From an uncultured Spirochaetota bacterium (GTDB taxonomy: Bacteria > Spirochaetota > Brevinematia > Brevinematales > JAOACQ01): a DNA stretch of 64,000 bases. A program made the position numbers and the translations under genes. The notes under the pieces were generated by a model. It had not been told where the DNA came from. It was given only the letters and a program-made list of their open reading frames with translations, and searched no databases. The first letter of the stretch is position 1. The number at the start of each line of letters is the position of its first letter. Shown piece by piece: positions 1 through 64,000 of the stretch. The DNA is taken from NCBI GenBank assembly GCA_963835575.1, contig CAWIGG010000002.1, positions 672,001 through 736,000 of the forward strand. The letters are read 5' to 3'.

Positions 1-473
1 CGTATTGAAAAAACATTGTCCTTTCCGGGCTTGATTAATTGTGAGGGGATTTCGTAGATACGGATTTTGTCATAGGCATGGCTTTTATTGTTCTCAAATG
101 ATCCTTCTTTGCCGATAAGGATGCCGTTGAAGTAGGTTTCATCAATATCAGAGATCATGCCCAGGTTTATTCCCAAAGATCTTTCCGGAATCTCATTCGG
201 GAACTGAACATGAATTCTGTACCAGCAGGTCCCGTTCCAGCCTGGAAAAGCCGTCTCCTGCCATTTAGACGGCACATACACTCTTTTCCACAGACTGTCG
301 TTATAAGCGGGTTTTTTGTATTCGGGAGAATCCCCTTTCTCTATCAAAACTATATTGCTGTTATTCATTATTACCGTATTCTGGTAGTTAGAGAGGACAA
401 AATAAGACGTATTTCCAGACAGAAAAGTCCTGCAAAAAAATAAAAAAAGAAATAAAGATATAAAACGCTTCAA
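1..473 (-). CDS. 5' part of an exported or membrane protein with a galactose-binding-like (GH2 N-terminal-type) sugar-binding domain; runs off the window
   Basis: Not in the ORF track. Manual translation from TTG at 473: MKRFISLFLFLFFCRTF...DSLWKRVYVPSKW...GTCWYRIHV...LGMISDIDETYFNGILIG...RIYEIPSQLIKPGKDNVFSI; purine-rich RBS-like AAGGGGG upstream. Confidence 0.7.
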   Translation of the reverse strand, partial: MKRFISLFLFLFFCRTFLSGNTSYFVLSNYQNTVIMNNSNIVLIEKGDSPEYKKPAYNDSLWKRVYVPSKWQETAFPGWNGTCWYRIHVQFPNEIPERSLGINLGMISDIDETYFNGILIGKEGSFENNKSHAYDKIRIYEIPSQLIKPGKDNVFSI

Positions 474-690
474 AAGGCCCCCTTAAAAGAAATAGTTTTA
501 TATTGTAAAATCACATTGCCGAAATGACAATAAATATTCTTTAGTATATAATATGAGATAATTGTTTTACTTTAAGAGCTTAATTTACAGCCGGATTGAA
601 AAATTATATTGGACAGAATGAAAAACGGCCTTAGAGCGAATTAATTATATCACTTAATTATGAATTTTCAAAATATGTAAAGGCTTGATT

Positions 691-1659
691 ATGATTAAAA
701 TTATATTGATGACTTTACTTTTCTGCTTATCATCTTTTACAATGGGCATTGCTGAAATCCAGTATTATCTCTATCCGTTGAAGATAAGCGATATCGACGA
801 GGATTCCGAAACAATAAAATATATAACTAATTTTCATGCCTGGTTTTCTTCGGAATTGTCCAATTATTCTTTTACGCCTGCCGGCACAACGAATGATGCC
901 CGGGTTATTATTAAGGGATTTTCTTTTTATTTTGAAGAGCGGGTCATATTTCATATCAATGTATATGACCGTATTTCCAACAGGATGTTATTCGAGGATG
1001 AAACATACACTTCGCAATATGACAGCGAGTCCGGGATAAAAAAAGCGGTCAGCGGCCTGGCGGAACGGTTCCCCAAAAAGTGGAATGGAGAGAAACTGGA
1101 TGTCTATTCGGAGTACGTTTTTACGGAAAGTCAGGATTCAAACACAGTTCAGACAAACGAAGCCCTGCCCGGCCTGCAGAGCATACAATTTGTATCCCTG
1201 GCCGATTTGAACTATTTCTATCCTCAAGGGCTGGAAATCGGGGTCCTGGATGTTTTTATGGTATGGCTGAGGCAGGATAATAAATTCGGCATCGGATTGG
1301 GCAGCAAGCTGATTGATCTTTATGTCAATATGCCTGGCTATACAAACAATGCGGGCACTTTTTTACCGCTCATGATCATAGTTCCTCTATATTATGAAAA
1401 TGAGGCGGATAAAATAAATGATTTTTATGCTGTTTTCCAGTGGGCATGGTATAAACCGCTTCAGATCTCAGATAGCGCGACCAATACCAATATGAACAAT
1501 TTTGTCCAGAATCCTTTGAATTATATTGATTTAAGGTTGACCTATTATTTTCTCTCATTCGCCTCCGTTTCCTGCGGCGCGTCTTATTTCTATGACACGG
1601 GAAAGTATTATTTTTATATCGGGGCTTCAATTTATCTGGGCTATTACAAGAAAGAATAA
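691..1659 (+). CDS. Hypothetical exported protein, possibly with a C-terminal beta-barrel-like region
   Basis: Signal-peptide-like N-terminus; aromatic alternating strands at the C-terminus (YFYIGASIYLGY). Confidence 0.6.
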   Translation: MIKIILMTLLFCLSSFTMGIAEIQYYLYPLKISDIDEDSETIKYITNFHAWFSSELSNYSFTPAGTTNDARVIIKGFSFYFEERVIFHINVYDRISNRMLFEDETYTSQYDSESGIKKAVSGLAERFPKKWNGEKLDVYSEYVFTESQDSNTVQTNEALPGLQSIQFVSLADLNYFYPQGLEIGVLDVFMVWLRQDNKFGIGLGSKLIDLYVNMPGYTNNAGTFLPLMIIVPLYYENEADKINDFYAVFQWAWYKPLQISDSATNTNMNNFVQNPLNYIDLRLTYYFLSFASVSCGASYFYDTGKYYFYIGASIYLGYYKKE

Positions 1660-1677
1660 AGAATCGGGAGATTTGTA

Positions 1678-3846
1678 ATGAATATATATTCCCTGCTTTC
1701 ATTTCTGGCCTTTATTATAAATATTCAAATGGCATATTATGTTTATAAGCTGAATCCCAGATCAAAATTAAACACTTCTTTTTTATTTTCTTCTTTTACC
1801 AACGCGCTGATTGATCTGGCCTTTGTTTTTTACTATTCGGCGGAAAGTAAAGAATTGGCCCGGTTATGGTATTTGATCTCTTCCGTCTGCTGGTTCCCTC
1901 TTTCTTCCATAGCGCTCCATTTTATAATCAGATTGACCCTGCGTCAGAAAAATATTTCACGCTGGCTGTTTGCCCTTATATACCTGCCTGGAGTCGTATT
2001 TGTTATCAAAGCTTTATTCAAGATGTTTTTTGCAGAGGATTTTATTTTTAATTACGGGTCATGGCATACGGTCCTTTATACAAGTTCGCCATGGTTCTGG
2101 ATCTATATCATTTATATTACTGTGGTTATTACAACAGGCCTGATTTTATTGATATACTGGAAAAACACGACAGGAGTGGAGCTTGAAAAAAAACAGGCGG
2201 ACACTATTATTAAAACCTCAAGTGTTGTTTTCCCGGCGATACTATTGACAAATGTGATACTCCCTTATTTGAAAATTTATATCATACCTGAAACAGGGCA
2301 TATTTTATACCTGTTTTTTCTTATAGGGATAGTATATGCTATTGTACATTACAAGTTTATGGTGCCGTCTTTTGCGGAGGAAAATGTACTTGATATGCTG
2401 AGCGATTTGCTGATCATGGTGGACTTTAACGCGAAAATATTAAAAATAAATCAGGCCGTGGAAAGATTGCTGGAATATAAGGAAAGTGAAATAATAGGGA
2501 AACCGATAGAAACAGTTATTGTTGAGTCGGATAAGATACATGAGGATATTAATAAAATAAAAGATGAAGTTCATTTTTCAAAACCTTATGAGCTTAATTA
2601 CCGCTCAAAAAAAGGCAGTATTATTCCGGTGACAATCTCCGGGTCTTTAATCAAGGATACGGAAGGGCACAACTTCGGCTGTGTTTTCATCGGGCATGAT
2701 TTAAGGCAGAATAAAGAGCTTCATCTGGAAACAGCCCGCCGTCTGCAGGCGGAAGAAAACGAAAAACGCTATACTCAGAAGATATTATTTTTATCAAAAG
2801 CGGCCTTTTCAATGATTGAGTTATCGCCGGAGGAAGATCTGTACAATTATATCGCCCAGAAGATTTATGAACTGGCGGGCGATTGTTTTGTTTTTGTCAG
2901 CAAGTTTCATCATGTTTACCAGGGCGCTCAGATAAGGGCTTTTACGGGAAGCCCTGAAAACATCTTAAAATTCAATAAAATTCTGGGAAGCACCCCCATA
3001 GGTCTTTTTTTTAAGCTTGATCAGGATCAAAAATCGCTTCTGGACAGCGGCAGGATCATCGAAATGCCGGCAGGCCTCTATAACATGTCGTCAGGAATGA
3101 TCCCCATAGATCTCTGTGAACAGCTGGAACACACTTTTCAATTAGGGAACAGGTACAGCATAGGTTTTGTAAAAAAAGGGGATTTTTTTGGGACCGCGGA
3201 AATCCTCATGTGCCAGAAATCGGCGCTGGAAAACCAGCTGGTAATTGAGACGTTTGTCCGTCAGGGAATTTTGGCCATTGCCAATAAAGAATCTGAAAGA
3301 AAAGAAATTCTTTCTTCAAAAAGTTTCCAATTTCTTCTGAATAGTTTGAAAGAATTGACTGAATCAGTAAAAATAGAAGAACTTTATGGAATTATTTCAG
3401 ACAGATTGCTTAATTTTGTTTTTGATTCTATGATATTAATTATACTTTATGATAAGAAAAAAGAAGTTATGCGGATTGATTCTATTAATGGAAATGAAAA
3501 ATACATACAGGCTTTGCATAAAATCCTAAAAAAAGATATTAACGGCTTAAAGATTAAAATGGATCAAAACAGCGTCCGGGAAATAATGGATGATGGTCTT
3601 GTCCATTTAAAGGGCGGGTTATTCGAACTGACAAATGCTATGATAACCCAGCATGAATCGGGTTTGGTGGAAAAAATGCTGGACCTCAGGAATGTTTATA
3701 GGATGGCTTTAAAAAAAAGCGGAAATTTAATCGGGCTGGTGGCGATTATGACAAGGAATTCCATCAATATCAATACCCGCCATGTGGTTGAGATATTTAT
3801 TCATCAGGCTTCTCTGTCTTTTTGTCTGCCAAAGAAAAAGCTGTAA
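1678..3846 (+). CDS. 7TM (HisKA_7TM-like) sensor + PAS + two GAF-like repeats, no kinase or output domain
   Basis: ~7 hydrophobic helices in the first 225 aa; PAS (DLLIMVDFNAKILKINQAVERLLEY...GHDL); duplicated C-terminal module. Confidence 0.7.
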   Translation: MNIYSLLSFLAFIINIQMAYYVYKLNPRSKLNTSFLFSSFTNALIDLAFVFYYSAESKELARLWYLISSVCWFPLSSIALHFIIRLTLRQKNISRWLFALIYLPGVVFVIKALFKMFFAEDFIFNYGSWHTVLYTSSPWFWIYIIYITVVITTGLILLIYWKNTTGVELEKKQADTIIKTSSVVFPAILLTNVILPYLKIYIIPETGHILYLFFLIGIVYAIVHYKFMVPSFAEENVLDMLSDLLIMVDFNAKILKINQAVERLLEYKESEIIGKPIETVIVESDKIHEDINKIKDEVHFSKPYELNYRSKKGSIIPVTISGSLIKDTEGHNFGCVFIGHDLRQNKELHLETARRLQAEENEKRYTQKILFLSKAAFSMIELSPEEDLYNYIAQKIYELAGDCFVFVSKFHHVYQGAQIRAFTGSPENILKFNKILGSTPIGLFFKLDQDQKSLLDSGRIIEMPAGLYNMSSGMIPIDLCEQLEHTFQLGNRYSIGFVKKGDFFGTAEILMCQKSALENQLVIETFVRQGILAIANKESERKEILSSKSFQFLLNSLKELTESVKIEELYGIISDRLLNFVFDSMILIILYDKKKEVMRIDSINGNEKYIQALHKILKKDINGLKIKMDQNSVREIMDDGLVHLKGGLFELTNAMITQHESGLVEKMLDLRNVYRMALKKSGNLIGLVAIMTRNSININTRHVVEIFIHQASLSFCLPKKKL

Positions 3847-3872
3847 GAAAGATTTATTAATTTGGAGGGTTT

Positions 3873-4415
3873 ATGAAAAAGATCCGGCTGTATTTGTTAA
3901 TACTTTTATTGGCGTCGGTAACAGCAACATGCTTTAGTGCGCAGAAAAATAAAATGAATGCTTCAAAAGAAATTAAGTACACCAGTTCCTTAACTGCCGG
4001 GGATATGTCGATTTCCTGGTCGGTAAAAGGGAAAAATCTTTTTGTTCAATTAACAGCCCCGACAACGGGCTGGGTTTCCGTCGGTTTTGATCCGGAGAAA
4101 ATAATGAAGGGGGCCAATTTTATTATTGGCTATGTATCTAATAATACTGCGGTTATTGAAGACCAATACGGTGTTGATTTATTTATACACAAAAAAGATA
4201 CAGAGTTAGGCGGAAAAGATAATGTGGAAAATAAAAAAGGTAAAGTTGAAAACGGCAGGACAGAAATCAGCTTTTCCATTCCGCTTGACTCAAAAGATCC
4301 TTATGACAAAAAACTTGAGAAAGGAAAGGAATATAAGGTTATTCTGGCTTACGGACCTGATTATGATATGACCAAACATCATGTGAAAAGATATACTGTA
4401 AAAATAAAAATATAA
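3873..4415 (+). CDS. Exported DOMON-domain protein
   Basis: LTAPTTGWVSVGF...MKGANFIIGYV...TEISFSIPL...H; GGAGG RBS. Confidence 0.8.
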   Translation: MKKIRLYLLILLLASVTATCFSAQKNKMNASKEIKYTSSLTAGDMSISWSVKGKNLFVQLTAPTTGWVSVGFDPEKIMKGANFIIGYVSNNTAVIEDQYGVDLFIHKKDTELGGKDNVENKKGKVENGRTEISFSIPLDSKDPYDKKLEKGKEYKVILAYGPDYDMTKHHVKRYTVKIKI

Positions 4416-4490
4416 ATGGAAGAGCCGGGCAGATGACAGTCAACAGTTATACATGCCCGATTTATCTGTTGACTTTATGAGAGCGCGCTG

Positions 4491-6188
4491 ATGATTGAAA
4501 AGGAATTTAAATGGAACCTGGATAAGCTTTTTGATATTAATTTTTTGATAAATAACCTCTCTGACAGGCTTAATAACAAAATAGAATTTAATGAGGCTGC
4601 AGAAAAAGAATATCAAGACCGGTATTATGACACAAAACAGCTTGTGCTATATCTTTCCGGCTTCAGCTGCCGCGTCAGAACAACAGATAAGATATGTCTT
4701 GAAATAAAATTTCAGCCGAAAAAAACAAAAAATTCATTCTGGCAGAGGAATGAATGGTTAATTGATAAGAAGGCTATAAAAGAAAAATTTGTATACCGGT
4801 TTGAAGAAAAAAAGGTCAGGGATTTCTTTTTAGAAGAGTTTAATTATCTTATTCCCGGGAAACTGGCTCCGGTTTTAATCATAAAAAGCGATAGAAAAAA
4901 ATATGAGATAAAATACAAAAGCATTCTTGCCGAACTGTCATTCGACAAGTCCGCGGCTTCTTTATTAATTCCTTTCAATTCTAGCAAAAAAAAAGGAAAT
5001 TATCATTTTAATGAACTGGAACTTGAACTTTTAAGAGGAAAAGATGCCTCGGATAAAGATTTTATCGAACTGGGAGAAATTATTTCTGAAATTACAGGAT
5101 TGGAAAACTCTTTAAAGAATAAACTGGAAAAAGCGCTGACATATTTTAATCTGAATTTAAAAAAATTTCCGCGGTTTGAATTAAATAATAATGAAATGAC
5201 CTCTCAAGCGGTAAAAAAAATCATTTCTTATTATTTAAAAACAGCGGAACAGAATAAATACGGCGTGGAAATAGGTCTGGACAGCGAGTATGTGCATGAT
5301 ATGCGCGTCGCTATACGGAAAATCAGGACAGCCCTCCCCATTTTCCGCTATACAATGACGCTGGATGGTTTTATGTATTTAAGGAACAATTTCAAGTGGA
5401 TCGCGGATTCCCTGGGCAAAGTCAGGGATATTGATGTGTTTTCCGACAAAATAATAGATATGATACCTTCCGTCATCCGTGAAAGAAACGCCGATTTGCT
5501 GGAAATTATTGAAAAGGAGATTTTAAAATTACATGAAGAGAACCATATAAAAATGCTGAATTGCCTTAATTCATACCGTTATAAGCATTTTATTTATAAA
5601 CTGAAAGATATGCTCGCTCATAACTTTCTGCGGTCCGATTTTCAAAGTATTGCCCGCCTTCCCATAAAAACCGTCATGAATGAAAATTTAATGAAATTCT
5701 ATAGAGATGTTTTTAAATACTCCAAACGTTTTTTTCAGAATTCCGGCAGTATGAAAGATACGGCGATTCATAAATTGCGGATCCGTTTTAAAAGATTGCG
5801 GTATTCATTGGAATTTTTTTCATCTTTATTAACTGATAAAACAAAAAAAATAGCGCAATTTCTTCCATTGATACAGGATGCGCTGGGAAATTATGTGGAT
5901 ACTTTTTTTATAGCTGAGCTGATAGCAGAGCTGGCGGACCGCATCGGAAAAATAGATCCGGCAAGAAACAGCCTGTTTATTCTCAATGGAATATCAGCAG
6001 CTATTACCGGCTTAAAAAATAATCTTAAACGGCAAATATTCAGTGAGCTGAAAAAGATAATGGAATCCCGGGAACTGATGGATTTTCAAGAAGAAATTAG
6101 TATTAATGTCAGTTCTAAAAATAAGGTATTTGGAACGGCCGATAAAAATCCTTTACCATATAATTTTGATATTGAAAAGAATAAATAA
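4491..6188 (+). CDS. CYTH + CHAD domain protein (triphosphate tunnel metalloenzyme fused to a polyphosphate-binding CHAD domain)
   Basis: IEKEFK, DRYYDT, ELELEL (CYTH); VHDMRVAIRKIRT, LGKVRDIDV, HKLRIRFKRLRYSLEFF, QDALG (CHAD). Confidence 0.85.
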   Translation: MIEKEFKWNLDKLFDINFLINNLSDRLNNKIEFNEAAEKEYQDRYYDTKQLVLYLSGFSCRVRTTDKICLEIKFQPKKTKNSFWQRNEWLIDKKAIKEKFVYRFEEKKVRDFFLEEFNYLIPGKLAPVLIIKSDRKKYEIKYKSILAELSFDKSAASLLIPFNSSKKKGNYHFNELELELLRGKDASDKDFIELGEIISEITGLENSLKNKLEKALTYFNLNLKKFPRFELNNNEMTSQAVKKIISYYLKTAEQNKYGVEIGLDSEYVHDMRVAIRKIRTALPIFRYTMTLDGFMYLRNNFKWIADSLGKVRDIDVFSDKIIDMIPSVIRERNADLLEIIEKEILKLHEENHIKMLNCLNSYRYKHFIYKLKDMLAHNFLRSDFQSIARLPIKTVMNENLMKFYRDVFKYSKRFFQNSGSMKDTAIHKLRIRFKRLRYSLEFFSSLLTDKTKKIAQFLPLIQDALGNYVDTFFIAELIAELADRIGKIDPARNSLFILNGISAAITGLKNNLKRQIFSELKKIMESRELMDFQEEISINVSSKNKVFGTADKNPLPYNFDIEKNK

Positions 6189-6215
6189 GGGGCTTCATTT
6201 ACTGAAGCCCCCTTT
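6188..6215 (+). terminator. Intrinsic terminator hairpin
   Basis: GGGGCTTCA-loop-TGAAGCCCC followed by CTTT immediately after the stop codon. Confidence 0.65.
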
Positions 6216-6432
6216 GTATAAAAGAGATCTGGAGGAAACCAGATCCAACGGCTGTATTTATTTAAGCAATTAAAATGCCAGTTTAACATAAAAGATGTAA
6301 AATTCATTCATTTTAATGTATTTTACAGTATGGTTTGGAAATAGAAATATTGATGAGTGTAAAATAATAATCAGTTGTTTTAATAGAATTGATTATTAAT
6401 TCATCACTTGGAAAAAATTTGGTTATCAAATA

Positions 6433-6464
6433 GGCAGTTCTAAAAACTTGGTTTTTGAATTGGC
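6433..6464. repeat. Short palindromic element GGCAGTTCTAAAAAC...GTTTTTGAATTGGC (MITE/REP-like family)
   Basis: Same arms recur at 6108, 39779 and 54917. Confidence 0.6.
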
Positions 6465-6550
6465 AGATAATATAAAATATAATGAATTTGCTGGCTTTAT
6501 TTTTAGTTTTATTTATAATTATAGAGAAAGTTTATTAATAAGGAACCAGA

Positions 6551-9052
6551 ATGGCTCAAAAGAAAAATGATATTGATGGTATACGCCGGCTTTTTACTAT
6601 AGGAGTTTTAGTTGATTGGATTAACACGTCATATCATATGGAAATAATGTCCGGAATTTATGATTTTATAAAGGAGAATGACCTTAATTTAATCAGTTTT
6701 GTCAGCGGCCGCTTTGAATCGCCTCATGGATGGGAAAAAAATCAAAATATCATAGCCAGTTTTATCGACAACGATAAAATAGACGGGCTCATTCTGTTCA
6801 GTACAGCCGGAAATATTGTTGGCAAAGATTACATGATAAATCTGACAAAGAAGTTCAAAGACATACCTATAATAACTATCAGCGATCAGCTGCCCGGCCA
6901 TTCAGCTGTACTGCTTGATAATAAAAAAGGCATGACTGAAATTGTGGAACATATGGTTTCTTTTCATGGATATAAAAGACTCGTATTCATAAGAGGGCCT
7001 CAGGATAATGAAGAGGCCCAGGTCAGGTATAAAGTTTATCAGGATGTTCTTAAAAAAAATGGGCTGCCGCTTGATCCCAATTTAATTTTTAATGGAGACT
7101 ATAATTATTCTTCAGGCAAGGAAGCAATGAAAACTCTTCTGGATAAGCCTCATGCGCAGTTTGACGCTATTGTGGCATCAAATGATAATATGGCTCTGGG
7201 AGCTCTGGAAGAATTGAGAGTCCGCGGATATTTCGCTTCAGACAGCATTCCGATCATCGGGTTTGATGATTCGGATGCCAGCGCCGAAGCTAATTTGACA
7301 ACAAGCAAACAGCCTCTTTATGAAGAGGGGTATCAGGCGGCCCAGATTTTATTACAGGAAATATCGGATAAAAAAGCCCCGCAGATTGTCAAGCTGCCTT
7401 CTTCGCTTGTTATCAGGGAATCATGCGGCTGTTATTCAAGCACGATAACATCGGCTATAACGGCGACATATTCTATTGAAGAAGCCGCATATAAAGGCGC
7501 TATAGAAGAGAATCAGGATAAAATAATATCAAAAATCCTCAGCTTTGATATAGGATTGAATAGACTAAAAGGAAATTATATTCGAAACTGGATTAAAATT
7601 GCGCTCGCTGCTTTTATTGATGAACTGAAGCAGAAAAAATCCAACTATTTTCTGTCAGAATGGAAAAAAGTGATTACCTGGGCAATGAATGAAAGAATTA
7701 ATTTGACGCTGTTCCAGAATCTATTATCGGTCTTTAGAAGGTCAATAATTCCATATATCTCTGAAAAAGCGGTTCTTTATTATGTCGAGGATTTATTTCA
7801 TGAAGCGAGGATTATGGTCAGCGAGGCAATGCAGAAAAGCGAACTGATGCATAAAATCTTAAATCAAAACCAGATGATGAATCTGAATAACGTCGGTGCC
7901 GAATTATCCACAGAGCTTAATCTGGAAAAACAAATGGATATACTGGCCCATGAAATATTTGAAATCGGTATCAGCACATTTTATCTTTCTCTTTATAAGG
8001 ACCCGTTAAATCCTCTTAATCATTCTAAATTAATCCTCTGCTTTGTAAACGGCAATAGAATAAACCTTGATAAAGAAGGGCTTGTATTCCGGACACTGGA
8101 TATTATTCCATCACTATATTGGCCAAAAGAGGATTATTATCACCTCTGTATTATGGATTTATATCATGGGAATCAGCAGATCGGCTTTTTTATTCTTGAT
8201 TATAAACCTGAAAACGGCGAAATGTATAATATTCTAATGACAAAAATCGGCATAGCCCTGGACGCGGCTATTCTGGTTGAAAAAATACAGAACCAGGCCC
8301 AGTATCTGGAAGAAGAAGTAAAACAGCGGACTAAAGACCTTGTCCGTATCAACTCCCAGCTTCAGATTGAGATAGCCGAGAGAAGAAGAGCTGAGGAAAA
8401 GTTAAGGAGGAGCGAGGAAAAATACAGGGAAATGGCTTTATTTCTTCCGACTATCATTTTTGAAACGGATATTCATATGCAGTTTAATTATATCAATAAA
8501 TCCGGTCTGGAGCTTTTCGGATTAACTGAAGAGGATATAAAAAAGGGGGTTTCATATCTGGATTATATTCCCGCTGAAGACAGGAAGCGTTTTGACGAAT
8601 ACTGCGCCAGGGTTGTGGAAGGCAACCAGATGAGCTTTAATGAGTTCCGCTTATTGAAAAAAGACAGTTCAAAAATAAATTTGCTCGGTAAAGGGACTCC
8701 TATTATAAATGAAAAGGTAATAGACGGGATCCGGTGGAACGCGATAGATATTAAACCTCTGATGGCAAACGCTTTTATGCCGGATGAATCGTTCTTTGAA
8801 AAATTTCCTTTGAGCGCCAGAGAAAAAGAAGTTATGCGCCTGCTGCTTGAAGGGCATAAAAACAGGGAAATAGCCGAAGCGCTTTTTATAACGGAAGCGA
8901 CTGTAAAGGACCACGCGGGCGCTGTGTATGCCAAGCTGAAAATAAAGAACAGGGAAGGATTATTTAATAAAGTAAAAGAATATCAGATCAGCCGGTTCGG
9001 CTACCACTCGTATATCTTTTCATTATTCACCCGCCTTTTAAAAGAGAGTTAA
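6551..9052 (+). CDS. One-component regulator: LacI-type ligand-binding domain + coiled coil + PAS + LuxR HTH
   Basis: DNKKGM...HGYKRLVFIRGP...FDAIVASNDNMALG...IIGFDD; EERRRAEEKLRRSEEKYR; LSAREKEVMRLLLEGHKNREIAEALFITEATVKDH. Confidence 0.85.
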   Translation: MAQKKNDIDGIRRLFTIGVLVDWINTSYHMEIMSGIYDFIKENDLNLISFVSGRFESPHGWEKNQNIIASFIDNDKIDGLILFSTAGNIVGKDYMINLTKKFKDIPIITISDQLPGHSAVLLDNKKGMTEIVEHMVSFHGYKRLVFIRGPQDNEEAQVRYKVYQDVLKKNGLPLDPNLIFNGDYNYSSGKEAMKTLLDKPHAQFDAIVASNDNMALGALEELRVRGYFASDSIPIIGFDDSDASAEANLTTSKQPLYEEGYQAAQILLQEISDKKAPQIVKLPSSLVIRESCGCYSSTITSAITATYSIEEAAYKGAIEENQDKIISKILSFDIGLNRLKGNYIRNWIKIALAAFIDELKQKKSNYFLSEWKKVITWAMNERINLTLFQNLLSVFRRSIIPYISEKAVLYYVEDLFHEARIMVSEAMQKSELMHKILNQNQMMNLNNVGAELSTELNLEKQMDILAHEIFEIGISTFYLSLYKDPLNPLNHSKLILCFVNGNRINLDKEGLVFRTLDIIPSLYWPKEDYYHLCIMDLYHGNQQIGFFILDYKPENGEMYNILMTKIGIALDAAILVEKIQNQAQYLEEEVKQRTKDLVRINSQLQIEIAERRRAEEKLRRSEEKYREMALFLPTIIFETDIHMQFNYINKSGLELFGLTEEDIKKGVSYLDYIPAEDRKRFDEYCARVVEGNQMSFNEFRLLKKDSSKINLLGKGTPIINEKVIDGIRWNAIDIKPLMANAFMPDESFFEKFPLSAREKEVMRLLLEGHKNREIAEALFITEATVKDHAGAVYAKLKIKNREGLFNKVKEYQISRFGYHSYIFSLFTRLLKES

Positions 9053-9121
9053 AAATAACGTTATAGTTTGAAATAAAAAGATCTTCCAATTAAAATGTCA
9101 GGCTCTTAAAAGGAGGATCAT

Positions 9122-10750
9122 ATGGATTTTTCTCTAAAAAAATTACAGAATTTTTCCGGCAGGAAAGGCCCGCTGCTTCTTATTATCATGGACGGCATCG
9201 GGATCGGAAAAGAGTATCCCGGTAATGCCGTTTACCTGGCTAAAAAGCCGGTTCTCGATAAGCTTTTTAAAAGTTCTCTTTATACAACGCTTCGGGCCCA
9301 TGGAAAAGCTGTCGGTCTGCCGACGGATGAGGATATGGGCAACAGTGAAGTAGGTCATAACGCTCTTGGGGCAGGCAGGGTCTTTGCCCAGGGAGCTTTA
9401 AGAGTGAATCTGGCAATTAAGGACGGCAGTATATTTAAGAGTGAAACCTGGAAAAGCCTGATCTCGCGCTGCAGGAGTAAAAAAAGCTCATTGCATTTTA
9501 TCGGTTTATTATCGGACGGCAATGTCCATTCGCATATTGACCAGTTGTTTGCGATGATCTCTGAAGCTGCCAAAGAAGGGATAGTATCTTTGTGCGTTCA
9601 TCCTCTTCTGGATGGGAGAGACGTCCCTGAAAAATCATCGTTGACCTATGTGGACAAATTGGAAGAATTTCTGCGGAAGATCCGGAATGATACCGGTTTT
9701 GATTACAGGATAGCCTCAGGCGGCGGAAGAATGGTCACGACAATGGACCGCTATTTTGCCGATTGGAGCGTTGTGAAAAGGGGGTGGGAAGCGCATGTCC
9801 TGGGTATTGGCAGGCAGTTTTCCTCCGCCCGGCAGGCTATTGAAACTTATTATCAGGAGGACCCGAAAATAACCGATCAGTACCTGCCGTCTTTTGTCAT
9901 TGCTGAGAACGGCAGGCCTGTGGGTACAATAAATGACGGCGACAGCGTTGTGTTTTTTAATTTCCGCGGGGACAGGGCCATAGAAATTACAATGGCCTTT
10001 GAGAATGATGATTTTAAGGGTTTTGACCGGCAGAAGAGACCCGATGTATTCTACGCCGGTATGATGGAATATGACGGCGACCTGCATCTGCCTAAAAACT
10101 TTCTCGTTTTCCCGCCTGAAATTGACAGAACGGTCGGCGAATATCTCTGCGCTCAAAATATCACATCCTTCGCGATTTCAGAAACGCAGAAATTCGGGCA
10201 TGTCACCTATTTCTGGAATGGTAATAAATCCGGCTATATTAATGATAAGCTGGAAAAATACCTTGAAATTCCCTCCGACAGGGTCCAGTTTGATAAAACT
10301 CCCAGAATGAAGGCGCCGGAAATAACTCAAAAAACAATTGAACTGCTTCAATCTGGAAAATATAAATTCGGCAGGCTGAATTTCGCTAACGGCGATATGG
10401 TGGGGCATACGGGAATATTGGAAGCCGCTATTGTCGCCGTGGAAACTGTGGATGAATGCGTCGGCAAACTCATAGAAACTGTGAATAGACTCGGAGGAAT
10501 TACCCTTGTGACTGCGGATCATGGCAATTCCGACGAGATGTTTGTTGAGAAAAATGGGGTCAGGGAAGTCAAAACGGCGCATACATTGAACCCTGTACCT
10601 TTTATTATCGTCGATTCGGGATTTAATAATGAATACAGAATGGCGGATCTTCCTCAAAAAGGATTGGCCAATGTGGCGGCGACAATCTGCAACCTTCTGG
10701 GATATGAGAAACCGGAAGGATACGAGCCTTCTTTGATAGAGTTTAATTGA
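9122..10750 (+). CDS. gpmI: 2,3-bisphosphoglycerate-independent phosphoglycerate mutase
   Basis: MGNSEVGH, LSDGNVHSH, DGRD, NFRGDRA, NGDMVGHTG, TADHGN, TAHT motifs. Confidence 0.97.
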   Translation: MDFSLKKLQNFSGRKGPLLLIIMDGIGIGKEYPGNAVYLAKKPVLDKLFKSSLYTTLRAHGKAVGLPTDEDMGNSEVGHNALGAGRVFAQGALRVNLAIKDGSIFKSETWKSLISRCRSKKSSLHFIGLLSDGNVHSHIDQLFAMISEAAKEGIVSLCVHPLLDGRDVPEKSSLTYVDKLEEFLRKIRNDTGFDYRIASGGGRMVTTMDRYFADWSVVKRGWEAHVLGIGRQFSSARQAIETYYQEDPKITDQYLPSFVIAENGRPVGTINDGDSVVFFNFRGDRAIEITMAFENDDFKGFDRQKRPDVFYAGMMEYDGDLHLPKNFLVFPPEIDRTVGEYLCAQNITSFAISETQKFGHVTYFWNGNKSGYINDKLEKYLEIPSDRVQFDKTPRMKAPEITQKTIELLQSGKYKFGRLNFANGDMVGHTGILEAAIVAVETVDECVGKLIETVNRLGGITLVTADHGNSDEMFVEKNGVREVKTAHTLNPVPFIIVDSGFNNEYRMADLPQKGLANVAATICNLLGYEKPEGYEPSLIEFN

Positions 10751-10765
10751 TAGAAAAAGCCGATA

Positions 10766-11089
10766 TTAATTACCGACCAGCTTTTTTAATGTGTCTTTTT
10801 GTTCCTGCGTGGCGTTAATAAAGTAGACGCCGACCCGGCATGTTTCTTCATAAATGACTTTACAGTCTAATTTCATGTCCCCTATGATAACCTGTATGAT
10901 CATCCCTTTTTTAATTCCGCCTTTGGGTCTTCCTCTCATTTCTTTATCCGCTTCCGCCAGAAAGCCGAAACCCTTTTCACTGACATCCTCAATGGTGCAG
11001 GGATATTCTTCATCAGAGCCTGGTTCGACAATATATTTTCCGACAATATCGGAATTGATCCTCTGCGCTTCTCTATTCTCCTGCGGCAT
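10766..11089 (-). CDS. PilZ-domain (c-di-GMP binding) protein
   Basis: RxxxR (REAQR) and DxSxxG (DVSEKG) motifs; C-terminal GVYF. Confidence 0.8.
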   Translation of the reverse strand: MPQENREAQRINSDIVGKYIVEPGSDEEYPCTIEDVSEKGFGFLAEADKEMRGRPKGGIKKGMIIQVIIGDMKLDCKVIYEETCRVGVYFINATQEQKDTLKKLVGN

Positions 11090-11360
11090 AAAGAACCCCC
11101 TTTTGTCTGGTCAGGTAATAATGTAATTAACTGTAAGAGATCAAAAATAATCAATGATTACATTAATAACTATTCGATAATAATCATATCATGCTTTCAT
11201 ATTCATGTCTAAAAATTATTAATTTTTTCCGATCTGATTATTAGTATCGAATTCTTTCTGCTGAGCATCGGGACAATCGGCAGTCAGCAGCAGATGACTT
11301 TTGATTATTCCTTAAAGTCAGGTTATAATATTGTCCGGTTATATTTATGGATGATTATTT

Positions 11361-13580
11361 ATGGATAAGATTTTAGATTCTTTAAATGAGAAGCAGAAAG
11401 AAGCGGTCCTGAATACCGAAGGCGCGCAGCTTGTCCTGGCCGGCGCCGGCAGCGGAAAAACCCGTGTGATTACACACCGCTTTGCTTATATATTAAGGGA
11501 AAAAAAACTTTCTCTGCATAATATCCTGGCGGTCACTTTTACCAATAAAGCCGCCGGAGAAATGAAAGAAAGGATTTCCGCATTAGCCGGTTTTGACGCT
11601 TCAAGCGCATGGGTCAGGACGTTCCATTCAACAGGCGTTCTAATCCTCAGAAGAAATCCGGAAGCTTTCGGCTATCCCCGGGATTTTGTGATTTATGATG
11701 ATACTGACAGCAAGAACCTTGTCAGAAGCGTTATGAAGGAAACCGGCGTCAATACGCAGACTTATAATCCGGCCGGTGTTGCTGAAAAGATATCAAGTTT
11801 AAAAGATTCTATTATATCACCCGGCGAGTTTAAAAAATCCGCATTATCTGATTTTGATAAAGAGGCGGCTCTTGTTTATGAGGGTTATGAAAAAGTACTC
11901 AGAAGAAATAAAGCCGTGGATTTTCCCGATCTTATTGCGTTACCAATCCGTGTCTTTTCCGAAAATGAGAATATTTTATCCTATTATCAATCTCTCTGGC
12001 ATTATTTGATGGTGGATGAATTTCAGGATACAAATTCGGCCCAGTATAAGCTGATCAGGCTCATCTGCGGAAAATCGCCTAATATCTGCGTGGTTGGGGA
12101 TGATGATCAGTCCATATACGGATGGCGGGGCGCGAATGTTGATAATATTTATGATTTTAAAGAGCGTTATCATGCGAAGGTCATCCTGCTGGAGCAGAAT
12201 TACCGCTCAACAGAAACAATACTTTCGGCCGCTCACTGTGTGGTGGAGAAAATTGAAGGCCGTATGGAAAAAAAGCTCTGGACGGAACGCAAATCAGACG
12301 ATAAAATAACTGTCATTGAAACATTGACGGATAAAGAAGAAGCAAAGCGCATCGTGGATAAAATTGACTCTCTTCTTGCCCATTATGATTACAAGGATTT
12401 TGCGCTCTTTTACCGCACGAATGCCCAGTCGCGCCTTCTGGAAGAAGAGTTGTTATTTCATAATATTCCCTACAAAGTGTTCGGGGGCCAGAAATTCTAT
12501 GCCCGGAAAGAAGTGAAGGATGTTCTCGCCTATATCAAACTGATTATTAATCCTTTTGACGGAACTTCCTTCGAAAGGATCATAAATGTACCGAGGAGAA
12601 AAATAGGCGAGACGACTGTCGAGAAAATTTTAAAAATAACCAATTCTCAAGGGATTTCTTTTATAGATTTGCTTCTTAAAGCCGGGGAATATCCGGATCT
12701 GAACCGGGGCCCGGTACAATTAATGAATGAATTAGGACAGGTCCTTTCAGAACTGAACCAGTCCAGGGATAAGATGACCCCGATGAATTTTGTCAAAGTC
12801 CTTCTTGACGCCGTTGAATATAAAAGCTATATCTTGAATTTTGATGAGGACGGGCTTGACCGGTGGTCAAACGTGGAAGAACTGATTAATTCAATTAAAG
12901 AATATGAAAACGCCAATCCGGATGCCGTAATAATCGATTTTATAAACGATATTACGCTTCAGGCCGGTACCGATGAGCTGGACAGCGATAACGGAAGGAA
13001 TTATGTTTCGCTCATGACGATGCATAACGCAAAGGGGCTGGAATTTCCCGTTGTGTTTATCAGCGGCGTCATTGCCGGCCTTTTACCGCATGCCTCTTCA
13101 TATTATTCGCCGGCGGAATTAAACGAGGAGAGAAGGCTTTTTTATGTCGGCATCACCAGGGCAAAAGACAGGCTTTTTTTATCTTATCCGGAGAACCGGT
13201 TAAAATACGGCGAAGTTGAAAACTGCACTCCTTCTCCTTTTTTGAAGGACATTCCGGAAGAATTTCTCTCAATTGAGCCGATGAAGTCTTATGATAAAAA
13301 AGATTTTTCCATGGGAAAGCCCGGAACGGGGAAATCCATTAAATCAATAAAAGAGACAGATGATGATAATTATACTGAAGATAAAGATATTTGTTCAAAT
13401 GGCGCGGCTGTTTCTTCAATATCGGAGATTGTCGTCGGCGACAGGGTCTGTCATAAAAGATTCGGTATGGGGAAAGTAACATTCGCTTCGGATAAATTTA
13501 TCAAAGTGAATTTTGAAAAATTCGGAGTGCAGACAATCGGCGGTAATTTTTTATCAAGCATAGGGGTAATCAGGTCATGA
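11361..13580 (+). CDS. pcrA: UvrD/PcrA superfamily 1 DNA helicase
   Basis: AGAGSGKT, VTFTNKAA, VDEFQDTN, VGDDDQSIY, QNYRS, YRTNAQSR, TMHNAKGLEF, EERRLFYVGITRA. Confidence 0.93.
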   Translation: MDKILDSLNEKQKEAVLNTEGAQLVLAGAGSGKTRVITHRFAYILREKKLSLHNILAVTFTNKAAGEMKERISALAGFDASSAWVRTFHSTGVLILRRNPEAFGYPRDFVIYDDTDSKNLVRSVMKETGVNTQTYNPAGVAEKISSLKDSIISPGEFKKSALSDFDKEAALVYEGYEKVLRRNKAVDFPDLIALPIRVFSENENILSYYQSLWHYLMVDEFQDTNSAQYKLIRLICGKSPNICVVGDDDQSIYGWRGANVDNIYDFKERYHAKVILLEQNYRSTETILSAAHCVVEKIEGRMEKKLWTERKSDDKITVIETLTDKEEAKRIVDKIDSLLAHYDYKDFALFYRTNAQSRLLEEELLFHNIPYKVFGGQKFYARKEVKDVLAYIKLIINPFDGTSFERIINVPRRKIGETTVEKILKITNSQGISFIDLLLKAGEYPDLNRGPVQLMNELGQVLSELNQSRDKMTPMNFVKVLLDAVEYKSYILNFDEDGLDRWSNVEELINSIKEYENANPDAVIIDFINDITLQAGTDELDSDNGRNYVSLMTMHNAKGLEFPVVFISGVIAGLLPHASSYYSPAELNEERRLFYVGITRAKDRLFLSYPENRLKYGEVENCTPSPFLKDIPEEFLSIEPMKSYDKKDFSMGKPGTGKSIKSIKETDDDNYTEDKDICSNGAAVSSISEIVVGDRVCHKRFGMGKVTFASDKFIKVNFEKFGVQTIGGNFLSSIGVIRS

Positions 13581-14896
13581 GGAAAGCTATTGCGGAACAA
13601 TTTAAAAAACTGATGAGTAATAAAATATTTTTGAGCTCGTCGATGATTTCCATTATTTCAGTCTGCGCGGGAGTGGTCAATTTTTTTGTGACATTTATTG
13701 TCGGTATGATACTGGGCAAGGAGCAATACGGGGTCATCAAACCGCTTATATCGCTTTTATTGGTAGTTAGTATACCGGGGATGGCTTTACAGATGGTTTT
13801 CAGCAAGGATATCTCTTATATGGTACATCACAAGGATATGAATACTCTCCGTCATTATCTCAAAAAAATATCAGGTCTTATTGCTTTTTTTATTATTATT
13901 CTTGTCGGCTTTCTTTTTATCATGCTGCCCTTTCTTAAAGGTTATTTTCATGTTCAGGATAATAATGTTTTTTATCTGTTAATCATTCTGGCCGCGCTCA
14001 TGCTCATTATCATACCTTTCAACAGCATGATCCAATCGAGGGAAGATTATAAAACATATATAATTTATAGTTTAATAACAACATTCAGTAAAGCGGTTTT
14101 CTGGATCAGCCTGGTTTATTTGCTGGCAAATTACTTCGGTGTGCTTTTCGGGATGATATTGACTATTATAGCAAGTCTTGTGTTTTTATTCACTGATTAT
14201 AAATCTTATAAAAAGAAAAACATGATAGAACCCGGAGAAGTTCTGAATAAAGATATCATTAAAACAGCAAATATTTTAAAGTCTTTTCTGAATTCCTTAC
14301 TGTCAATATTTTTCTTTAACCTGATCATATATCTGGATACTATGCTGGTCCTGCATTATCTTCCGGAAGTTTCCGGCATTTATTCCATGGTAAATCAATT
14401 CGGCCAGGCCTCTTTTTTTATTGCTTCTTCCATTTCCTTTGTTATGCTTCCCATTATGGCAAAGGATAAAGCAAACATTGTCCGGTCCAATCAAAAGGCA
14501 TTTTTATTTCTGTTTATGGTCTTGGTGGCCTACTGTTCATTTCTTGCTTTAACAAGTAATTTTATTTCGGTAACTTTATTCGGCAATAAATTCGCTGGTA
14601 TGGAAAAAATTCTGCCTCTGTACGGCTTCATGTTCCTTCCGTTTGCGCTAATCAGCTTTCTGGTCAATTATTATGTTATTTCAGAAAAGCTGTTTTATTC
14701 AATCACGCTTTTTGCCGGCTCGCTTCTTCTTTACTTCGGAGTCATGGTTTTCCATAAAGACCTGATCCAGGTCAGTCTGGTAGTCGGCGCTGTCGGATAT
14801 TTAACTTTGATTATTTTGGTCATTGAATCATTCTTTTGGCATAAAGGGAAGAAGATGCTCGACAAGGTTCAACCCGATCATGAAAAGCTTGAGTAA
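13577..14896 (+). CDS. MOP-superfamily (Wzx-like) oligosaccharide flippase
   Basis: ~12 TM helices; LGKEQYG, LDTMLVLHYL...SGIY pattern; ATGA overlap with the helicase stop. Confidence 0.7.
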   Translation: MRKAIAEQFKKLMSNKIFLSSSMISIISVCAGVVNFFVTFIVGMILGKEQYGVIKPLISLLLVVSIPGMALQMVFSKDISYMVHHKDMNTLRHYLKKISGLIAFFIIILVGFLFIMLPFLKGYFHVQDNNVFYLLIILAALMLIIIPFNSMIQSREDYKTYIIYSLITTFSKAVFWISLVYLLANYFGVLFGMILTIIASLVFLFTDYKSYKKKNMIEPGEVLNKDIIKTANILKSFLNSLLSIFFFNLIIYLDTMLVLHYLPEVSGIYSMVNQFGQASFFIASSISFVMLPIMAKDKANIVRSNQKAFLFLFMVLVAYCSFLALTSNFISVTLFGNKFAGMEKILPLYGFMFLPFALISFLVNYYVISEKLFYSITLFAGSLLLYFGVMVFHKDLIQVSLVVGAVGYLTLIILVIESFFWHKGKKMLDKVQPDHEKLE

Positions 14897-15478
14897 AATC
14901 CCGAAAATCAGGCCGGATACAATAGCGGCAATCAAATCGGTCCGCAGTTCAATTTCCTTTTCCTCCCGCATGGAGAGGGTTATAATTTCTATCAGAATTA
15001 AAGTTATGATAATGACTATGAAAAGAGCTATCAAAAAATAAAAACGCCCGATTGTTTCCGCGTATCTGTAAAAAAGCTGTGAGATATAAAACACAAAAGA
15101 AGTGATCAGGCCTTTCTGTATGGATGACCAATAACGCTTCCGGTTAACTCCTTTATGCATAAGAGGGAAAAAAAACATCAGCAGGACAAAAATGACTGTC
15201 CCGATTGAAATTCCGGCTATCAGTTCCGATGACAGGGTTTTATTTGCATTGATGATCCATTCACTGATTTGACTCAATATGACGCTGAAGGGATGAAAAA
15301 CAAGCTGTATGATAATAAGTATAAACAGGATTGATATGATGAATATTAAAGTGAAAAATAGTTTTGACAAGAATTTTTTTACTCTCTGCATAATTACATC
15401 CATTTTTAATTCCAAGTATGATAATAATAAATTCAGGGTTATGTCAATTTTGTAAGGATTTTCTAAAAATACAATCAT
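14828..15478 (-). CDS. Hypothetical membrane protein (~5 TM); start may be downstream (MDVIMQ)
   Basis: Long ORF with alternating hydrophobic helices; overlaps the flippase 3' end convergently. Confidence 0.65.
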   Translation of the reverse strand: MIVFLENPYKIDITLNLLLSYLELKMDVIMQRVKKFLSKLFFTLIFIISILFILIIIQLVFHPFSVILSQISEWIINANKTLSSELIAGISIGTVIFVLLMFFFPLMHKGVNRKRYWSSIQKGLITSFVFYISQLFYRYAETIGRFYFLIALFIVIIITLILIEIITLSMREEKEIELRTDLIAAIVSGLIFGILLKLFMIGLNLVEHLLPFMPKE

Positions 15479-15667
15479 GTAGTGTGAATTTTAATCAATG
15501 CTGATAAATAAAGTTTAATTATATTTAATTCAGATAAATAAAAAGGAATTGCCCGATTCATGGAAACAGCACTTGAATTTTTATTCATTTCTCATTAAAA
15601 TAAATGTCTATTTTTTGCTTCTACATTGATAAGGCATATAAATCAATAAATTAAAAAGGAAGGACCT

Positions 15668-16906
15668 TTGCACAAGGATAATTATACAAAAAATACACTC
15701 TACAGCTTATTCGGTTTCGGGCTTCTCATGATTTCAAATTTTGTTTTCACATCACTTTCTGGAAGATTATTGGGCCCGGTTTATTATGGGATTTTCTATT
15801 CATTTTTCTATTTTCTGATGAGCTTTTCCCAGCCGAACGCGTCCCTTCAGCTAGCGGCGGCAAAATATATGTCTGAGAAGAAGCTTCCGTCAATCAATGC
15901 CGCAGTACAGGAATTTTCAATGGATTTCTGGCTGATCGGCATTGTGATCTTTGTTATCCTGTTTGCATTATCCCCTTTTCTAAAGATTTTATATGGGCTT
16001 GAGAGTATCTGGGATGTGGCATTTGGAGCGGCCATAGTGAGTCTCTGGCTTGTAACGGCAGGATACAGGGGAATCTATCAGGGCAGGATGGATTTTTTTA
16101 CTCTGGGTTTAAACACAGGCATAGAAGGGATCATCAGGACTGTTTTTGGAATATTATTCATTATGATCGGCTGGAAGGTGATTGGAGCTCTCGGCGCGTC
16201 AGTTATAGCGAGTTTCATTGTTATTTTTCTGCTTATTAATAATAAAGGCAAAATATTTCCCGATAAATTCAGGTTTAAAATAAACAAAAACCTGATGGGC
16301 GGTTTTTTTAAAACTTTCCTGGTCCTTGTCCCTTTCGGATTGATCAACAGCCTTGATTTGACCCTGGTTAAATACTGCGTTGGAGGTCAGGAAAGCGGCT
16401 ATCTTTCCGCGTGCGCCTTGTTCGGGAAAAATCTTGTCATACTATCCCTCGTTTTTTCCAATGTGGTTTATTCATATGCATTAAAAACTAAAGAAGGCCA
16501 TTTTTGGGCCGGGCTTATTTTAACACTGCTCTCTTTTTCATCGGCGGCTTTATTTACAGTCTTTTTTGGAAACTGGATGGTCGGTTTCATTTTTGGAAAA
16601 GATTATGACCCTGTGGTTAGTATGCTTCCTCTTTATATTATTGCCAGCCTTCCATTGGGGATCATGCAGAACATCATTAATTTCGCTATTGCTAAAAATG
16701 TCAAAAAGATGAATATCATTATGTGGCTTTTATTGATTATTCTATGCGGTATTTATTACTTTACTTTAAAAACGGCCGCGATCAATATGTTTTTAATCAT
16801 TATGGCTGTAACGCTCTTCATAGCGGACGGCCTGTTGATAGCAATAGTATTTATATCTAATTGGTATAGTTCAAAAAAAGCTTTAATTCATATAAACAAT
16901 CAATAG
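15668..16906 (+). CDS. Second Wzx-like flippase (MOP superfamily)
   Basis: ~12 TM; RLLGPVYYGIF, RGIYQG, LDLTLVKY...SGY. Confidence 0.7.
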   Translation: MHKDNYTKNTLYSLFGFGLLMISNFVFTSLSGRLLGPVYYGIFYSFFYFLMSFSQPNASLQLAAAKYMSEKKLPSINAAVQEFSMDFWLIGIVIFVILFALSPFLKILYGLESIWDVAFGAAIVSLWLVTAGYRGIYQGRMDFFTLGLNTGIEGIIRTVFGILFIMIGWKVIGALGASVIASFIVIFLLINNKGKIFPDKFRFKINKNLMGGFFKTFLVLVPFGLINSLDLTLVKYCVGGQESGYLSACALFGKNLVILSLVFSNVVYSYALKTKEGHFWAGLILTLLSFSSAALFTVFFGNWMVGFIFGKDYDPVVSMLPLYIIASLPLGIMQNIINFAIAKNVKKMNIIMWLLLIILCGIYYFTLKTAAINMFLIIMAVTLFIADGLLIAIVFISNWYSSKKALIHINNQ

Positions 16907-16924
16907 TATTATAAAAAATAACTA

Positions 16925-16952
16925 TTGACAGAATAAATAGATAAGTTAAAAT
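16925..16952 (+). promoter_or_regulatory. Sigma70-type promoter of the his-ispG operon
   Basis: TTGACA-N16-TAAAAT upstream of the AGGAGG RBS. Confidence 0.55.
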
Positions 16953-16984
16953 GAAACAAGGGTTTTTATAAAAGGAGGGCATGC

Positions 16985-17581
16985 GTGAAGAGGGAAGGAG
17001 AGTTTTCCAGAAAAACAAGGGAAACTCATATAGATTTAAAAATGAATATTGACGGCGGCGGCATATATGAGGTCAATACAGGGGTCGGTTTCTTCAATCA
17101 CATGCTGGAAACGATTTCAAGACATAGTCTCATTGATATGAGAATAAATGCGAGCGGCGATACTCATGTTGATTTTCATCATCTGGTTGAGGATACGGCG
17201 ATCCTTATTGGAAAGGGAATGAATGAGCTGCTCAAGGAAAAGAAAGGCATCAGGCGTTTCGGTTATGCTACGGTTCCTCTGGATGAGGCCCTGGTAGAGG
17301 CGGCCATAGATATCAGCGGAAGGCCTTTCTGTCAGACTAATTTCTCAAAATATTCCGGGGAAATCGGCAGCTTTAGTTTTGAGCTGGGGGATGTCTTTTT
17401 TAACGGCTTTGCCTCAATGGGGTACACTATTCATATTGTTGTAATATCGGGAGAAAACCTGCATCATATTATGGAAGCTTCATGCAAGGCTTTTGCCAGG
17501 GCTCTCAGAATGGCCCTGGAAATTGATGACAGGGCAAAAAACTCGATTCCTTCAACAAAAGATTATATAGAAAAGGTTTAA
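16985..17581 (+). CDS. hisB: Imidazoleglycerol-phosphate dehydratase
   Basis: RKTRET, TGVGFFNHML, DFHHLVED, PLDEAL, NLHHIMEA. Confidence 0.96.
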   Translation: MKREGEFSRKTRETHIDLKMNIDGGGIYEVNTGVGFFNHMLETISRHSLIDMRINASGDTHVDFHHLVEDTAILIGKGMNELLKEKKGIRRFGYATVPLDEALVEAAIDISGRPFCQTNFSKYSGEIGSFSFELGDVFFNGFASMGYTIHIVVISGENLHHIMEASCKAFARALRMALEIDDRAKNSIPSTKDYIEKV

Positions 17582-17588
17582 TTGAATT

Positions 17589-18191
17589 ATGATTGCAATA
17601 ATCGATTACGGGATGGGCAATCTGGCGAGTGTCTATAATGCTTTTAAAAAGGTGGGTATAGAGGATGTCGCGGTCACATGCAGACCTGAGGATATTATAA
17701 ATGCCGATAAAATTGTTCTTCCGGGAGTGGGAGCATTCGAGGACGCGATAAAAAACCTTGAAAGCTGCAGGCTGGTTTATCCAATTATTGATTTTATCCG
17801 CTCAAACCGGCCTTTTCTCGGGATCTGCCTCGGGATGCATCTTCTTTTTGAGAGGAGTTATGAAAACGGGGTTTTTGAAGGACTGGGTGTTCTTAAAGGG
17901 GAGATTGTCAAGTTCAATGTTTCTTTGCCGGTCCCTCATATCGGATGGAATCAGGTCTCTTTATTGAAGAAAGAGGGGATTTTTGACAATTTGGCAAATA
18001 ATGCTTATTTTTACTTTGACCATTCCTATTATCCGGTTCCGGCCAATACTGATATGATTGCGGCGACTACTAATTATGAAATTGATTATGCGTCATCAGT
18101 AGTGAAAGGCAACATTTTCGCAGTTCAGTATCACCCTGAAAAAAGCCATAAAAATGGCTTGAAATTAATTGAAAGGTTTGGCAAATTATAA
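17589..18191 (+). CDS. hisH: Imidazole glycerol phosphate synthase, glutaminase subunit
   Basis: IDYGMGNL, LPGVGAF, GICLG, PHIGWN, QYHPEKS. Confidence 0.96.
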   Translation: MIAIIDYGMGNLASVYNAFKKVGIEDVAVTCRPEDIINADKIVLPGVGAFEDAIKNLESCRLVYPIIDFIRSNRPFLGICLGMHLLFERSYENGVFEGLGVLKGEIVKFNVSLPVPHIGWNQVSLLKKEGIFDNLANNAYFYFDHSYYPVPANTDMIAATTNYEIDYASSVVKGNIFAVQYHPEKSHKNGLKLIERFGKL

Positions 18192-18226
18192 TTATTTTTG
18201 TATATTTAATTAAAAAGGAGAAATAA

Positions 18227-18946
18227 ATGTTAATAATACCGGCAATAGATATAAAAGATAGAAAATGTGTCAGGCTTGTCCGCGGAAATCCGGAATTTGA
18301 AACTGTCTATTCAAATGAACCGGTTTTTCAGGCCAAGTTCTGGGAAAGGGAAGGCGCCAGGAGGCTGCATATTGTCGATCTGGACGGCGCTTTTGAGGGA
18401 AAAACGAAAAATCTCGATATCATCCAGAGGATCGTGGAAGAAGTGAATATTGAGATTGAAGTCGGCGGGGGCATCAGGGATAACCGCATTATCAGGGCGC
18501 TCAAAAACAGGGGCGTTCATAAAATCATCATCGGGACAGCGGCTATTGAGAACAAAAAATTCATCAAAAATCTCTGCAAGAACGATCCCCATGGCGTTAT
18601 CATAGCGATAGACGCCGCGGACGGCTTTGTCGTCAAGAACGGATGGAAAGAAACTACCAATAAAAGAGCTGTGGATATAATCAAGGAACTTGAAGAATTC
18701 GGTGTTGAAGAAGTTATTTATACTGATATTATGCGCGACGGTACTCTGGAAGGCCCGAATTATGACGCCATTGAAACAATGCTGACTGTGACGGATATTC
18801 CCATCATTATTTCCGGAGGGGTTTCCAATCTTGATGATATTAAGAAATTAAAAGAATATGAGCCGATGGGTCTTAAAGGCATAATTATCGGCAAAGCTCT
18901 TTATGAAGGGCGCTTCAAGCTGTCAGAAGCTATGAAATATGAATAA
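18227..18946 (+). CDS. hisA: ProFAR isomerase
   Basis: IIPAIDI, LHIVDLDGA, VGGGIR, YTDIMRDGTLEG, GKALYEG. Confidence 0.96.
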   Translation: MLIIPAIDIKDRKCVRLVRGNPEFETVYSNEPVFQAKFWEREGARRLHIVDLDGAFEGKTKNLDIIQRIVEEVNIEIEVGGGIRDNRIIRALKNRGVHKIIIGTAAIENKKFIKNLCKNDPHGVIIAIDAADGFVVKNGWKETTNKRAVDIIKELEEFGVEEVIYTDIMRDGTLEGPNYDAIETMLTVTDIPIIISGGVSNLDDIKKLKEYEPMGLKGIIIGKALYEGRFKLSEAMKYE

Positions 18947-18964
18947 AACCTGTCAGGAAAAGGT

Positions 18965-20020
18965 ATGTCCATAACCCGAAGGATTTCAAGGCAGATCCGC
19001 ATAGGCAATGTCCGGATAGGCGGAGATGCGCCTGTTCCCATTCAATCGATGACCTCAACTCAAACAAGTAATATTAAAGCGACTGTCAAAGAAATAAAGC
19101 GGCTTGAGAATGCCGGCTGTGATATTGTCCGACTTGGTATTCCGGATGAAAAATCGGCAAATGCGATAAAAGAGATAAAAAAAGAAGTCAAAATGCCTTT
19201 AGTAGCGGATATCCATTTCGATTACCGCCTTGCTATTGCTTCCATTAATTCCGGTGTTGACGCTCTCCGTATTAATCCGGGTAATTTAAGAAATAAAGAA
19301 GAGATAAAAATAGTCGCTCATGCATGCAAAGAAAAGAATATACCTATCCGTATTGGCGTCAACAGCGGGTCAATCGACAGGAAAAAATATTCACAACCTG
19401 ACGCGGAAGCTCTTGTAGATTCAGCGCTCAATCATATACGTCTTCTTGAAGATTCTGGATTTTCGGATATAAAAGTTTCATTGAAGTCTTCAGATGTTGC
19501 TACAATGGTTGAAGCTTACCGTCTTTTTGCCCCGAAGAATGATTATCCCCTTCACCTCGGAGTGACTGAGGCCGGCGGGTATGAGCAGGCGGTAATAAAA
19601 AGCTCTGCCGGCATTGGGGCGCTTCTTCTTGACGGCATCGGCGACACAATCCGTTTCTCTATTACCGGAGATGTTGTAAAAGAAGTTCAGGCCGCTAAAA
19701 CACTCCTTCGAGCTTTGGGGATCCGGCGCGAAGGCATTGAGATCATATCCTGTCCCACCTGCGCAAGAAAGGAATTTAATGTTGAGAAAGTTGTTGAAGA
19801 ACTGACTTTCAGAACAAAAGACTATAAAAAATACATGAAAGTTGCCGTTATGGGTTGTGTTGTAAACGGACCGGGTGAAGCGGTTGAGGCTGATATAGGG
19901 GTTGCAGTAGGTAAAAAAGAAGCGGTTCTTTTTGAAAATGGAAGAATTATTAAGAACATATCTAAAAGCAAAATATTATCTGCTTTAATAAATAAGATTG
20001 AGAATTATCAAAGGCAGTGA
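18965..20020 (+). CDS. ispG: 4-hydroxy-3-methylbut-2-en-1-yl diphosphate synthase
   Basis: IQSMT, PLVADIHF, RINPGN, LHLGVTEAG, GIGDTIR, SCPTCAR, VMGCVVNGPGE. Confidence 0.97.
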   Translation: MSITRRISRQIRIGNVRIGGDAPVPIQSMTSTQTSNIKATVKEIKRLENAGCDIVRLGIPDEKSANAIKEIKKEVKMPLVADIHFDYRLAIASINSGVDALRINPGNLRNKEEIKIVAHACKEKNIPIRIGVNSGSIDRKKYSQPDAEALVDSALNHIRLLEDSGFSDIKVSLKSSDVATMVEAYRLFAPKNDYPLHLGVTEAGGYEQAVIKSSAGIGALLLDGIGDTIRFSITGDVVKEVQAAKTLLRALGIRREGIEIISCPTCARKEFNVEKVVEELTFRTKDYKKYMKVAVMGCVVNGPGEAVEADIGVAVGKKEAVLFENGRIIKNISKSKILSALINKIENYQRQ

Positions 20021-20613
20021 ATTTTATTCCAAAACCTTTAATTTAATTGTCTTGATTTTTGATCGTATAGTTGAAAGCTTAATTATTAGGACTTTTTTTC
20101 CGATAAAATAGCAATGAAAAATGAAATAATATTTTTCTTAAACCCCTTTACATTTAAAATAAATAGATATATAGTATTTATGGGTAAAAGGGGTTTTATT
20201 CGGCTTTTCAATAAATAAATCCTTTCCGGAGTCAATAACAAAATAATTGACACATCATTAGTTAATTAGAATTTTCTTTCTAAAAAGAATCAGTAATATC
20301 AAGATTTTTGTTGAAATCATATGTATGAAAATTTTACATTTTTTTTGTTTGAGGTGTATAATTTATAGAATGCGAGGAATGCCTCAATACAAAAACAAAT
20401 CAAAAAAGATGTGGATAGTGAGGGATGTTTGAAAAAAAATTAATTAAATATTTATTATTTAATGATTATATAATTTATTTATATATATAGGGAATCTCTA
20501 TCCTCTGGGGGGAGGGTTTGGAGCGTTTCTTTATGAAAATATTTTAGAAAAAGCCTTTAAGAAAATGTTTCTTGAATAATTAATAAGATGTGAATTTTGG
20601 GTGGGAGGAGTTT

Positions 20614-23600
20614 ATGGTGTTTCTGAGAGGGCTTATCTTATTTATTATTTCATGTCTTTTTATTTTTATAAAAGGCTGGTCTTATTATTATTCCCAGAAT
20701 TTTACAGCTACGCCTGCGGGAGCGGGATGGACAACCAATCTCAGATACGGCATTGATACCGGTATAACCAATGAAGCAACATCGGAAACGATTACTTACG
20801 GCGCTGCTGGAGCATCATTCGCCGGATTAATAACCACTGCTATGACAACTATAGATTTGTTAAAAGGCTGTATGCTCAGATATGATACGAGTTATAATGC
20901 CAGCCCAAATCAGCCTTTCGGATATGAAGTGACCAGGAGTTCGGTCCGTTTAGACAGTCATGATGATGCGACAAACCCGGAATCCGGAAGAATGTGGGCG
21001 GCTTTCAGTTTGTGGCTGGTGCAGTATAAAGCCGGAGTGGATAACGGTAACTGGACTGGAATTAAATATGATAATTTTCTTAATTTTATGGAATTTTACC
21101 GGCCGAAACTGGGCAGTGAAGCGGATACAAGGCCGCAAAGTTACTGGGGAAAAAATGATGATATTCTCAGCGGTTATGATCTGTCAGCAATTTCCAATGC
21201 GTCTGAAACCGGGGTCGTTAATTTAACGAACTATCTGCAGTGGTGTTATGATGATTACTGGGGCCGGAATACATATCATACCGGAGGGCATGATAATGCT
21301 TATTCCAATAATGTTAATGTCATCAAGATCCGTGTATCGACTGACGGGGCATATGCCTATCTCTACATCAATCCGAATCCCAATGGCTTAGGCAGTCTTA
21401 ATAACAGCGATGGTACGACAGGATCTTATCCGAACGAGTTTCTTCTTGTCGCAAAAGAAAGCATCAGCTATTCTAATAATTTAATTGCCATGTTCGGTGT
21501 TGAAGCCAATAGAAGCGATCAGCAATTTAACAACGCAGCTGTATCAAATTTTACAATCCGTTCTGTATGCTCTTCCGTAACCTCGGAGATCGCTCCATAT
21601 CAGGTCAAAGCTAATTCAACTACGAGGCTTTATACAGTTATAACACCTGTCTTTTCAAGCGCGAATGAAGCAGGAGTTGGGGAGTTTTATGTTGATATGC
21701 CGGCAGGCTATGCATGGACAAATGAATTTACAAACAGCATCAGCATACAGTGGATTGATACAAACGGTACGGCGGTAAAAACTTTTGGTAAATCATATGG
21801 CGGCGATGCGAATCCGGCAGCCGGTAATGTAAGAATTATTGTCAAAGATCTTTCATCCGGTGATAAAAGACGGCTCAAAGTACGTTTTAATTCATCCGAG
21901 GTGTTTCATCCGGATAACGGCTGCGGAACGGCAGCCACCAACGCGATCCTTTTAATTGTTTCAAATTTTACTTCCGCTGCGATTGCTGATTCGAGCGGCA
22001 AAAGTTTTACAATTTATGTGAATAATGAAAAATATAATGATACCGCATGGACTAAGGTTGCGACGACAGGTAAAATGCAATCCTATGCAGGCGACGCTTA
22101 TAATATGGTATTGTTAGGGCAGGCCGATAATAATACACTGGCATTCCGGACATATAATGATCCTTACGGCGTGGCCGGTCTTTCCGCGGGAATTACGCCG
22201 ACTTCTCCCTATCCCTTCATGTATGAAGGGGATATAAATCAAACACTTTCCTATACTATTTCGGCTAAGGATGCGACGAATAATAATGCCGATATCGGCC
22301 GTGTTGTAATAATAGTTCCTGATGGTTTTACAATAAATTCGAATACCATGGCAAGTCTGCGTATTGACCCGAGTAATATTTCTTTAAGCAACAATTCGGG
22401 GAAGCAATATATTGTTGTGGATTATTCCAAAGCGGGTACGGCTCTTGTGGCTGGGAGCGGGATTGATACCATCAGTTTTCAAAACAATACAACAACCAAT
22501 TTTTTAACAAATGAAGTGATGGTTTTCTGGAAATCTTTATCTTATTCAGCTTTGGCGGGGACTTCCTTTGTCACGAATTCAACCAATTCGGAAATTATTT
22601 ATCAACAGCTTTTAGTCAGAAAAAAGCCGCCGAACGGAGATGGTTATATTGCGGTAAGCCCCAATGTCATTCCAGCTTTAACAAAAAACACTGCCGTCAG
22701 TAATAATTACAGCTATGTTATTCAAAATTTAGGCGATAATGGGAATAATATCAGAAAAGCCCTGATAAATCTTGGAAATTATTTTACAAATGCGGTAAAT
22801 GTTACAAATTCAATTCCAGCGGTGAGTTCCATTTATAGTTCAAATTCATCGGTCTGGATAGAAGTGAATTATGCCGCTTCCGGAAAAGTATTGTCCAATA
22901 ATAATATCGATACTATCAGTTTTACAGCTTATGATAATGTGCAGCCTTTAACAAATGTTATTTTAGTTGGATCGAATACGTCTTATGCGGATAACGGGAA
23001 TGGGGACGGATGGGTTCCGCTTAACCGGGATTCACTGGGGTGGGAAGTTTCATTCTATACGCCTCCTGCAGAGCTCAGAGCGCGGATAATATTCCCTGAA
23101 GATGAATACGGCGGTCCCAATCCATTTAACAGGCATGAGGAATATACTGATATTGATTTCGGCACAAATATTCAAATTGAAGTAAAAAACTGGGGAGAAG
23201 CCGGGAATGACATCTCGCTTGTAAAGATCATCTGTCCTTTTGAGATCACAAATATTTTATCGCTTAATTCTTTAAACGGCGCTTTTTTATCTACAAATAA
23301 AGAAAACGGCTCGAATGTTATTATAGCTTCCTATGCCGGGATGGGTAATTTGAAAGCATCTCTTACCGATCCTTCATTCGGCAGTAATGATATCATTAAT
23401 TTGAATGTTCTGGATTCTATTACTCAGGCAATGGATGTGAGCTTTACGGTTCAAGGTAAAAATACAACAAATTATGCCGACAGTTCCCCTCTTGAGGGCG
23501 GAAATCTCATAATGAATTATATATATCCGCCTGTTATGGCAGACAGCTTTGTATCCGTGTCGAATGGTTTTATTGATGCGGCGACAAATACGGCGACAAT

Positions 23601-26600
23601 AACATATACTATAAATAACCTCGGGAGATATGGAAACAGGATCATTCAGGCATTTGTTTATTTTCCAACCAATTATATCACAAATATTCAATTTAACGGA
23701 AGCCTTCTCGGTGCGGCCGCGAATTATAGCAGCGGCGTTTTAACATTGTCATACGGGAACAAATTTCCAGGCGGAACAAATGATGTAATAAATGTAACTA
23801 TGTGGGACAATGTGGAAAGCGCGAAAACCACATTCGATCTCACCTGCGGTATTACCAATGACCGAGAGCTGTCAAATTCAATTGGAGTTACTTCTAATCA
23901 AACACAAACAGTATATATTACCCCGCCGCCCACTCTCTATTCCTACCGTCTCTTGCCAACAATATTTTATAATGCTAAAATCGGCGCTACTAATACAAAC
24001 CAGCTTGTGATAAGTGTTTCTAACAGAGGATGGGGAAGTAATAAGCTGAACAGGATTAAAATCGATATTCCTCAGGATTTTATAAATGAAGTCACTCTGG
24101 TCAGCAACGCTTTGACTGGACTTATAAATACTTCAAGCGGTCCTTTGCAGATATCCAATAATAATAATATATGGTTGATGTATGACCAGGCTGGTACAAA
24201 TTTGACGGCAGGCGGCAGAGATGACATCTATCTATGGATTGAAGTGAGTTCGACAAATGTCACCAATACAACCTGGACGGTATGGGCGGCTAATAATTCG
24301 ACAAATGATTACAGTCAGAGCCTGACAAATAACGGGTTTATGCTGGACGGCGGAATGAATATGCTGTCGCTTGTCGATAGGCCGCATGGTTATACGGCTA
24401 CCACGGAAGTTCTGACTCCTTCAGTCGTCAATGCTTATACAAACCGGATTAAAAACGGGGATACCATTAATTCAGGGCGTTCGATTTCAAGGGTCAGAAT
24501 AGGAATGCTTTCCATGTTTACTCTGGTCAGTAATATAATGAGCAGTTCTCTCGGAGCATGTACAACGAATGGTAATTATATTATAGTGAATTACGGCGTT
24601 CCGTTAAGTCCCGGATCGCTGGACACAATAGTATATTATGCTTATGATAACTGGACATTCGGTGAAACGAGAGAATCCTTTACATGGGATGTTGATTACG
24701 GCGACGGTTCCGGATGGCATCCGGCGGGCACAACACCCGGACAGACTAATGAAGTTTATTTCAGGAATCCAACAGTAAGCGCCCGTACCTATGTTACACC
24801 CAATCAGGTTTCGCAGGATTTCCCTACGAATAATTATTCATTTTATCTTGAAAATATAGGGGAAAGCGGAAATAATATTGCTGTTGCCAGAATTACAGCC
24901 CCGAATTTTATAACCAATATTTCAAACGCTGTTTCATTGATAAAATCCGGTATAATCACGATAACAAGCAATATTGTCACAATTTATTATACGAATAGTC
25001 TGCTTGCCAGCACAGAAACAGATCTTATCAGTTTAATCGGTTATGATAGTATCAGTAACTCGACAACAAATGATAACTGGCAGTTATATGTTTATAATAC
25101 GACGAATTTTACCGGCGGCGAGAATGCTATAATAGTTGTTGGAAAAAGTCTTGGATTGAATATTGTGGCACCGGATGTCAGGCCGAGGATTTATATCGAA
25201 GCGACAAATTCAGTCTCGGATCAGGAAAAGAATGTTATCTATTCGAGTTTGACTACAAATTATCTGAAATTTTATATTTACAACTTAAGTCCAACAGAAG
25301 ATAGTCTGGATGACAGCATTACAAAGCTGAAAATTACCCTGCCGATGGGCGGAATACTGGATACTAACACGCTGTCCGCGACAAATTTAATCATATCAAA
25401 CGCCGTTACAATTCTATCCAATGGGGCTCTCTGGGTTGATTATTCCTCCTCCAGAATACTTTCGGGACAGCATGATGAAATCCTTATCCGGGTAAATGAT
25501 ACAATTACTCATTCAGAAACGAATTTAACATGGAGCGCTGATGCCGCATTTGTTTCAACTTATAATAATTATAAAAACGCGGCTTTATACTCTTCTGATA
25601 AATCGCTAAGTATTACATACAGAATGCCGCAGCCTGCCGGTTATATTACAATGAATCCGTCTCAGCTTTATCAGAACCAGACTAATTTTGTGATGCATTT
25701 GTCTCTCAGTAATTCAGGCATGGGTACTGCCGATCTGGATTATCTCTGGGTTACTTTGCCTAATGAATTAAAGACCGGTTTTGACTTAACAAAAATATCC
25801 AATACAAAGGCCATAGCGACAAATTATAACAGCGGCACCGGGCAAATCGAGTTTTACTATTCATCGCCGTTATTGACAGGCCAGCAGGATGATATTTATT
25901 TGTCTCTGAATAATGCTTCTGCCGTTTCGACTAATTTATATATTGATTCAAAAGTCAGGGATTTTATATACACCAATACAACATCAATTGAAACAAATAA
26001 AAATCTATTCATTTCGACTTATCCGGCAGTGTCTGTTACACCGAATGTTATTGATACAACGACGTCAACCAATCTTTTGACAATAACTCTGGATAACATT
26101 ATAAACGGCACACTGAATGTGAAAAAAGCCATACTGGTACTTCCTGAAGAATTTACGAATATTATATCCATACAGAGCAGGATTATAACTAATGCGGCCC
26201 ATATTACGGGGACAGCGACAAACCTGGTATTAAATTATGATGATGAGGGAAAAGAAATCGAAGTCGGGGATTATGACGTCATCACTGTTAATTTAGCAGA
26301 TAATTTTAATGTCGGCACTATAACAAACGGGCTGCTGGCTTATGTCAGCGACGGGCAGGGATTCGGCTTTGTGCAGACAAAGGTCAGGGTCTCCGGTTCG
26401 ACTAATATCATATTTCAGATGCCTCAGCCTGTATCACAAAGCAGGCTGTACCCGGACACAATCAGTTTGACGACAACGACAAACAGCATGTCGATATGGA
26501 TAACAAATGAAGGAAGCGGAAGCAGCGCCATACGTTTTGCGAGAATATGGCTGCCGTCCGGGCTCAGCAATGTCTCGCCGGCTATCACAAGCAGCAATAT

Positions 26601-28314
26601 CGGCTTGACTGCATATATACCGGAAAGCAATCTGATTTTTGTTCAATATACTAATGAAAACCTTTTATCGAGCGGTAAAGAGGATTGCCTGAGCTTTATT
26701 TTTACGAATAGAATAAATTCTGTCAGCAATCTTTCGGTCCTGGTTAAGGTCGCGAATTTAACCAATAATCCGCAATACGTTAATTCCCCGGGCGTAATTG
26801 GGCCAAATTTGATGATACGTGTAGATTATCCGCCTGTTGCGGCTGAAGGATATTTTAATAATAGTAATACTTTATATATTATACAAACGAATTCAAGCCT
26901 GACTTACAGGATAATGAACAGGACCTTTGATACGGTGTTAACGCAGGCGGTTATTACTCTGGACACAAATTTATTTACAGGTATAAGCGTTGCAAGTTTA
27001 AAAGCCCTGAGCAGTTCTTTTAACAGCGCCAGCAATCAGATTACATTCAGCTACGATCCATTACAGACAAATTTCGGTTTCAGCGGTTATGATGATATTA
27101 CATTTAATTTTAAGTATTCACTCAGTAATTCATATTTGATACCGGTTCATACAAGGGTTTGGCTGACAGGAAATACAATAACTAATATAGATACGCTTGC
27201 ATCGGCGGGTAATGTTTCATATATTCTGATAACAAATTCTTCATGGGGCGCAGTGAGGGGAACTATATTCCCTTCAATAAAACCAGTTAATGTAAAGCTT
27301 TATTACCCCGGCACAAGTACCGCGGCGACGAATGTAGACGGCGCTGTTATAACGGCCGTATCATCAGGCACGGGAATATATGATATTGATAAAGTTCCCG
27401 CCGGAACTTACAATTTTGAATATACAGCAGCAACTTATAGAACTTATAGAATAAACAATTTTAAGGTAAATGCCAACACACTGAATATAATATCAATAAT
27501 CACAATGGATAATGCGCCTCTGATCGCAGGGCTGACAAATTCCAACCAGGAAGTCGATTGCTATGATGATAATAGAAGCAAGGTGATCTTTTTAACAAAC
27601 GGCATTGAGAAGCAGTTTGCAGTCAATATAAAAAGAATGCCCTTTACTGAGATACAGAAAGAGAAGGTCAATTCTGAAAATCTTATTAAAGAACCGTCAA
27701 CAAAAGATTATTTGAGCAATTATATGTTCGACTTGAGTGATATTAATGATAATCAATTGAAGGGGGCCATTATCACCAATGACGCTATCATGTACCTGGC
27801 TTATGATGTCACTAATATTACATCAAGAGGGTGGAATGAAAATGATCTAGCCATTTATTACTGGGATGAAACAAAACTCAATTCGCGATGGATCAGGTTG
27901 GGCGGAGAAGTTGATAAAGTCAATCAATTTGTAATAGCCAAAGTTAATTACATACATCAATTCTATGCTGTTATGGCTAAAAGCGGAGATGGAAAAAGCA
28001 ACGGCGCCATTAGAAACGTGAGCGTCAGGCCCAAGATATTCACGCCGACCAAGGACCAGAACGGCTATTTTGGAAGCGTCCGTATCAGCTTTGAACTGGA
28101 TCCTGCTCAAAAATATGATAGTTATGAGGTTAAAATATATGATCTACGGGGTGATCTGGTCAAGAGTTTTAAGAGAAGCGGCTCCTACACTCAGGGCGAG
28201 GTCGCATGGGATTCCCGTGACGATGGCGGCTATCCGGTTAAAGGCGGAGTGTATATTTACCGTGTGAAAGCCGGGACGAGTGTTTTTGCCGGCACTATAA
28301 TCATTGTGCGGTGA
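20614..28314 (+). CDS. Giant exported repeat protein A (~2,566 aa): N-terminal head, 13 beta-sandwich-like repeats, carboxypeptidase-regulatory-like domain, FlgD-Ig/T9SS-CTD-like tail
   Basis: Start re-picked at the ATG after GGAGGAG; signal peptide; repeat motif x-I-x-N-x-G...I-xx-A-x-I-xx-P...G-xx-D-x-I; C-terminus PKIFTP...VKIYDLRGDLVKSF...WD...GVYIY...GTIIIVR. Confidence 0.8.
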   Translation: MVFLRGLILFIISCLFIFIKGWSYYYSQNFTATPAGAGWTTNLRYGIDTGITNEATSETITYGAAGASFAGLITTAMTTIDLLKGCMLRYDTSYNASPNQPFGYEVTRSSVRLDSHDDATNPESGRMWAAFSLWLVQYKAGVDNGNWTGIKYDNFLNFMEFYRPKLGSEADTRPQSYWGKNDDILSGYDLSAISNASETGVVNLTNYLQWCYDDYWGRNTYHTGGHDNAYSNNVNVIKIRVSTDGAYAYLYINPNPNGLGSLNNSDGTTGSYPNEFLLVAKESISYSNNLIAMFGVEANRSDQQFNNAAVSNFTIRSVCSSVTSEIAPYQVKANSTTRLYTVITPVFSSANEAGVGEFYVDMPAGYAWTNEFTNSISIQWIDTNGTAVKTFGKSYGGDANPAAGNVRIIVKDLSSGDKRRLKVRFNSSEVFHPDNGCGTAATNAILLIVSNFTSAAIADSSGKSFTIYVNNEKYNDTAWTKVATTGKMQSYAGDAYNMVLLGQADNNTLAFRTYNDPYGVAGLSAGITPTSPYPFMYEGDINQTLSYTISAKDATNNNADIGRVVIIVPDGFTINSNTMASLRIDPSNISLSNNSGKQYIVVDYSKAGTALVAGSGIDTISFQNNTTTNFLTNEVMVFWKSLSYSALAGTSFVTNSTNSEIIYQQLLVRKKPPNGDGYIAVSPNVIPALTKNTAVSNNYSYVIQNLGDNGNNIRKALINLGNYFTNAVNVTNSIPAVSSIYSSNSSVWIEVNYAASGKVLSNNNIDTISFTAYDNVQPLTNVILVGSNTSYADNGNGDGWVPLNRDSLGWEVSFYTPPAELRARIIFPEDEYGGPNPFNRHEEYTDIDFGTNIQIEVKNWGEAGNDISLVKIICPFEITNILSLNSLNGAFLSTNKENGSNVIIASYAGMGNLKASLTDPSFGSNDIINLNVLDSITQAMDVSFTVQGKNTTNYADSSPLEGGNLIMNYIYPPVMADSFVSVSNGFIDAATNTATITYTINNLGRYGNRIIQAFVYFPTNYITNIQFNGSLLGAAANYSSGVLTLSYGNKFPGGTNDVINVTMWDNVESAKTTFDLTCGITNDRELSNSIGVTSNQTQTVYITPPPTLYSYRLLPTIFYNAKIGATNTNQLVISVSNRGWGSNKLNRIKIDIPQDFINEVTLVSNALTGLINTSSGPLQISNNNNIWLMYDQAGTNLTAGGRDDIYLWIEVSSTNVTNTTWTVWAANNSTNDYSQSLTNNGFMLDGGMNMLSLVDRPHGYTATTEVLTPSVVNAYTNRIKNGDTINSGRSISRVRIGMLSMFTLVSNIMSSSLGACTTNGNYIIVNYGVPLSPGSLDTIVYYAYDNWTFGETRESFTWDVDYGDGSGWHPAGTTPGQTNEVYFRNPTVSARTYVTPNQVSQDFPTNNYSFYLENIGESGNNIAVARITAPNFITNISNAVSLIKSGIITITSNIVTIYYTNSLLASTETDLISLIGYDSISNSTTNDNWQLYVYNTTNFTGGENAIIVVGKSLGLNIVAPDVRPRIYIEATNSVSDQEKNVIYSSLTTNYLKFYIYNLSPTEDSLDDSITKLKITLPMGGILDTNTLSATNLIISNAVTILSNGALWVDYSSSRILSGQHDEILIRVNDTITHSETNLTWSADAAFVSTYNNYKNAALYSSDKSLSITYRMPQPAGYITMNPSQLYQNQTNFVMHLSLSNSGMGTADLDYLWVTLPNELKTGFDLTKISNTKAIATNYNSGTGQIEFYYSSPLLTGQQDDIYLSLNNASAVSTNLYIDSKVRDFIYTNTTSIETNKNLFISTYPAVSVTPNVIDTTTSTNLLTITLDNIINGTLNVKKAILVLPEEFTNIISIQSRIITNAAHITGTATNLVLNYDDEGKEIEVGDYDVITVNLADNFNVGTITNGLLAYVSDGQGFGFVQTKVRVSGSTNIIFQMPQPVSQSRLYPDTISLTTTTNSMSIWITNEGSGSSAIRFARIWLPSGLSNVSPAITSSNIGLTAYIPESNLIFVQYTNENLLSSGKEDCLSFIFTNRINSVSNLSVLVKVANLTNNPQYVNSPGVIGPNLMIRVDYPPVAAEGYFNNSNTLYIIQTNSSLTYRIMNRTFDTVLTQAVITLDTNLFTGISVASLKALSSSFNSASNQITFSYDPLQTNFGFSGYDDITFNFKYSLSNSYLIPVHTRVWLTGNTITNIDTLASAGNVSYILITNSSWGAVRGTIFPSIKPVNVKLYYPGTSTAATNVDGAVITAVSSGTGIYDIDKVPAGTYNFEYTAATYRTYRINNFKVNANTLNIISIITMDNAPLIAGLTNSNQEVDCYDDNRSKVIFLTNGIEKQFAVNIKRMPFTEIQKEKVNSENLIKEPSTKDYLSNYMFDLSDINDNQLKGAIITNDAIMYLAYDVTNITSRGWNENDLAIYYWDETKLNSRWIRLGGEVDKVNQFVIAKVNYIHQFYAVMAKSGDGKSNGAIRNVSVRPKIFTPTKDQNGYFGSVRISFELDPAQKYDSYEVKIYDLRGDLVKSFKRSGSYTQGEVAWDSRDDGGYPVKGGVYIYRVKAGTSVFAGTIIIVR

Positions 28315-28324
28315 GGGGGCGGAT

Positions 28325-31300
28325 ATGAATAAAATATTATATTTATCTATAAACTATCTTTTACAGGCAGGGAAAAAAATGCATCTATTTTACCGCTTTA
28401 TACTGGTATTTCTTGCTTTGATTATCTGCAGTTCAGGCTTTTCCCTCTCTTATTATTATTATGAAGATTTTGAAGCAATGCCTACGGCCGCTAATGGGGC
28501 AAGTTATTCTAATAATGGTATTTATTCGACCAACGGATGGAGCTGGAACTATAGATTAGGAAGAGATGTTATAGCTTATGATGTCTGGCATAGCAGTACA
28601 GCAGTAACACCAACTCCTTGGTATGGAGGAGTGGAAATTACAAACAATGGAGGAAATAAACGTCTCTTTATATACGGAAGGCCGAATAATGAAGACCTCT
28701 TCTGGAACAACTGGTGCATCGGGGACGGGATCAAATTCGATCCGAAAAGTAACCAGCAATTAGGTAATAGTTCGATAATAGCCACGCCTGAAAATCCTTT
28801 CGGCTATACGATAGTCAGATATACAACCAGCATTGATGCTTCCTGCGAGTCTCAGGCGCAGGCGGATTATCATAAAGGATTCGTAGGTGCATGGCTCGGC
28901 GAAGATATGCCGGGAAAAACCAATCAGAATGATTCTTTGAATAATTTCATTATATTTGAAGATAAAAGCGGGGACAAAGTACAGAACAGTTACGGATATT
29001 ATTACAATGCGGATTACAGTGTAGATATTACAACATTAACTTCCGATTTTGATGGAAAATCGGTTGGTAATACAGCTCTATTGGGTACTGATTTTAGAAA
29101 AATAATGGATGATAATAACGCAGGATTTAATAATTCAATAAAATACAGCACGGCATATTCAAATCCAGTAACCCGCCCGTTGGGTATCAAAATGACTACA
29201 GACGGTTCAAAAGTGAGAATTTATGTCAATTTCAATCCGACCAATGAAACGGCTTACGGATTGTCCAACAGCTGGGTCCTGATAGTTGAAAAAGACGCGG
29301 CTATTGCACAGGACCTGATTGCGTACTTCGGGGATGAAACAACATATTATCTGCCTGAAGGCATAGAAGCCCAGTACGATAATTTCCTTATAAGGACTGT
29401 TACCAGTAATATTCAAGCTTCCATTTCTCCCCAGAAAGTTGTGACCAATGGTTTTGTCCGCTTTAATATGATCATAACTAATTTTATGGGTACAACCAAT
29501 GACAGCGGTATAGGGGAATTTGTGGTTAAAAAACCTGCCAGTTATACATCAAACTGGATTTTATCCAATGTGAGCATCTCCAATGAATATGGAATGCTGA
29601 CGGTCACAAATACAAATATGAATCCGCCTTCAGGCTACGCATCAGTATCAACAAACTCAAGCGGTGATCTCTATATACGGTTTAACATGTCATCAGGTTC
29701 ATCGCATCAAATACTCACAAACAGCGTAGGGGTAGTTAATCTTCAATTCAGCATCTGGACTTCTCCAAATGCAAACAGCTCTGGCGAGAATTTTGAGGTG
29801 TATGCCGACTGCGTCAAGCATGCCGATACCGGCCCGGATTGGGTTTTTAATCAATCTACCGGTATTAAATACGCTACGACAGGAAAAAAGAAGGCATATC
29901 CTGTTTCATCGGATTCCCTATCGGTGCAAGTCTATACATCACCGGCTGCTTATGCGATGCTGTCTTCGCCGAACAGCCTGGTTGTCGGTCAGGACCAATC
30001 CGCCCTCAGTTTTATTTTATCCACTGAAGGGATATCAGGGGCGCCTAACATATCCTATGCAAGGATTTATATACCGGCCGGATTTACTGTCAGTAATAAC
30101 AATCCGTCGACCAACATCAGTTCAATGGTACTGGGAAGCCAGAGTTTTCAAAATTGCTATCTGACTAATATCAATGGAAGCAATTTTATTTTTATCAATT
30201 ATATGGGCGTGGGAGGCTTCCCGGGAATAAACGGCTGGGACACGATATCTTTCAATAATTACGGAACGCCTGCAATGCCCGGCGGAATCAATTATACGAA
30301 TTTCCTCTGGCAGGTTTCTGTCGACAGTTCGGGAATTATCGGAGGTACAGTCTGGCAGAACACAATAACAAACAGTACTTACAGCCATCAGACATTAAGA
30401 ATGACTATGTCCAATGCTCAGGTTTCAGCTTATATTACGCCTCAGAAAGCCGCTATAAATACCACGGTTCAAAGCAATCAGCTTCGCTACAGCTATTTTA
30501 TTGAAAACACAGGTCAGATAAATAATAATGTTTATGGAATAAGGATTGATATACCCGGGGATTTTTTAACCAACAGTGTAACGAATATCGTGAGTACAAA
30601 CGGCGGTATAACGAAATTATCAAATAGCTCGATCTGGGTAAATTACGCTTCTCCGCTGACGAGCGGTCAGAAGGATACCATCCTGTTTTACGCGACCCAC
30701 ACAAATACGGATGTCAATGCATCCAGTAAATCAGTCCCATTTTATTGTTATGCCGATAACAATAACAGCATAGGATATACAATTCAAAGGGAAGCGGCAG
30801 GACAGACCTGGAGTGTAACAATTGTACCTCCTTTACCGGCGGCGGAAAACCAGCTTTTTATTCCTGTCACGAATATTATCGGGACCAATACCAATGTTAC
30901 AATGAATCCTGTTATTTATACTTCTGATGTGACTAATACATTTATACATAAGATATATAATACCGGTGCTATCGGTGTGAATATTAAACTGGCTGTAATA
31001 TCAGTGGCAACAAACTATATTTCATCAATTTTCAATGTTTCAAGCTCACTGGCTGGCAGCCATTATCAAATCAGCAATATTAACGGAAGCAATTATATTT
31101 ATTTAAAGTATTATGAAAATAACACGAATTTGTTATCAATGGATCAGGACCCGGCGGCGCTTGACACAGTCCAATTTACCGCTGTGGACAGTATAGCGGT
31201 CAATACATTCAGCATTATGCCCACAAATATTGGCATGCCGGTCACCGTTTATAAAACGACTAATGTTTCCATGGATCCGAATGATTACAGCACCTCTGCG

Positions 31301-34300
31301 ATCGGCATCAAATATTCTGGAACCAATAAAATTTATGTCGAATATCCTCATGTCGCATTGGCGTATTATATAGTTCCGAACAAACTGGATACGACAACAA
31401 TCACAAATTCAATTACCTATTTTATCACAAATCTGGGAATGCCGGGTAACAGTGTACATAATATAAAAATCAGTATTCCCACTAATATTTCCACCAATAT
31501 TCAGAATGTTAACGGGGGAGTATTTGACCCGGTTACAAATAACATAGTAATCAATTTTCCGACGCCTTTAGATGGAGGGCAGTCAAGAACAGTTACTTTC
31601 AATATGATTGATATTGTTGACGGAAAAGATATAAAAGATATTTATTTATATCCCTGGGTTTCGAATGACAGGGAGAGCGTACAGGTCTCAAATGTGGTTT
31701 TAGGCATGAGCGGAAAGCTGGATTTTTTGCTTCCTAAACCGAAAGGCGGCGGCGGCGTCAGCCCGAATGTGTTCTTTGTCGATCTGAATGAACCATTAAA
31801 CAGCGTTTTGACGCAGCAGTTCACAATAACGGTGACAAATGCGGGTGTGGGAACAGACCGCTTTAATAGCTTAAAAGTTGATATACCGGATGCATTGAAT
31901 GGATTAATAAATACGGTTTATTCCACAAAGTTAGGAGTTTCCAACCAGGGTAACCCGTTATTGATAAAATTAAATGCGACCAATTTTGAAATAATATATT
32001 CTAACGCTTCGTCATTTATCCCGGCAAAAAATGCTGATACTATAATTGTTACCGCGCTTGTTTCCAATCTTAATTCTCTTCCGACAAATGGTGTATGGGA
32101 TTTTTATGCGGACAACGGCTCTGTTTTAAATAATTTTCCCAACCCGGATATTACTTATTTTGAACTGACTGATGTCACTATCGGAAGTTCCGGATTATAC
32201 GGCACTGAAAGGCCTACAGTCAGCCAGAATGGGGACACATTGACAACAGTCATCACAAACACATTTGATTATGTCATTCAAAACGGGAGTACTTTTAATG
32301 GAGAACCGGTCAGTAAAGCCAGAATAGAAATACCCTGGCCGTATACTGCGGTGATCCAGACTATGAATATCGGAGGACAGAGCGCCAACCTCTCGACAAA
32401 TGGCGGTTATATATGGCTGAATTACGTTGGGCCGAATTATCTCTCAAGCGGTAATAATACAGCAATTGAAATTAAAACGGTCAAACCTCTTATTTCAGAA
32501 GCCACGAATGTTTTATGGAATTGCGATGTCTATTATTTGGATAATTCCAGCAATACGGCTGTCAGTAATGTGAGGGGCGATCCAAGACAGATGATTGTAT
32601 TGCCTAACGCATATTTTTACAGCTATGTCTCGCCTAATGATGTGGGAAAAGATGAAATAGGAGTTTTATATACCTTTACTATTACAAATTACGGGGAGAT
32701 CGGAAATAACCTGTATAAGATAAAAATAGTGCCGCCGACAACAAATTCAAATAATTTTTTAGTAATGACCAATATTGATAGTATTACATCAGTATTAGCG
32801 GGGACAAATACCATATATTCCAATGACGGCTGCGTTTATATCGATTATGGAGCGAATAATACGAATATTGTTTCTAAAGCCATCGATACTGTCAGTTTAA
32901 GAGCTTATGACAATCAGGATTCAATCGGTTTTAAGGGCCAATGGGCAGTCTATACGGCTAATGGAAAAACAATGAATCCAACAATTGCGACGGCTGATCC
33001 GGAAACCGGCATTGGAAAAAGCCTCTCTTATAATGTGATTATGCCTGATTATGATTCGACATATTATGTCATTCCCAATAGTGTTTCGACAGTTAGTACA
33101 TCAAATACTATCAAAGTCGTCATTGAAAATGCGGGTAAAGGAACAAACAATATTAACAATGTGAGAATCTATTTACAATATCCTTTCCTGACGAATAATA
33201 TCGCCGTATCAAGTTCAAACGGCGCCGCTTACAGCATGTCTTCCGAGGGAGGGACAAATTATGTTGATCTGCAGTATCCTCCGAATACTTTTGTTACAAA
33301 TAAAGCGGATATTATTACACTCAATATCCAGGATGAAATGAATTACGGCGACACCAATATACTTGTTGATGTAAAAACCCGTTATAATACTTCAGTATTA
33401 ACATATATTCCTTCAAGGATACAATCAGGATTTACGAACCTGATCAGTTTTTTAATGCCTCCGCCTGTTGTCAGCGCAAACTTTGTGTCCGATAGTGTTT
33501 ATACAGTTCAAAGAGATTCAAAGCTGAGGTTCAGGATTATCAATAACGGCCTGGGAAGTAATGAATTAAGGAATATCAGTTTAACTGTTAATAGTTCATT
33601 TACAAACGGTTTAACTATTGCCAGGATTTCTGATAATCTGGCCACAAATATCATTTATGACAGCGCATCCGGTACATATGAAATGAACTACAGCAATTTT
33701 GTTATATTAATGACAAATGATATTGTGCTTGAGGTGACAAATACTAATACGCAGAAAATAAAGAATTTTAATTTTGATATGAGTTTCAATAATGGAATAC
33801 GCAATACAAATTTGTCGCTTTATTTGAATGTTGATACTCCCCCTACCGCATCTCTCTTAACAAAAGAAGTTTATGCGCCAAACTACAGCAATGATGTAAA
33901 GATGAATTTCTTTAATTACAGCAGCGGAAGTTCTTCTATATATTATCTCAGAATAACTCCGCCCAATGTCTTTACAAATCTGCTGAACCCGACAAGCGCA
34001 AAAGGAACAGTTGTGAGTAATCTGGGAACAAATATTGTGATTTACTATGCCTCCGGTCTTGCTAAAACGGATAACGATACAATTGAAATGTGGGCGGTAG
34101 ACAGCAACGATATGGTAGAAACCAGCAATGTTCCCTGGAAGCTGGAAGCTGATAATACCGGAGGCTATTCGGCTGTGGCTGAAGATCAGAGTAATTCTCT
34201 GGAAATGTCTCTTATTATACCTCAACCCAGTGTATCGAATATTGTTTATACTAAATGGTATGTGATCAATACCGGAAGTACAGAGTTAACAAATAGTTTT

Positions 34301-36106
34301 ATTCTGATGTTCAGCAATATCGGCGAGGGGGCTAATTCAATATTTTCTAATATTGTGGTGCTTCCCAGCCAGCTATCCACTGTTTTAGCATCAACGTTGA
34401 CTAATACAAAAACAGGTTCCAGGATTAATTTCAGCGGGAATAGTATAATTGTTGAGTATACAAATAGTTCGGGTTTATTCCCGGGAGAATGTGATACAAT
34501 TACGTTTATGTTTACTAATACAGTTACTTCTTCTAAAGATCTCTATCTATCCACGCAGAGTTACAACGGCAGTTCCAAAGGGGACACAGAAGAGACATTT
34601 ATTGTCAGTTTTATTTCGCCGCAGGAACCGACGGAAGGATATGTTGACGGACAAATGTCGATTTACAGCATAGATAATAACGCCGTTATTAAATATCATA
34701 TCAACAACGGCATGTATGACCACGGCATCAGGGCAGTGAGACTTTCATTTGATAACACACAACTTTTTGTGACAAATATTTACTCAACGGTTTTAAATCA
34801 AAACTTAAGCTATAACCTGACACCGTCAAATATTATTATCCATTATAATACCCTGCTTCCTCCCAAACCTACAACCGGTTCATCCGGCAGTAATGAAATC
34901 CTTCTGATTGCGGTTAATTATACAAATAATCACAATTGGACAAATTATATGAATGCCGACGTTTTATATGACGGGGCTTATGATTACGCGCCGGCGCAGG
35001 TAAAGCCCGGTGAAAATAATTTCCTTCCTGTAATGATAGCGGACTTCGGCAGGGTGACCGGTATTGTTCTTCCCGGGAATTCCAATCCGACCATAAAACT
35101 GTATAATCACAACAGCGCCGTAACCGCGACGAATAAATTAGGGAATCAGATTACAGCAGGCGGCAATTCTACTACCGGCCAGTATACGCTTGATAATATA
35201 CCGGCAGGCACCTATGACATAGGTTTTATAGGGAATCTGTATAAAGAAGATAAAATATCCGGTGTGCAGGTCCTAAATAATGTTATTACCAATATAAGCT
35301 TATTCAAGCTCAGAAGAGACATATTTAACCGTGATTCTACAACTGTTCAGACAACAGTTTCATTGGATGATACAAATTGTATTGTTACAATTCCAGCGGG
35401 GACATTGGGCGATAATTTTTCAATTGATATCTGGATTACAAATGTCAGTGTTGTGAGTGGAATGAGGGAAAAGCTCACAAGCGGCGGCTCAATCAAGTCT
35501 CCTTCCTATCCTGATAATGTTAAAGTATACAATCTTGATATCAGGGGAGTTGACGAGGACAAGAGATATGAACAGGAATTGAAAAACGATGTCATTATTT
35601 CCCTGCATTATAATGACATCGATATAAGCTCACAAGGCTGGAAAGAAGGTACATTGGCTATTTATTACTGGAGGAGTATGACCAAAGAATGGATCAGGAT
35701 CGGAGGCGCAGTGGATACCACCAGAAACATGGTAACGATCAAAGCAAGCTATCTGCATCAGTATTACGCGATAGTTGATGAGAATCCGGGAAGCACGAAA
35801 GTTAAAGGTATTGTCAGCGTAAAGACCGATCCGAAAATATTTACTCCGGGCGTGAATAACAGAACATTTAAAAATATTAAAATATCCATCGGCTTTGAAG
35901 ACGCTCATGATACTTACCAGGTTAAAATTTATGATCTGAGGGGAAATCTTATCAGATCGTTTGTCCGGAGCGGTGAATACAAGCAGGGAGAAATTTACTG
36001 GGACGGCACAGATGAAGATGGATATAATCTGAAGACTGGGGTATATATTTATAAAATTATCGCGGGAACAATTGTTTACAGCGGTACTATAGTGATTGTC
36101 AGGTAA
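28325..36106 (+). CDS. Giant exported repeat protein B, a colinear paralog of A (alternative start 28379)
   Basis: Signal peptide then SYYYY; 13 repeats; C-terminus PKIFTP...VKIYDLRGNLIRSF...WDG...GVYIY...GTIVIVR. Confidence 0.8.
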   Translation: MNKILYLSINYLLQAGKKMHLFYRFILVFLALIICSSGFSLSYYYYEDFEAMPTAANGASYSNNGIYSTNGWSWNYRLGRDVIAYDVWHSSTAVTPTPWYGGVEITNNGGNKRLFIYGRPNNEDLFWNNWCIGDGIKFDPKSNQQLGNSSIIATPENPFGYTIVRYTTSIDASCESQAQADYHKGFVGAWLGEDMPGKTNQNDSLNNFIIFEDKSGDKVQNSYGYYYNADYSVDITTLTSDFDGKSVGNTALLGTDFRKIMDDNNAGFNNSIKYSTAYSNPVTRPLGIKMTTDGSKVRIYVNFNPTNETAYGLSNSWVLIVEKDAAIAQDLIAYFGDETTYYLPEGIEAQYDNFLIRTVTSNIQASISPQKVVTNGFVRFNMIITNFMGTTNDSGIGEFVVKKPASYTSNWILSNVSISNEYGMLTVTNTNMNPPSGYASVSTNSSGDLYIRFNMSSGSSHQILTNSVGVVNLQFSIWTSPNANSSGENFEVYADCVKHADTGPDWVFNQSTGIKYATTGKKKAYPVSSDSLSVQVYTSPAAYAMLSSPNSLVVGQDQSALSFILSTEGISGAPNISYARIYIPAGFTVSNNNPSTNISSMVLGSQSFQNCYLTNINGSNFIFINYMGVGGFPGINGWDTISFNNYGTPAMPGGINYTNFLWQVSVDSSGIIGGTVWQNTITNSTYSHQTLRMTMSNAQVSAYITPQKAAINTTVQSNQLRYSYFIENTGQINNNVYGIRIDIPGDFLTNSVTNIVSTNGGITKLSNSSIWVNYASPLTSGQKDTILFYATHTNTDVNASSKSVPFYCYADNNNSIGYTIQREAAGQTWSVTIVPPLPAAENQLFIPVTNIIGTNTNVTMNPVIYTSDVTNTFIHKIYNTGAIGVNIKLAVISVATNYISSIFNVSSSLAGSHYQISNINGSNYIYLKYYENNTNLLSMDQDPAALDTVQFTAVDSIAVNTFSIMPTNIGMPVTVYKTTNVSMDPNDYSTSAIGIKYSGTNKIYVEYPHVALAYYIVPNKLDTTTITNSITYFITNLGMPGNSVHNIKISIPTNISTNIQNVNGGVFDPVTNNIVINFPTPLDGGQSRTVTFNMIDIVDGKDIKDIYLYPWVSNDRESVQVSNVVLGMSGKLDFLLPKPKGGGGVSPNVFFVDLNEPLNSVLTQQFTITVTNAGVGTDRFNSLKVDIPDALNGLINTVYSTKLGVSNQGNPLLIKLNATNFEIIYSNASSFIPAKNADTIIVTALVSNLNSLPTNGVWDFYADNGSVLNNFPNPDITYFELTDVTIGSSGLYGTERPTVSQNGDTLTTVITNTFDYVIQNGSTFNGEPVSKARIEIPWPYTAVIQTMNIGGQSANLSTNGGYIWLNYVGPNYLSSGNNTAIEIKTVKPLISEATNVLWNCDVYYLDNSSNTAVSNVRGDPRQMIVLPNAYFYSYVSPNDVGKDEIGVLYTFTITNYGEIGNNLYKIKIVPPTTNSNNFLVMTNIDSITSVLAGTNTIYSNDGCVYIDYGANNTNIVSKAIDTVSLRAYDNQDSIGFKGQWAVYTANGKTMNPTIATADPETGIGKSLSYNVIMPDYDSTYYVIPNSVSTVSTSNTIKVVIENAGKGTNNINNVRIYLQYPFLTNNIAVSSSNGAAYSMSSEGGTNYVDLQYPPNTFVTNKADIITLNIQDEMNYGDTNILVDVKTRYNTSVLTYIPSRIQSGFTNLISFLMPPPVVSANFVSDSVYTVQRDSKLRFRIINNGLGSNELRNISLTVNSSFTNGLTIARISDNLATNIIYDSASGTYEMNYSNFVILMTNDIVLEVTNTNTQKIKNFNFDMSFNNGIRNTNLSLYLNVDTPPTASLLTKEVYAPNYSNDVKMNFFNYSSGSSSIYYLRITPPNVFTNLLNPTSAKGTVVSNLGTNIVIYYASGLAKTDNDTIEMWAVDSNDMVETSNVPWKLEADNTGGYSAVAEDQSNSLEMSLIIPQPSVSNIVYTKWYVINTGSTELTNSFILMFSNIGEGANSIFSNIVVLPSQLSTVLASTLTNTKTGSRINFSGNSIIVEYTNSSGLFPGECDTITFMFTNTVTSSKDLYLSTQSYNGSSKGDTEETFIVSFISPQEPTEGYVDGQMSIYSIDNNAVIKYHINNGMYDHGIRAVRLSFDNTQLFVTNIYSTVLNQNLSYNLTPSNIIIHYNTLLPPKPTTGSSGSNEILLIAVNYTNNHNWTNYMNADVLYDGAYDYAPAQVKPGENNFLPVMIADFGRVTGIVLPGNSNPTIKLYNHNSAVTATNKLGNQITAGGNSTTGQYTLDNIPAGTYDIGFIGNLYKEDKISGVQVLNNVITNISLFKLRRDIFNRDSTTVQTTVSLDDTNCIVTIPAGTLGDNFSIDIWITNVSVVSGMREKLTSGGSIKSPSYPDNVKVYNLDIRGVDEDKRYEQELKNDVIISLHYNDIDISSQGWKEGTLAIYYWRSMTKEWIRIGGAVDTTRNMVTIKASYLHQYYAIVDENPGSTKVKGIVSVKTDPKIFTPGVNNRTFKNIKISIGFEDAHDTYQVKIYDLRGNLIRSFVRSGEYKQGEIYWDGTDEDGYNLKTGVYIYKIIAGTIVYSGTIVIVR

Positions 36107-36120
36107 AGGAGGAACGGGGT

Positions 36121-37383
36121 ATGTTAAAAAGATATTTAATTATTATTTTATTTATTCTATCTATATCATCAGCTTACTGTGCTTATGAAGACGGGGAAAG
36201 AAATGCGCGGAGCCGGGCAATGGGCGACGCTATTTTTGCCGATTTTGACGGTGTGAACACCATGAATTATAATCCGGCTACCATAGCGCTTGTTCGAAGC
36301 ATACAAACTTACGGGGCCTGGGATACGCCCTATACAGGCTTGAATGACGATACAGGTATCAATACAATTCACTTTGATCTTGTCGTTCCATTCTGGAATA
36401 GTTTTACAATCGGCCCCGATCCCTTCCTGACAAAAAGGGCGGCTTTAGGAATCAGCGTAAAGAGACTTTCAGTAAGCGGCATAGATTCTGACGGCGCTAA
36501 TGTGGAGTTTTATCATGAGGCGGAATACAGTTTAATTTATGCTAAAGATTTGAACGATGCCCTATCAAAAGGAGCGAAAATATCTGTCGGAGTAAAATTT
36601 AATTTGTTTGATATCGGCATTGGAAATACAGTGGATGTTCAAAATAACGAGAATATTGTTCAGCTCTCCAGGCTTTCATTCGGTATGGACGCGGGTTTGA
36701 CTTATGATTTCAGCGAGACTATTCATATCGGCCTGGCTTATAATAATTTAGTGCAGCCTAATATTTCAATAATGCCCGATGGGACAGATGTCCTTCCCAG
36801 CGAATTAAGATTAGGGGCCAACTGGGATATCGGAGATTTTTTATTTTTCAAAAAGGCCAAATTGGGTTTCGGTATAATCAGTTACGGAAGAGATCCGAAT
36901 GATAACCGTCAGGCAGATATGTCCTGGAACCTTGGCTATGAATTCAGGCAGCTGACAGCCAGCGAGATAATTAAAGGGAGTACATTTAAAGGTGAAATGC
37001 TGGCTTTCCGCTTTGGTATGATTTATCTGCAGAAAAAGACAGGAGATGACATTGATTTGTATATAGTTAAACTTACAGGAGATCTTGTTATGACAGGCGG
37101 TCTTGGTTTTACTTATGAATTTAATGAGGCGCATCAGGTAAGTGTTGATTATTGTATTGATTATGGTTTGAACAATGGAGCATTGAGACAAACCGTTGGT
37201 TTGAGTTACCGTTATTTATTCCCGAACAGCGCTTTTGCTTATAAAGAAGAAGAAAGAAAAGAGTTGGAGTTTGAAGAGTTGATGCAAAAGCGCCAGACTG
37301 CTGTCACCAATCAATCTCAAAATAATCAATATAATCTGCCTGTAACTCAGGAGACAAATAAAACAAAAACAAAAGTCAAATAG
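36121..37383 (+). CDS. PorV/PorP-SprF-like (FadL-related) outer-membrane beta-barrel
   Basis: Signal peptide; ARSRAMGDA...NYNPA plug motif; GMDAGL, NLVQP, LPSELRLG amphipathic strands; AGGAGG RBS 14 bp after the previous stop. Confidence 0.7.
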   Translation: MLKRYLIIILFILSISSAYCAYEDGERNARSRAMGDAIFADFDGVNTMNYNPATIALVRSIQTYGAWDTPYTGLNDDTGINTIHFDLVVPFWNSFTIGPDPFLTKRAALGISVKRLSVSGIDSDGANVEFYHEAEYSLIYAKDLNDALSKGAKISVGVKFNLFDIGIGNTVDVQNNENIVQLSRLSFGMDAGLTYDFSETIHIGLAYNNLVQPNISIMPDGTDVLPSELRLGANWDIGDFLFFKKAKLGFGIISYGRDPNDNRQADMSWNLGYEFRQLTASEIIKGSTFKGEMLAFRFGMIYLQKKTGDDIDLYIVKLTGDLVMTGGLGFTYEFNEAHQVSVDYCIDYGLNNGALRQTVGLSYRYLFPNSAFAYKEEERKELEFEELMQKRQTAVTNQSQNNQYNLPVTQETNKTKTKVK

Positions 37384-37402
37384 ATCATTTTAAGTAAAAA
37401 AT

Positions 37403-37438
37403 AGAGGCTGTCTTTAGATAATTGGACAGCCTCTTTTT
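37403..37438 (+). terminator. Intrinsic terminator ending the three-gene operon
   Basis: AGAGGCTGTC...GACAGCCTCT followed by TTTT; A-tract on the left (possibly bidirectional). Confidence 0.7.
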
Positions 37439-37501
37439 ATTAGAAAAATTATTCATTAAGGTGTATAATAAAACCGGCATCAAGCATGGAGGGCTATCTT
37501 C

Positions 37502-39772
37502 ATGGAAATAAACGAAGAGCTGAACCAGATTATCCTTGCCGGATATAATGAAGCCAAGACCAGAAAGCATGAGTTTTATACGCCCGAGCATCTTCTCTAC
37601 GCTTCATTATTTTTTGAAAGCGGTATTGATATTCTTTACCATTGCGGCGGCAATATTGAAAATCTTAAACAAAATCTTGATTCTTATTTTAAAAAATATC
37701 AGGAAGTCATGAATGAAGAGGTTGAACTGCTTGAATCAATGGGACTTCAGAATGTGCTGACCAGAGCCATATATTCAACGTCCGACCCGAGGAAAGAAGA
37801 AATAACCATTGGAGATATTTATGCCGCGCTGATGGATGAAAAAGAATCATTTGCCTCATATTTTATCGGGAAGGAAGGAATTACAAAACTCGACCTGCTG
37901 AATTATATTTCCCATGGCATTTCTGTGATTCCAGGGGATAATTTATCTCAATTGCCTCCTATGGAGATTGAAGATGAAAGTATGGAGGAAAAAGGAAACC
38001 GTCTTGAATCTAAGAACAATATTTTGAGTTATTTTACCTCGGAATTGGTGCAGATGGCTAAGGCGCATGAATTTGAACCTTTAATCGGCAGGGAAGATAT
38101 ACTGGAAAGAACAATTCAGGTTCTTTGCAGACGTTTTAAGAATAATCCGATCCACGTGGGCGAACCCGGCGTAGGTAAAACAGCTATTACACAGGGTCTG
38201 GCATTAATGATTGCCCAGGAAAAGGTACCGCCTGTTTTAACTGGCGCGAAAATATATTCTCTTGATATGGGCGCCCTTCTTGCCGGTACCCGTTACCGGG
38301 GTGATTTTGAGGAAAGGCTTAAAAAGATCCTGAATGAACTGCTCAAAATGGATAAGGTAATCCTGTTTATTGATGAAATACACACTATTGTGGGGGCAGG
38401 GGCGGTTTCAGGCGGGGCTCTGGACGCCTCCAATATACTAAAACCGGCTCTTATGTCGGGAAAAATGAGATGCATCGGAACTACGACATACGAGGAATAT
38501 AAGAAATTTTTTGAAAAAGACAGGGCATTGTCCCGCCGTTTTCAAAAGATTGAAGTGGATGAACCCTCGGTGGATGAAACTTACAAAATTCTTCAGGGCC
38601 TGAAAAAGAATTATGAAGATTATCACATGGTAAAATATCAGGATGCCGCGTTAAGGGCGGCGGTTGAATTGTCTAATAAATATATTAATGACAGGCATTT
38701 GCCGGATAAAGCCATTGATGTGCTTGATGAATCCGGGGCCTTACTCAGAATGAAGAAAGGACCGGCCGATAAAAAAAGGATTGTTGTTAATGCATCTGAT
38801 ATAGAAAAAATCGTGGCTAAAATGGCGCGTATTCCGGAAAAATCGATTTCTCTCAATGAAATGGCAAATTTAAAAAGTCTGGAGCAGGAATTAAAGAAAA
38901 GGATTTTCGGGCAGAATGAGGCAATTAAAATGATCGCCGAAGCGATTAAAAGGTCAAGGGCCGGGTTCCATGATGAGATAAGGCCCGTTGCTTCATTCCT
39001 TTTTGTCGGGCCGACCGGAGTAGGTAAAACCGAATTGGTAAAACAGCTGGCGCAGGTACTCGGCATTCCGCTTATCCGTTTTGATATGAGTGAATATCAG
39101 GAAAAGCATACTGTGGCAAGGCTGATCGGGGCTCCTCCCGGATATGTCGGTTATGAGGAGGGCGGTCTATTAACAGAAGAGATCAGAAAAAAGCCTTATT
39201 CCGTTCTGCTTCTGGATGAAGTGGAAAAAGCCCATCCGGATATCTTCAATACCCTTCTCCAGGTTATGGATTACGCCACACTGACAGATAATACAGGCAA
39301 AAAGGCGGATTTCAGAAATGTCATACTGATAATGACATCAAACGCCGGGGCCAGAAACCTTGAACAGACGGATATAGGATTCAGCGGCATGAATGATAAT
39401 AAAAAATCGGTCGCAAAAGCTATTGAAATACTTTTTTCACCGGAATTCCGCAATAGACTGGACGCTATAGTCCAGTTCAATGCCCTGGAAAAAGAAATAG
39501 TTCTCAGCGTTGTTAAAAAGCAGCTGAAGGAATTTCAGGCCCAGCTGAGGATTAAGAAGATTAAACTGACTGTTTCTGATAAGTGCCTGGAATATCTCGC
39601 CGATAAAGCCTATTCAAAGATTTACGGGGCCCGTGAAGTATCGCGCTGGATACAGGAAAAAATAAAAAAATACTTCGTCGATGAGGTCCTTTTCGGCAGA
39701 TTGACACATGGCGGTTCTGTTTACGCTGACATTATAGATGATAATATAGTGATTAAACCTGTTGAGAAATAA
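37502..39772 (+). CDS. clpA: ATP-dependent Clp protease ATP-binding subunit ClpA
   Basis: HEFYTPEHLL N-domain; GEPGVGKT and GPTGVGKT; IRFDMSEYQEKHTVARLIGAPPGYVG; no ClpB middle domain. Confidence 0.93.
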   Translation: MEINEELNQIILAGYNEAKTRKHEFYTPEHLLYASLFFESGIDILYHCGGNIENLKQNLDSYFKKYQEVMNEEVELLESMGLQNVLTRAIYSTSDPRKEEITIGDIYAALMDEKESFASYFIGKEGITKLDLLNYISHGISVIPGDNLSQLPPMEIEDESMEEKGNRLESKNNILSYFTSELVQMAKAHEFEPLIGREDILERTIQVLCRRFKNNPIHVGEPGVGKTAITQGLALMIAQEKVPPVLTGAKIYSLDMGALLAGTRYRGDFEERLKKILNELLKMDKVILFIDEIHTIVGAGAVSGGALDASNILKPALMSGKMRCIGTTTYEEYKKFFEKDRALSRRFQKIEVDEPSVDETYKILQGLKKNYEDYHMVKYQDAALRAAVELSNKYINDRHLPDKAIDVLDESGALLRMKKGPADKKRIVVNASDIEKIVAKMARIPEKSISLNEMANLKSLEQELKKRIFGQNEAIKMIAEAIKRSRAGFHDEIRPVASFLFVGPTGVGKTELVKQLAQVLGIPLIRFDMSEYQEKHTVARLIGAPPGYVGYEEGGLLTEEIRKKPYSVLLLDEVEKAHPDIFNTLLQVMDYATLTDNTGKKADFRNVILIMTSNAGARNLEQTDIGFSGMNDNKKSVAKAIEILFSPEFRNRLDAIVQFNALEKEIVLSVVKKQLKEFQAQLRIKKIKLTVSDKCLEYLADKAYSKIYGAREVSRWIQEKIKKYFVDEVLFGRLTHGGSVYADIIDDNIVIKPVEK

Positions 39773-39778
39773 GCTTAT

Positions 39779-39826
39779 GGCAGTTCTAAAAACTCACATT
39801 TGCCGACATTGTTTTTTGAACCATCC
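39779..39826. repeat. Copy of the GGCAGTTCTAAAAAC palindromic element
   Basis: GGCAGTTCTAAAAAC...GTTTTTTGAACCATCC just after the clpA stop. Confidence 0.55.
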
Positions 39827-40154
39827 TTAATTAAACAACCGGCAGCAACTGCCGGAAAGAAAAGGACACCCTCCACGGTTTTCTTTAGTCGCGCGTCTTT
39901 TTAAGACCTATGGGTATTCTTCAGGCATATTATTCATAGAAGCTTGCTTGAATTGATGCCTTTCTCATGTCGCCCTCCCTGGCTTTATTCGAAAGGCAGC
40001 CGCAATCCATTGCGGCAAACACCCCACTTCTTTTATACATTCCTCAGAATACCGCTGACTCATTACTCAATCTTAAATAACTATTCTAAAGACTTGCAGG
40101 GAAAAACCGTAGAGGGTTGCTACGCTTTCTATACGGCTCTTTTACAATTAATAA

Positions 40155-41550
40155 GAGTTATAATAGAAAGTTGTGTATAGGAATAAATATTATAAAAAAG
40201 ATGGCGTACCCTCTATAATTTATTTACGACAATAAACAAAAGGAGGAATACGCCATATGCCGAAGCACAACGAAGATTTTAAGCTCTTAGAGGCTTTTAA
40301 TCAAGATGAAACAGTAGAATTTTTATGTCTTGAAGAATTGGCAAGGATCGGGGCCAGGGAAATAATCAAGAAGGCTCTGGAAGATGAAATTAATGGGTTT
40401 CTTCAGGAGAGAGAGCATTTAACTATCGAAGACGGGAGAAAGGCAATAGTAAGAAATGGGTATCATAAAGCCCGTCAGATTCTCATTGGTGGAGGGGCTA
40501 TTGATGTATGTATTCCGAGAACAAGGAACCGACTCGGAGGCGACAATTTTCAAAGCCTAATAGTACCGCCGTATATGAGAAAAAGCCTGAGAATTGAGGA
40601 AGCCATTCCATTGTTGTATCTCTATGGAGTCTCAGAGATGGATATGGAGAATGCCTTGAGAGGATTGCTTGGTGAAGAAGCGAAAGGATTATCAGCCTCA
40701 AGTATAAGCAGAATGAAACAAGGATGGGGTAAAGAATATGATGAGTGGCGGACATCCGATTTAAGCGATAAAAAGTATTGCTATATATGGGTTGACGGCA
40801 TTTACTTCAATGTACAGGGCAGCGAAGACCGTTTATGCACTCTTGTAATGATCGGAGCCAATGAGAATGGTGAAAAGGAGATTATTCTTGTTGAAGAAGG
40901 TTACAGAGAGAATTCCGAGACTTGGTTAGGGATATTAAGAAACCTAAAAGAAAAAGGTTTGAAAGGTCCTATTCTTTTTATCGGAGACGGAAGCCTTGGA
41001 TTCTGGAAAGCAGCCAAAGAAGTATATCCTGAATCCAGATGGCAGAGATGCTGGGTTCATAAGATAAAGAACATTCTAAACAAGCTGCCCAAAGTATTAC
41101 AGTCAAAGGCAAAAGAGATGCTTCATGAGATATGCAATGCTCCTGATAAGGATAATGCTATCAAAGCTTTTGAATTATTCCAGGCGGTTTTTAATCCTAA
41201 ATATCCAGCAGCTGTCGAATGTTTAGAAAAGGATTGGGAGCTTATGATCGAATTTTATAACTGTCCGGCGGAACATTGGGTACATATCCGTACGACAAAC
41301 GTAATAGAATCTACCTTCTCTACAGTTCGATTAAGAACTAAAAAGATGAGAGGCTGCGGAACCAGGGAAACGATTCTAATAATGGTCTATAAATTACTGG
41401 ATAAGGCATCCAGGCGATGGAGAAAATTAAGAGGTTATGAAAAGATTAGCCTTGTATTGGAAGGCGCTGTTTTTGAGAACGGAGAGCTTGTAAAAAAGGC
41501 AGCATAAAAAAATGAGAGGGTATGTCATACACAACATTTGACAAAAACTC
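40155..41550 (+). mobile_element. IS256-family insertion sequence, copy 1 (1,396 bp)
   Basis: Imperfect IRs GAGTTATAATAGAAAGTTGTGTAT / ATACACAACATTTGACAAAAACTC; flanking direct repeat TTAATAA at 40148-54 and 41551-57. Confidence 0.93.
40257..41507 (+). CDS. IS256-family (Mutator-like) DDE transposase
   Basis: RNGY, YIWVDG, FIGDG, QRCWVH, RTTNVIES motifs. Confidence 0.95.
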   Translation: MPKHNEDFKLLEAFNQDETVEFLCLEELARIGAREIIKKALEDEINGFLQEREHLTIEDGRKAIVRNGYHKARQILIGGGAIDVCIPRTRNRLGGDNFQSLIVPPYMRKSLRIEEAIPLLYLYGVSEMDMENALRGLLGEEAKGLSASSISRMKQGWGKEYDEWRTSDLSDKKYCYIWVDGIYFNVQGSEDRLCTLVMIGANENGEKEIILVEEGYRENSETWLGILRNLKEKGLKGPILFIGDGSLGFWKAAKEVYPESRWQRCWVHKIKNILNKLPKVLQSKAKEMLHEICNAPDKDNAIKAFELFQAVFNPKYPAAVECLEKDWELMIEFYNCPAEHWVHIRTTNVIESTFSTVRLRTKKMRGCGTRETILIMVYKLLDKASRRWRKLRGYEKISLVLEGAVFENGELVKKAA

Positions 41551-41582
41551 TTAATAAGGTTCTTTTTGGTAATAGTATTCTT

Positions 41583-42200
41583 TTATGGAAAAATGGCCTT
41601 TTTTCCTTCATCGGTCAGCGTAAACCTTCCATTCTTCCGGCTGCTGTTAAACCTGACCCATCCCAGTTCCTTGAGGATTTTCATATCCCGGTTCACCGAA
41701 TTGCGCGACGCGCCGGTGATCTCCCTCATTTCGGCGGCGGAAAGCGACTTTTTTTCAGAAATGGAAAGGAGAATTCGAGCCAGCCGGACTGGAATGCTGG
41801 GCTGGCCGAAGTAGATTTTCAATCCGGCCGTCGAGCGTGTGATGATTTCAACTAATTGTTCGGATGATGCAGCACCATCGCCGGGGTTTGTAGACCCAGA
41901 GCCTGTGTTTGCAGCACCAATTTTGTTTGATGTAGACTCAATTATCTCAGATGTAGCACCAGAATTCTCTGATGTAGACCCATTTTTCCCGGATGTAGCA
42001 CCATCGTTGAAGCTTGTAGACTCAAAATTGTCCTTTGTAGAACCAATTATCTGCTTCATAGACTCAAAATCGGAGTATAAAGACTCAAATTCCTCCGTGA
42101 GGGTGGTGCAGAGCGATTGGTGGAGAACGATCTTGTTCCTGAGGCTGGAGAGCTTCTTCTCAAAATCCCTGACCAGCGCTTCGGAATTCCGGTCCGGCAT
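41583..42200 (-). CDS. Coiled coil + 7-aa tandem repeat + C-terminal winged-HTH protein
   Basis: LSAAEMREITGASRNSVNRDMKILKELGWVRF wHTH; AAAGGGGG RBS; promoter at 42237-42265. Confidence 0.7.
   Translation of the reverse strand: MPDRNSEALVRDFEKKLSSLRNKIVLHQSLCTTLTEEFESLYSDFESMKQIIGSTKDNFESTSFNDGATSGKNGSTSENSGATSEIIESTSNKIGAANTGSGSTNPGDGAASSEQLVEIITRSTAGLKIYFGQPSIPVRLARILLSISEKKSLSAAEMREITGASRNSVNRDMKILKELGWVRFNSSRKNGRFTLTDEGKKAIFP
41868..42086 (-). repeat. Degenerate 21-bp tandem repeat, 11 units, in-frame
   Basis: Cores TGTAGACTC/TGTAGCACC/TGTAGACCC at exact 21-bp period (41876 to 42086). Confidence 0.85.
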
Positions 42201-42220
42201 ATTTTTCCCCCTTTATTGAA

Positions 42221-42289
42221 ATTCCTACCGCAGGAAATTGTACTCCGGGACGGGGAAAAGGGCAAAAATCCGGCTAATTTTCCTGAAGG
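42221..42289 (-). promoter_or_regulatory. Promoter module copy A (TTGCCC-N17-TACAAT)
   Basis: 53/69 nt identical (manual alignment) to 46528-46596. Confidence 0.6.
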
Positions 42290-42485
42290 CGGTTTGCATC
42301 CAGAATAAGGACCCCTGCGGTGCGCCGCCTGCGGAAAACTCCGCAGTAACCTTGATGTAAAAGGACACGGAGGGGAACGGTCAGGGAAAGGACCACAAAG
42401 CAAAGAAGAAAATGAGAAAAACTTCAGATTATCTATTCCGATATGTTATAATATTATAAATTTAGTCATAAGGAGGGGAATTCAC

Positions 42486-42659
42486 ATGGCTAAAAATAAA
42501 CCATATGGAGATGGACATCGTGAAGGAGCGGTTAAAGACCGTTCTCAAGTCCATAATCCGAAAACCGACCGATGGGTCGAGCGAGATACTGGATCAGGCA
42601 GATTCATCAATCAAAAGAGCGATGTGAAGCCTTTCAAAGGTGTCAGGAAGGAAAAATAA
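42486..42659 (+). CDS. 57-aa small basic hypothetical protein (below the ORF-track cutoff)
   Basis: AGGAGG RBS; extended -10 TGTTATAAT at 42444; MAKNKPYGDGHREGAVKDRSQVHNPKTDRWVERDTGSGRFINQKSDVKPFKGVRKEK; hairpin downstream. Confidence 0.8.
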   Translation: MAKNKPYGDGHREGAVKDRSQVHNPKTDRWVERDTGSGRFINQKSDVKPFKGVRKEK

Positions 42660-42667
42660 ACTAGTAG

Positions 42668-42688
42668 AACCCGGTTACAAGCCGGGTT
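42668..42688. terminator. Hairpin between convergent genes
   Basis: AACCCGG-N7-CCGGGTT. Confidence 0.55.
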
Positions 42689-42696
42689 TGATTATT

Positions 42697-43836
42697 TTAA
42701 TAATTATTAGTTCTATAATTTATCATTGATACTGCGTTATTGTAATTATATTTATTTATAATGTAATAACCTGGATGTGTTGATGATAATTGTGATTCTG
42801 GATAAGCCTCATTCCAAGTTAAATCATAAATTGTATCTTCCCATTCGGTTACTGCATGATCCGATTCTGAATGATTTCCAATGATGACCAATTCAGGAGA
42901 GATCCCATATGTTAATCTCATTAAAACTATAAAAAGCATAGCATAAGCTTTACAATCACCTTTTTTTGTTAGCATAGTTACATAAGGGTCTTGCCAATAA
43001 CCACTATCCCCATGCAGATATTCTTCTGAAACATAATTTACATATTTTGAATGCATTTCATGTAAAAATTGCACTGGTGTATAGGAAGAATAAAGATAAT
43101 GAGTATAATAATCCATCTGCAAAATTTTATAAGCATCAATTCGGGAAACAGCATTTTGATTATTTTCGTATATTTTATGATTTCTGCTGTTTCTCAATTT
43201 TTGATTTTGATAAGTAATTCTATCTACTTTTGTTTTATTATCTCCAATATGAAGGTTGGCCATTACTATTCCTAATAGGATTCCAATTATACTTCCGATT
43301 AATAATTTTGACCATAATGATGATTTTGGAATATTATTAGTTGCATATTGTTGTTTTGTGATTCGTTTTTCTTTAATAATTTGGTTGATAGCAGGATTTA
43401 ATTTTGTTTCATAATTTAATTGTGTTTCTTCGCTAATATTATTATTTTCAATTTTATCTTGTTCATTTAGTTCAGACAAAATACGTTCCTTCATTAGCAA
43501 TGCTTCAGTGAAATATGGATTAATTTCAATGGCTTTATCAGCTGCGTATAGGGAGCCTTCAATGTCATTAAGAAAACCTAATGAAAGTGCTTTACAAAAC
43601 CAGGCTTCAGCATAGTCGGGTTTCAACTTGATAGCTTTTTCAAAATCATTAATTGATTCTATATATTTATATGTAGTTTGGTATAAAAAACCTCTATAAT
43701 AATATGCTTCTGCAAAATCCGGATTTAAATTTACGGCTTCATTAAAAGCTATTAGAGCATCATCTGTTTGACCAAGTTTAAATAAAGAAACACCTTTATT
43801 AAAGAAATCTTTAGCATTAATATTAATATTTGCCAT
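42697..43836 (-). CDS. TPR + single TM + transglutaminase-like (BTLCP/LapG-like) cysteine protease
   Basis: 3 TPRs (NPDFAEAYYYRG, KPDYAEAW); TM; YWQDPYVTMLTKKGDCKAYA...HAV...YD catalytic pattern. Confidence 0.72.
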   Translation of the reverse strand: MANININAKDFFNKGVSLFKLGQTDDALIAFNEAVNLNPDFAEAYYYRGFLYQTTYKYIESINDFEKAIKLKPDYAEAWFCKALSLGFLNDIEGSLYAADKAIEINPYFTEALLMKERILSELNEQDKIENNNISEETQLNYETKLNPAINQIIKEKRITKQQYATNNIPKSSLWSKLLIGSIIGILLGIVMANLHIGDNKTKVDRITYQNQKLRNSRNHKIYENNQNAVSRIDAYKILQMDYYTHYLYSSYTPVQFLHEMHSKYVNYVSEEYLHGDSGYWQDPYVTMLTKKGDCKAYAMLFIVLMRLTYGISPELVIIGNHSESDHAVTEWEDTIYDLTWNEAYPESQLSSTHPGYYIINKYNYNNAVSMINYRTNNY

Positions 43837-44060
43837 CGAAAATAATACCCCCTCATTTATTAAGAGTATTATTATTGATCTATATCTTTAAATCCTTATT
43901 TATCATCAAAAACAATACTTACAATCTTATAATCTTTTAATATACTTCTCATATTATCACTGATAAAAGATGAAAATTCTAAATATATTTTTTTTATAAA
44001 CATAATAAAATTTATATTTAAACATTTAAGAAATAAATTACTGTAATAATTCCCTACATG

Positions 44061-45456
44061 GAGTTTTTGTCAAATGTTGTGTATGACATACCCTCTCATT
44101 TTTTTATGCTGCCTTTTTTACAAGCTCTCCGTTCTCAAAAACAGCGCCTTCCAATACAAGGCAAATCTTTTCATAACCTCTTAATTTTCTCCATCGCCTG
44201 GATGCCTTATCCAGTAATTTATAGACCATTATTAGAATCGTTTCCCTGGTTCCGCAGCCTCTCATCTTTTTAGTTCTTAATCGAACTGTAGAGAAGGTAG
44301 ATTCTATTACGTTTGTCGTACGGATATGTACCCAATGTTCCGCCGGACAGTTATAAAATTCGATCATAAGCTCCCAATCTTTTTCTAAACATTCGACAGC
44401 TGCTGGATATTTAGGATTAAAAACCGCCTGGAATAATTCAAAAGCTTTGATAGCATTATCCTTATCAGGAGCATTGCATATCTCATGAAGCATCTCTTTT
44501 GCCTTTGACTGTAATACTTTGGGCAGCTTGTTTAGAATGTTCTTTATCTTATGAACCCAGCATCTCTGCCATCTGGATTCAGGATATACTTCTTTGGCTG
44601 CTTTCCAGAATCCAAGGCTTCCGTCTCCGATAAAAAGAATAGGACCTTTCAAACCTTTTTCTTTTAGGTTTCTTAATATCCCTAACCAAGTCTCGGAATT
44701 CTCTCTGTAACCTTCTTCAACAAGAATAATCTCCTTTTCACCATTCTCATTGGCTCCGATCATTACAAGAGTGCATAAACGGTCTTCGCTGCCCTGTACA
44801 TTGAAGTAAATGCCGTCAACCCATATATAGCAATACTTTTTATCGCTTAAATCGGATGTCCGCCACTCATCATATTCTTTACCCCATCCTTGTTTCATTC
44901 TGCTTATACTTGAGGCTGATAATCCTTTCGCTTCTTCACCAAGCAATCCTCTCAAGGCATTCTCCATATCCATCTCTGAGACTCCATAGAGATACAACAA
45001 TGGAATGGCTTCCTCAATTCTCAGGCTTTTTCTCATATACGGCGGTACTATTAGGCTTTGAAAATTGTCGCCTCCGAGTCGGTTCCTTGTTCTCGGAATA
45101 CATACATCAATAGCCCCTCCACCAATGAGAATCTGACGGGCTTTATGATACCCATTTCTTACTATTGCCTTTCTCCCGTCTTCGATAGTTAAATGCTCTC
45201 TCTCCTGAAGAAACCCATTAATTTCATCTTCCAGAGCCTTCTTGATTATTTCCCTGGCCCCGATCCTTGCCAATTCTTCAAGACATAAAAATTCTACTGT
45301 TTCATCTTGATTAAAAGCCTCTAAGAGCTTAAAATCTTCGTTGTGCTTCGGCATATGGCGTATTCCTCCTTTTGTTTATTGTCGTAAATAAATTATAGAG
45401 GGTACGCCATCTTTTTTATAATATTTATTCCTATACACAACTTTCTATTATAACTC
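44061..45456 (-). mobile_element. IS256-family insertion sequence, copy 2 (1,396 bp, inverted)
   Basis: Same IRs as copy 1; direct repeat CCTACATG at 44053-60 and 45457-64. Confidence 0.93.
44104..45354 (-). CDS. IS256-family transposase (one aa difference from copy 1: KISLV vs KICLV)
   Basis: ORF track comparison. Confidence 0.95.
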   Translation of the reverse strand: MPKHNEDFKLLEAFNQDETVEFLCLEELARIGAREIIKKALEDEINGFLQEREHLTIEDGRKAIVRNGYHKARQILIGGGAIDVCIPRTRNRLGGDNFQSLIVPPYMRKSLRIEEAIPLLYLYGVSEMDMENALRGLLGEEAKGLSASSISRMKQGWGKEYDEWRTSDLSDKKYCYIWVDGIYFNVQGSEDRLCTLVMIGANENGEKEIILVEEGYRENSETWLGILRNLKEKGLKGPILFIGDGSLGFWKAAKEVYPESRWQRCWVHKIKNILNKLPKVLQSKAKEMLHEICNAPDKDNAIKAFELFQAVFNPKYPAAVECLEKDWELMIEFYNCPAEHWVHIRTTNVIESTFSTVRLRTKKMRGCGTRETILIMVYKLLDKASRRWRKLRGYEKICLVLEGAVFENGELVKKAA

Positions 45457-45921
45457 CCTACATGCCAAATTGGATTTTCTTTTGAATTAATATTATTATC
45501 ATAAATATTATTTATTACAAAATATTCGTCCCCGATTTGACCAAGATTTTTATAATGAAATTTATTGGAAATATCTACTTGAATTGAAGTGCCAACTAAT
45601 TGCCAACCTGCCCCATCAGAAACACTGCTGGATTCTAACCTTAAGATTTCTTGATTGGTTTTAGAAAATGATAAACAATATAAAACACAGAAACAAAAAT
45701 TTAATTCGTCTCTATCTATTGCTTTTATTTCAGCTTCTAAATTAGAATTATCTATATATTCGTTAAGCCCTTTCAAAATATTAATAAAATTATCACCAAA
45801 AAATCTTAAAACTTCGTTTGCTTCTATTTTCCTTTTAAAAATATTTAACATATAACCCTCTTTAAAAAAATGAGTTAAACTAATATTTCCAATTTGACGC
45901 CTTGTTCTCCCGAAAAAATGC

Positions 45922-46434
45922 TTAAAATTCACTCCAAGATGGCTTTCTAAGGTTTTCTATTTTATTATCAACTTTTAATCTTAAATCATTTAATCTACCA
46001 TTAATATCAGATATACATTTTCTCAAAATATCAAAGGCATTTCCTACGGTTTCTTTATCATTTTGATTTTTCTCATAATCCTTATACAATATGTCAAGCA
46101 TACCATTTGTATGAACAATTTCACGATAAGTATCAGATAGTGATTCAATAAAATTAATATCACTTTCAAACTCTGTTATTCTCAATCGGGCATTTTCAAG
46201 ATAGTCATGGTTTAATCTTAAAGTACAAGTTAGATTAGATTTTAGCACATCTTTTATACTATTTGAAACCTTCATCAAATGGTTTATTTCAGCTTTGATT
46301 CCATTAAACCAAGCTTTGGAATCGTTATATATTTTAACTTTATTTCTGTGGCCTTCAATCCAAATATTTATTAAAAATGCAGAAAGAAATGCAGAAAGAA
46401 ACCCAAAAAGAAATCCTAAAAATGTATTTAACAT
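45922..46434 (-). CDS. Low-GC hypothetical protein with an N-terminal TM anchor and helical body
   Basis: Start re-picked at MLNTFLGFLFG after a GAGGG RBS. Confidence 0.65.
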   Translation of the reverse strand: MLNTFLGFLFGFLSAFLSAFLINIWIEGHRNKVKIYNDSKAWFNGIKAEINHLMKVSNSIKDVLKSNLTCTLRLNHDYLENARLRITEFESDINFIESLSDTYREIVHTNGMLDILYKDYEKNQNDKETVGNAFDILRKCISDINGRLNDLRLKVDNKIENLRKPSWSEF

Positions 46435-46527
46435 AATTCCCTCAACAAATAAAATATTTAACCCCTTGGCATTGAAGCCATAAAAGGAAACCCAGATAAA
46501 AATAATTGACTGATAGAAAAAATTATA

Positions 46528-46596
46528 ATCCCTATCGGAAGATATTTTACCCCGCGGCGGGAAAAAGGGCAAAAATCAGCCTGGTTTTCCCGACGG
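46528..46596 (-). promoter_or_regulatory. Promoter module copy B (TTGCCC-N17-TAAAAT)
   Basis: Direct repeat of 42221-42289. Confidence 0.6.
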
Positions 46597-46687
46597 AGAA
46601 CCCGCCTCCGGCTGATTAAGCGGCGGCAGTGTTTTTGCAGATGAGTCAATGACGATATTGCCAAAAAGCTTGTTGAAAAATGAAAGT

Positions 46688-47656
46688 CTATGCTACCGGT
46701 AATACCCGGATTTTGTCGTCCAGCTTTTCATTCAGGTAGTTCTGTATCGCGTAGAGAGTGCCGGTCGTACTGGCCGGACAGCCCCTGCAGGCGCCCATAT
46801 AATTAATATAAATATCCGTAAAGCCCTCATTATCCTTGATATCGACAACTTCAAGGCTTCCGCCGTCCGCCGCCAGCATAGGCTTTATTTCATTTTCCAG
46901 AACTTTTTCTATCGCTTTCAATTTCTGGACAACGCCCATACCTTTGAAATCCCTGGTGTTCAAAGTCTCATGTACCTGTTCTTTTTCCATTTGTGCCCTC
47001 ACTTCTTTTAAAATATCGACAAGGTAGTATTTCCTCATTTCATGACCGCCCGGGCGGACGCAAGATTTACAGAAACCCCCTGCCTTTGTATATTGCGTTA
47101 TTTCTTCCACGCTTCTCAGGTTATTAATTCTTATCACGTCTTTTATAGTGCCGAGCGAAACCCTCGCGCATTCGCAGACAATTTCCTCATATTCAAAAGA
47201 GGCCATGTCGACGCCTTTGTAAATCGACGCGGCTTTCTTGATGACATCATAGGCCATGACGCTGCAGTGCATTTTTTGCGGCGGTATGGAAGGTGTGTTG
47301 TCATCGTCCCGCATCGATCTCTCAACATCCAGATTGGTGATCTTAAGCACTTCGTCCACGGTTTTGCCGATGCAGAGTTCCGCCATTGTGTCGCTTGAGG
47401 CGATTGCCGTGCCGCAGCCGAAACTTTTGAATTTTGAATCAAGTATAACATTGCTCTTCGGGTCGACCAGCCAGAATAAGCGGACGGCATCTCCGCAGGC
47501 TTCGGCCCCCCAATCGGCAACGATCAGCTTCGCGCCTTTCGCTTTCGCTTCTTCTTCAGATATCTCGCCTCTATGGACTGGATTATTCATTTTTTCGCTG
47601 ACTTTATTGGAATATTGCTCCCAGAGAGCCCCGCCGATCAAATCGTTTTTTGCCAT
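46688..47656 (-). CDS. nifU: Three-domain Fe-S scaffold NifU (IscU-like, BFD-like, Nfu)
   Basis: ACGDAVRL, FGCGTAIASS, KMHCSVM, CEC...CKSC, DGG...GACRGC. Confidence 0.93.
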   Translation of the reverse strand: MAKNDLIGGALWEQYSNKVSEKMNNPVHRGEISEEEAKAKGAKLIVADWGAEACGDAVRLFWLVDPKSNVILDSKFKSFGCGTAIASSDTMAELCIGKTVDEVLKITNLDVERSMRDDDNTPSIPPQKMHCSVMAYDVIKKAASIYKGVDMASFEYEEIVCECARVSLGTIKDVIRINNLRSVEEITQYTKAGGFCKSCVRPGGHEMRKYYLVDILKEVRAQMEKEQVHETLNTRDFKGMGVVQKLKAIEKVLENEIKPMLAADGGSLEVVDIKDNEGFTDIYINYMGACRGCPASTTGTLYAIQNYLNEKLDDKIRVLPVA

Positions 47657-47679
47657 CTATTATATCCTATAATAATATT

Positions 47680-48846
<1,167 letters not shown>

Positions 48847-49014
48847 TTATTTTTCTCTCAATACATAAATTTAAATAAAAAACTAAAATTAGTCAACATT
48901 ATCCCTTGTAAAATAAGCGGATTTTATCATTTTTCCTGATTTCGGCGGCGGCACTGGACCGCAGATTATTTTGAGTTTGTGATTAATAAAAAATATTTCT
49001 TTTTTTTAGATTTT

Positions 49015-51258
49015 TCAATCGGTTTTCCCATAAATATTTTCATAGAAATAGCGCGTCTGGATGATTTTCTTTACATATTCCCTTGTTTCATCATATTCGA
49101 TGAATTCAACCCAGAGCTCATTTTCATAGGGATATTTTCTTTTCCAGCGGTTTACCATAGTCTCGCCGGCATTATATGCGGCCAATGAAAACAGATAATT
49201 ATGATGATATTTTTTCAATAAATAGGCCAGGTGCGTTATGCCGATTTCCAGGTTGTCCTGAAAATCATAATAGTTGTAATCTTCCTTTTTCATGTTCTTT
49301 TTAAGGACCGCGGCGGTAGCGGGCATCAGCTGGGTCAGACCGACAGCGCCTGCGGATGACAGGGCATTTTTATTAAAATGGCTTTCTTCCCGGAATGCGG
49401 ACAGAATCCAGAAAGAATCATTGGTATTTGAGACAAGGGAAAAAATATTATTGAATAAATTGTCCGGATAGAGTGTTTTTCTCAGTTTATCATCCAGCAA
49501 AGGATGATACTCCCTTCCTCCGGATAACTTTGTGATATAATTATTCAAACGGGCGACAACAAGGCCGTCCAGCTTGAGAACCCGGTAGAAATCCTGATAT
49601 TGGTATGATGCCTTATAGCGGGTTAGCGGATTATTACAGATTTTTTCAAGATAATTCAATATTTCCAGATTATGGGCCATAATATAGCTGTTGCTTAAGG
49701 ACAGCCATTCAGGAGGAAGTGATGGCACGCTGCTGTTTATCGACAAAGTATTGGTAATACCGGTTTGAAATTCGGCTAAAAGATTTGTAACGTTAAGCAG
49801 ATCATTCCATTCCTTATATTTTCCGGGGTCAATATCACGCAAAGCGATCAAAGAATTGAGCTTATCTTTAAGGGAAAAACGGGATATATTGCTGATAAAA
49901 CCATTCATTTCCTGTTCATAGAGACTGATAAAATTTGTCCGCATGCTTTTTTCATATTCTTTAGATATGATCCATTCGTAGGTAAAGGGCTTATAGAGAC
50001 TGACCCTGAGAAATTTTGAGTAGGCGGATTTTAATTTGTTTTCATTCAGATCAAACAGCGCGGAAATGGTAAGAAAATATCCGTCAGGATCGTCTTTTTT
50101 AAGCGCTTTTGACAGCATGGCCGGGGCATATTTTGATTTACTCTGCAGGAAAAACCGGTAGATATATTTTTCATAATCAGGATCAAGAGCTTTCTTTTTA
50201 GCATACCAGTTATAGAGTTCATCAAATTTATTCAATTTGGTCAATACTTTAATCCAATCATCCTGAAAGATATTACTGTATTTGTTATAAATCAATTTCA
50301 GGATTTGATAGGCTTTTTCATAGTGACCGTTTTGATAGAGTGTATTTAAAAAATATTGTATGGTATTAATGGAGCATTTGCCATGTTTTAAAAAGGCATT
50401 AAAAATTTCAAAAGCTTTTTGAGCATCTCCTTCCTTATATGCGAGGATGGTTTTATTCCGTACAAAAAAATCATCTTCGTTTGATAACTTGGCATATCTG
50501 TTTAATAAGTAAAGCTTTATTTCGGCATTATTTATTTTATTAAATGAAGAGTAGGCGGGAGGTATTTGCGGCGTGCCGAGAGCATCCAGATCGCTTTGTT
50601 CTATTAAATTGGTGATGTCGTTAAACAGAATATGAAAATCCCTTTCTCCGTTAAAATTGATCAGGACGGGAAAAAAGCTTTTATTCCCAAGGGCAAAAAA
50701 CGAAAAAGCCTTGTACATGGCGGAAGTCGTGTTTGATAAAGTCATGTTCGTAATAACGACAAAGTCTTTATTTTTCCATTCATAAAGCAGATAGGTTTTT
50801 AAAACATCCTCATAGTAGATTGAATTGTCTTTTAACAGATGAAACAGGGTGGGAATGATCTTTAAGTTATTTGTTGAACTGTTTAATGGTGATTTTAAAT
50901 AGCATTGATAGAGTAATGATGAATAATAGTAAGCGTAATTTTCGCAGTAAAAATCTGAATAAACATCTCTTTTTAAATCGTTTATATTGACCTGATTGAA
51001 AGCGGCCGCGGCATTATCCTGTTCTTTTAATTCCTGATAATCACGGCCCATAAGATAGTATTCCAGGGCGTTTTTAATCCATTTCGCTTTTAATATGGAA
51101 GCAGAATGCCTGTAGCTGCCTTCCTGATAAAATTTAAGGGCCTCACCATCAATCATGGAATAAGCATGGCCGGTAAAAAGAATAAAGATGCCTGATAATG
51201 ATATAAAGATAATTAACCTGGATAGTAAAAATTGACGCGATTTTATTTTAATACTCAT
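49015..51258 (-). CDS. Soluble lytic transglycosylase (Slt-like) with a helical N-terminal region
   Basis: REESHF...SSAGAVGLTQLMPATA, AAYNAG, ETREYVKK. Confidence 0.88.
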   Translation of the reverse strand: MSIKIKSRQFLLSRLIIFISLSGIFILFTGHAYSMIDGEALKFYQEGSYRHSASILKAKWIKNALEYYLMGRDYQELKEQDNAAAAFNQVNINDLKRDVYSDFYCENYAYYYSSLLYQCYLKSPLNSSTNNLKIIPTLFHLLKDNSIYYEDVLKTYLLYEWKNKDFVVITNMTLSNTTSAMYKAFSFFALGNKSFFPVLINFNGERDFHILFNDITNLIEQSDLDALGTPQIPPAYSSFNKINNAEIKLYLLNRYAKLSNEDDFFVRNKTILAYKEGDAQKAFEIFNAFLKHGKCSINTIQYFLNTLYQNGHYEKAYQILKLIYNKYSNIFQDDWIKVLTKLNKFDELYNWYAKKKALDPDYEKYIYRFFLQSKSKYAPAMLSKALKKDDPDGYFLTISALFDLNENKLKSAYSKFLRVSLYKPFTYEWIISKEYEKSMRTNFISLYEQEMNGFISNISRFSLKDKLNSLIALRDIDPGKYKEWNDLLNVTNLLAEFQTGITNTLSINSSVPSLPPEWLSLSNSYIMAHNLEILNYLEKICNNPLTRYKASYQYQDFYRVLKLDGLVVARLNNYITKLSGGREYHPLLDDKLRKTLYPDNLFNNIFSLVSNTNDSFWILSAFREESHFNKNALSSAGAVGLTQLMPATAAVLKKNMKKEDYNYYDFQDNLEIGITHLAYLLKKYHHNYLFSLAAYNAGETMVNRWKRKYPYENELWVEFIEYDETREYVKKIIQTRYFYENIYGKTD

Positions 51259-51285
51259 AGATGAAAAAATGGAACTCCATGAAAT

Positions 51286-53052
51286 TCAATCTTTTACGAG
51301 AAGAAGGTCCAGATAACCCTTTTCTATATTGACTTTTTTAACTTGAATTTTAATATCGTCTCCAAGAGTGTATCTCTTTTTGGTTCTTTTGCCGACAGCG
51401 CAATAATTGGCCTCATCATAAATATAATAATCGTCATCCATATCCTGGTATCTGATCAGTCCTTCAACGCCGTATTTCCTGATCTGGGCGAAAATACCGA
51501 AAGATGAAACGCCTGTGATCAACCCGTCGAATATTTTATTGACCCTGCCTTCCATAAACCGGATGGATTTGATTTTATAAAAATCACGTTCGGCTTCCAT
51601 GGCGACCCTCTCCATGGTGGAAATATGACTTGCTATTTTATTCAGCTCCTCTTCAGGATAAAGGGCCTGGTCTGTTTTCTTCTGCAGAATATGCTTGATC
51701 AGGCGGTGGACGATCAAATCGGCATAACGCCGGATCGGCGATGTAAAATGCGTGTAGAATTCAAAGCCGAGCCCGAAATGGCCTATATTGTCCGTATCAT
51801 ATTTAGCCTGCTGCATCGTGCGGAGAAGAAGCTGATTGACCAGTTCCTTATGCGGCTTGTCTTTTACTTCCAGAAGGATCCTCTGCAGTTCCTTGGGCGA
51901 GGGCACGGGAACCCCGTAAATTTTATGCCCGAATTTTAATGCCAGCCTGACAAAATCCTGCATTTTTTCAGCGGTCGGCTCGCCGTGGATGCGATAGAGT
52001 GAAATCCCCTTTTCGGCCAGGAATTTCGCTATCATTTGATTGGCGATCAGCATAAACTCTTCGATCAGCCGCTCTGAATCCTGCCGCTCTTTAAGCCAGA
52101 ATTTGAGAGGCTCGTCGTTATCATCAAGAACGCATTTCTGTTCTTTAAAATCAAAATCTATAGCTCCTTCGCGGATCCTTTTTTCATAAAGAATTTTAAA
52201 CAGGGTCTTCATTTCGCTCAGGCTTTTTTCCAGGTCAATAGAAGGATAGGATTCGATCCCGTCCAGATAAGCCTGGACTTTATCATAAGTCAGGCGGTAC
52301 CTGGTATGGATGATTGAATTATGTATGGTATAATTTTCCACAGCGCCGTTCTTATTAATCTGCATAAATATACTGAGAGTGAGGCGGTCTTCCTGCGGAT
52401 TAAGACTGCAGATGCCGTTTGAAAGGATTTTAGGGAACATGGGAACAACTTTGTTGATAAAATAAAAGCTGTTTGCGCGTTTTAATGCTTCCTTATCAAG
52501 ATGGTCACCCTTGGGGACATAATGCGACACATCGGCAATGTGAACCCCGAGTTTCCAGCCATTCTGATTTTTTTCTATTGAAACGGCGTCATCCAGGTCT
52601 TTGGCGTCAGCCCCGTCAATAGTGAATATAAGGTCTTTCCTCAGGTCCAGCCTTTTTTTTACTTCATGCTCGGGAATTGTAATATTAATGCTTTCCGCTT
52701 CACGCATTGCCGAAGGCGGAAAATCCTTCCGGATATGGTATTTTTCAATAATTGAATCAAAATCCTGAACCGCTTCCTTCTTTTTTTTCTTTATGCTGAA
52801 ATTATTGAGGTCCCATTTCTTTTCAGTTATTTGAGGCTGTACAGGTTTTGATTTAGGGGGTTCTTTTTTAATAATACTGTATTTTTTTGTGTTCTGATCA
52901 AACCTGATTATCTTTTCTTTCAGATATTCTGTCAGAATCCTGTACAGCCTTTTCTGAGAGTTTTTAGCCGTACATTCGAAAAACGAATATAAATCCGCCA
53001 AATTTACCTGCTGAAGCTTTTCAATCTGATCAAGTACTTCCTGTCGTGTCAA
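51286..53052 (-). CDS. rnr: RNase R/II family exoribonuclease (RNB + S1)
   Basis: TIDGADAKDLDDA, VHIADVS, LIEEFML, GHFGL, YTHFTSPIRRYAD. Confidence 0.85.
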   Translation of the reverse strand: MTRQEVLDQIEKLQQVNLADLYSFFECTAKNSQKRLYRILTEYLKEKIIRFDQNTKKYSIIKKEPPKSKPVQPQITEKKWDLNNFSIKKKKKEAVQDFDSIIEKYHIRKDFPPSAMREAESINITIPEHEVKKRLDLRKDLIFTIDGADAKDLDDAVSIEKNQNGWKLGVHIADVSHYVPKGDHLDKEALKRANSFYFINKVVPMFPKILSNGICSLNPQEDRLTLSIFMQINKNGAVENYTIHNSIIHTRYRLTYDKVQAYLDGIESYPSIDLEKSLSEMKTLFKILYEKRIREGAIDFDFKEQKCVLDDNDEPLKFWLKERQDSERLIEEFMLIANQMIAKFLAEKGISLYRIHGEPTAEKMQDFVRLALKFGHKIYGVPVPSPKELQRILLEVKDKPHKELVNQLLLRTMQQAKYDTDNIGHFGLGFEFYTHFTSPIRRYADLIVHRLIKHILQKKTDQALYPEEELNKIASHISTMERVAMEAERDFYKIKSIRFMEGRVNKIFDGLITGVSSFGIFAQIRKYGVEGLIRYQDMDDDYYIYDEANYCAVGKRTKKRYTLGDDIKIQVKKVNIEKGYLDLLLVKD

Positions 53053-53261
53053 CTTGTTTCTCCGTATAAAATATTAATCACTTTTAGAGAGGGACGTATC
53101 TGCCTGTCTTTTAAAAAAGAGGCGTTATTCCTTCTTTAAAACATATCTTCTTTAAAGTATAATACAAAACTGCAAAATAGGAAAGAAACTGAAAACCCTG
53201 CATTGAATCGTCTTAATAGAGAGATTATTTTAGAAAAAGCTTATTAATATGTCAGGATCAG

Positions 53262-53957
53262 CTATTTCCGCCTTCCTGTAATTCTGAGAAGCATGAGGAA
53301 CAGATTGATAAAATCGAGATAGAGCGTCAGGGCGCCCATGATCGCTTCTTTTTTATCCTCTTCTGTTCCTTCATTCCCAATAATATTCAGGTTTTTTATT
53401 CTCTGCGCGTCATAAGCTGTCAGGCCGACAAAAATAAATACGCCGACTATTGTTGTAATCCAGTACAGGATTTTATTAAAAAAGAAATAATTGATCACAG
53501 AAGCGGCAATAAGACCGATGAGGCCCATAAAGGCAATGCTTCCGATGCCGGTCAGGTCTGTTTTGGTAAATAAACCGTAAATACTCATGGCGCCGAAAAT
53601 ACCGGCTGTGATGAAAAAAGTCGAAGCGATGGATTCATGCGTATAAATAAGGAATATCATGGAAAAAGTAAGACCGTTCAGGACAGAATAGAGAAGAAAA
53701 AGAAATATAGCCAGGGTTGAGTTTATTTTTTTAATGAGATAGGCAAGCATAACGACCAATAAAAACTCACCGATGATAATTCCCCAGAATAAAAACGGGT
53801 TTCCGGCAATAGCTTTTATCATTATTGGATTTTGATAAGTCAGATAAGCTGTAAGCCCTGTAATGCCCAGAGCAAAGGTCATCCAGGCAAATACTTTGGT
53901 CATAAAAGATCTCTGTTCCAGTTCTTCTTTTGATAATGCGGCGGTAGATACAGCCAT
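53262..53957 (-). CDS. Bax inhibitor-1/YccA family membrane protein
   Basis: 7 TM; GLTAYDAQRIK, GALTLYLDFINLFL. Confidence 0.92.
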   Translation of the reverse strand: MAVSTAALSKEELEQRSFMTKVFAWMTFALGITGLTAYLTYQNPIMIKAIAGNPFLFWGIIIGEFLLVVMLAYLIKKINSTLAIFLFLLYSVLNGLTFSMIFLIYTHESIASTFFITAGIFGAMSIYGLFTKTDLTGIGSIAFMGLIGLIAASVINYFFFNKILYWITTIVGVFIFVGLTAYDAQRIKNLNIIGNEGTEEDKKEAIMGALTLYLDFINLFLMLLRITGRRK

Positions 53958-53988
53958 GAATACCTCCTTGTTATAATGAATAAGAAAT

Positions 53989-54321
53989 TCAGTCGATTAT
54001 ATCAATAATTGTTCCTGTGCCTTCTTCCTTGGGTGCTGGCTTGTAAACAGCAGGCTCCTGATTGGTATTTTTTTTAGCGCCCTTCTTTCCGGAAAAACCC
54101 TGTTCATTACTTTCTTTTGATTCAGGGTTGATCTTATTAAATTCCTCGGAATACTCGTCTAAATTTTTGACCTTCGCATTAGTTTCATTGCTTTCACGGT
54201 GGATTTTTTCATTTTCCATTATTTTGCCGGATTGAGCAGCATTTACGGTACGGGCTAAATTATCCGATAGTTCAGACGCTTTTGTCAGGTTAACCTGCAG
54301 ATCAATAGGTAATACGCTCAT
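53989..54321 (-). CDS. Small hypothetical protein
   Basis: MSVLPIDLQ...GTIIDIID; GAGAGGG RBS. Confidence 0.6.
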   Translation of the reverse strand: MSVLPIDLQVNLTKASELSDNLARTVNAAQSGKIMENEKIHRESNETNAKVKNLDEYSEEFNKINPESKESNEQGFSGKKGAKKNTNQEPAVYKPAPKEEGTGTIIDIID

Positions 54322-54355
54322 AAGCCCTCTCAGGTTACTTATAATATTATAATAA

Positions 54356-54860
54356 AAAGCAGGCCTGTAAGCCGGGTTCTGTTTCCCTCACCATTTTGTG
54401 AGCCCCGGCGGGAAGACCTGCAAAATGGTGAGGGACGGGAAACATCTATCTGGTTTTATTCTTACGAATAAACTCCAGCGGTTTACCCGCATTCCCTGAT
54501 TTATCATCAGCCGCAAAGCCGCGGCATGGAATGCCTATTTAACCTTGCATCCCAGGGGGTTTGCAATGCCGGGCTGTTTACACAGCCCGCGGTGGTCTCT
54601 TGCACCGCCTTTTCACCCTTACCCAGCACCACTTACGCATCAGGTATTCGCCGAAGGATATAGATTGATGCGTAAGTGGTGCTGGACGGTATATTTTCTG
54701 TTGCACTTTCCATCCCTGCAAAAGCAGGGTCCGGCTGTTAACCGGCCTGTTGCTTTTTGATGCCCGGACTTTCCTCCCAGCACCACTTGCGCATCCGGTC
54801 TTCATCAGAGGATATAGATTGATGCGTAAGTGGTGCTGGGCGTTTCCCCGGCCTGCTTTT
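54356..54860 (-). ncRNA. rnpB: RNase P RNA (bacterial type A), ~505 nt with extended P3, P12 and P19
   Basis: GAGGAAAGTCCGGGC, AGTGCAACAGAAA, GGTAAGGGTGAAA and ACAGAACCCGGCTTA conserved regions; P1 AAAAGCAGGCC/GGCCTGCTTTT; TTGACA at 54898-54903 upstream. Confidence 0.95.
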
Positions 54861-54916
54861 ATAATATCGGCTATATTCTGTAACTGAAAAGGCTATTTGT
54901 CAAGTGATTATATTAA

Positions 54917-55037
54917 GGGCACTTCTAAAAACCAACATTATACTTAATAATCGAGAACATCTTTGTCTCTAACTATAATATTTATAGCGTTTCCAAAAAC
55001 TTAAATTTAATAATTATGGTAGTTTTTGGAACCGCCC
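54917..55037. mobile_element. ~120-bp MITE-like element
   Basis: GGGCACTTCTAAAAAC...GTTTTTGGAACCGCCC terminal inverted repeats, flanked by TAA/TTA. Confidence 0.6.
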
Positions 55038-55052
55038 TTATTTTGTTATCGA

Positions 55053-56039
55053 TTAAAGAGTTGGAGCTTTATTGTTTAAGGCGTACTCCTTTTCATTTAA
55101 AAAAGGATAAATATCAAAAATTTTAAGGCTGTTTTTCCCATGTCGGATTTCTAAATAGAGGCCTGTATTGCCAATGAAAGAAATATATCCGGCATTTCCA
55201 ATTGGCTGATTTTCCGAAACATTTTCTCCTACATGAACCGATATCTTACTCAAAAAACCGTATACGGAATAAAGTTCATTATCATATTGAACAATAACGA
55301 CATTATTATATCCGGACATGACGCCGGCATATTTAATGATCCCCTTTTTTATCGTCCTTATGAGAGTATCTTTTTCCAGATAAACAATGATTCCCCGTCC
55401 GTTATTTTGTACATAATGGACGTCATTTTTATTGACAGGGAAAAGAGGGTTTTTTTCTATATAATTTTTATTTGAATATTTTCTAACAGCCGGCGCTTCT
55501 TCTTTTTTATTTGAATTTATTAATAGTTTTTCACCGCAATAGATCGTATCTGATGTTTTTTTATTTCTTTCTTTTAATTCAGCCTTAGTAACATTGAATT
55601 TTTTAGATAGAGTTAAAAGGGTATCTCTTTTTTTAACCGTATAATAATTTAAAATATCATGTTTTGTTTCATTATCAGCCTGATTTGTCATAAAAAAAGC
55701 TATTTTTAATTTCTGACCTTCAAAAAGATCAATTTTATTTAAATTATTAAGTTCAGAGATTATTTCTATTTTCGAATTGTTTTCCAGAGCGATTTTAGTG
55801 AGATTATCTCCCTTTTTAACAATATATTCAAATATTTTATCCGGGATAATAAGTTTTTGACCTATTAAAAGTTTATTATGAATTTTGTTAATAGAAGAAA
55901 TATTTTCTTCACTGATATTATACTTCTTTGATATACTCCAGATCGTATCGTCTCTTCTCACTTCATGAATAATGCAATGTCCTGCCTCAAATAATAAGAA
56001 AGATAATAAAAAGCCGCATTTCAGCTTTTTTAACAGCAT
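55053..56039 (-). CDS. 3x LysM + degenerate M23 domain protein
   Basis: HEVRRDDTIWSIS, YIVKKGDNLTKIA, YTVKKRDTLLTLS; GYNNVVIV...SVYGFL...LEIRH; start re-picked at ATG. Confidence 0.8.
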   Translation of the reverse strand: MLLKKLKCGFLLSFLLFEAGHCIIHEVRRDDTIWSISKKYNISEENISSINKIHNKLLIGQKLIIPDKIFEYIVKKGDNLTKIALENNSKIEIISELNNLNKIDLFEGQKLKIAFFMTNQADNETKHDILNYYTVKKRDTLLTLSKKFNVTKAELKERNKKTSDTIYCGEKLLINSNKKEEAPAVRKYSNKNYIEKNPLFPVNKNDVHYVQNNGRGIIVYLEKDTLIRTIKKGIIKYAGVMSGYNNVVIVQYDNELYSVYGFLSKISVHVGENVSENQPIGNAGYISFIGNTGLYLEIRHGKNSLKIFDIYPFLNEKEYALNNKAPTL

Positions 56040-56124
56040 ATAACCATCCGATTCAGCCTGCTTTTTGCCATTTCTATTGTCGGAAGACAAAGACTGATAC
56101 TGAATATAAAAGGATTTATTAAAT

Positions 56125-56156
56125 AAAAAACCCGCCTCTCTATTGAGAGGCGGGTT
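56125..56156 (-). terminator. Intrinsic terminator of the ABC ATPase gene
   Basis: AACCCGCCTCTC-AATA-GAGAGGCGGGTTTTTT on the minus strand. Confidence 0.8.
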
Positions 56157-56171
56157 ATAATTCAGATTAAA

Positions 56172-57278
56172 TTATATGATAGACAGTTCTGTTTCATTAT
56201 CATATAAATGAGCATTCTTTAAATCAAAAATAAATTCCACATTAGTGTCGCCGATATGAAGAATAATGGATGGTTCATATTTTGCAACAAAGGCAGTATT
56301 TGTAGTTGAGAAAAAGATATGCTGCTCAGAGCCGAGATGTTCGACGATTTCCACATTTGCCGTGCCGAAATTGTTGTCAACCTGGCCGAGGAATGTGGTT
56401 TTGTCATAAATATCTTCAGGTCTGATCCCAAAAGTGACGTCCTTACCGGCATAAGGTTTGGCTTTTTCAACAAACATAGCCGGCAGCTTCATCTGGAAAT
56501 CTTTAAAGTCAGCCCAGATGGCTCCATGCTTTTCTACTAACGTAACGCTGAAGAAGTTCATGGGCGGCGTGCCGATAAATCCGGCGACAAATTTGTTGAT
56601 CGGGTGGGAATAGACTTCCATAGGAGTGCCGATCTGCTGTATGACCTGGTTGTTCATGACAACAATCTTTGTGCCCATTGTCATAGCTTCGAGCTGGTCA
56701 TGAGTCACATAAATGGATGTGACTTTCAGTTTGGCATGAATTTTAATGAGCTCCGCTCTCATCTGGACCCTTAACTTCGCGTCCAGGTTGGAAAGAGGTT
56801 CATCAAATAGAAATACCTTAGGTCTTCTGGTGATGACTCTTCCGATGGCAACCCTCTGTTTCTGACCGCCGGAAAGGGCTTTAGGTTTTCTTTTTAAATA
56901 ATCAGCCAGACCGAGGATTGTAGCGGCATCATTCACTCTTTTCTTGATCTCTTCCTTGGGATAATTTCTAAGCCGGAGACCAAAAGCCATGTTTTCTTCC
57001 ACGGTCATATGCGGATAAAGAGCGTAATTCTGGAAAACCATTGCGATATCCCTGTCTTTAGGCTGTTTGTTATTGACAAGGACATTGTCAATAAAAATCT
57101 CGCCTTCGGTAATTTCTTCCAGACCGGCAAGCATTCTCAAAGTAGTTGATTTCCCGCAGCCGGAAGGTCCGACAAGGACGACAAACTCTTTGTCTTTGAT
57201 TTCCAGATTGACATCTTTAACAGCGACTACACCTCCTTCATAAACTTTCGTGACGTGTTTAAACAACACTTCAGCCAT
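56172..57278 (-). CDS. Sugar ABC transporter ATP-binding protein (MsmK/MalK/UgpC family), stand-alone
   Basis: GPSGCGKST, MVFQNYALYPHM, LSGGQKQR, DEPLSNLDAKLR, TOBE tail. Confidence 0.93.
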   Translation of the reverse strand: MAEVLFKHVTKVYEGGVVAVKDVNLEIKDKEFVVLVGPSGCGKSTTLRMLAGLEEITEGEIFIDNVLVNNKQPKDRDIAMVFQNYALYPHMTVEENMAFGLRLRNYPKEEIKKRVNDAATILGLADYLKRKPKALSGGQKQRVAIGRVITRRPKVFLFDEPLSNLDAKLRVQMRAELIKIHAKLKVTSIYVTHDQLEAMTMGTKIVVMNNQVIQQIGTPMEVYSHPINKFVAGFIGTPPMNFFSVTLVEKHGAIWADFKDFQMKLPAMFVEKAKPYAGKDVTFGIRPEDIYDKTTFLGQVDNNFGTANVEIVEHLGSEQHIFFSTTNTAFVAKYEPSIILHIGDTNVEFIFDLKNAHLYDNETELSII

Positions 57279-57526
57279 TTGTATCCTCCTAATATTTTTT
57301 TTACAATAAATAATGAGATATTACTAATTTCCGCATACTATATTTTAAAGGGAAAAAAGAATTGGTCAATATTTTTGATGTAAAAAACATTGAAAATTCT
57401 TAAAATTAAGCAATTCTTTTTTAATTTTAACTAATATATTTATTATTTTAACATTATCTGATGGTCCTGAAATCCTTGATTAACACGTAAAATAACCACA
57501 AATTATGGAACTACCTGTATAACACT

Positions 57527-57554
57527 TTGACAATTAGATTTAATCCTTTATAAT
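57527..57554 (+). promoter_or_regulatory. Consensus sigma70 promoter
   Basis: TTGACA-N16-TATAAT. Confidence 0.7.
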
Positions 57555-57593
57555 ATACGAATATTATTAATATTGTATTTTTGAGAGGTTTTA

Positions 57594-58859
57594 ATGGCTG
57601 TTGGGGATTTTAATCTGGTCCGTTTTCAGAAGGGCGCTTATATTTTGATGGAGGGACAGCCGGAAAACAGTGAATTTTACATCATCAAGCAGGGCGGCAT
57701 CAAAGTCAGCAGTTCTATAAATTTTGTGGCCCAGCAATCGGCAGAGGGAAAATTGACAGCCGGGGATTTTTTCGGTGTTATATCCTGTATGGCAAGGCGG
57801 CCGAATCTTGAAAATGTTTATGCGGATGAGGAAACCATAGCTATTGTTGTTCAGTGTGAAAAATTCGGCCAGCTGATACAGAGTAATCCGGCCATCGCTC
57901 TGAAAATAATACGGTATTTCAGCCAGCTTCTGAGATATTATGATTCTTTTCTTGCTAAAATGGTTTCAAAAACCGAGAGCGTACAGATAGAAGAGGACAG
58001 CCCGGAGAATTTATTTCAAATGGGAGAATATTTTTTTACCAGGAAAAGTATTTATGCTTATGCCGGTTATGCCTATCTGCAGTATATTCAAATGCTGCCC
58101 AACAGCCCTTATTGTGAAAAAGCCAGGGAAAGGCTGGAAAGGATTGATAAGTCAAGCATAAAAATAGCCCCGGTAAAAGAAGGGAATCTTTATATTTATG
58201 AAGATAAACAGATTATATTTCTTCAGGGAGAAGTCGGGCAGGCTCTTTATGTTATCCAGGAAGGAGAAGTTAAAATTACCCGTTTTTATAATAATCAGGA
58301 AGTTCTCCTGGATGTCCTGAAAAAAGGCGATATTTTCGGTGAAATGGCCATACTTGAAAATAAACCGAGGAATGCAAACGCCTTTGCGAACGGCCGCCTC
58401 AAGCTGATGCTGATAACAAAAGAAAACTTTGATTTTGTCGTCAAAAGTTATCCGCAGATCGTCACAAAGATCATTGAAATCCTTTCCGACAGGATCTGGA
58501 TTATCTACCGGCAGATGGTCAATATGCTGATTACCAATCCCGAGACAAAATTATATGACGCGCTTTATACCCAGCTTCTTAAGAACAGGGTCCAGACTGA
58601 TCAAAAAAGGCTTTATACTTTTAATTTCGGCGCTGAAGACCTCCTTAAATTTTCCGGGATGTATAACGAGGAAGGATGGCAGGTCTGGAGGGAGCTTAAA
58701 AAGAATGACAGGAATTTAGAAACGTCATCTGAAGGTAAAATTATCTACAATGATATTTCGCAGATCGAAAGAAAAATCAATCTTATCCGCAGGGAAAAAG
58801 AGATCATCCGCAACCTGCAGGCGCAGTCTGAAAAGGATAATAACAGCAAAAAAACTTAA
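57594..58859 (+). CDS. Crp/Fnr-like protein with two cNMP-binding domains separated by a TPR-like segment
   Basis: FYIIKQG...GDFFG and LYVIQEG...GDIFGEMAILENKPRNANA. Confidence 0.85.
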   Translation: MAVGDFNLVRFQKGAYILMEGQPENSEFYIIKQGGIKVSSSINFVAQQSAEGKLTAGDFFGVISCMARRPNLENVYADEETIAIVVQCEKFGQLIQSNPAIALKIIRYFSQLLRYYDSFLAKMVSKTESVQIEEDSPENLFQMGEYFFTRKSIYAYAGYAYLQYIQMLPNSPYCEKARERLERIDKSSIKIAPVKEGNLYIYEDKQIIFLQGEVGQALYVIQEGEVKITRFYNNQEVLLDVLKKGDIFGEMAILENKPRNANAFANGRLKLMLITKENFDFVVKSYPQIVTKIIEILSDRIWIIYRQMVNMLITNPETKLYDALYTQLLKNRVQTDQKRLYTFNFGAEDLLKFSGMYNEEGWQVWRELKKNDRNLETSSEGKIIYNDISQIERKINLIRREKEIIRNLQAQSEKDNNSKKT

Positions 58860-58996
58860 AAAAGAAAATAAAAGCAGCAAGAGAATAAAAAAGATTCCCG
58901 ATCAGTAAAGAATACCTTCGGCTTTGAGGAATTCTTCTTTATTTAATTTCTTAAAAATGCTATAATTCAGAGTAAAATATAAGGCAGGATAAACCT

Positions 58997-60421
58997 ATGG
59001 CAATTTATAATAATCCCCTGGAAACCCGCTATGCGTCAAAAGAAATGCTTTCATTATTTTCCGAAGAAACAAAATTCCTGACATGGCGCGACTGCTGGAT
59101 CGCCCTCGCCGAGGCGGAAAAAGAACTCGGCCTGAATATCACAAAGGAGCAGATAGAGGACCTTAAAAAAAACAGGGACAATTTGAATCTAGAAAGAGCG
59201 CGCGAAATCGAGAAGGAAATCCATCATGACGTTATGAGCCATATCCGGGCTTACGGCGAAGCGGCGGAAAAAGCGAAGGGGATCATCCATCTCGGCGCGA
59301 CATCCGCTTATGTCACGGACAATACGGATATGATCATATTTAAAAAGGCCCTCCTCCTGATAAAACAGCGGCTTGTAACCCTGATCAATGAATTAAAGGA
59401 CAAATGCCTTGAATATAAAGATATGCCGGTGCTCGGATACACGCATCTTCAGCCGGCCCAGCCGACAACGCTCGGCAAGCGGATGAGCCTCTGGCTTTAT
59501 GACCTTGTTCTTGATTTTGAGGACATGGAATTCCGCCTATCGCGGTTTACGACACGGGGCGTCAAGGGAACAACGGGGACACAGGCCAGCTTCATGGAGC
59601 TCTTTGAAGGGGATAATAAAAAAGTTAAGCGATTGGACTATCTTGTGGCCCAAAAGCTGGGTTTTGATTCGAGCGTACCCGTCAGCGGGCAGACCCTTTC
59701 AAGAAAGTTCGATGTGCAGATCCTCGATCTTCTTTCGGGAATAGCCCAGTCTGCCCACCGCGCGGCCAATGACATCCGGCTTCTCCAGCACAGCTGGCAG
59801 ATCGAGGAGCCTTTTGATAAAAAGCAGGTCGGTTCTTCCGCCATGCCGTATAAGCGGAACCCGATCCTGGCGGAAAGAATGTCATCGCTTGCTCGCTATG
59901 CCATCAATAATGTCCTGAACGCCGCCTACACCTTCTCATTTCAGTTTCTCGAAAGGACCCTGGATGACTCGGCCAACCGGCGCATCTCGATGGCGGAGGG
60001 ATTCCTGGTCGCAGATTCGATCCTGATCATATATCAGAAGCTGATGAAAGGCCTGAATGTTTATCCGGACGTGATAAATACGCATTTAAAAAACAATCTG
60101 CCCTTCTTTGCCACCGAAAACATCCTGATGAAGGCAGTCAAACATGGCGGAAACAGGCAGGAGCTCCATGAAGTGATCCGCGATTTTGCCATGAGGCAGG
60201 TCGAAGCGATCCGCAAGGGAGAAAAATACGACATGCTTTCTGAAATGAAAAAAAGCGGCAGGTTCAATCTTCCTGAAAATGAATGGAATACCATCGGAAA
60301 TTTCAGCAGCTACACCGGCCGCGCGCCTCGGCAGGTCGAGGAATTTATCAGTGAAACGGTTGAACCCATCCTCAAGAAGAACAAGGAATTCATAGGGATT
60401 AAAGCCGAGATCAGGGTGTAG
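58997..60421 (+). CDS. purB: Adenylosuccinate lyase
   Basis: HDVMSH, IHLGATS, YTHLQPAQPTT, GSSAMPYKRNP, ERTLDDSA. Confidence 0.96.
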   Translation: MAIYNNPLETRYASKEMLSLFSEETKFLTWRDCWIALAEAEKELGLNITKEQIEDLKKNRDNLNLERAREIEKEIHHDVMSHIRAYGEAAEKAKGIIHLGATSAYVTDNTDMIIFKKALLLIKQRLVTLINELKDKCLEYKDMPVLGYTHLQPAQPTTLGKRMSLWLYDLVLDFEDMEFRLSRFTTRGVKGTTGTQASFMELFEGDNKKVKRLDYLVAQKLGFDSSVPVSGQTLSRKFDVQILDLLSGIAQSAHRAANDIRLLQHSWQIEEPFDKKQVGSSAMPYKRNPILAERMSSLARYAINNVLNAAYTFSFQFLERTLDDSANRRISMAEGFLVADSILIIYQKLMKGLNVYPDVINTHLKNNLPFFATENILMKAVKHGGNRQELHEVIRDFAMRQVEAIRKGEKYDMLSEMKKSGRFNLPENEWNTIGNFSSYTGRAPRQVEEFISETVEPILKKNKEFIGIKAEIRV

Positions 60422-60422
60422 A

Positions 60423-60767
60423 CACCAAGGGTAACCCGCGAATGCACGCGAATAAACACGCGAATGAGAAATAAAAGCTGGACGCTGAGTAACCGCAGTG
60501 TTGCTTTACGGTCACTTCGATATGCGGTTTTGCCGCTACACTTTGACTAATGCTCAGTGCGGCGCTCAGTGACCGATCTTTTAAAATAAATGCGGTGTAT
60601 CGAAGCGTCCATATAAATAATCATTTATTATAAAATCCACACCATTCGCTTCTTCCGCGTGCAATTGGGATATTAAGCAAGGATTTTAAATTAATGACTT
60701 TTTATATTAAAATTAACACCAGTAAAACAACTTTGTGGATCTTGGCGGTTCTTTGTGTCTTGGTGGT
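60423..60767. repeat. Nested palindromic intergenic repeats (three arm types)
   Basis: CACCAAG/CTTGGTG outer; CCGCGAATGCACGCGAAT/ATTCGC...CGCGTGCAATT middle; GGACGCT/AGCGTCC and CGGTCACT/AGTGACCG inner. Confidence 0.65.
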
Positions 60768-60791
60768 TAATTAAAAGCATAAGGATAAATC

Positions 60792-63467
60792 ATGCCGGAT
60801 GAAGAATTAAAAGAGGAAGAACAATTAACTTCTGCTCAATTGACTCCGATGGTACGTCAATATCAGGAAATTAAAGCCCGCCACAGGGATAAAATCCTTC
60901 TTTTCAGAGTAGGGGATTTCTATGAGATGTTCTTTGACGACGCGAAGGAAGCCGCGCAGATTTTAAACATCGCGCTGACAGCCCGTAATGATATGCCGAT
61001 GGCGGGATTCCCCTATCACGCGGCCGCCCAGTATATTTATAAACTTATTTCCGCCGGGAAAAAAGCGGCAGTCTGCGAACAGCTGGAAGACCCGTCAAAA
61101 GCCAAAGGCCTGGTCAAACGCGACATCGTCAGCATTGTGACGCCGGGCACAGTGATAGATGATAATTATCTTGGAAAGAAGCAGAATAATTATCTCCTTT
61201 CGATATACGGCAATGCAGAGAGTTTGGCGCTGTCTTTTATCGATATTTCCACTGGAGATTCTTGTGTTCTCTCATCGAAAAGCATTCCGACGGGAAATGA
61301 AAAATACCGTGTTCTGCAGGATGAAATAGCGCGGTTTTCTCCTTCTGAAATCATATACAATGAAAAATTGAAGGATGATCCGGGAATTAACCTGGAGCTT
61401 CAAAATTCCGGCGTCCTTTATGAGGCTTTCCCGGAGTGGTATTTTGAGGATTTTTCAGAAAGCAGTAAAAAATTGAACTACTTAAAGGAAATTAAAGATG
61501 TCCCAGTTCTCAGGAAAAGCCTCCTGGGCGCCGTCCATTACCTTTTTGAGACCCAGGGCGGAAGCGTTAATATCAACGCGGATGATTTTTATAAAAATAT
61601 CCAGTCTGTCTTGAATAATACGCAGATCATGAATAAAAACAGCCTTGTGGAGATGGATGATTTTACCATACGGAATCTGGAACTGATCAAAAATATGCAG
61701 GATGGAGGTAGAAAATTCACACTGCTTGAAGTTCTGGATTCGACGATAACGCCGATGGGCGGCAGGCTTCTCCGGGCGTGGATCCTGATGCCCCTCTATG
61801 ATAAGCAGAAAATTTATGAAAGACAGAATTTTACTGAGGCCTTTTTTGACGACGGCATCCTGACAGCGAAAGTCAGGGATATTTTAAAGAAGATCAGCGA
61901 TATTGAAAGGCTTTCCGCGAGAATTGCCTTGAAAAGGGTTATCCCGAGGGAACTGCCGTCGCTTTCATCTTCTCTTAAACATACTGTTGAATTAAAGAAT
62001 ATTCTGATTTCCAGAGACGATTTAAAATCTCTTGCCGGACAGATTATTGAGCTCAATGATGTGTCTGAACTGATCGACCGTTCCATTCTGGAAGAGCCGT
62101 CTTCCACGTTCGGCGGGGAAGTGATAAAAGAAGGCTATGATGAAGAGCTTGACAGGCTCAGAAAAATGATGCGGGAAGGCAAAGACTGGATCATCAAGCT
62201 TCAGAACCAGGAGAGGGAAAAAACAGGGATTAATTCGCTTAAAGTGAAATATAATAATATCTTCGGTTATTTTATCGAGATCAGCAAGGCGAATCTGGAC
62301 GGTGTGCCGCCGCATTATATCCGTAAACAGAGCCTTGTCAACGCCGAGCGTTATACAATTCCGGAGCTTTCCGAATATGAAATGCAGATCAACAGCGCCA
62401 CGGAAAAAGTAGTCAAACTGGAAGAGGAAATATTCAGCCGGGTCGTTGATGAAGTCGCCCAAAAAACCCCTCTCCTACAGAAAATCGCCCATACGGTGGC
62501 ACTTATTGACATTTATTCAAACTTTGCCGTAACGGCAAAAGAAAATAATTATGTAAAGCCGTCGATTACCGAAGAAGGGGATTTTCATATCATTGAGGGC
62601 AGGCATGCGGTCGTTGAAAAATATATGGGAAAAAACCTCTTTGTGCCGAATGACACCATTCTCGATAATGATGAGAACAGGATCCTGATCCTGACAGGTC
62701 CGAATATGGCCGGTAAATCCACATACCTGAGGCAGAACGCCCTTATTTCGGTAATGGCGCAGATCGGGAGCTTTGTGCCCGCGCGGGAAGCCCGTATAGG
62801 GCTGGTGGATAAAATCTTTACCCGCATCGGCGCTTCAGATAACCTCGCGCAGGGCCAGTCCACGTTTTTGGTCGAGATGCGGGAAGCGGCCAATATCCTG
62901 CGCAATTCCACGAAAAAGAGCCTGATCATTATGGACGAGCTCGGGCGGGGTACTTCCACGTATGACGGACTTTCCATAGCCTGGGCTGTTGTCGAATATC
63001 TTCATGAACACCCTGAAAAGGGCGGCAAGACTCTCTTCGCGACGCATTATCATGAACTGACCAGGCTCGGCGAAAAAAAGGGCATCCAGAATTACAATAT
63101 AGCCGTCAGGGAATACAAAGACGAGCTTGTTTTCCTCCGCAAGGTGATCGCGGGTCCGGCAGACCGCAGTTACGGGATTTATGTGGCCAAACTTGCCGGA
63201 ATACCGCAGGAGATCATAGATAGGGCCAAGATCATTCTGGAAACCCTGGAAGCCGGAGGCAACCAGGCGAAAAACAGGATCGAATCCATATTTGATAAAG
63301 AATACAGGAAATCAAAACAGGAGCTTAAAACATCCTCTGAAATAGACCTTTTTACAGACCAGTCCTACCAGAATATAATCGATAAGATCAGGAACATCGA
63401 TATCAACCGCATCACGCCTCTTGAGGCCATTACATTCCTTGCGGAGCTGAAGAAGCTGATAAAATAA
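60792..63467 (+). CDS. mutS: DNA mismatch repair protein MutS
   Basis: TPMVRQY, GDFYEMF, TPGT, GPNMAGKSTY, STFLVEM, DELGRGTST, FATHYHEL. Confidence 0.97.
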   Translation: MPDEELKEEEQLTSAQLTPMVRQYQEIKARHRDKILLFRVGDFYEMFFDDAKEAAQILNIALTARNDMPMAGFPYHAAAQYIYKLISAGKKAAVCEQLEDPSKAKGLVKRDIVSIVTPGTVIDDNYLGKKQNNYLLSIYGNAESLALSFIDISTGDSCVLSSKSIPTGNEKYRVLQDEIARFSPSEIIYNEKLKDDPGINLELQNSGVLYEAFPEWYFEDFSESSKKLNYLKEIKDVPVLRKSLLGAVHYLFETQGGSVNINADDFYKNIQSVLNNTQIMNKNSLVEMDDFTIRNLELIKNMQDGGRKFTLLEVLDSTITPMGGRLLRAWILMPLYDKQKIYERQNFTEAFFDDGILTAKVRDILKKISDIERLSARIALKRVIPRELPSLSSSLKHTVELKNILISRDDLKSLAGQIIELNDVSELIDRSILEEPSSTFGGEVIKEGYDEELDRLRKMMREGKDWIIKLQNQEREKTGINSLKVKYNNIFGYFIEISKANLDGVPPHYIRKQSLVNAERYTIPELSEYEMQINSATEKVVKLEEEIFSRVVDEVAQKTPLLQKIAHTVALIDIYSNFAVTAKENNYVKPSITEEGDFHIIEGRHAVVEKYMGKNLFVPNDTILDNDENRILILTGPNMAGKSTYLRQNALISVMAQIGSFVPAREARIGLVDKIFTRIGASDNLAQGQSTFLVEMREAANILRNSTKKSLIIMDELGRGTSTYDGLSIAWAVVEYLHEHPEKGGKTLFATHYHELTRLGEKKGIQNYNIAVREYKDELVFLRKVIAGPADRSYGIYVAKLAGIPQEIIDRAKIILETLEAGGNQAKNRIESIFDKEYRKSKQELKTSSEIDLFTDQSYQNIIDKIRNIDINRITPLEAITFLAELKKLIK

Positions 63468-63476
63468 TTTTCTAAA

Positions 63477-63603
63477 CACCTGGACAAAAAGACACTAAGA
63501 TTCACAAACGGGGTTATCCGCGAATGCACGCGAATTTACGCAAATTGGAATAAAGTTTTGAATCGAATAATTTTCATTAGCGTGTATTCGCGTGACTTCG
63601 CGG
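63477..63603. repeat. Second compound palindromic repeat
   Basis: Exact 18-mer CCGCGAATGCACGCGAAT (63518-35) shared with 60436-53; inverted arm at 63576-63603. Confidence 0.65.
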
Positions 63604-63615
63604 AAGACTTGTTAT

Positions 63616-64000
63616 TTATTTCAAAAACCTTTCGAACCAGTCGATGTTCCGCTGTATGCAGTCTTTCCTCATCTGCGGGTCAGCTATATTATGAGGCTGT
63701 CCCTGGTAAATAACGAACTCTGTTTGTATATTGCGCCTCTTCAGGGCTGTGTAGAGTTCCCAGGCCTGACTGACAGGGACGCGGACGTCCTTCCCGCCAT
63801 GCTGTATCAGGACAGGGGTTTTAATTCTTTCCGCGTAATAGAGAGGCGAATGTTTCAAATATAATATTTCCTGCCGGTACGGCGGGCCTTTGAAAAAAGT
63901 ATCCAGCCAATCAGGTATGTCAATTGTGCCGTAAAGGCTGTAGATGTCGGAAATGCCGCCGCCGACGGACGCGGCTTTAAAGATGTTAGTATGAGATATG
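63616..64000 (-). CDS. 3' part of an S9 prolyl-oligopeptidase family peptidase; starts beyond the window
   Basis: FKAASVGGGISD...SPLYYAERIKTPVLIQHGGKDVRVP...IYQGQPH (catalytic D and H). Confidence 0.88.
   Translation of the reverse strand, partial: ISHTNIFKAASVGGGISDIYSLYGTIDIPDWLDTFFKGPPYRQEILYLKHSPLYYAERIKTPVLIQHGGKDVRVPVSQAWELYTALKRRNIQTEFVIYQGQPHNIADPQMRKDCIQRNIDWFERFLK

Follow-up and report, generated by a model that had tools for sequence, protein, structure and literature searches.

The locus described here raises the question of whether a spirochaete exports giant surface proteins by a type IX secretion (T9SS) route, hitherto described only for Bacteroidota and allies. It lies in a window of 64,000 nucleotides, the whole stretch of DNA that was analysed, and comprises three genes on the forward strand. 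Gene A (20614–28314, + strand) encodes a giant protein of 2,566 residues from the ATG at 20614, which is preceded by GGGAGGAG and is preferred to the GTG at 20590 chosen by the ORF finder. Gene B (28325–36106, +) encodes a giant full-length paralogue of about 2,590 residues with the same architecture and likely starts at the ATG at 28325 or 28379, immediately downstream of the stop codon of A. After a gap of 14 nt, with AAGGAGGAA ahead of the start, gene C (36121–37383, +) encodes a predicted outer-membrane barrel of 420 residues. Hydrophobic N-terminal stretches, judged by hydropathy, are consistent with the signal peptides previously noticed on both giants and are also present in C.

An intrinsic-terminator-like hairpin with a T run (37403–37441, +) closes the operon. 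The hairpin proper (37403–37434) has an 11-bp stem and a 10-nt loop and was overlooked by the consensus terminator scan because its loop is longer than 8 nt. The terminator region (66 nt) folds at -21.9 kcal/mol (z -4.9) and none of 200 shuffled sequences folds as well. The ORF coordinates and this strong hairpin bear out the three tightly packed, co-oriented genes and the terminator proposed in the earlier note. The best sigma-70-like match in the spacer between ispG and A (20333–20362, +, 11/12) is a candidate operon promoter, called as a consensus match in AT-rich DNA that holds 111 such matches where 68 are expected.

The host is a free-living-type spirochaete of the Brevinematales. Both MutS and the relatives of the barrel fall in Brevinematales/Brevinematia, and four FlaA matches are present in the host genome, which is 94% complete. 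The suspicion that the host does not belong to the Bacteroidota was therefore correct. The operon is located after ispG in six of the 11 relatives fetched and has the same GC content as the surrounding window. Judged by composition and gene order, a horizontal import from Bacteroidota is disfavoured.

An alignment of A and B spans their full length at 27% identity (E 1e-157). The identity per 100-residue block is 19–35% up to residue 2400 and then rises to 41% and 57%. The tails had been described as near-identical and the remainder as diverged; the divergence is confirmed, but the tails agree in only 55 of 105 columns (52%) and the bodies are still related. Both proteins comprise a concanavalin A-like head, a stalk of 12 probably Ig-like repeats and a tail that resembles CTD/FlgD domains. 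For A, an N-terminal signal peptide (hydropathy), a carboxypeptidase-regulatory-like domain and a pre-tail β domain are additionally assigned. The head of B (28454–29407, +) was modelled with AlphaFold2 (pLDDT 82) as a concanavalin A-like β jelly-roll, with BT_1020 and GH43 C-terminal domains as the best VIA-align matches (Z 14.6–14.0, rmsd 2.8–3.0). Judging from this model, it is probably glycan-binding. The head of A (approximately 20683–21639, +) is homologous by alignment and its fold is deduced from the B model. A sequence search of the PDB gave no match for the head and Foldseek only weak ones (TM ≤ 0.23). The GH16 catalytic motif ExDx(x)E is absent from all 27 heads checked. Assignments as DUF11 or legume lectin (Atlas leads, 0.80–0.83) were rejected, as their scores lie below the reliable range of the Atlas.

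The stalks of A (22183–27234, +, ORF residues 532–2215) and B (29945–35038, +, ORF residues 548–2245) each contain 12 tandem repeats of ~140 residues, which are β-rich and probably Ig-like. The repeats were found by an iterated HMM, which gave no matches on reversed controls; a BLAST self-comparison of the giants did not reveal them. Among 54 head-family proteins of at least 1,500 residues, 45 terminate in the tail, and the number of repeats in these proteins varies from 0 to 32. Neither an OmpA domain nor a membrane anchor was detected in A and B.

The tails of A (~105 residues, 27997–28311, +) and B (35792–36103, +) are predicted FlgD_ig/T9SS CTD-like sorting domains. FlgD_ig is the best Pfam match; PF13860 scores 33.5 bits (cut-off 27) on the isolated last 137 residues of A. 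TIGR04183 reaches 23.4 (A) and 22.7 bits (B) on isolated tails, around its cut-off of 23, and is not reported on the full proteins. The type B profile TIGR04131 (14.8 and 16.3 bits, cut-off 35) and CHU_C (23.7 and 20.7 bits, cut-off 27) both remain below threshold. In a sequence search of the PDB, the CTD of PorU ranks first (E 1.3e-4), with FlgD at E 1.8e-4. By score, the tail is nearer to type A/PorU-like CTDs, and the type B class invoked in the earlier note is not supported; as far as sequence comparison goes, the likeness to type B systems is one of gene arrangement, not of sequence class. The IYDLRG loop of the tail resembles FDMNGR, an essential CTD motif according to the available text of PMC11285876. 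Where type A CTDs carry a near-invariant C-terminal Lys, these tails mostly have Thr. Another protein of the host genome (C2:750822-759296) was rejected as a third cargo because its FlgD_ig is internal and not a terminal tail.

Domains of the FlgD/CHU_C kind are found, too, in fusions of barrel, repeats and OmpA that are probably periplasmic, including fusions in genomes that lack SprA. The host genome encodes two such proteins, in each of which FlgD/CHU_C repeats and OmpA are fused with a probable barrel. The domains of Lsa66-type proteins (NF053608) show relatedness to the tail, with a summed E of 1e-29. There they form internal repeats that end in OmpA and are found without SprA, whereas the tail described here is a single terminal copy.

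The model of C is a 14-stranded barrel of PorV/FadL fold with a plug at the N terminus and a C-terminal helix (residues 376–404) free of cysteine, and the sequence contains the AR-x-x-AMG...NPA motif, as stated in the earlier note for a barrel-like third gene product. PorV (6h3i_F) is the top VIA-align match (Z 28.9, rmsd 2.7 over 287 residues), followed by FadL (Z 27.2, rmsd 4.4), a gap of only 1.7 in Z-score. Atlas neighbours are PorV clusters (0.96). Foldseek, on the other hand, ranks FadL mutants first, and FadL/TodX are the only barrel matches by sequence in the PDB. C scores equally, and below cut-off, for the PorV_fam and PorP/SprF families (TIGR03519, 33.1 vs 90.55 bits), and PF03349 is likewise below cut-off (16.8 vs 29.7 bits). 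PF11751 matches one of 48 C homologues. None of 44 aligned C-family barrels has a Cys after the barrel, in contrast to the twin-cysteine periplasmic tail of SprF. The fold of C is that of PorV/FadL; membership in the PorP/SprF family is not supported. Close relatives of C among the named matches are confined to Brevinematia, with an annotated orthologue in Thermospira aquatica. One homologue is labelled "conjugal transfer protein TraF", a name that was disregarded because a short match to PF13729, in the barrel, underlies it. A second barrel elsewhere in the host genome passes NF033709 (99 vs 90 bits).

FadL/TodX channels share the 14 strands, the N-terminal hatch and the NPA motif with C, features that PorV has as well. 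C might be a channel of the FadL type that passes hydrophobic small molecules and whose adjacency to the giants is historical or regulatory, and FadL-type proteins are indeed its next structural matches and its sole barrel matches by PDB sequence. Spirochaete barrels of the same superfamily, 14-stranded and plugged, are read as small-molecule transporters in the available texts on the T. pallidum "PorV/FadL-like proteins" (PMC13749626) and on Brachyspira BP951000_RS08455 (preprint 10.1101/2025.01.03.631275); in contrast to C, these barrels are not linked there with CTD cargo or SprA. This function is very improbable for C: the PorV fit is tighter (rmsd 2.7 vs 4.2–4.7 for FadL/TodX), C and the giants share their distribution over 14 genomes even where unlinked, and their nesting within SprA-positive genomes would be left unexplained.

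A search for SprA, as proposed in the earlier note, identified a homologue of 1,891 residues in the host genome (G000:C2:522918-528593). It matches TIGR04189 with E 4.8e-25 and 87 bits, below the equivalog cut-off of 200. The profile of its alignment matches F. johnsoniae SprA (6h3i_A, E 2e-23) in three significant collinear stretches, confined to parts of the N-terminal 1,220 residues. A single-sequence search of the PDB found nothing where the alignment-based search succeeded. Pfam detected no SprA family in the homologue or in any of the 26 members of the alignment; relatives carry PF14349. This homology points to a SprA-like translocon in the host genome.

The distribution of the module follows that of SprA. 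Among 35 genomes of the order, barrel and giants are present in the identical 14, all of which belong to the 18 with SprA; the 17 SprA-less genomes have neither, and SprA occurs without the module in four of the 18. A control gene was found in 33/35. Since these genomes are related, a small number of events, mainly genus g1 and family f2, underlies the joint absence within the order. Across Spirochaetota, 114/301 genomes have SprA, as do all 31 that bear the tail; at E 1e-10 the tail is absent from 83 of the 114. The complete genome behind locus L016 also has a SprA homologue. In 11 of 14 GTDB loci (ten with a tail match, one broken by an assembly gap), the gene immediately preceding C is an orthologue of B, and C is unlinked from the giants in the remaining three. 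The predicted linkage of tail genes to the barrel in relatives was therefore found. G031 and G032, both single-contig genomes, have kept C as their sole PorV_fam match, although it lies apart from two A–B pairs. The host is not a Bacteroidota/FCB member with a canonical T9SS, the third protein is modelled as a barrel and the linkage holds in relatives; the opposite of any of these was what the earlier note had set against its own proposal.

Searches for T9SS components covered PorK/L/M/N (GldK/L/M/N) and PorU, with no true positive in any control genome. Without such a positive control, PorL/PorM (GldL/GldM) were not found in the host genome, GldL_N in none of the 35 order genomes and GldN neither in the host nor in any of 301 Spirochaetota genomes, among which GldM gave only eight weak matches. 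Likewise lacking a positive control, the PorU search (peptidase C25) gave one weak match in the host genome, below cut-off (E 0.004). Matches to GldK in the host genome reach at most 110 vs 350 bits and are generic FGE-sulfatases; the two best were rejected as GldK, being such proteins in unrelated contexts. Around SprA, 20 loci show no conserved motor-like gene among the matches listed.

An alternative is a complete T9SS, with PorK/L/M/N and PorG too divergent for current profiles. The SprA homologue is itself below cut-off, so that other parts could be missed, and several FGE-sulfatase proteins do match GldK weakly. The uncontrolled GldL/M/N searches leave room for this as well. In view of the counts for GldN, GldM and GldL_N, the nature of the GldK-like matches, the SprA neighbourhoods and the cysteine-free C-terminal tails of 44/44 barrels, it is nevertheless improbable.

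The operon more probably encodes cargo and carrier of a reduced, motor-less T9SS-like export route, by which giant adhesins are presented on a barrel of their own. The basis is computed and consists of domain anatomy, the fold of C, the collinear SprA homologue, gene order and nested co-occurrence. By analogy with Bacteroidota, A and B would cross the inner membrane via Sec. The C-terminal Ig-like tail would then enter the SprA-like pore from the periplasm and bind barrel C, its putative receptor, docked at the side opening of the pore. The complex of C and cargo would exit the pore with the tail remaining on C. The tail is proposed to stay uncut because no PorU sortase was found. C would hold the rod of 12 repeats (~50 nm by the authors' estimate) with the lectin-like head pointing outward as an adhesin. 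As for energy, an ExbBD-TonB-type or other unrelated motor acting on the conserved periplasmic helix of C is a guess, and unpowered release is another. TonB_C (34/35 order genomes) and ExbD (35/35) are near-universal and thus available, yet their presence does not track SprA. An ExbB-linked PpiD-like gene was rejected as a SprA-specific energiser, as it is near-universal in the order. In F. johnsoniae, release from the translocon requires the motor, according to the available text of PMC10994853; since none was found in the host genome, this counts against the proposed route.

The failure to find a motor would also suit a periplasmic tether, in which A and B are not exported, their FlgD-like tails bind C from inside and the rods serve as envelope spacers. 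The fused PorV-like barrel, FlgD-repeat and OmpA proteins of the host (Lsa66-like) provide an analogue, fusions of this kind occur in SprA-less genomes too, and FlgD_ig is the best Pfam match of the tail. However, the terminal tail is found only together with SprA (31/31) and the OmpA fusions are independent of it. Furthermore, A and B have no OmpA domain or membrane anchor of their own, and a stalk that varies in length and bears a lectin-like head suits a surface protein. A tether is thus unlikely. Slightly less credit is given to the same export with C acting as a recycling shuttle like PorV, and A and B released or incorporated into a sheath or S-layer-like coat. The top structural match of C, the nearness of the tail to type A and the four tails per single barrel in G031 and G032 agree with a shuttle. 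Against it stand the failure to find a PorU-like sortase, the best alignment of the tail with the uncut CTD of PorU, and the operon linkage of cargo and barrel, described in the available texts of PMC9143113 and PMC12635249 as the pattern of carriers that remain bound.

No paper describing the operon was found. Display on a dedicated barrel resembles the pairing of type B CTD cargo with PorP/SprF-like carriers, SprB–SprF of F. johnsoniae and PG1035–PorP of P. gingivalis. As far as the available texts describe them (PMC9143113, PMC12618676, PMC12635249), the cargo is likewise a giant repeat protein that ends in an Ig-like sorting domain and is encoded right before a 14-stranded barrel, orphan pairing also occurs and the sortase is not needed. 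The present system differs in its tail and barrel, which fall below the TIGR04131, CHU_C and TIGR03519 cut-offs, in pairing each barrel with two cargoes, in lacking a Cys-x-Cys tail, in that GldK was not found, and in its Spirochaetota host. With the T9SS core of SprA/Sov, PorV and type A CTD (PDB 6H3I, 8GL6; available text of PMC10994853) it shares a collinear SprA homologue, a PorV-like fold and a tail at the TIGR04183 cut-off that is similar to the PorU CTD. Here, the SprA homologue is ~500 residues shorter, PorK/L/M/N and PorU were not found (no positive control) and the terminal Lys is mostly replaced by Thr.

With a tail, its own barrel and a SprA relative accompanied by no recognisable motor, the type IX route seems stripped-down in spirochaetes. 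According to the available text of a 2024 paper (PMC11285876), no T9SS genes occur beyond the FCB phyla. A SprA homologue in 114/301 Spirochaetota, with nested tail cargo and no recognisable motor, challenges this view and the need for a motor. Tentatively, a SprA pore, PorV-like carriers and CTD-like tails may form an ancient export core older than the Bacteroidota motor, which over one third of the spirochaete species sampled have kept and several lineages have lost. Such a core would export 280-kDa adhesins either unpowered or on another energy source; the T9SS of Bacteroidota would be a later, motorised form. In that case, pathogenic spirochaetes could retain remnants of the core in their PorV/FadL-like barrels. 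The operon is a natural system for studying what a T9SS minimally requires and how the first one was powered. It also provides spirochaetes with a candidate route for large surface proteins and suggests re-reading their "FadL-like" barrels as protein carriers.

Three plus-strand ORFs, A, B and C, take up 20.6–37.4 kb of the window, and neighbouring ORFs abut or sit 14 nt apart. A comprises 2,574 aa when counted from GTG 20590, with a better ribosome site at ATG 20614; B is about 2,590 aa long, C 420 aa. Downstream of C, a hairpin with a T run is present (37403–37434; folding z −4.9, 0 of 200 shuffles as good), which was missed by the pattern scan because its loop measures 10 nt. The B orthologue is directly upstream of C in 11 of 14 loci, the A-B-C order is visible in 8 and the genes are unlinked in 3. 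The A-B-C operon is real and conserved.

The named relatives of the host MutS are Spirochaetes GWF1_51_8 (61%), Brevinematia and Brevinematales; those of barrel C belong to the same group, plus Thermospira aquatica. The label Brevinematales, Brevinematia or Spirochaetes is found on 13 of the 14 GTDB loci and Nitrospiraceae on one short contig. The host genome (4.39 Mb, completeness 94%) has four FlaA matches. Beyond the operon, an inverted pair of Mutator-family transposases (416 aa each, with the same Pfam scores; 40257–41507, plus strand; 44104–45354, minus strand) flanks an HTH gene and another of TPR/transglutaminase-like type; the ensemble is possibly a composite transposon.

The model of C (pLDDT 84) shows 14 strands, with a plug at the N-terminus and a helix at the C-terminus. 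In a comparison with 48,161 chains, the top match is PorV (Z 28.9, rmsd 2.7), followed by FadL (27.2, 4.4); Foldseek places two FadL mutants just ahead of PorV. Profile scores are 34 bits for PorV_fam and 33 bits for PorP, both far under cut-off. The twin cysteines after the barrel of SprF connect it to GldK, according to a passage of PMC12635249, whereas none of 44 aligned barrels has a cysteine C-terminal to the barrel. In one relative the barrel gene is tandemly duplicated (L024:8711–11695, also L085) and the C-terminal extension of the second copy is ~190 aa longer.

A and B are paralogous over their full length (27% identity), and the tail is their best-conserved part. It is identical at 55 of 105 columns, compared with 19–35% in each block up to residue 2,400; the near-identity described in the earlier note reduces to the highest conservation within the protein. 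Scored on the isolated last 137 aa, both tails pass FlgD_ig (33.5 and 32.4 bits) and lie at the cut-off of 23 for the type A profile TIGR04183 (23.4 and 22.7 bits). They fail the type B profiles. The tail alignment matches the PorU CTD (E 1.3e-4) and FlgD (1.8e-4) about equally. The IYDLRG loop of the tail is similar to FDMNGR, a motif of RgpB without which export fails, as demonstrated in an excerpt of PMC11285876. Type A CTDs carry a terminal Lys, as stated in part of PMC10994853, whereas the tails here mostly have Thr in that place.

Residues 51–670 of B were modelled with AlphaFold2 (27-row alignment, pLDDT 82). The first domain, about 318 residues, matches ConA-like jelly-rolls in structure comparison, with a BT_1020 domain and GH43 C-terminal domains as top matches (Z 14.0–14.6) and PL7 and GH16 next. 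Because the GH16 motif is present in 0 of 27 heads, this modelled head is probably lectin-like. With an iterated HMM, A and B each show 12 repeats of about 140 aa; every one of the 25 sequences examined has 12–13, and reversed controls have none. Upstream of the tail, a weak carboxypeptidase-regulatory-like match precedes a conserved beta domain. A conserved pre-tail segment, YYW...W-x-R/K-[IL]-GG-x-VD...YLH-x-Y (~27850–27990 and ~35650–35780), is reminiscent of ZU5-like domains, but lacks the HFS autoproteolysis serine. A and B are kept as distinct orthogroups, with head identity of about 35% within and 18–21% across groups. The head family comprises 129 representatives; 54 of these have at least 1,500 aa, and 45 of the 54 end in the tail, with 0–32 repeats. 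The head region also occurs alone in many 450–620-aa proteins with neither tail nor Pfam family (P0150–P0205); two clusters bear Spirochaetota names and some members may be fragments.

A stand-alone SprA homologue of 1,891 aa with a terminal Phe is encoded elsewhere in the host genome (C2:522918–528593; L028:1419–7094). It matches TIGR04189 below cut-off (E 5e-25), and its 26-row profile aligns collinearly with F. johnsoniae SprA (E 2e-23). Among the loci listed, a gene resembling the LysM/M23 protein of the window, or paralogues of that protein, often lies near SprA homologues.

SprA is present in 18 of 35 genomes of the order. Strong matches (E below 1e-30; weaker ones, mostly OmpA-fusion proteins, were set aside) to barrel and giants occur in the same 14 genomes, all with SprA, and neither occurs in any of the 17 SprA-less genomes, which include four congeners of the host (completeness 94–96%); these counts come from related, non-independent genomes. 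A control gene is detected in 33 of 35. The linkage of tail genes to the barrel posited earlier is borne out in relatives by 11 of 14 loci. Against the co-occurrence, the module is absent from 4 of the 18 SprA-positive genomes. PorV_fam is over cut-off in 9 genomes, all SprA-positive. Across the phylum, the SprA profile matches 114 of 301 genomes (in three large families 0/61, 0/41 and 1/34). The tail reaches E 1e-10 or better in 31 of the 301, all within the 114; also on the side against, the other 83 do not reach it with a tail model built from Brevinematia.

Other barrels and candidate cargo are present in the host genome. A second barrel, over cut-off for PorV_fam, comes after a 416-aa protein whose end is weakly CTD-like. 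This second candidate cargo cluster (C2:625607–633683) also encodes DUF11-like and F5/8 + Fn3 secreted proteins, and the PorV_fam barrel is fused to TPR and CBM48-like domains. Two Lsa66-like proteins (C4:766958–771025 and C4:133869–136550) combine FlgD/CHU_C repeats and OmpA with a probable N-terminal PorV-like barrel, placing barrel and tail-like domains in a single chain. Such proteins also occur in SprA-less genomes; the carrier-CTD pair may have evolved from them. A 2,824-aa protein (C2:750822–759296) fuses a cellulose-synthase-like GT2 to many Ig-like/OmpL47-type domains with an internal FlgD_ig. Two further giant secreted-looking ORFs are tail-less (C4:1015891–1025418, 3,175 aa; C4:1029039–1039847, 3,602 aa), the latter with an M23-like end as judged by eye.

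Profile searches run without a positive control detected no GldL, GldM, GldN or PorU in the host genome; they found GldN in 0 of 301 phylum genomes and GldL_N in 0 of 35 order genomes, and GldM gave 8 weak matches over the 301, two of them marginally over cut-off in a family without SprA. GldK matches in the host are generic. As motor, ring and sortase were not found, no canonical T9SS membership is claimed. Nearly every genome of the order has TonB and ExbD, whose distribution does not follow SprA. At C4:26812–28922, an exbB/tolQ-like gene directly precedes a PpiD/SurA-like gene (present in 33 of 35 order genomes), with no adjacent exbD. The energy step is the main gap in a motor-less reading, since release in F. 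johnsoniae needs the motor, according to the abstract of PMC10994853.

Among the top-listed literature matches (at most 20 per search), none describes SprA or CTD export for Spirochaetota, though the genes may appear in genome-wide secretion-system tables of supplements; the main text of a phylum-wide spirochaete preprint mentions neither T9SS nor SprA. T9SS genes are called absent outside FCB in an excerpt of PMC11285876. PorV-like barrels are noted for Brachyspira and T. pallidum in passages that mention neither cargo nor SprA. PMC13078400, PMC9581022 and PMC10515386 yielded nothing further on term searches. Most likely, the operon supplies the cargo and carrier of a motor-less, T9SS-like spirochaete system. 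Its working arrangement is similar to that of a type B cargo protein and a dedicated carrier, as outlined in parts of PMC9143113 and PMC12618676, although by profile the system falls outside the type B class.

Follow-up and report, generated by a model that had tools for sequence, protein, structure and literature searches.

The Bacteroidota carry a general O-glycosylation system that acts on the motif D-(S/T)-(A/L/V/I/M/T) with mannose as core sugar, and a 2025 review presents it as the only known motif-directed bacterial O-glycosylation, with an initiating enzyme still undiscovered (PMC12871550). As the review describes it, the system shares several traits with the signal reported here, i.e., a short motif enriched in non-cytoplasmic proteins throughout a lineage, interchangeable Ser and Thr, and one strict neighbour (PMC12871550). 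Here, however, the strict neighbour is an Asn that follows the hydroxyl residue and Thr is strongly preferred, while D-(S/T)-(A/I/L/V/M/T) is at chance level in the exported proteins of our genome (640 sites vs. 641.8 expected, 1.00).

Human TMEM260, the only characterised relative of the class-wide candidate enzyme put forward below, is a Thr/Ser O-mannosyltransferase (PMC10214176). Structures of human TMEM260/GT117 are available as PDB 9RQL, 9RQM and 9RQN (a further source is bioRxiv 10.64898/2026.09.21.753134), and the roles of its residues are taken from a cryo-EM preprint (bioRxiv 10.64898/2026.03.17.711096). The human protein acts on chains in an extended state, mostly at Thr with Ser as the alternative, which parallels the order T>S found here, whereas its sequon is a long IPT-domain motif without Asn and ours consists of two residues, TN. 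Its GT-C module, donor-loading loop and luminal catalytic segment align with the candidate, and by sequence TPR repeats appear to follow them, but it is a single polypeptide where two genes are found here, and its R355 is replaced.

Canonical N-glycosylation by STT3, PglB or AglB uses the sequon N-X-S/T, in which X is not Pro. The strict Asn, the preference of Thr over Ser, the exclusion of Pro after Asn and the restriction to exported proteins recur in our signal, but the order T-N is reversed and has no spacer, N-X-S/T is at chance, and a search of 41 genomes from the class gave no STT3. A literature search, whose scope mostly excluded subscription papers, found no description of a TN motif or of a bacterial TMEM260 substrate. 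We describe here a [T>S]-N-(not P) signal that is real, class-wide and biased towards exported proteins, together with a specific candidate enzyme.

Thr-Asn enrichment in proteins A and B and in the exported proteome

The window, i.e., the whole stretch of 64,000 nucleotides that was analysed, comes from an uncultured Spirochaetota bacterium of the class Brevinematia and contains the following genes:

20590..28314, + strand, protein A, exported, 2,574 aa, whose C-terminus is a FlgD-Ig-like domain; the ATG at 20614 is the likely start
28304..36106, + strand, protein B, 2,600 aa, a paralogue of A with a C-terminal FlgD-Ig-like domain
36121..37383, + strand, TraF/PorV-like outer-membrane barrel, exported, 420 aa; its homologues bear the Pfam mark PF13729, one of them PF11751
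685..1659, + strand, exported protein of no Pfam family, 324 aa
49015..51258, - strand, 747-aa Slt lytic transglycosylase (PF01464), not related to A or B

Proteins A and B are 27% identical over their full length, and their genes are followed by that of the barrel. Protein A contains 71 TN and 18 NT, with 26.8 TN expected from 300 shuffles (z 9.6), in agreement with the hand count of about 70 and 20 in a preliminary description of this DNA; protein B, said there to look the same, contains 69 TN and 29 NT, with 27.7 TN expected from shuffles (z 9.0). The excess thus survives composition-preserving shuffling. The TN sites of A are scattered across residues 49-2408 with only one in the last 175 residues, and the last 200 residues of B have none. 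Residues ~701-1170 of B are predicted to form tandem Ig-like beta-sandwich domains (model pLDDT 86.8, with Ig-like arrays as fold matches), and homologues of B occur in 20 of the 41 genomes of the class. The SN enrichment that had also been claimed is mild in the two large proteins (39 vs. 28 expected, z 2.1-2.4) but does not extend to the genome (0.82 in exported vs. 0.81 in cytoplasmic proteins). The claimed enrichment of N-X-S/T was not confirmed: with 60 sites vs. 52.3 expected in A and 53 vs. 53.8 in B the sequon is at chance, as it is in exported proteins generally once sites preceded by T are discarded (1.02). The TN bias said to recur in other exported proteins of the window holds for Slt (7 vs. 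2.8 expected) and for the 324-aa protein (6 vs. 1.3), but not for the barrel as a whole (2 vs. 1.8), whose two TN both lie within its variable C-terminal tail. The cytoplasmic MutS, ClpA and PurB, noted as nearly free of TN, indeed have none, although only 1.2-2.2 are expected in each.

PurB of the host shares 71-79% identity with Brevinematales-named records, which makes the host a spirochaete relative of that group. The host genome (4.39 Mb, 94% complete) yielded 3,565 genes with a purpose-written ORF caller (not Prodigal), and a hydrophobicity heuristic (not SignalP) sorted 609 proteins as exported, 2,164 as cytoplasmic and 786 as membrane proteins. TN occurs 1,715 times in the exported proteins, with an observed-to-expected ratio (O/E) of 1.74 (bootstrap 1.62-1.86), and 1,326 times in the cytoplasmic ones (O/E 0.91, 0.86-0.97), so the two proteomes are not equal in this respect. 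In the contrast between them, TN ranks first among the 400 dipeptides (z 17.7), SS being second (9.1), and TD, which is one base away from TN, is the most depleted (0.77 exported vs. 1.06 cytoplasmic). Thr has to stand immediately before Asn, as T-to-N gaps of 2-7 give ratios of 0.91-1.06. The exported proteins retain an O/E of 1.51 without the 30 TN-richest ones. All four Thr codons are enriched alike before Asn (2.5-3.1x), therefore TN is not a DNA motif, and a DNA-level or codon-pair cause is ruled out. Other motifs that were tried, N-X-S/T, D/E-X-N-X-S/T (0.95 in exported proteins), S/T-X-N and D-S/T-hydrophobic, were each at chance and were rejected. Many large exported proteins contain no TN at all.

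The residue after TN matters as well, since TNP is disfavoured (0.74x vs. 1.78x for TN followed by any other residue, Poisson p 2e-7), while N-P outside the TN context is favoured (1.19-1.37x); position +3 seldom holds Lys, Glu or Asp and often holds Ile. In the A/B family, TN is enriched 1.7-4.4x in 28 of 28 sequences from five families, 26 of them from relatives and two from this genome. Comparisons between families retain both T and N in 41% of cases, against 16% expected from single-residue rates. The joint-retention ratio of SN is close to that of TN (2.68 vs. 2.61), with 1.17 for NT and 0.81 for NS, and several rarer dipeptides outrank TN. Where N is kept and T lost, the replacement is S in 51% of cases (background 16-19%); where T is kept and N lost, no replacement is preferred (D 12% vs. 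13%). Since T and N are kept jointly, T changes mainly to S and Pro is avoided, the unit of the motif is [T>S]-N-(not P).

Across the modelled part, 320 TN sites are spread over 71 alignment columns, 40% of them in strands and 42% in loops, roughly as in the protein overall, thus TN is not tied to one position of a structural repeat. The Thr columns of TN accept hydrophobic substitutes less often (0.295) than Thr columns elsewhere do (0.392; p 0.006), and charged residues or Gln are rarer in its Asn columns than in other Asn columns (0.16 vs. 0.31). A more hydrophobic character of the Asn columns, seen at site level (0.31 vs. 0.19), is gone at column level (0.21 vs. 0.21). Judged by these substitution profiles, which are an indirect proxy of exposure, the Thr of TN looks exposed and the Asn constrained, so that Thr is somewhat more likely than Asn to be the residue that would be modified and bear something bulky. 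The lineage-wide, export-restricted and order-specific [T/S]-N signal proposed in the preliminary description is therefore upheld; as to the extracytoplasmic Asn modification proposed with it, the choice of residue tilts modestly the other way.

A split TMEM260/GT117-like candidate enzyme

The candidate enzyme is encoded outside the window by separate genes:

C4:284163-285950 and C4:64780-66534, TMEM260-like membrane part (PF11028), identified by a PF11028 profile match
C4:72124-73947, TMEM260-like periplasmic (second) part, a separate gene of 607 aa

The membrane part matches PF11028 with E 1.4e-37 and the human structure 9rql_A with E 4.6e-36. The PF11028 protein of this genome lacks the luminal half, and the second gene corresponds to the C-terminal half of homologues of 1,223-1,341 aa in which the two are fused. 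Two genes are found in nearly all Brevinematia examined, whereas loci named Brachyspira and one locus named Brevinema have a fused gene. Thermospira aquatica has the second part and also the barrel. The nearest Atlas match of the second part is to TMEM260_2 clusters (31% of members), and by sequence it aligns with residues 395-465 of TMEM260 (E 6e-6) and with TPR proteins. PF11028 is present in 40 of the 41 genomes of the class, including those of 1.4 Mb, the exception being 57% complete; for the second part the count is 39 of 41. Across the phylum, 106 of 301 genomes carry PF11028. Bacteroides thetaiotaomicron is its sole carrier among 14 control genomes.

Equivalents of five of the six active-site residues of TMEM260 that were checked are kept. 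Those of D52 and H67 are invariant in 19 of 19 sequences and those of R264 and Y267 in 14 of 14, while the catalytic base D441 aligns with the Asp that the second part carries within TEGGDNQVF, a motif found in 119 of 120 homologues, the remaining one being gapped at this place. The equivalent of R355 is not kept and is mostly Val in our alignments, hence the donor sugar may differ; in the preprint R355 contacts mannose and the variant R355A keeps ~20% of activity (bioRxiv 10.64898/2026.03.17.711096). In the structure of the human enzyme, F349 touches the residue at +1 (bioRxiv 10.64898/2026.03.17.711096). The 12 Brevinematia sequences have Thr, Ser or Asn opposite F349, in an alignment that is weak (E 3e-5), and such residues would suit a polar +1 residue.

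Occurrence of the TN excess across lineages and protein classes

The distribution of the TN excess was compared with that of the enzyme in samples of 18-140 kb of DNA per genome, and since related genomes are not independent, kinship inflates the pattern. In seven Brevinematia genomes outside family f6, exported TN is raised (131 observed/89 expected = 1.48; cytoplasm 0.82) and is the top contrast. In nine spirochaete genomes in which PF11028 is absent or weak, it is not (109/129 = 0.85; cytoplasm 0.92). Some of these nine genomes are as AT-rich as the host. Eleven enzyme-bearing spirochaete genomes outside the class give 173/153 = 1.13 for TN and 1.20 for NT in exported proteins; TN is again the top contrast (z 4.0) because the cytoplasmic value is low (0.75), and the ratio falls to 1.08 after one genome (G046) and one 1,434-aa protein of another (G251) are dropped. 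Loci named Brevinema and Brachyspira have TN ratios of 1.41 and 1.37, respectively, although these loci repeat the same neighbourhoods.

Within the class, all 12 genomes of family f6 carry the two enzyme parts, yet the TN ratio of this family is 1.73 with, and 0.87 (29/34) without, a single TN-studded protein (716 aa, genome G029), whose 44 TN lie mostly in a low-complexity tail. Random samples of families f5 (18/17) and f3 (14/12) are flat; their orthologues of protein B are nonetheless enriched 1.7-2.4x. Beyond the spirochaetes, PF11028 occurs in 72 of 201 genomes of the phylum to which a Limisphaerales record belongs. The loops of Verrucomicrobiota-type enzymes themselves contain 24 TN (12.9 expected), and 59 exported proteins from 80 metagenome loci with such enzymes have 85 TN vs. 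54 expected and 40 NT vs. 54, on contigs without taxonomy and in a sample that holds enzyme-bearing loci only. A scan for three consecutive TN codon pairs returned mostly off-frame repeats and was uninformative on lineages. The enzyme is thus present wherever the TN excess is seen, yet some carriers have no excess.

The excess is also uneven among proteins that cross the membrane. The periplasmic domains of 12 HAMP sensors, the cleanest control within single proteins, contain 7 TN against 7.6 expected, where the exported rate would give 13 (p 0.05), and their cytoplasmic parts contain 17 against 12.1. A motif-defined set of six sensors, three of them common with the HAMP set, has 3 TN in place of 4.8. 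The loops of polytopic proteins differ little (1.16 outside vs. 1.03 inside), and a crude two-TM sensor set (1.76 vs. 1.65) does not separate the sides. Selection for the gain of sites may be confined to surface and envelope-structural proteins.

Possible readers of the motif

We consider it probable that TN marks glycosylation of some kind. More tentatively, with slightly less than even confidence, we hypothesize that [T>S]-N-(not P) is the sequon of a general periplasmic Thr O-glycosylation directed by the +1 Asn and read by the split TMEM260/GT117-like enzyme. By analogy with human TMEM260, the membrane part would bind a polyprenyl-phosphate sugar and the periplasmic Rossmann-like/TPR part would hold the still-unfolded chain leaving the translocon. 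Thr-Asn-(not Pro) would be placed at the catalytic Asp of the periplasmic part, and this Asp of the invariant TEGGDNQVF would, as in the human enzyme, deprotonate the Thr hydroxyl, upon which the sugar would pass to Thr from the polyprenyl-phosphate donor in the membrane part. A ligase would perhaps then lengthen the Thr-linked glycan, a step that has been proposed for the Bacteroidota. The +1 Asn would act as the recognition residue, and the membrane and periplasmic parts would pair. By short motifs only, we take one gene of this genome to be manC-like and four to encode DPM/GtrB-like GT2 proteins.

The Thr sequon could be read by a different GT-C protein, an unlikely alternative for which there are several candidates. 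Wzy_C is found throughout the class (41 of 41 genomes), and in this genome the two TMEM260-like parts have a Wzy_C gene between them, but its product of 422 aa consists of the O-antigen ligase domain only and the family is common among the controls (9 of 14). A YfhO-like protein of 863 aa is found in 28 of 41 genomes by weak matches, so that others were possibly missed, but in just one of six genomes of the TN-rich family f7. PMT/ArnT-like enzymes are numerous in this genome, with 14 PMT_2 matches, but they are patchy, PMT_2 being absent from all four f5 genomes and PMT from the same four and from both of f3, although f5 and f3 are TN-rich. The PMT_2 clade of C2:80395-81924, common to families f1, f4 and f7, was rejected as the reader for the same reason, as none of the four TN-rich f5 genomes has a PMT_2 match. 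The search for TMTC/DUF1736 gave no match here and none in the control genomes either, and is therefore uninformative. Just as unlikely is a reading with Asn as the acceptor of a non-canonical N-linked modification, the preceding Thr/Ser being the determinant and the enzyme a non-STT3 one, possibly TMEM260-like with changed chemistry. The strict Asn, the exchange of T for S and the avoidance of Pro after Asn do follow a logic like that of N-X-S/T. Against it, the Thr columns look exposed and the Asn columns avoid charged residues, and the candidate's only characterised relative O-mannosylates Thr/Ser (PMC10214176). The STT3/PglB-like enzyme that the preliminary description had suggested looking for is missing too, STT3 (PF02516) having no match in any of the 41 genomes of the class (control matches in four archaea only), with no sequon excess to go with it, and GT41 (PF13844 profile) has none in this genome, with matches in two of 14 control genomes.

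A reader that adds no sugar, e.g., a chaperone, a secretion component, or a phospho- or acyl-transferase, is a little less probable again. The sequence statistics would look the same for whatever factor recognises a short linear motif, and the inner-membrane sensor domains without excess could mean that the reader acts later than the translocon. The excess, however, is found alike in lipoproteins (O/E 1.87), other signal-peptide proteins (1.57) and A/B, and is thus not bound to one secretion route, and no candidate gene emerged from a gene search that covered glycosyltransferases only. The least probable reading, by a small step, dispenses with a reader altogether and regards TN as a pair that exported proteins rich in beta structure, Asn and Thr favour for structural or compositional reasons, such as turn capping or the V-T-N-x-G strand end of the Ig type. 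Some TN sites do lie at Ig strand ends, and the O/E climbs with the N+T content of exported proteins from 1.26 to 1.91, being in excess in each bin, and reaches 1.65 in the highest N+T bin of the cytoplasmic class. But TN-x-G accounts for just 3 of the 71 sites of A and 7 of the 69 of B, the excess persists with 30-residue local expectations (1.59-1.73), the top TN outliers of the cytoplasmic class include visibly mis-sorted exported proteins, and the exported proteins of the nine other spirochaete genomes, some equally AT-rich, show no excess.

If the split TMEM260/GT117-like enzyme does read the motif as a Thr O-glycosylation sequon, Thr-Asn would be a second bacterial O-glycosylation sequon, and one read by a naturally split two-subunit enzyme. 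It would also provide a substrate rule for the bacterial relatives of TMEM260, and the two-residue tag would be a compact handle for glyco-engineering. It is possible, though we hold this with less confidence than the proposal for the Brevinematia, that bacterial TMEM260/GT117 proteins are the missing initiators of sequon-directed O-glycosylation at large, acting on T-N-(not P) in the Brevinematia and some of the Verrucomicrobiota and on D-S/T in the Bacteroidota. With a candidate sequon visible from sequence throughout a class, and with two candidate genes whose products have catalytic residues open to mutation, the questions of the motif and of the initiating enzyme become directly testable.

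The A-B-barrel unit and its downstream neighbours

Protein A, its paralogue protein B and the barrel (window 20590-37383) form a unit similar to a secretion module, in which FlgD-Ig domains lie at the C-termini and the barrel is TraF/PorV-like. With protein B as query, homologues were found in 20 of the 41 Brevinematia genomes; 0/4 further members of the source genome's genus and 0/12 genomes of family f6 yielded one. The conserved C-terminal module is nearly devoid of the Thr-Asn dipeptide (TN) in both proteins, yet the expectation there is low: 1 TN against 0.4 expected in the last 175 codons of protein A, and none against 0.8 in the last 200 codons of protein B. Further along the window, an inverted pair of Mutator-family transposase genes around a TPR gene has the layout of a composite transposon:

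40257-41507, +, Mutator-family transposase gene
42697-43836, TPR gene
44104-45354, -, near-identical Mutator-family transposase gene

Copies and neighbours of the enzyme-part genes

The ends of two contigs of the source genome (C4:1-1645 and the end of C5; loci L064 and L065) share 1,645 identical overlapping bases, thus two of the four matches to PF11028, the family of the membrane part of the split TMEM260/GT117-like enzyme, represent a single locus. This locus holds a third copy of the membrane part, which shares 97% identity with C4:64780-66534 and has a frame that stops at 478 aa within the part read; the adjoining genes resemble Tn7-type transposition genes. The second, periplasmic enzyme part lies close to a Wzy_C ligase gene, a GT2 gene and one membrane-part copy in the genus of the source genome, and is immediately followed by an ftsW/rodA gene at loci L337, L347 and L349 of f3 and f6 genomes.

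Dipeptide contrasts and exported proteins with and without TN

TN occurs less often than expected in the cytoplasmic proteins of spirochaete samples that carry the enzyme but lie outside the class (f20, f24): the values of 0.64-0.75 are below that of enzyme-negative samples (0.92). SS ranks second among the exported-versus-cytoplasmic contrasts of the source proteome (1.34 vs 1.03) because of Ser-rich linkers. The genome has 14 PMT_2 matches, which point to a second glycosylation route that would not depend on a motif. TN is absent from several of its large exported proteins despite 3-4 expected, for which recent acquisition is one possible explanation:

C2:84191-87181, large exported protein without TN
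C6:358950-362534, large exported protein without TN
C2:209035-210312, large exported protein without TN

One TN-rich protein belongs to the f6 genome G029:

L191:3-2150, exported protein of 716 aa, cut by the locus end

It carries 44 TN in varied contexts, mostly within a low-complexity, mucin-like tail, and is a good candidate substrate.
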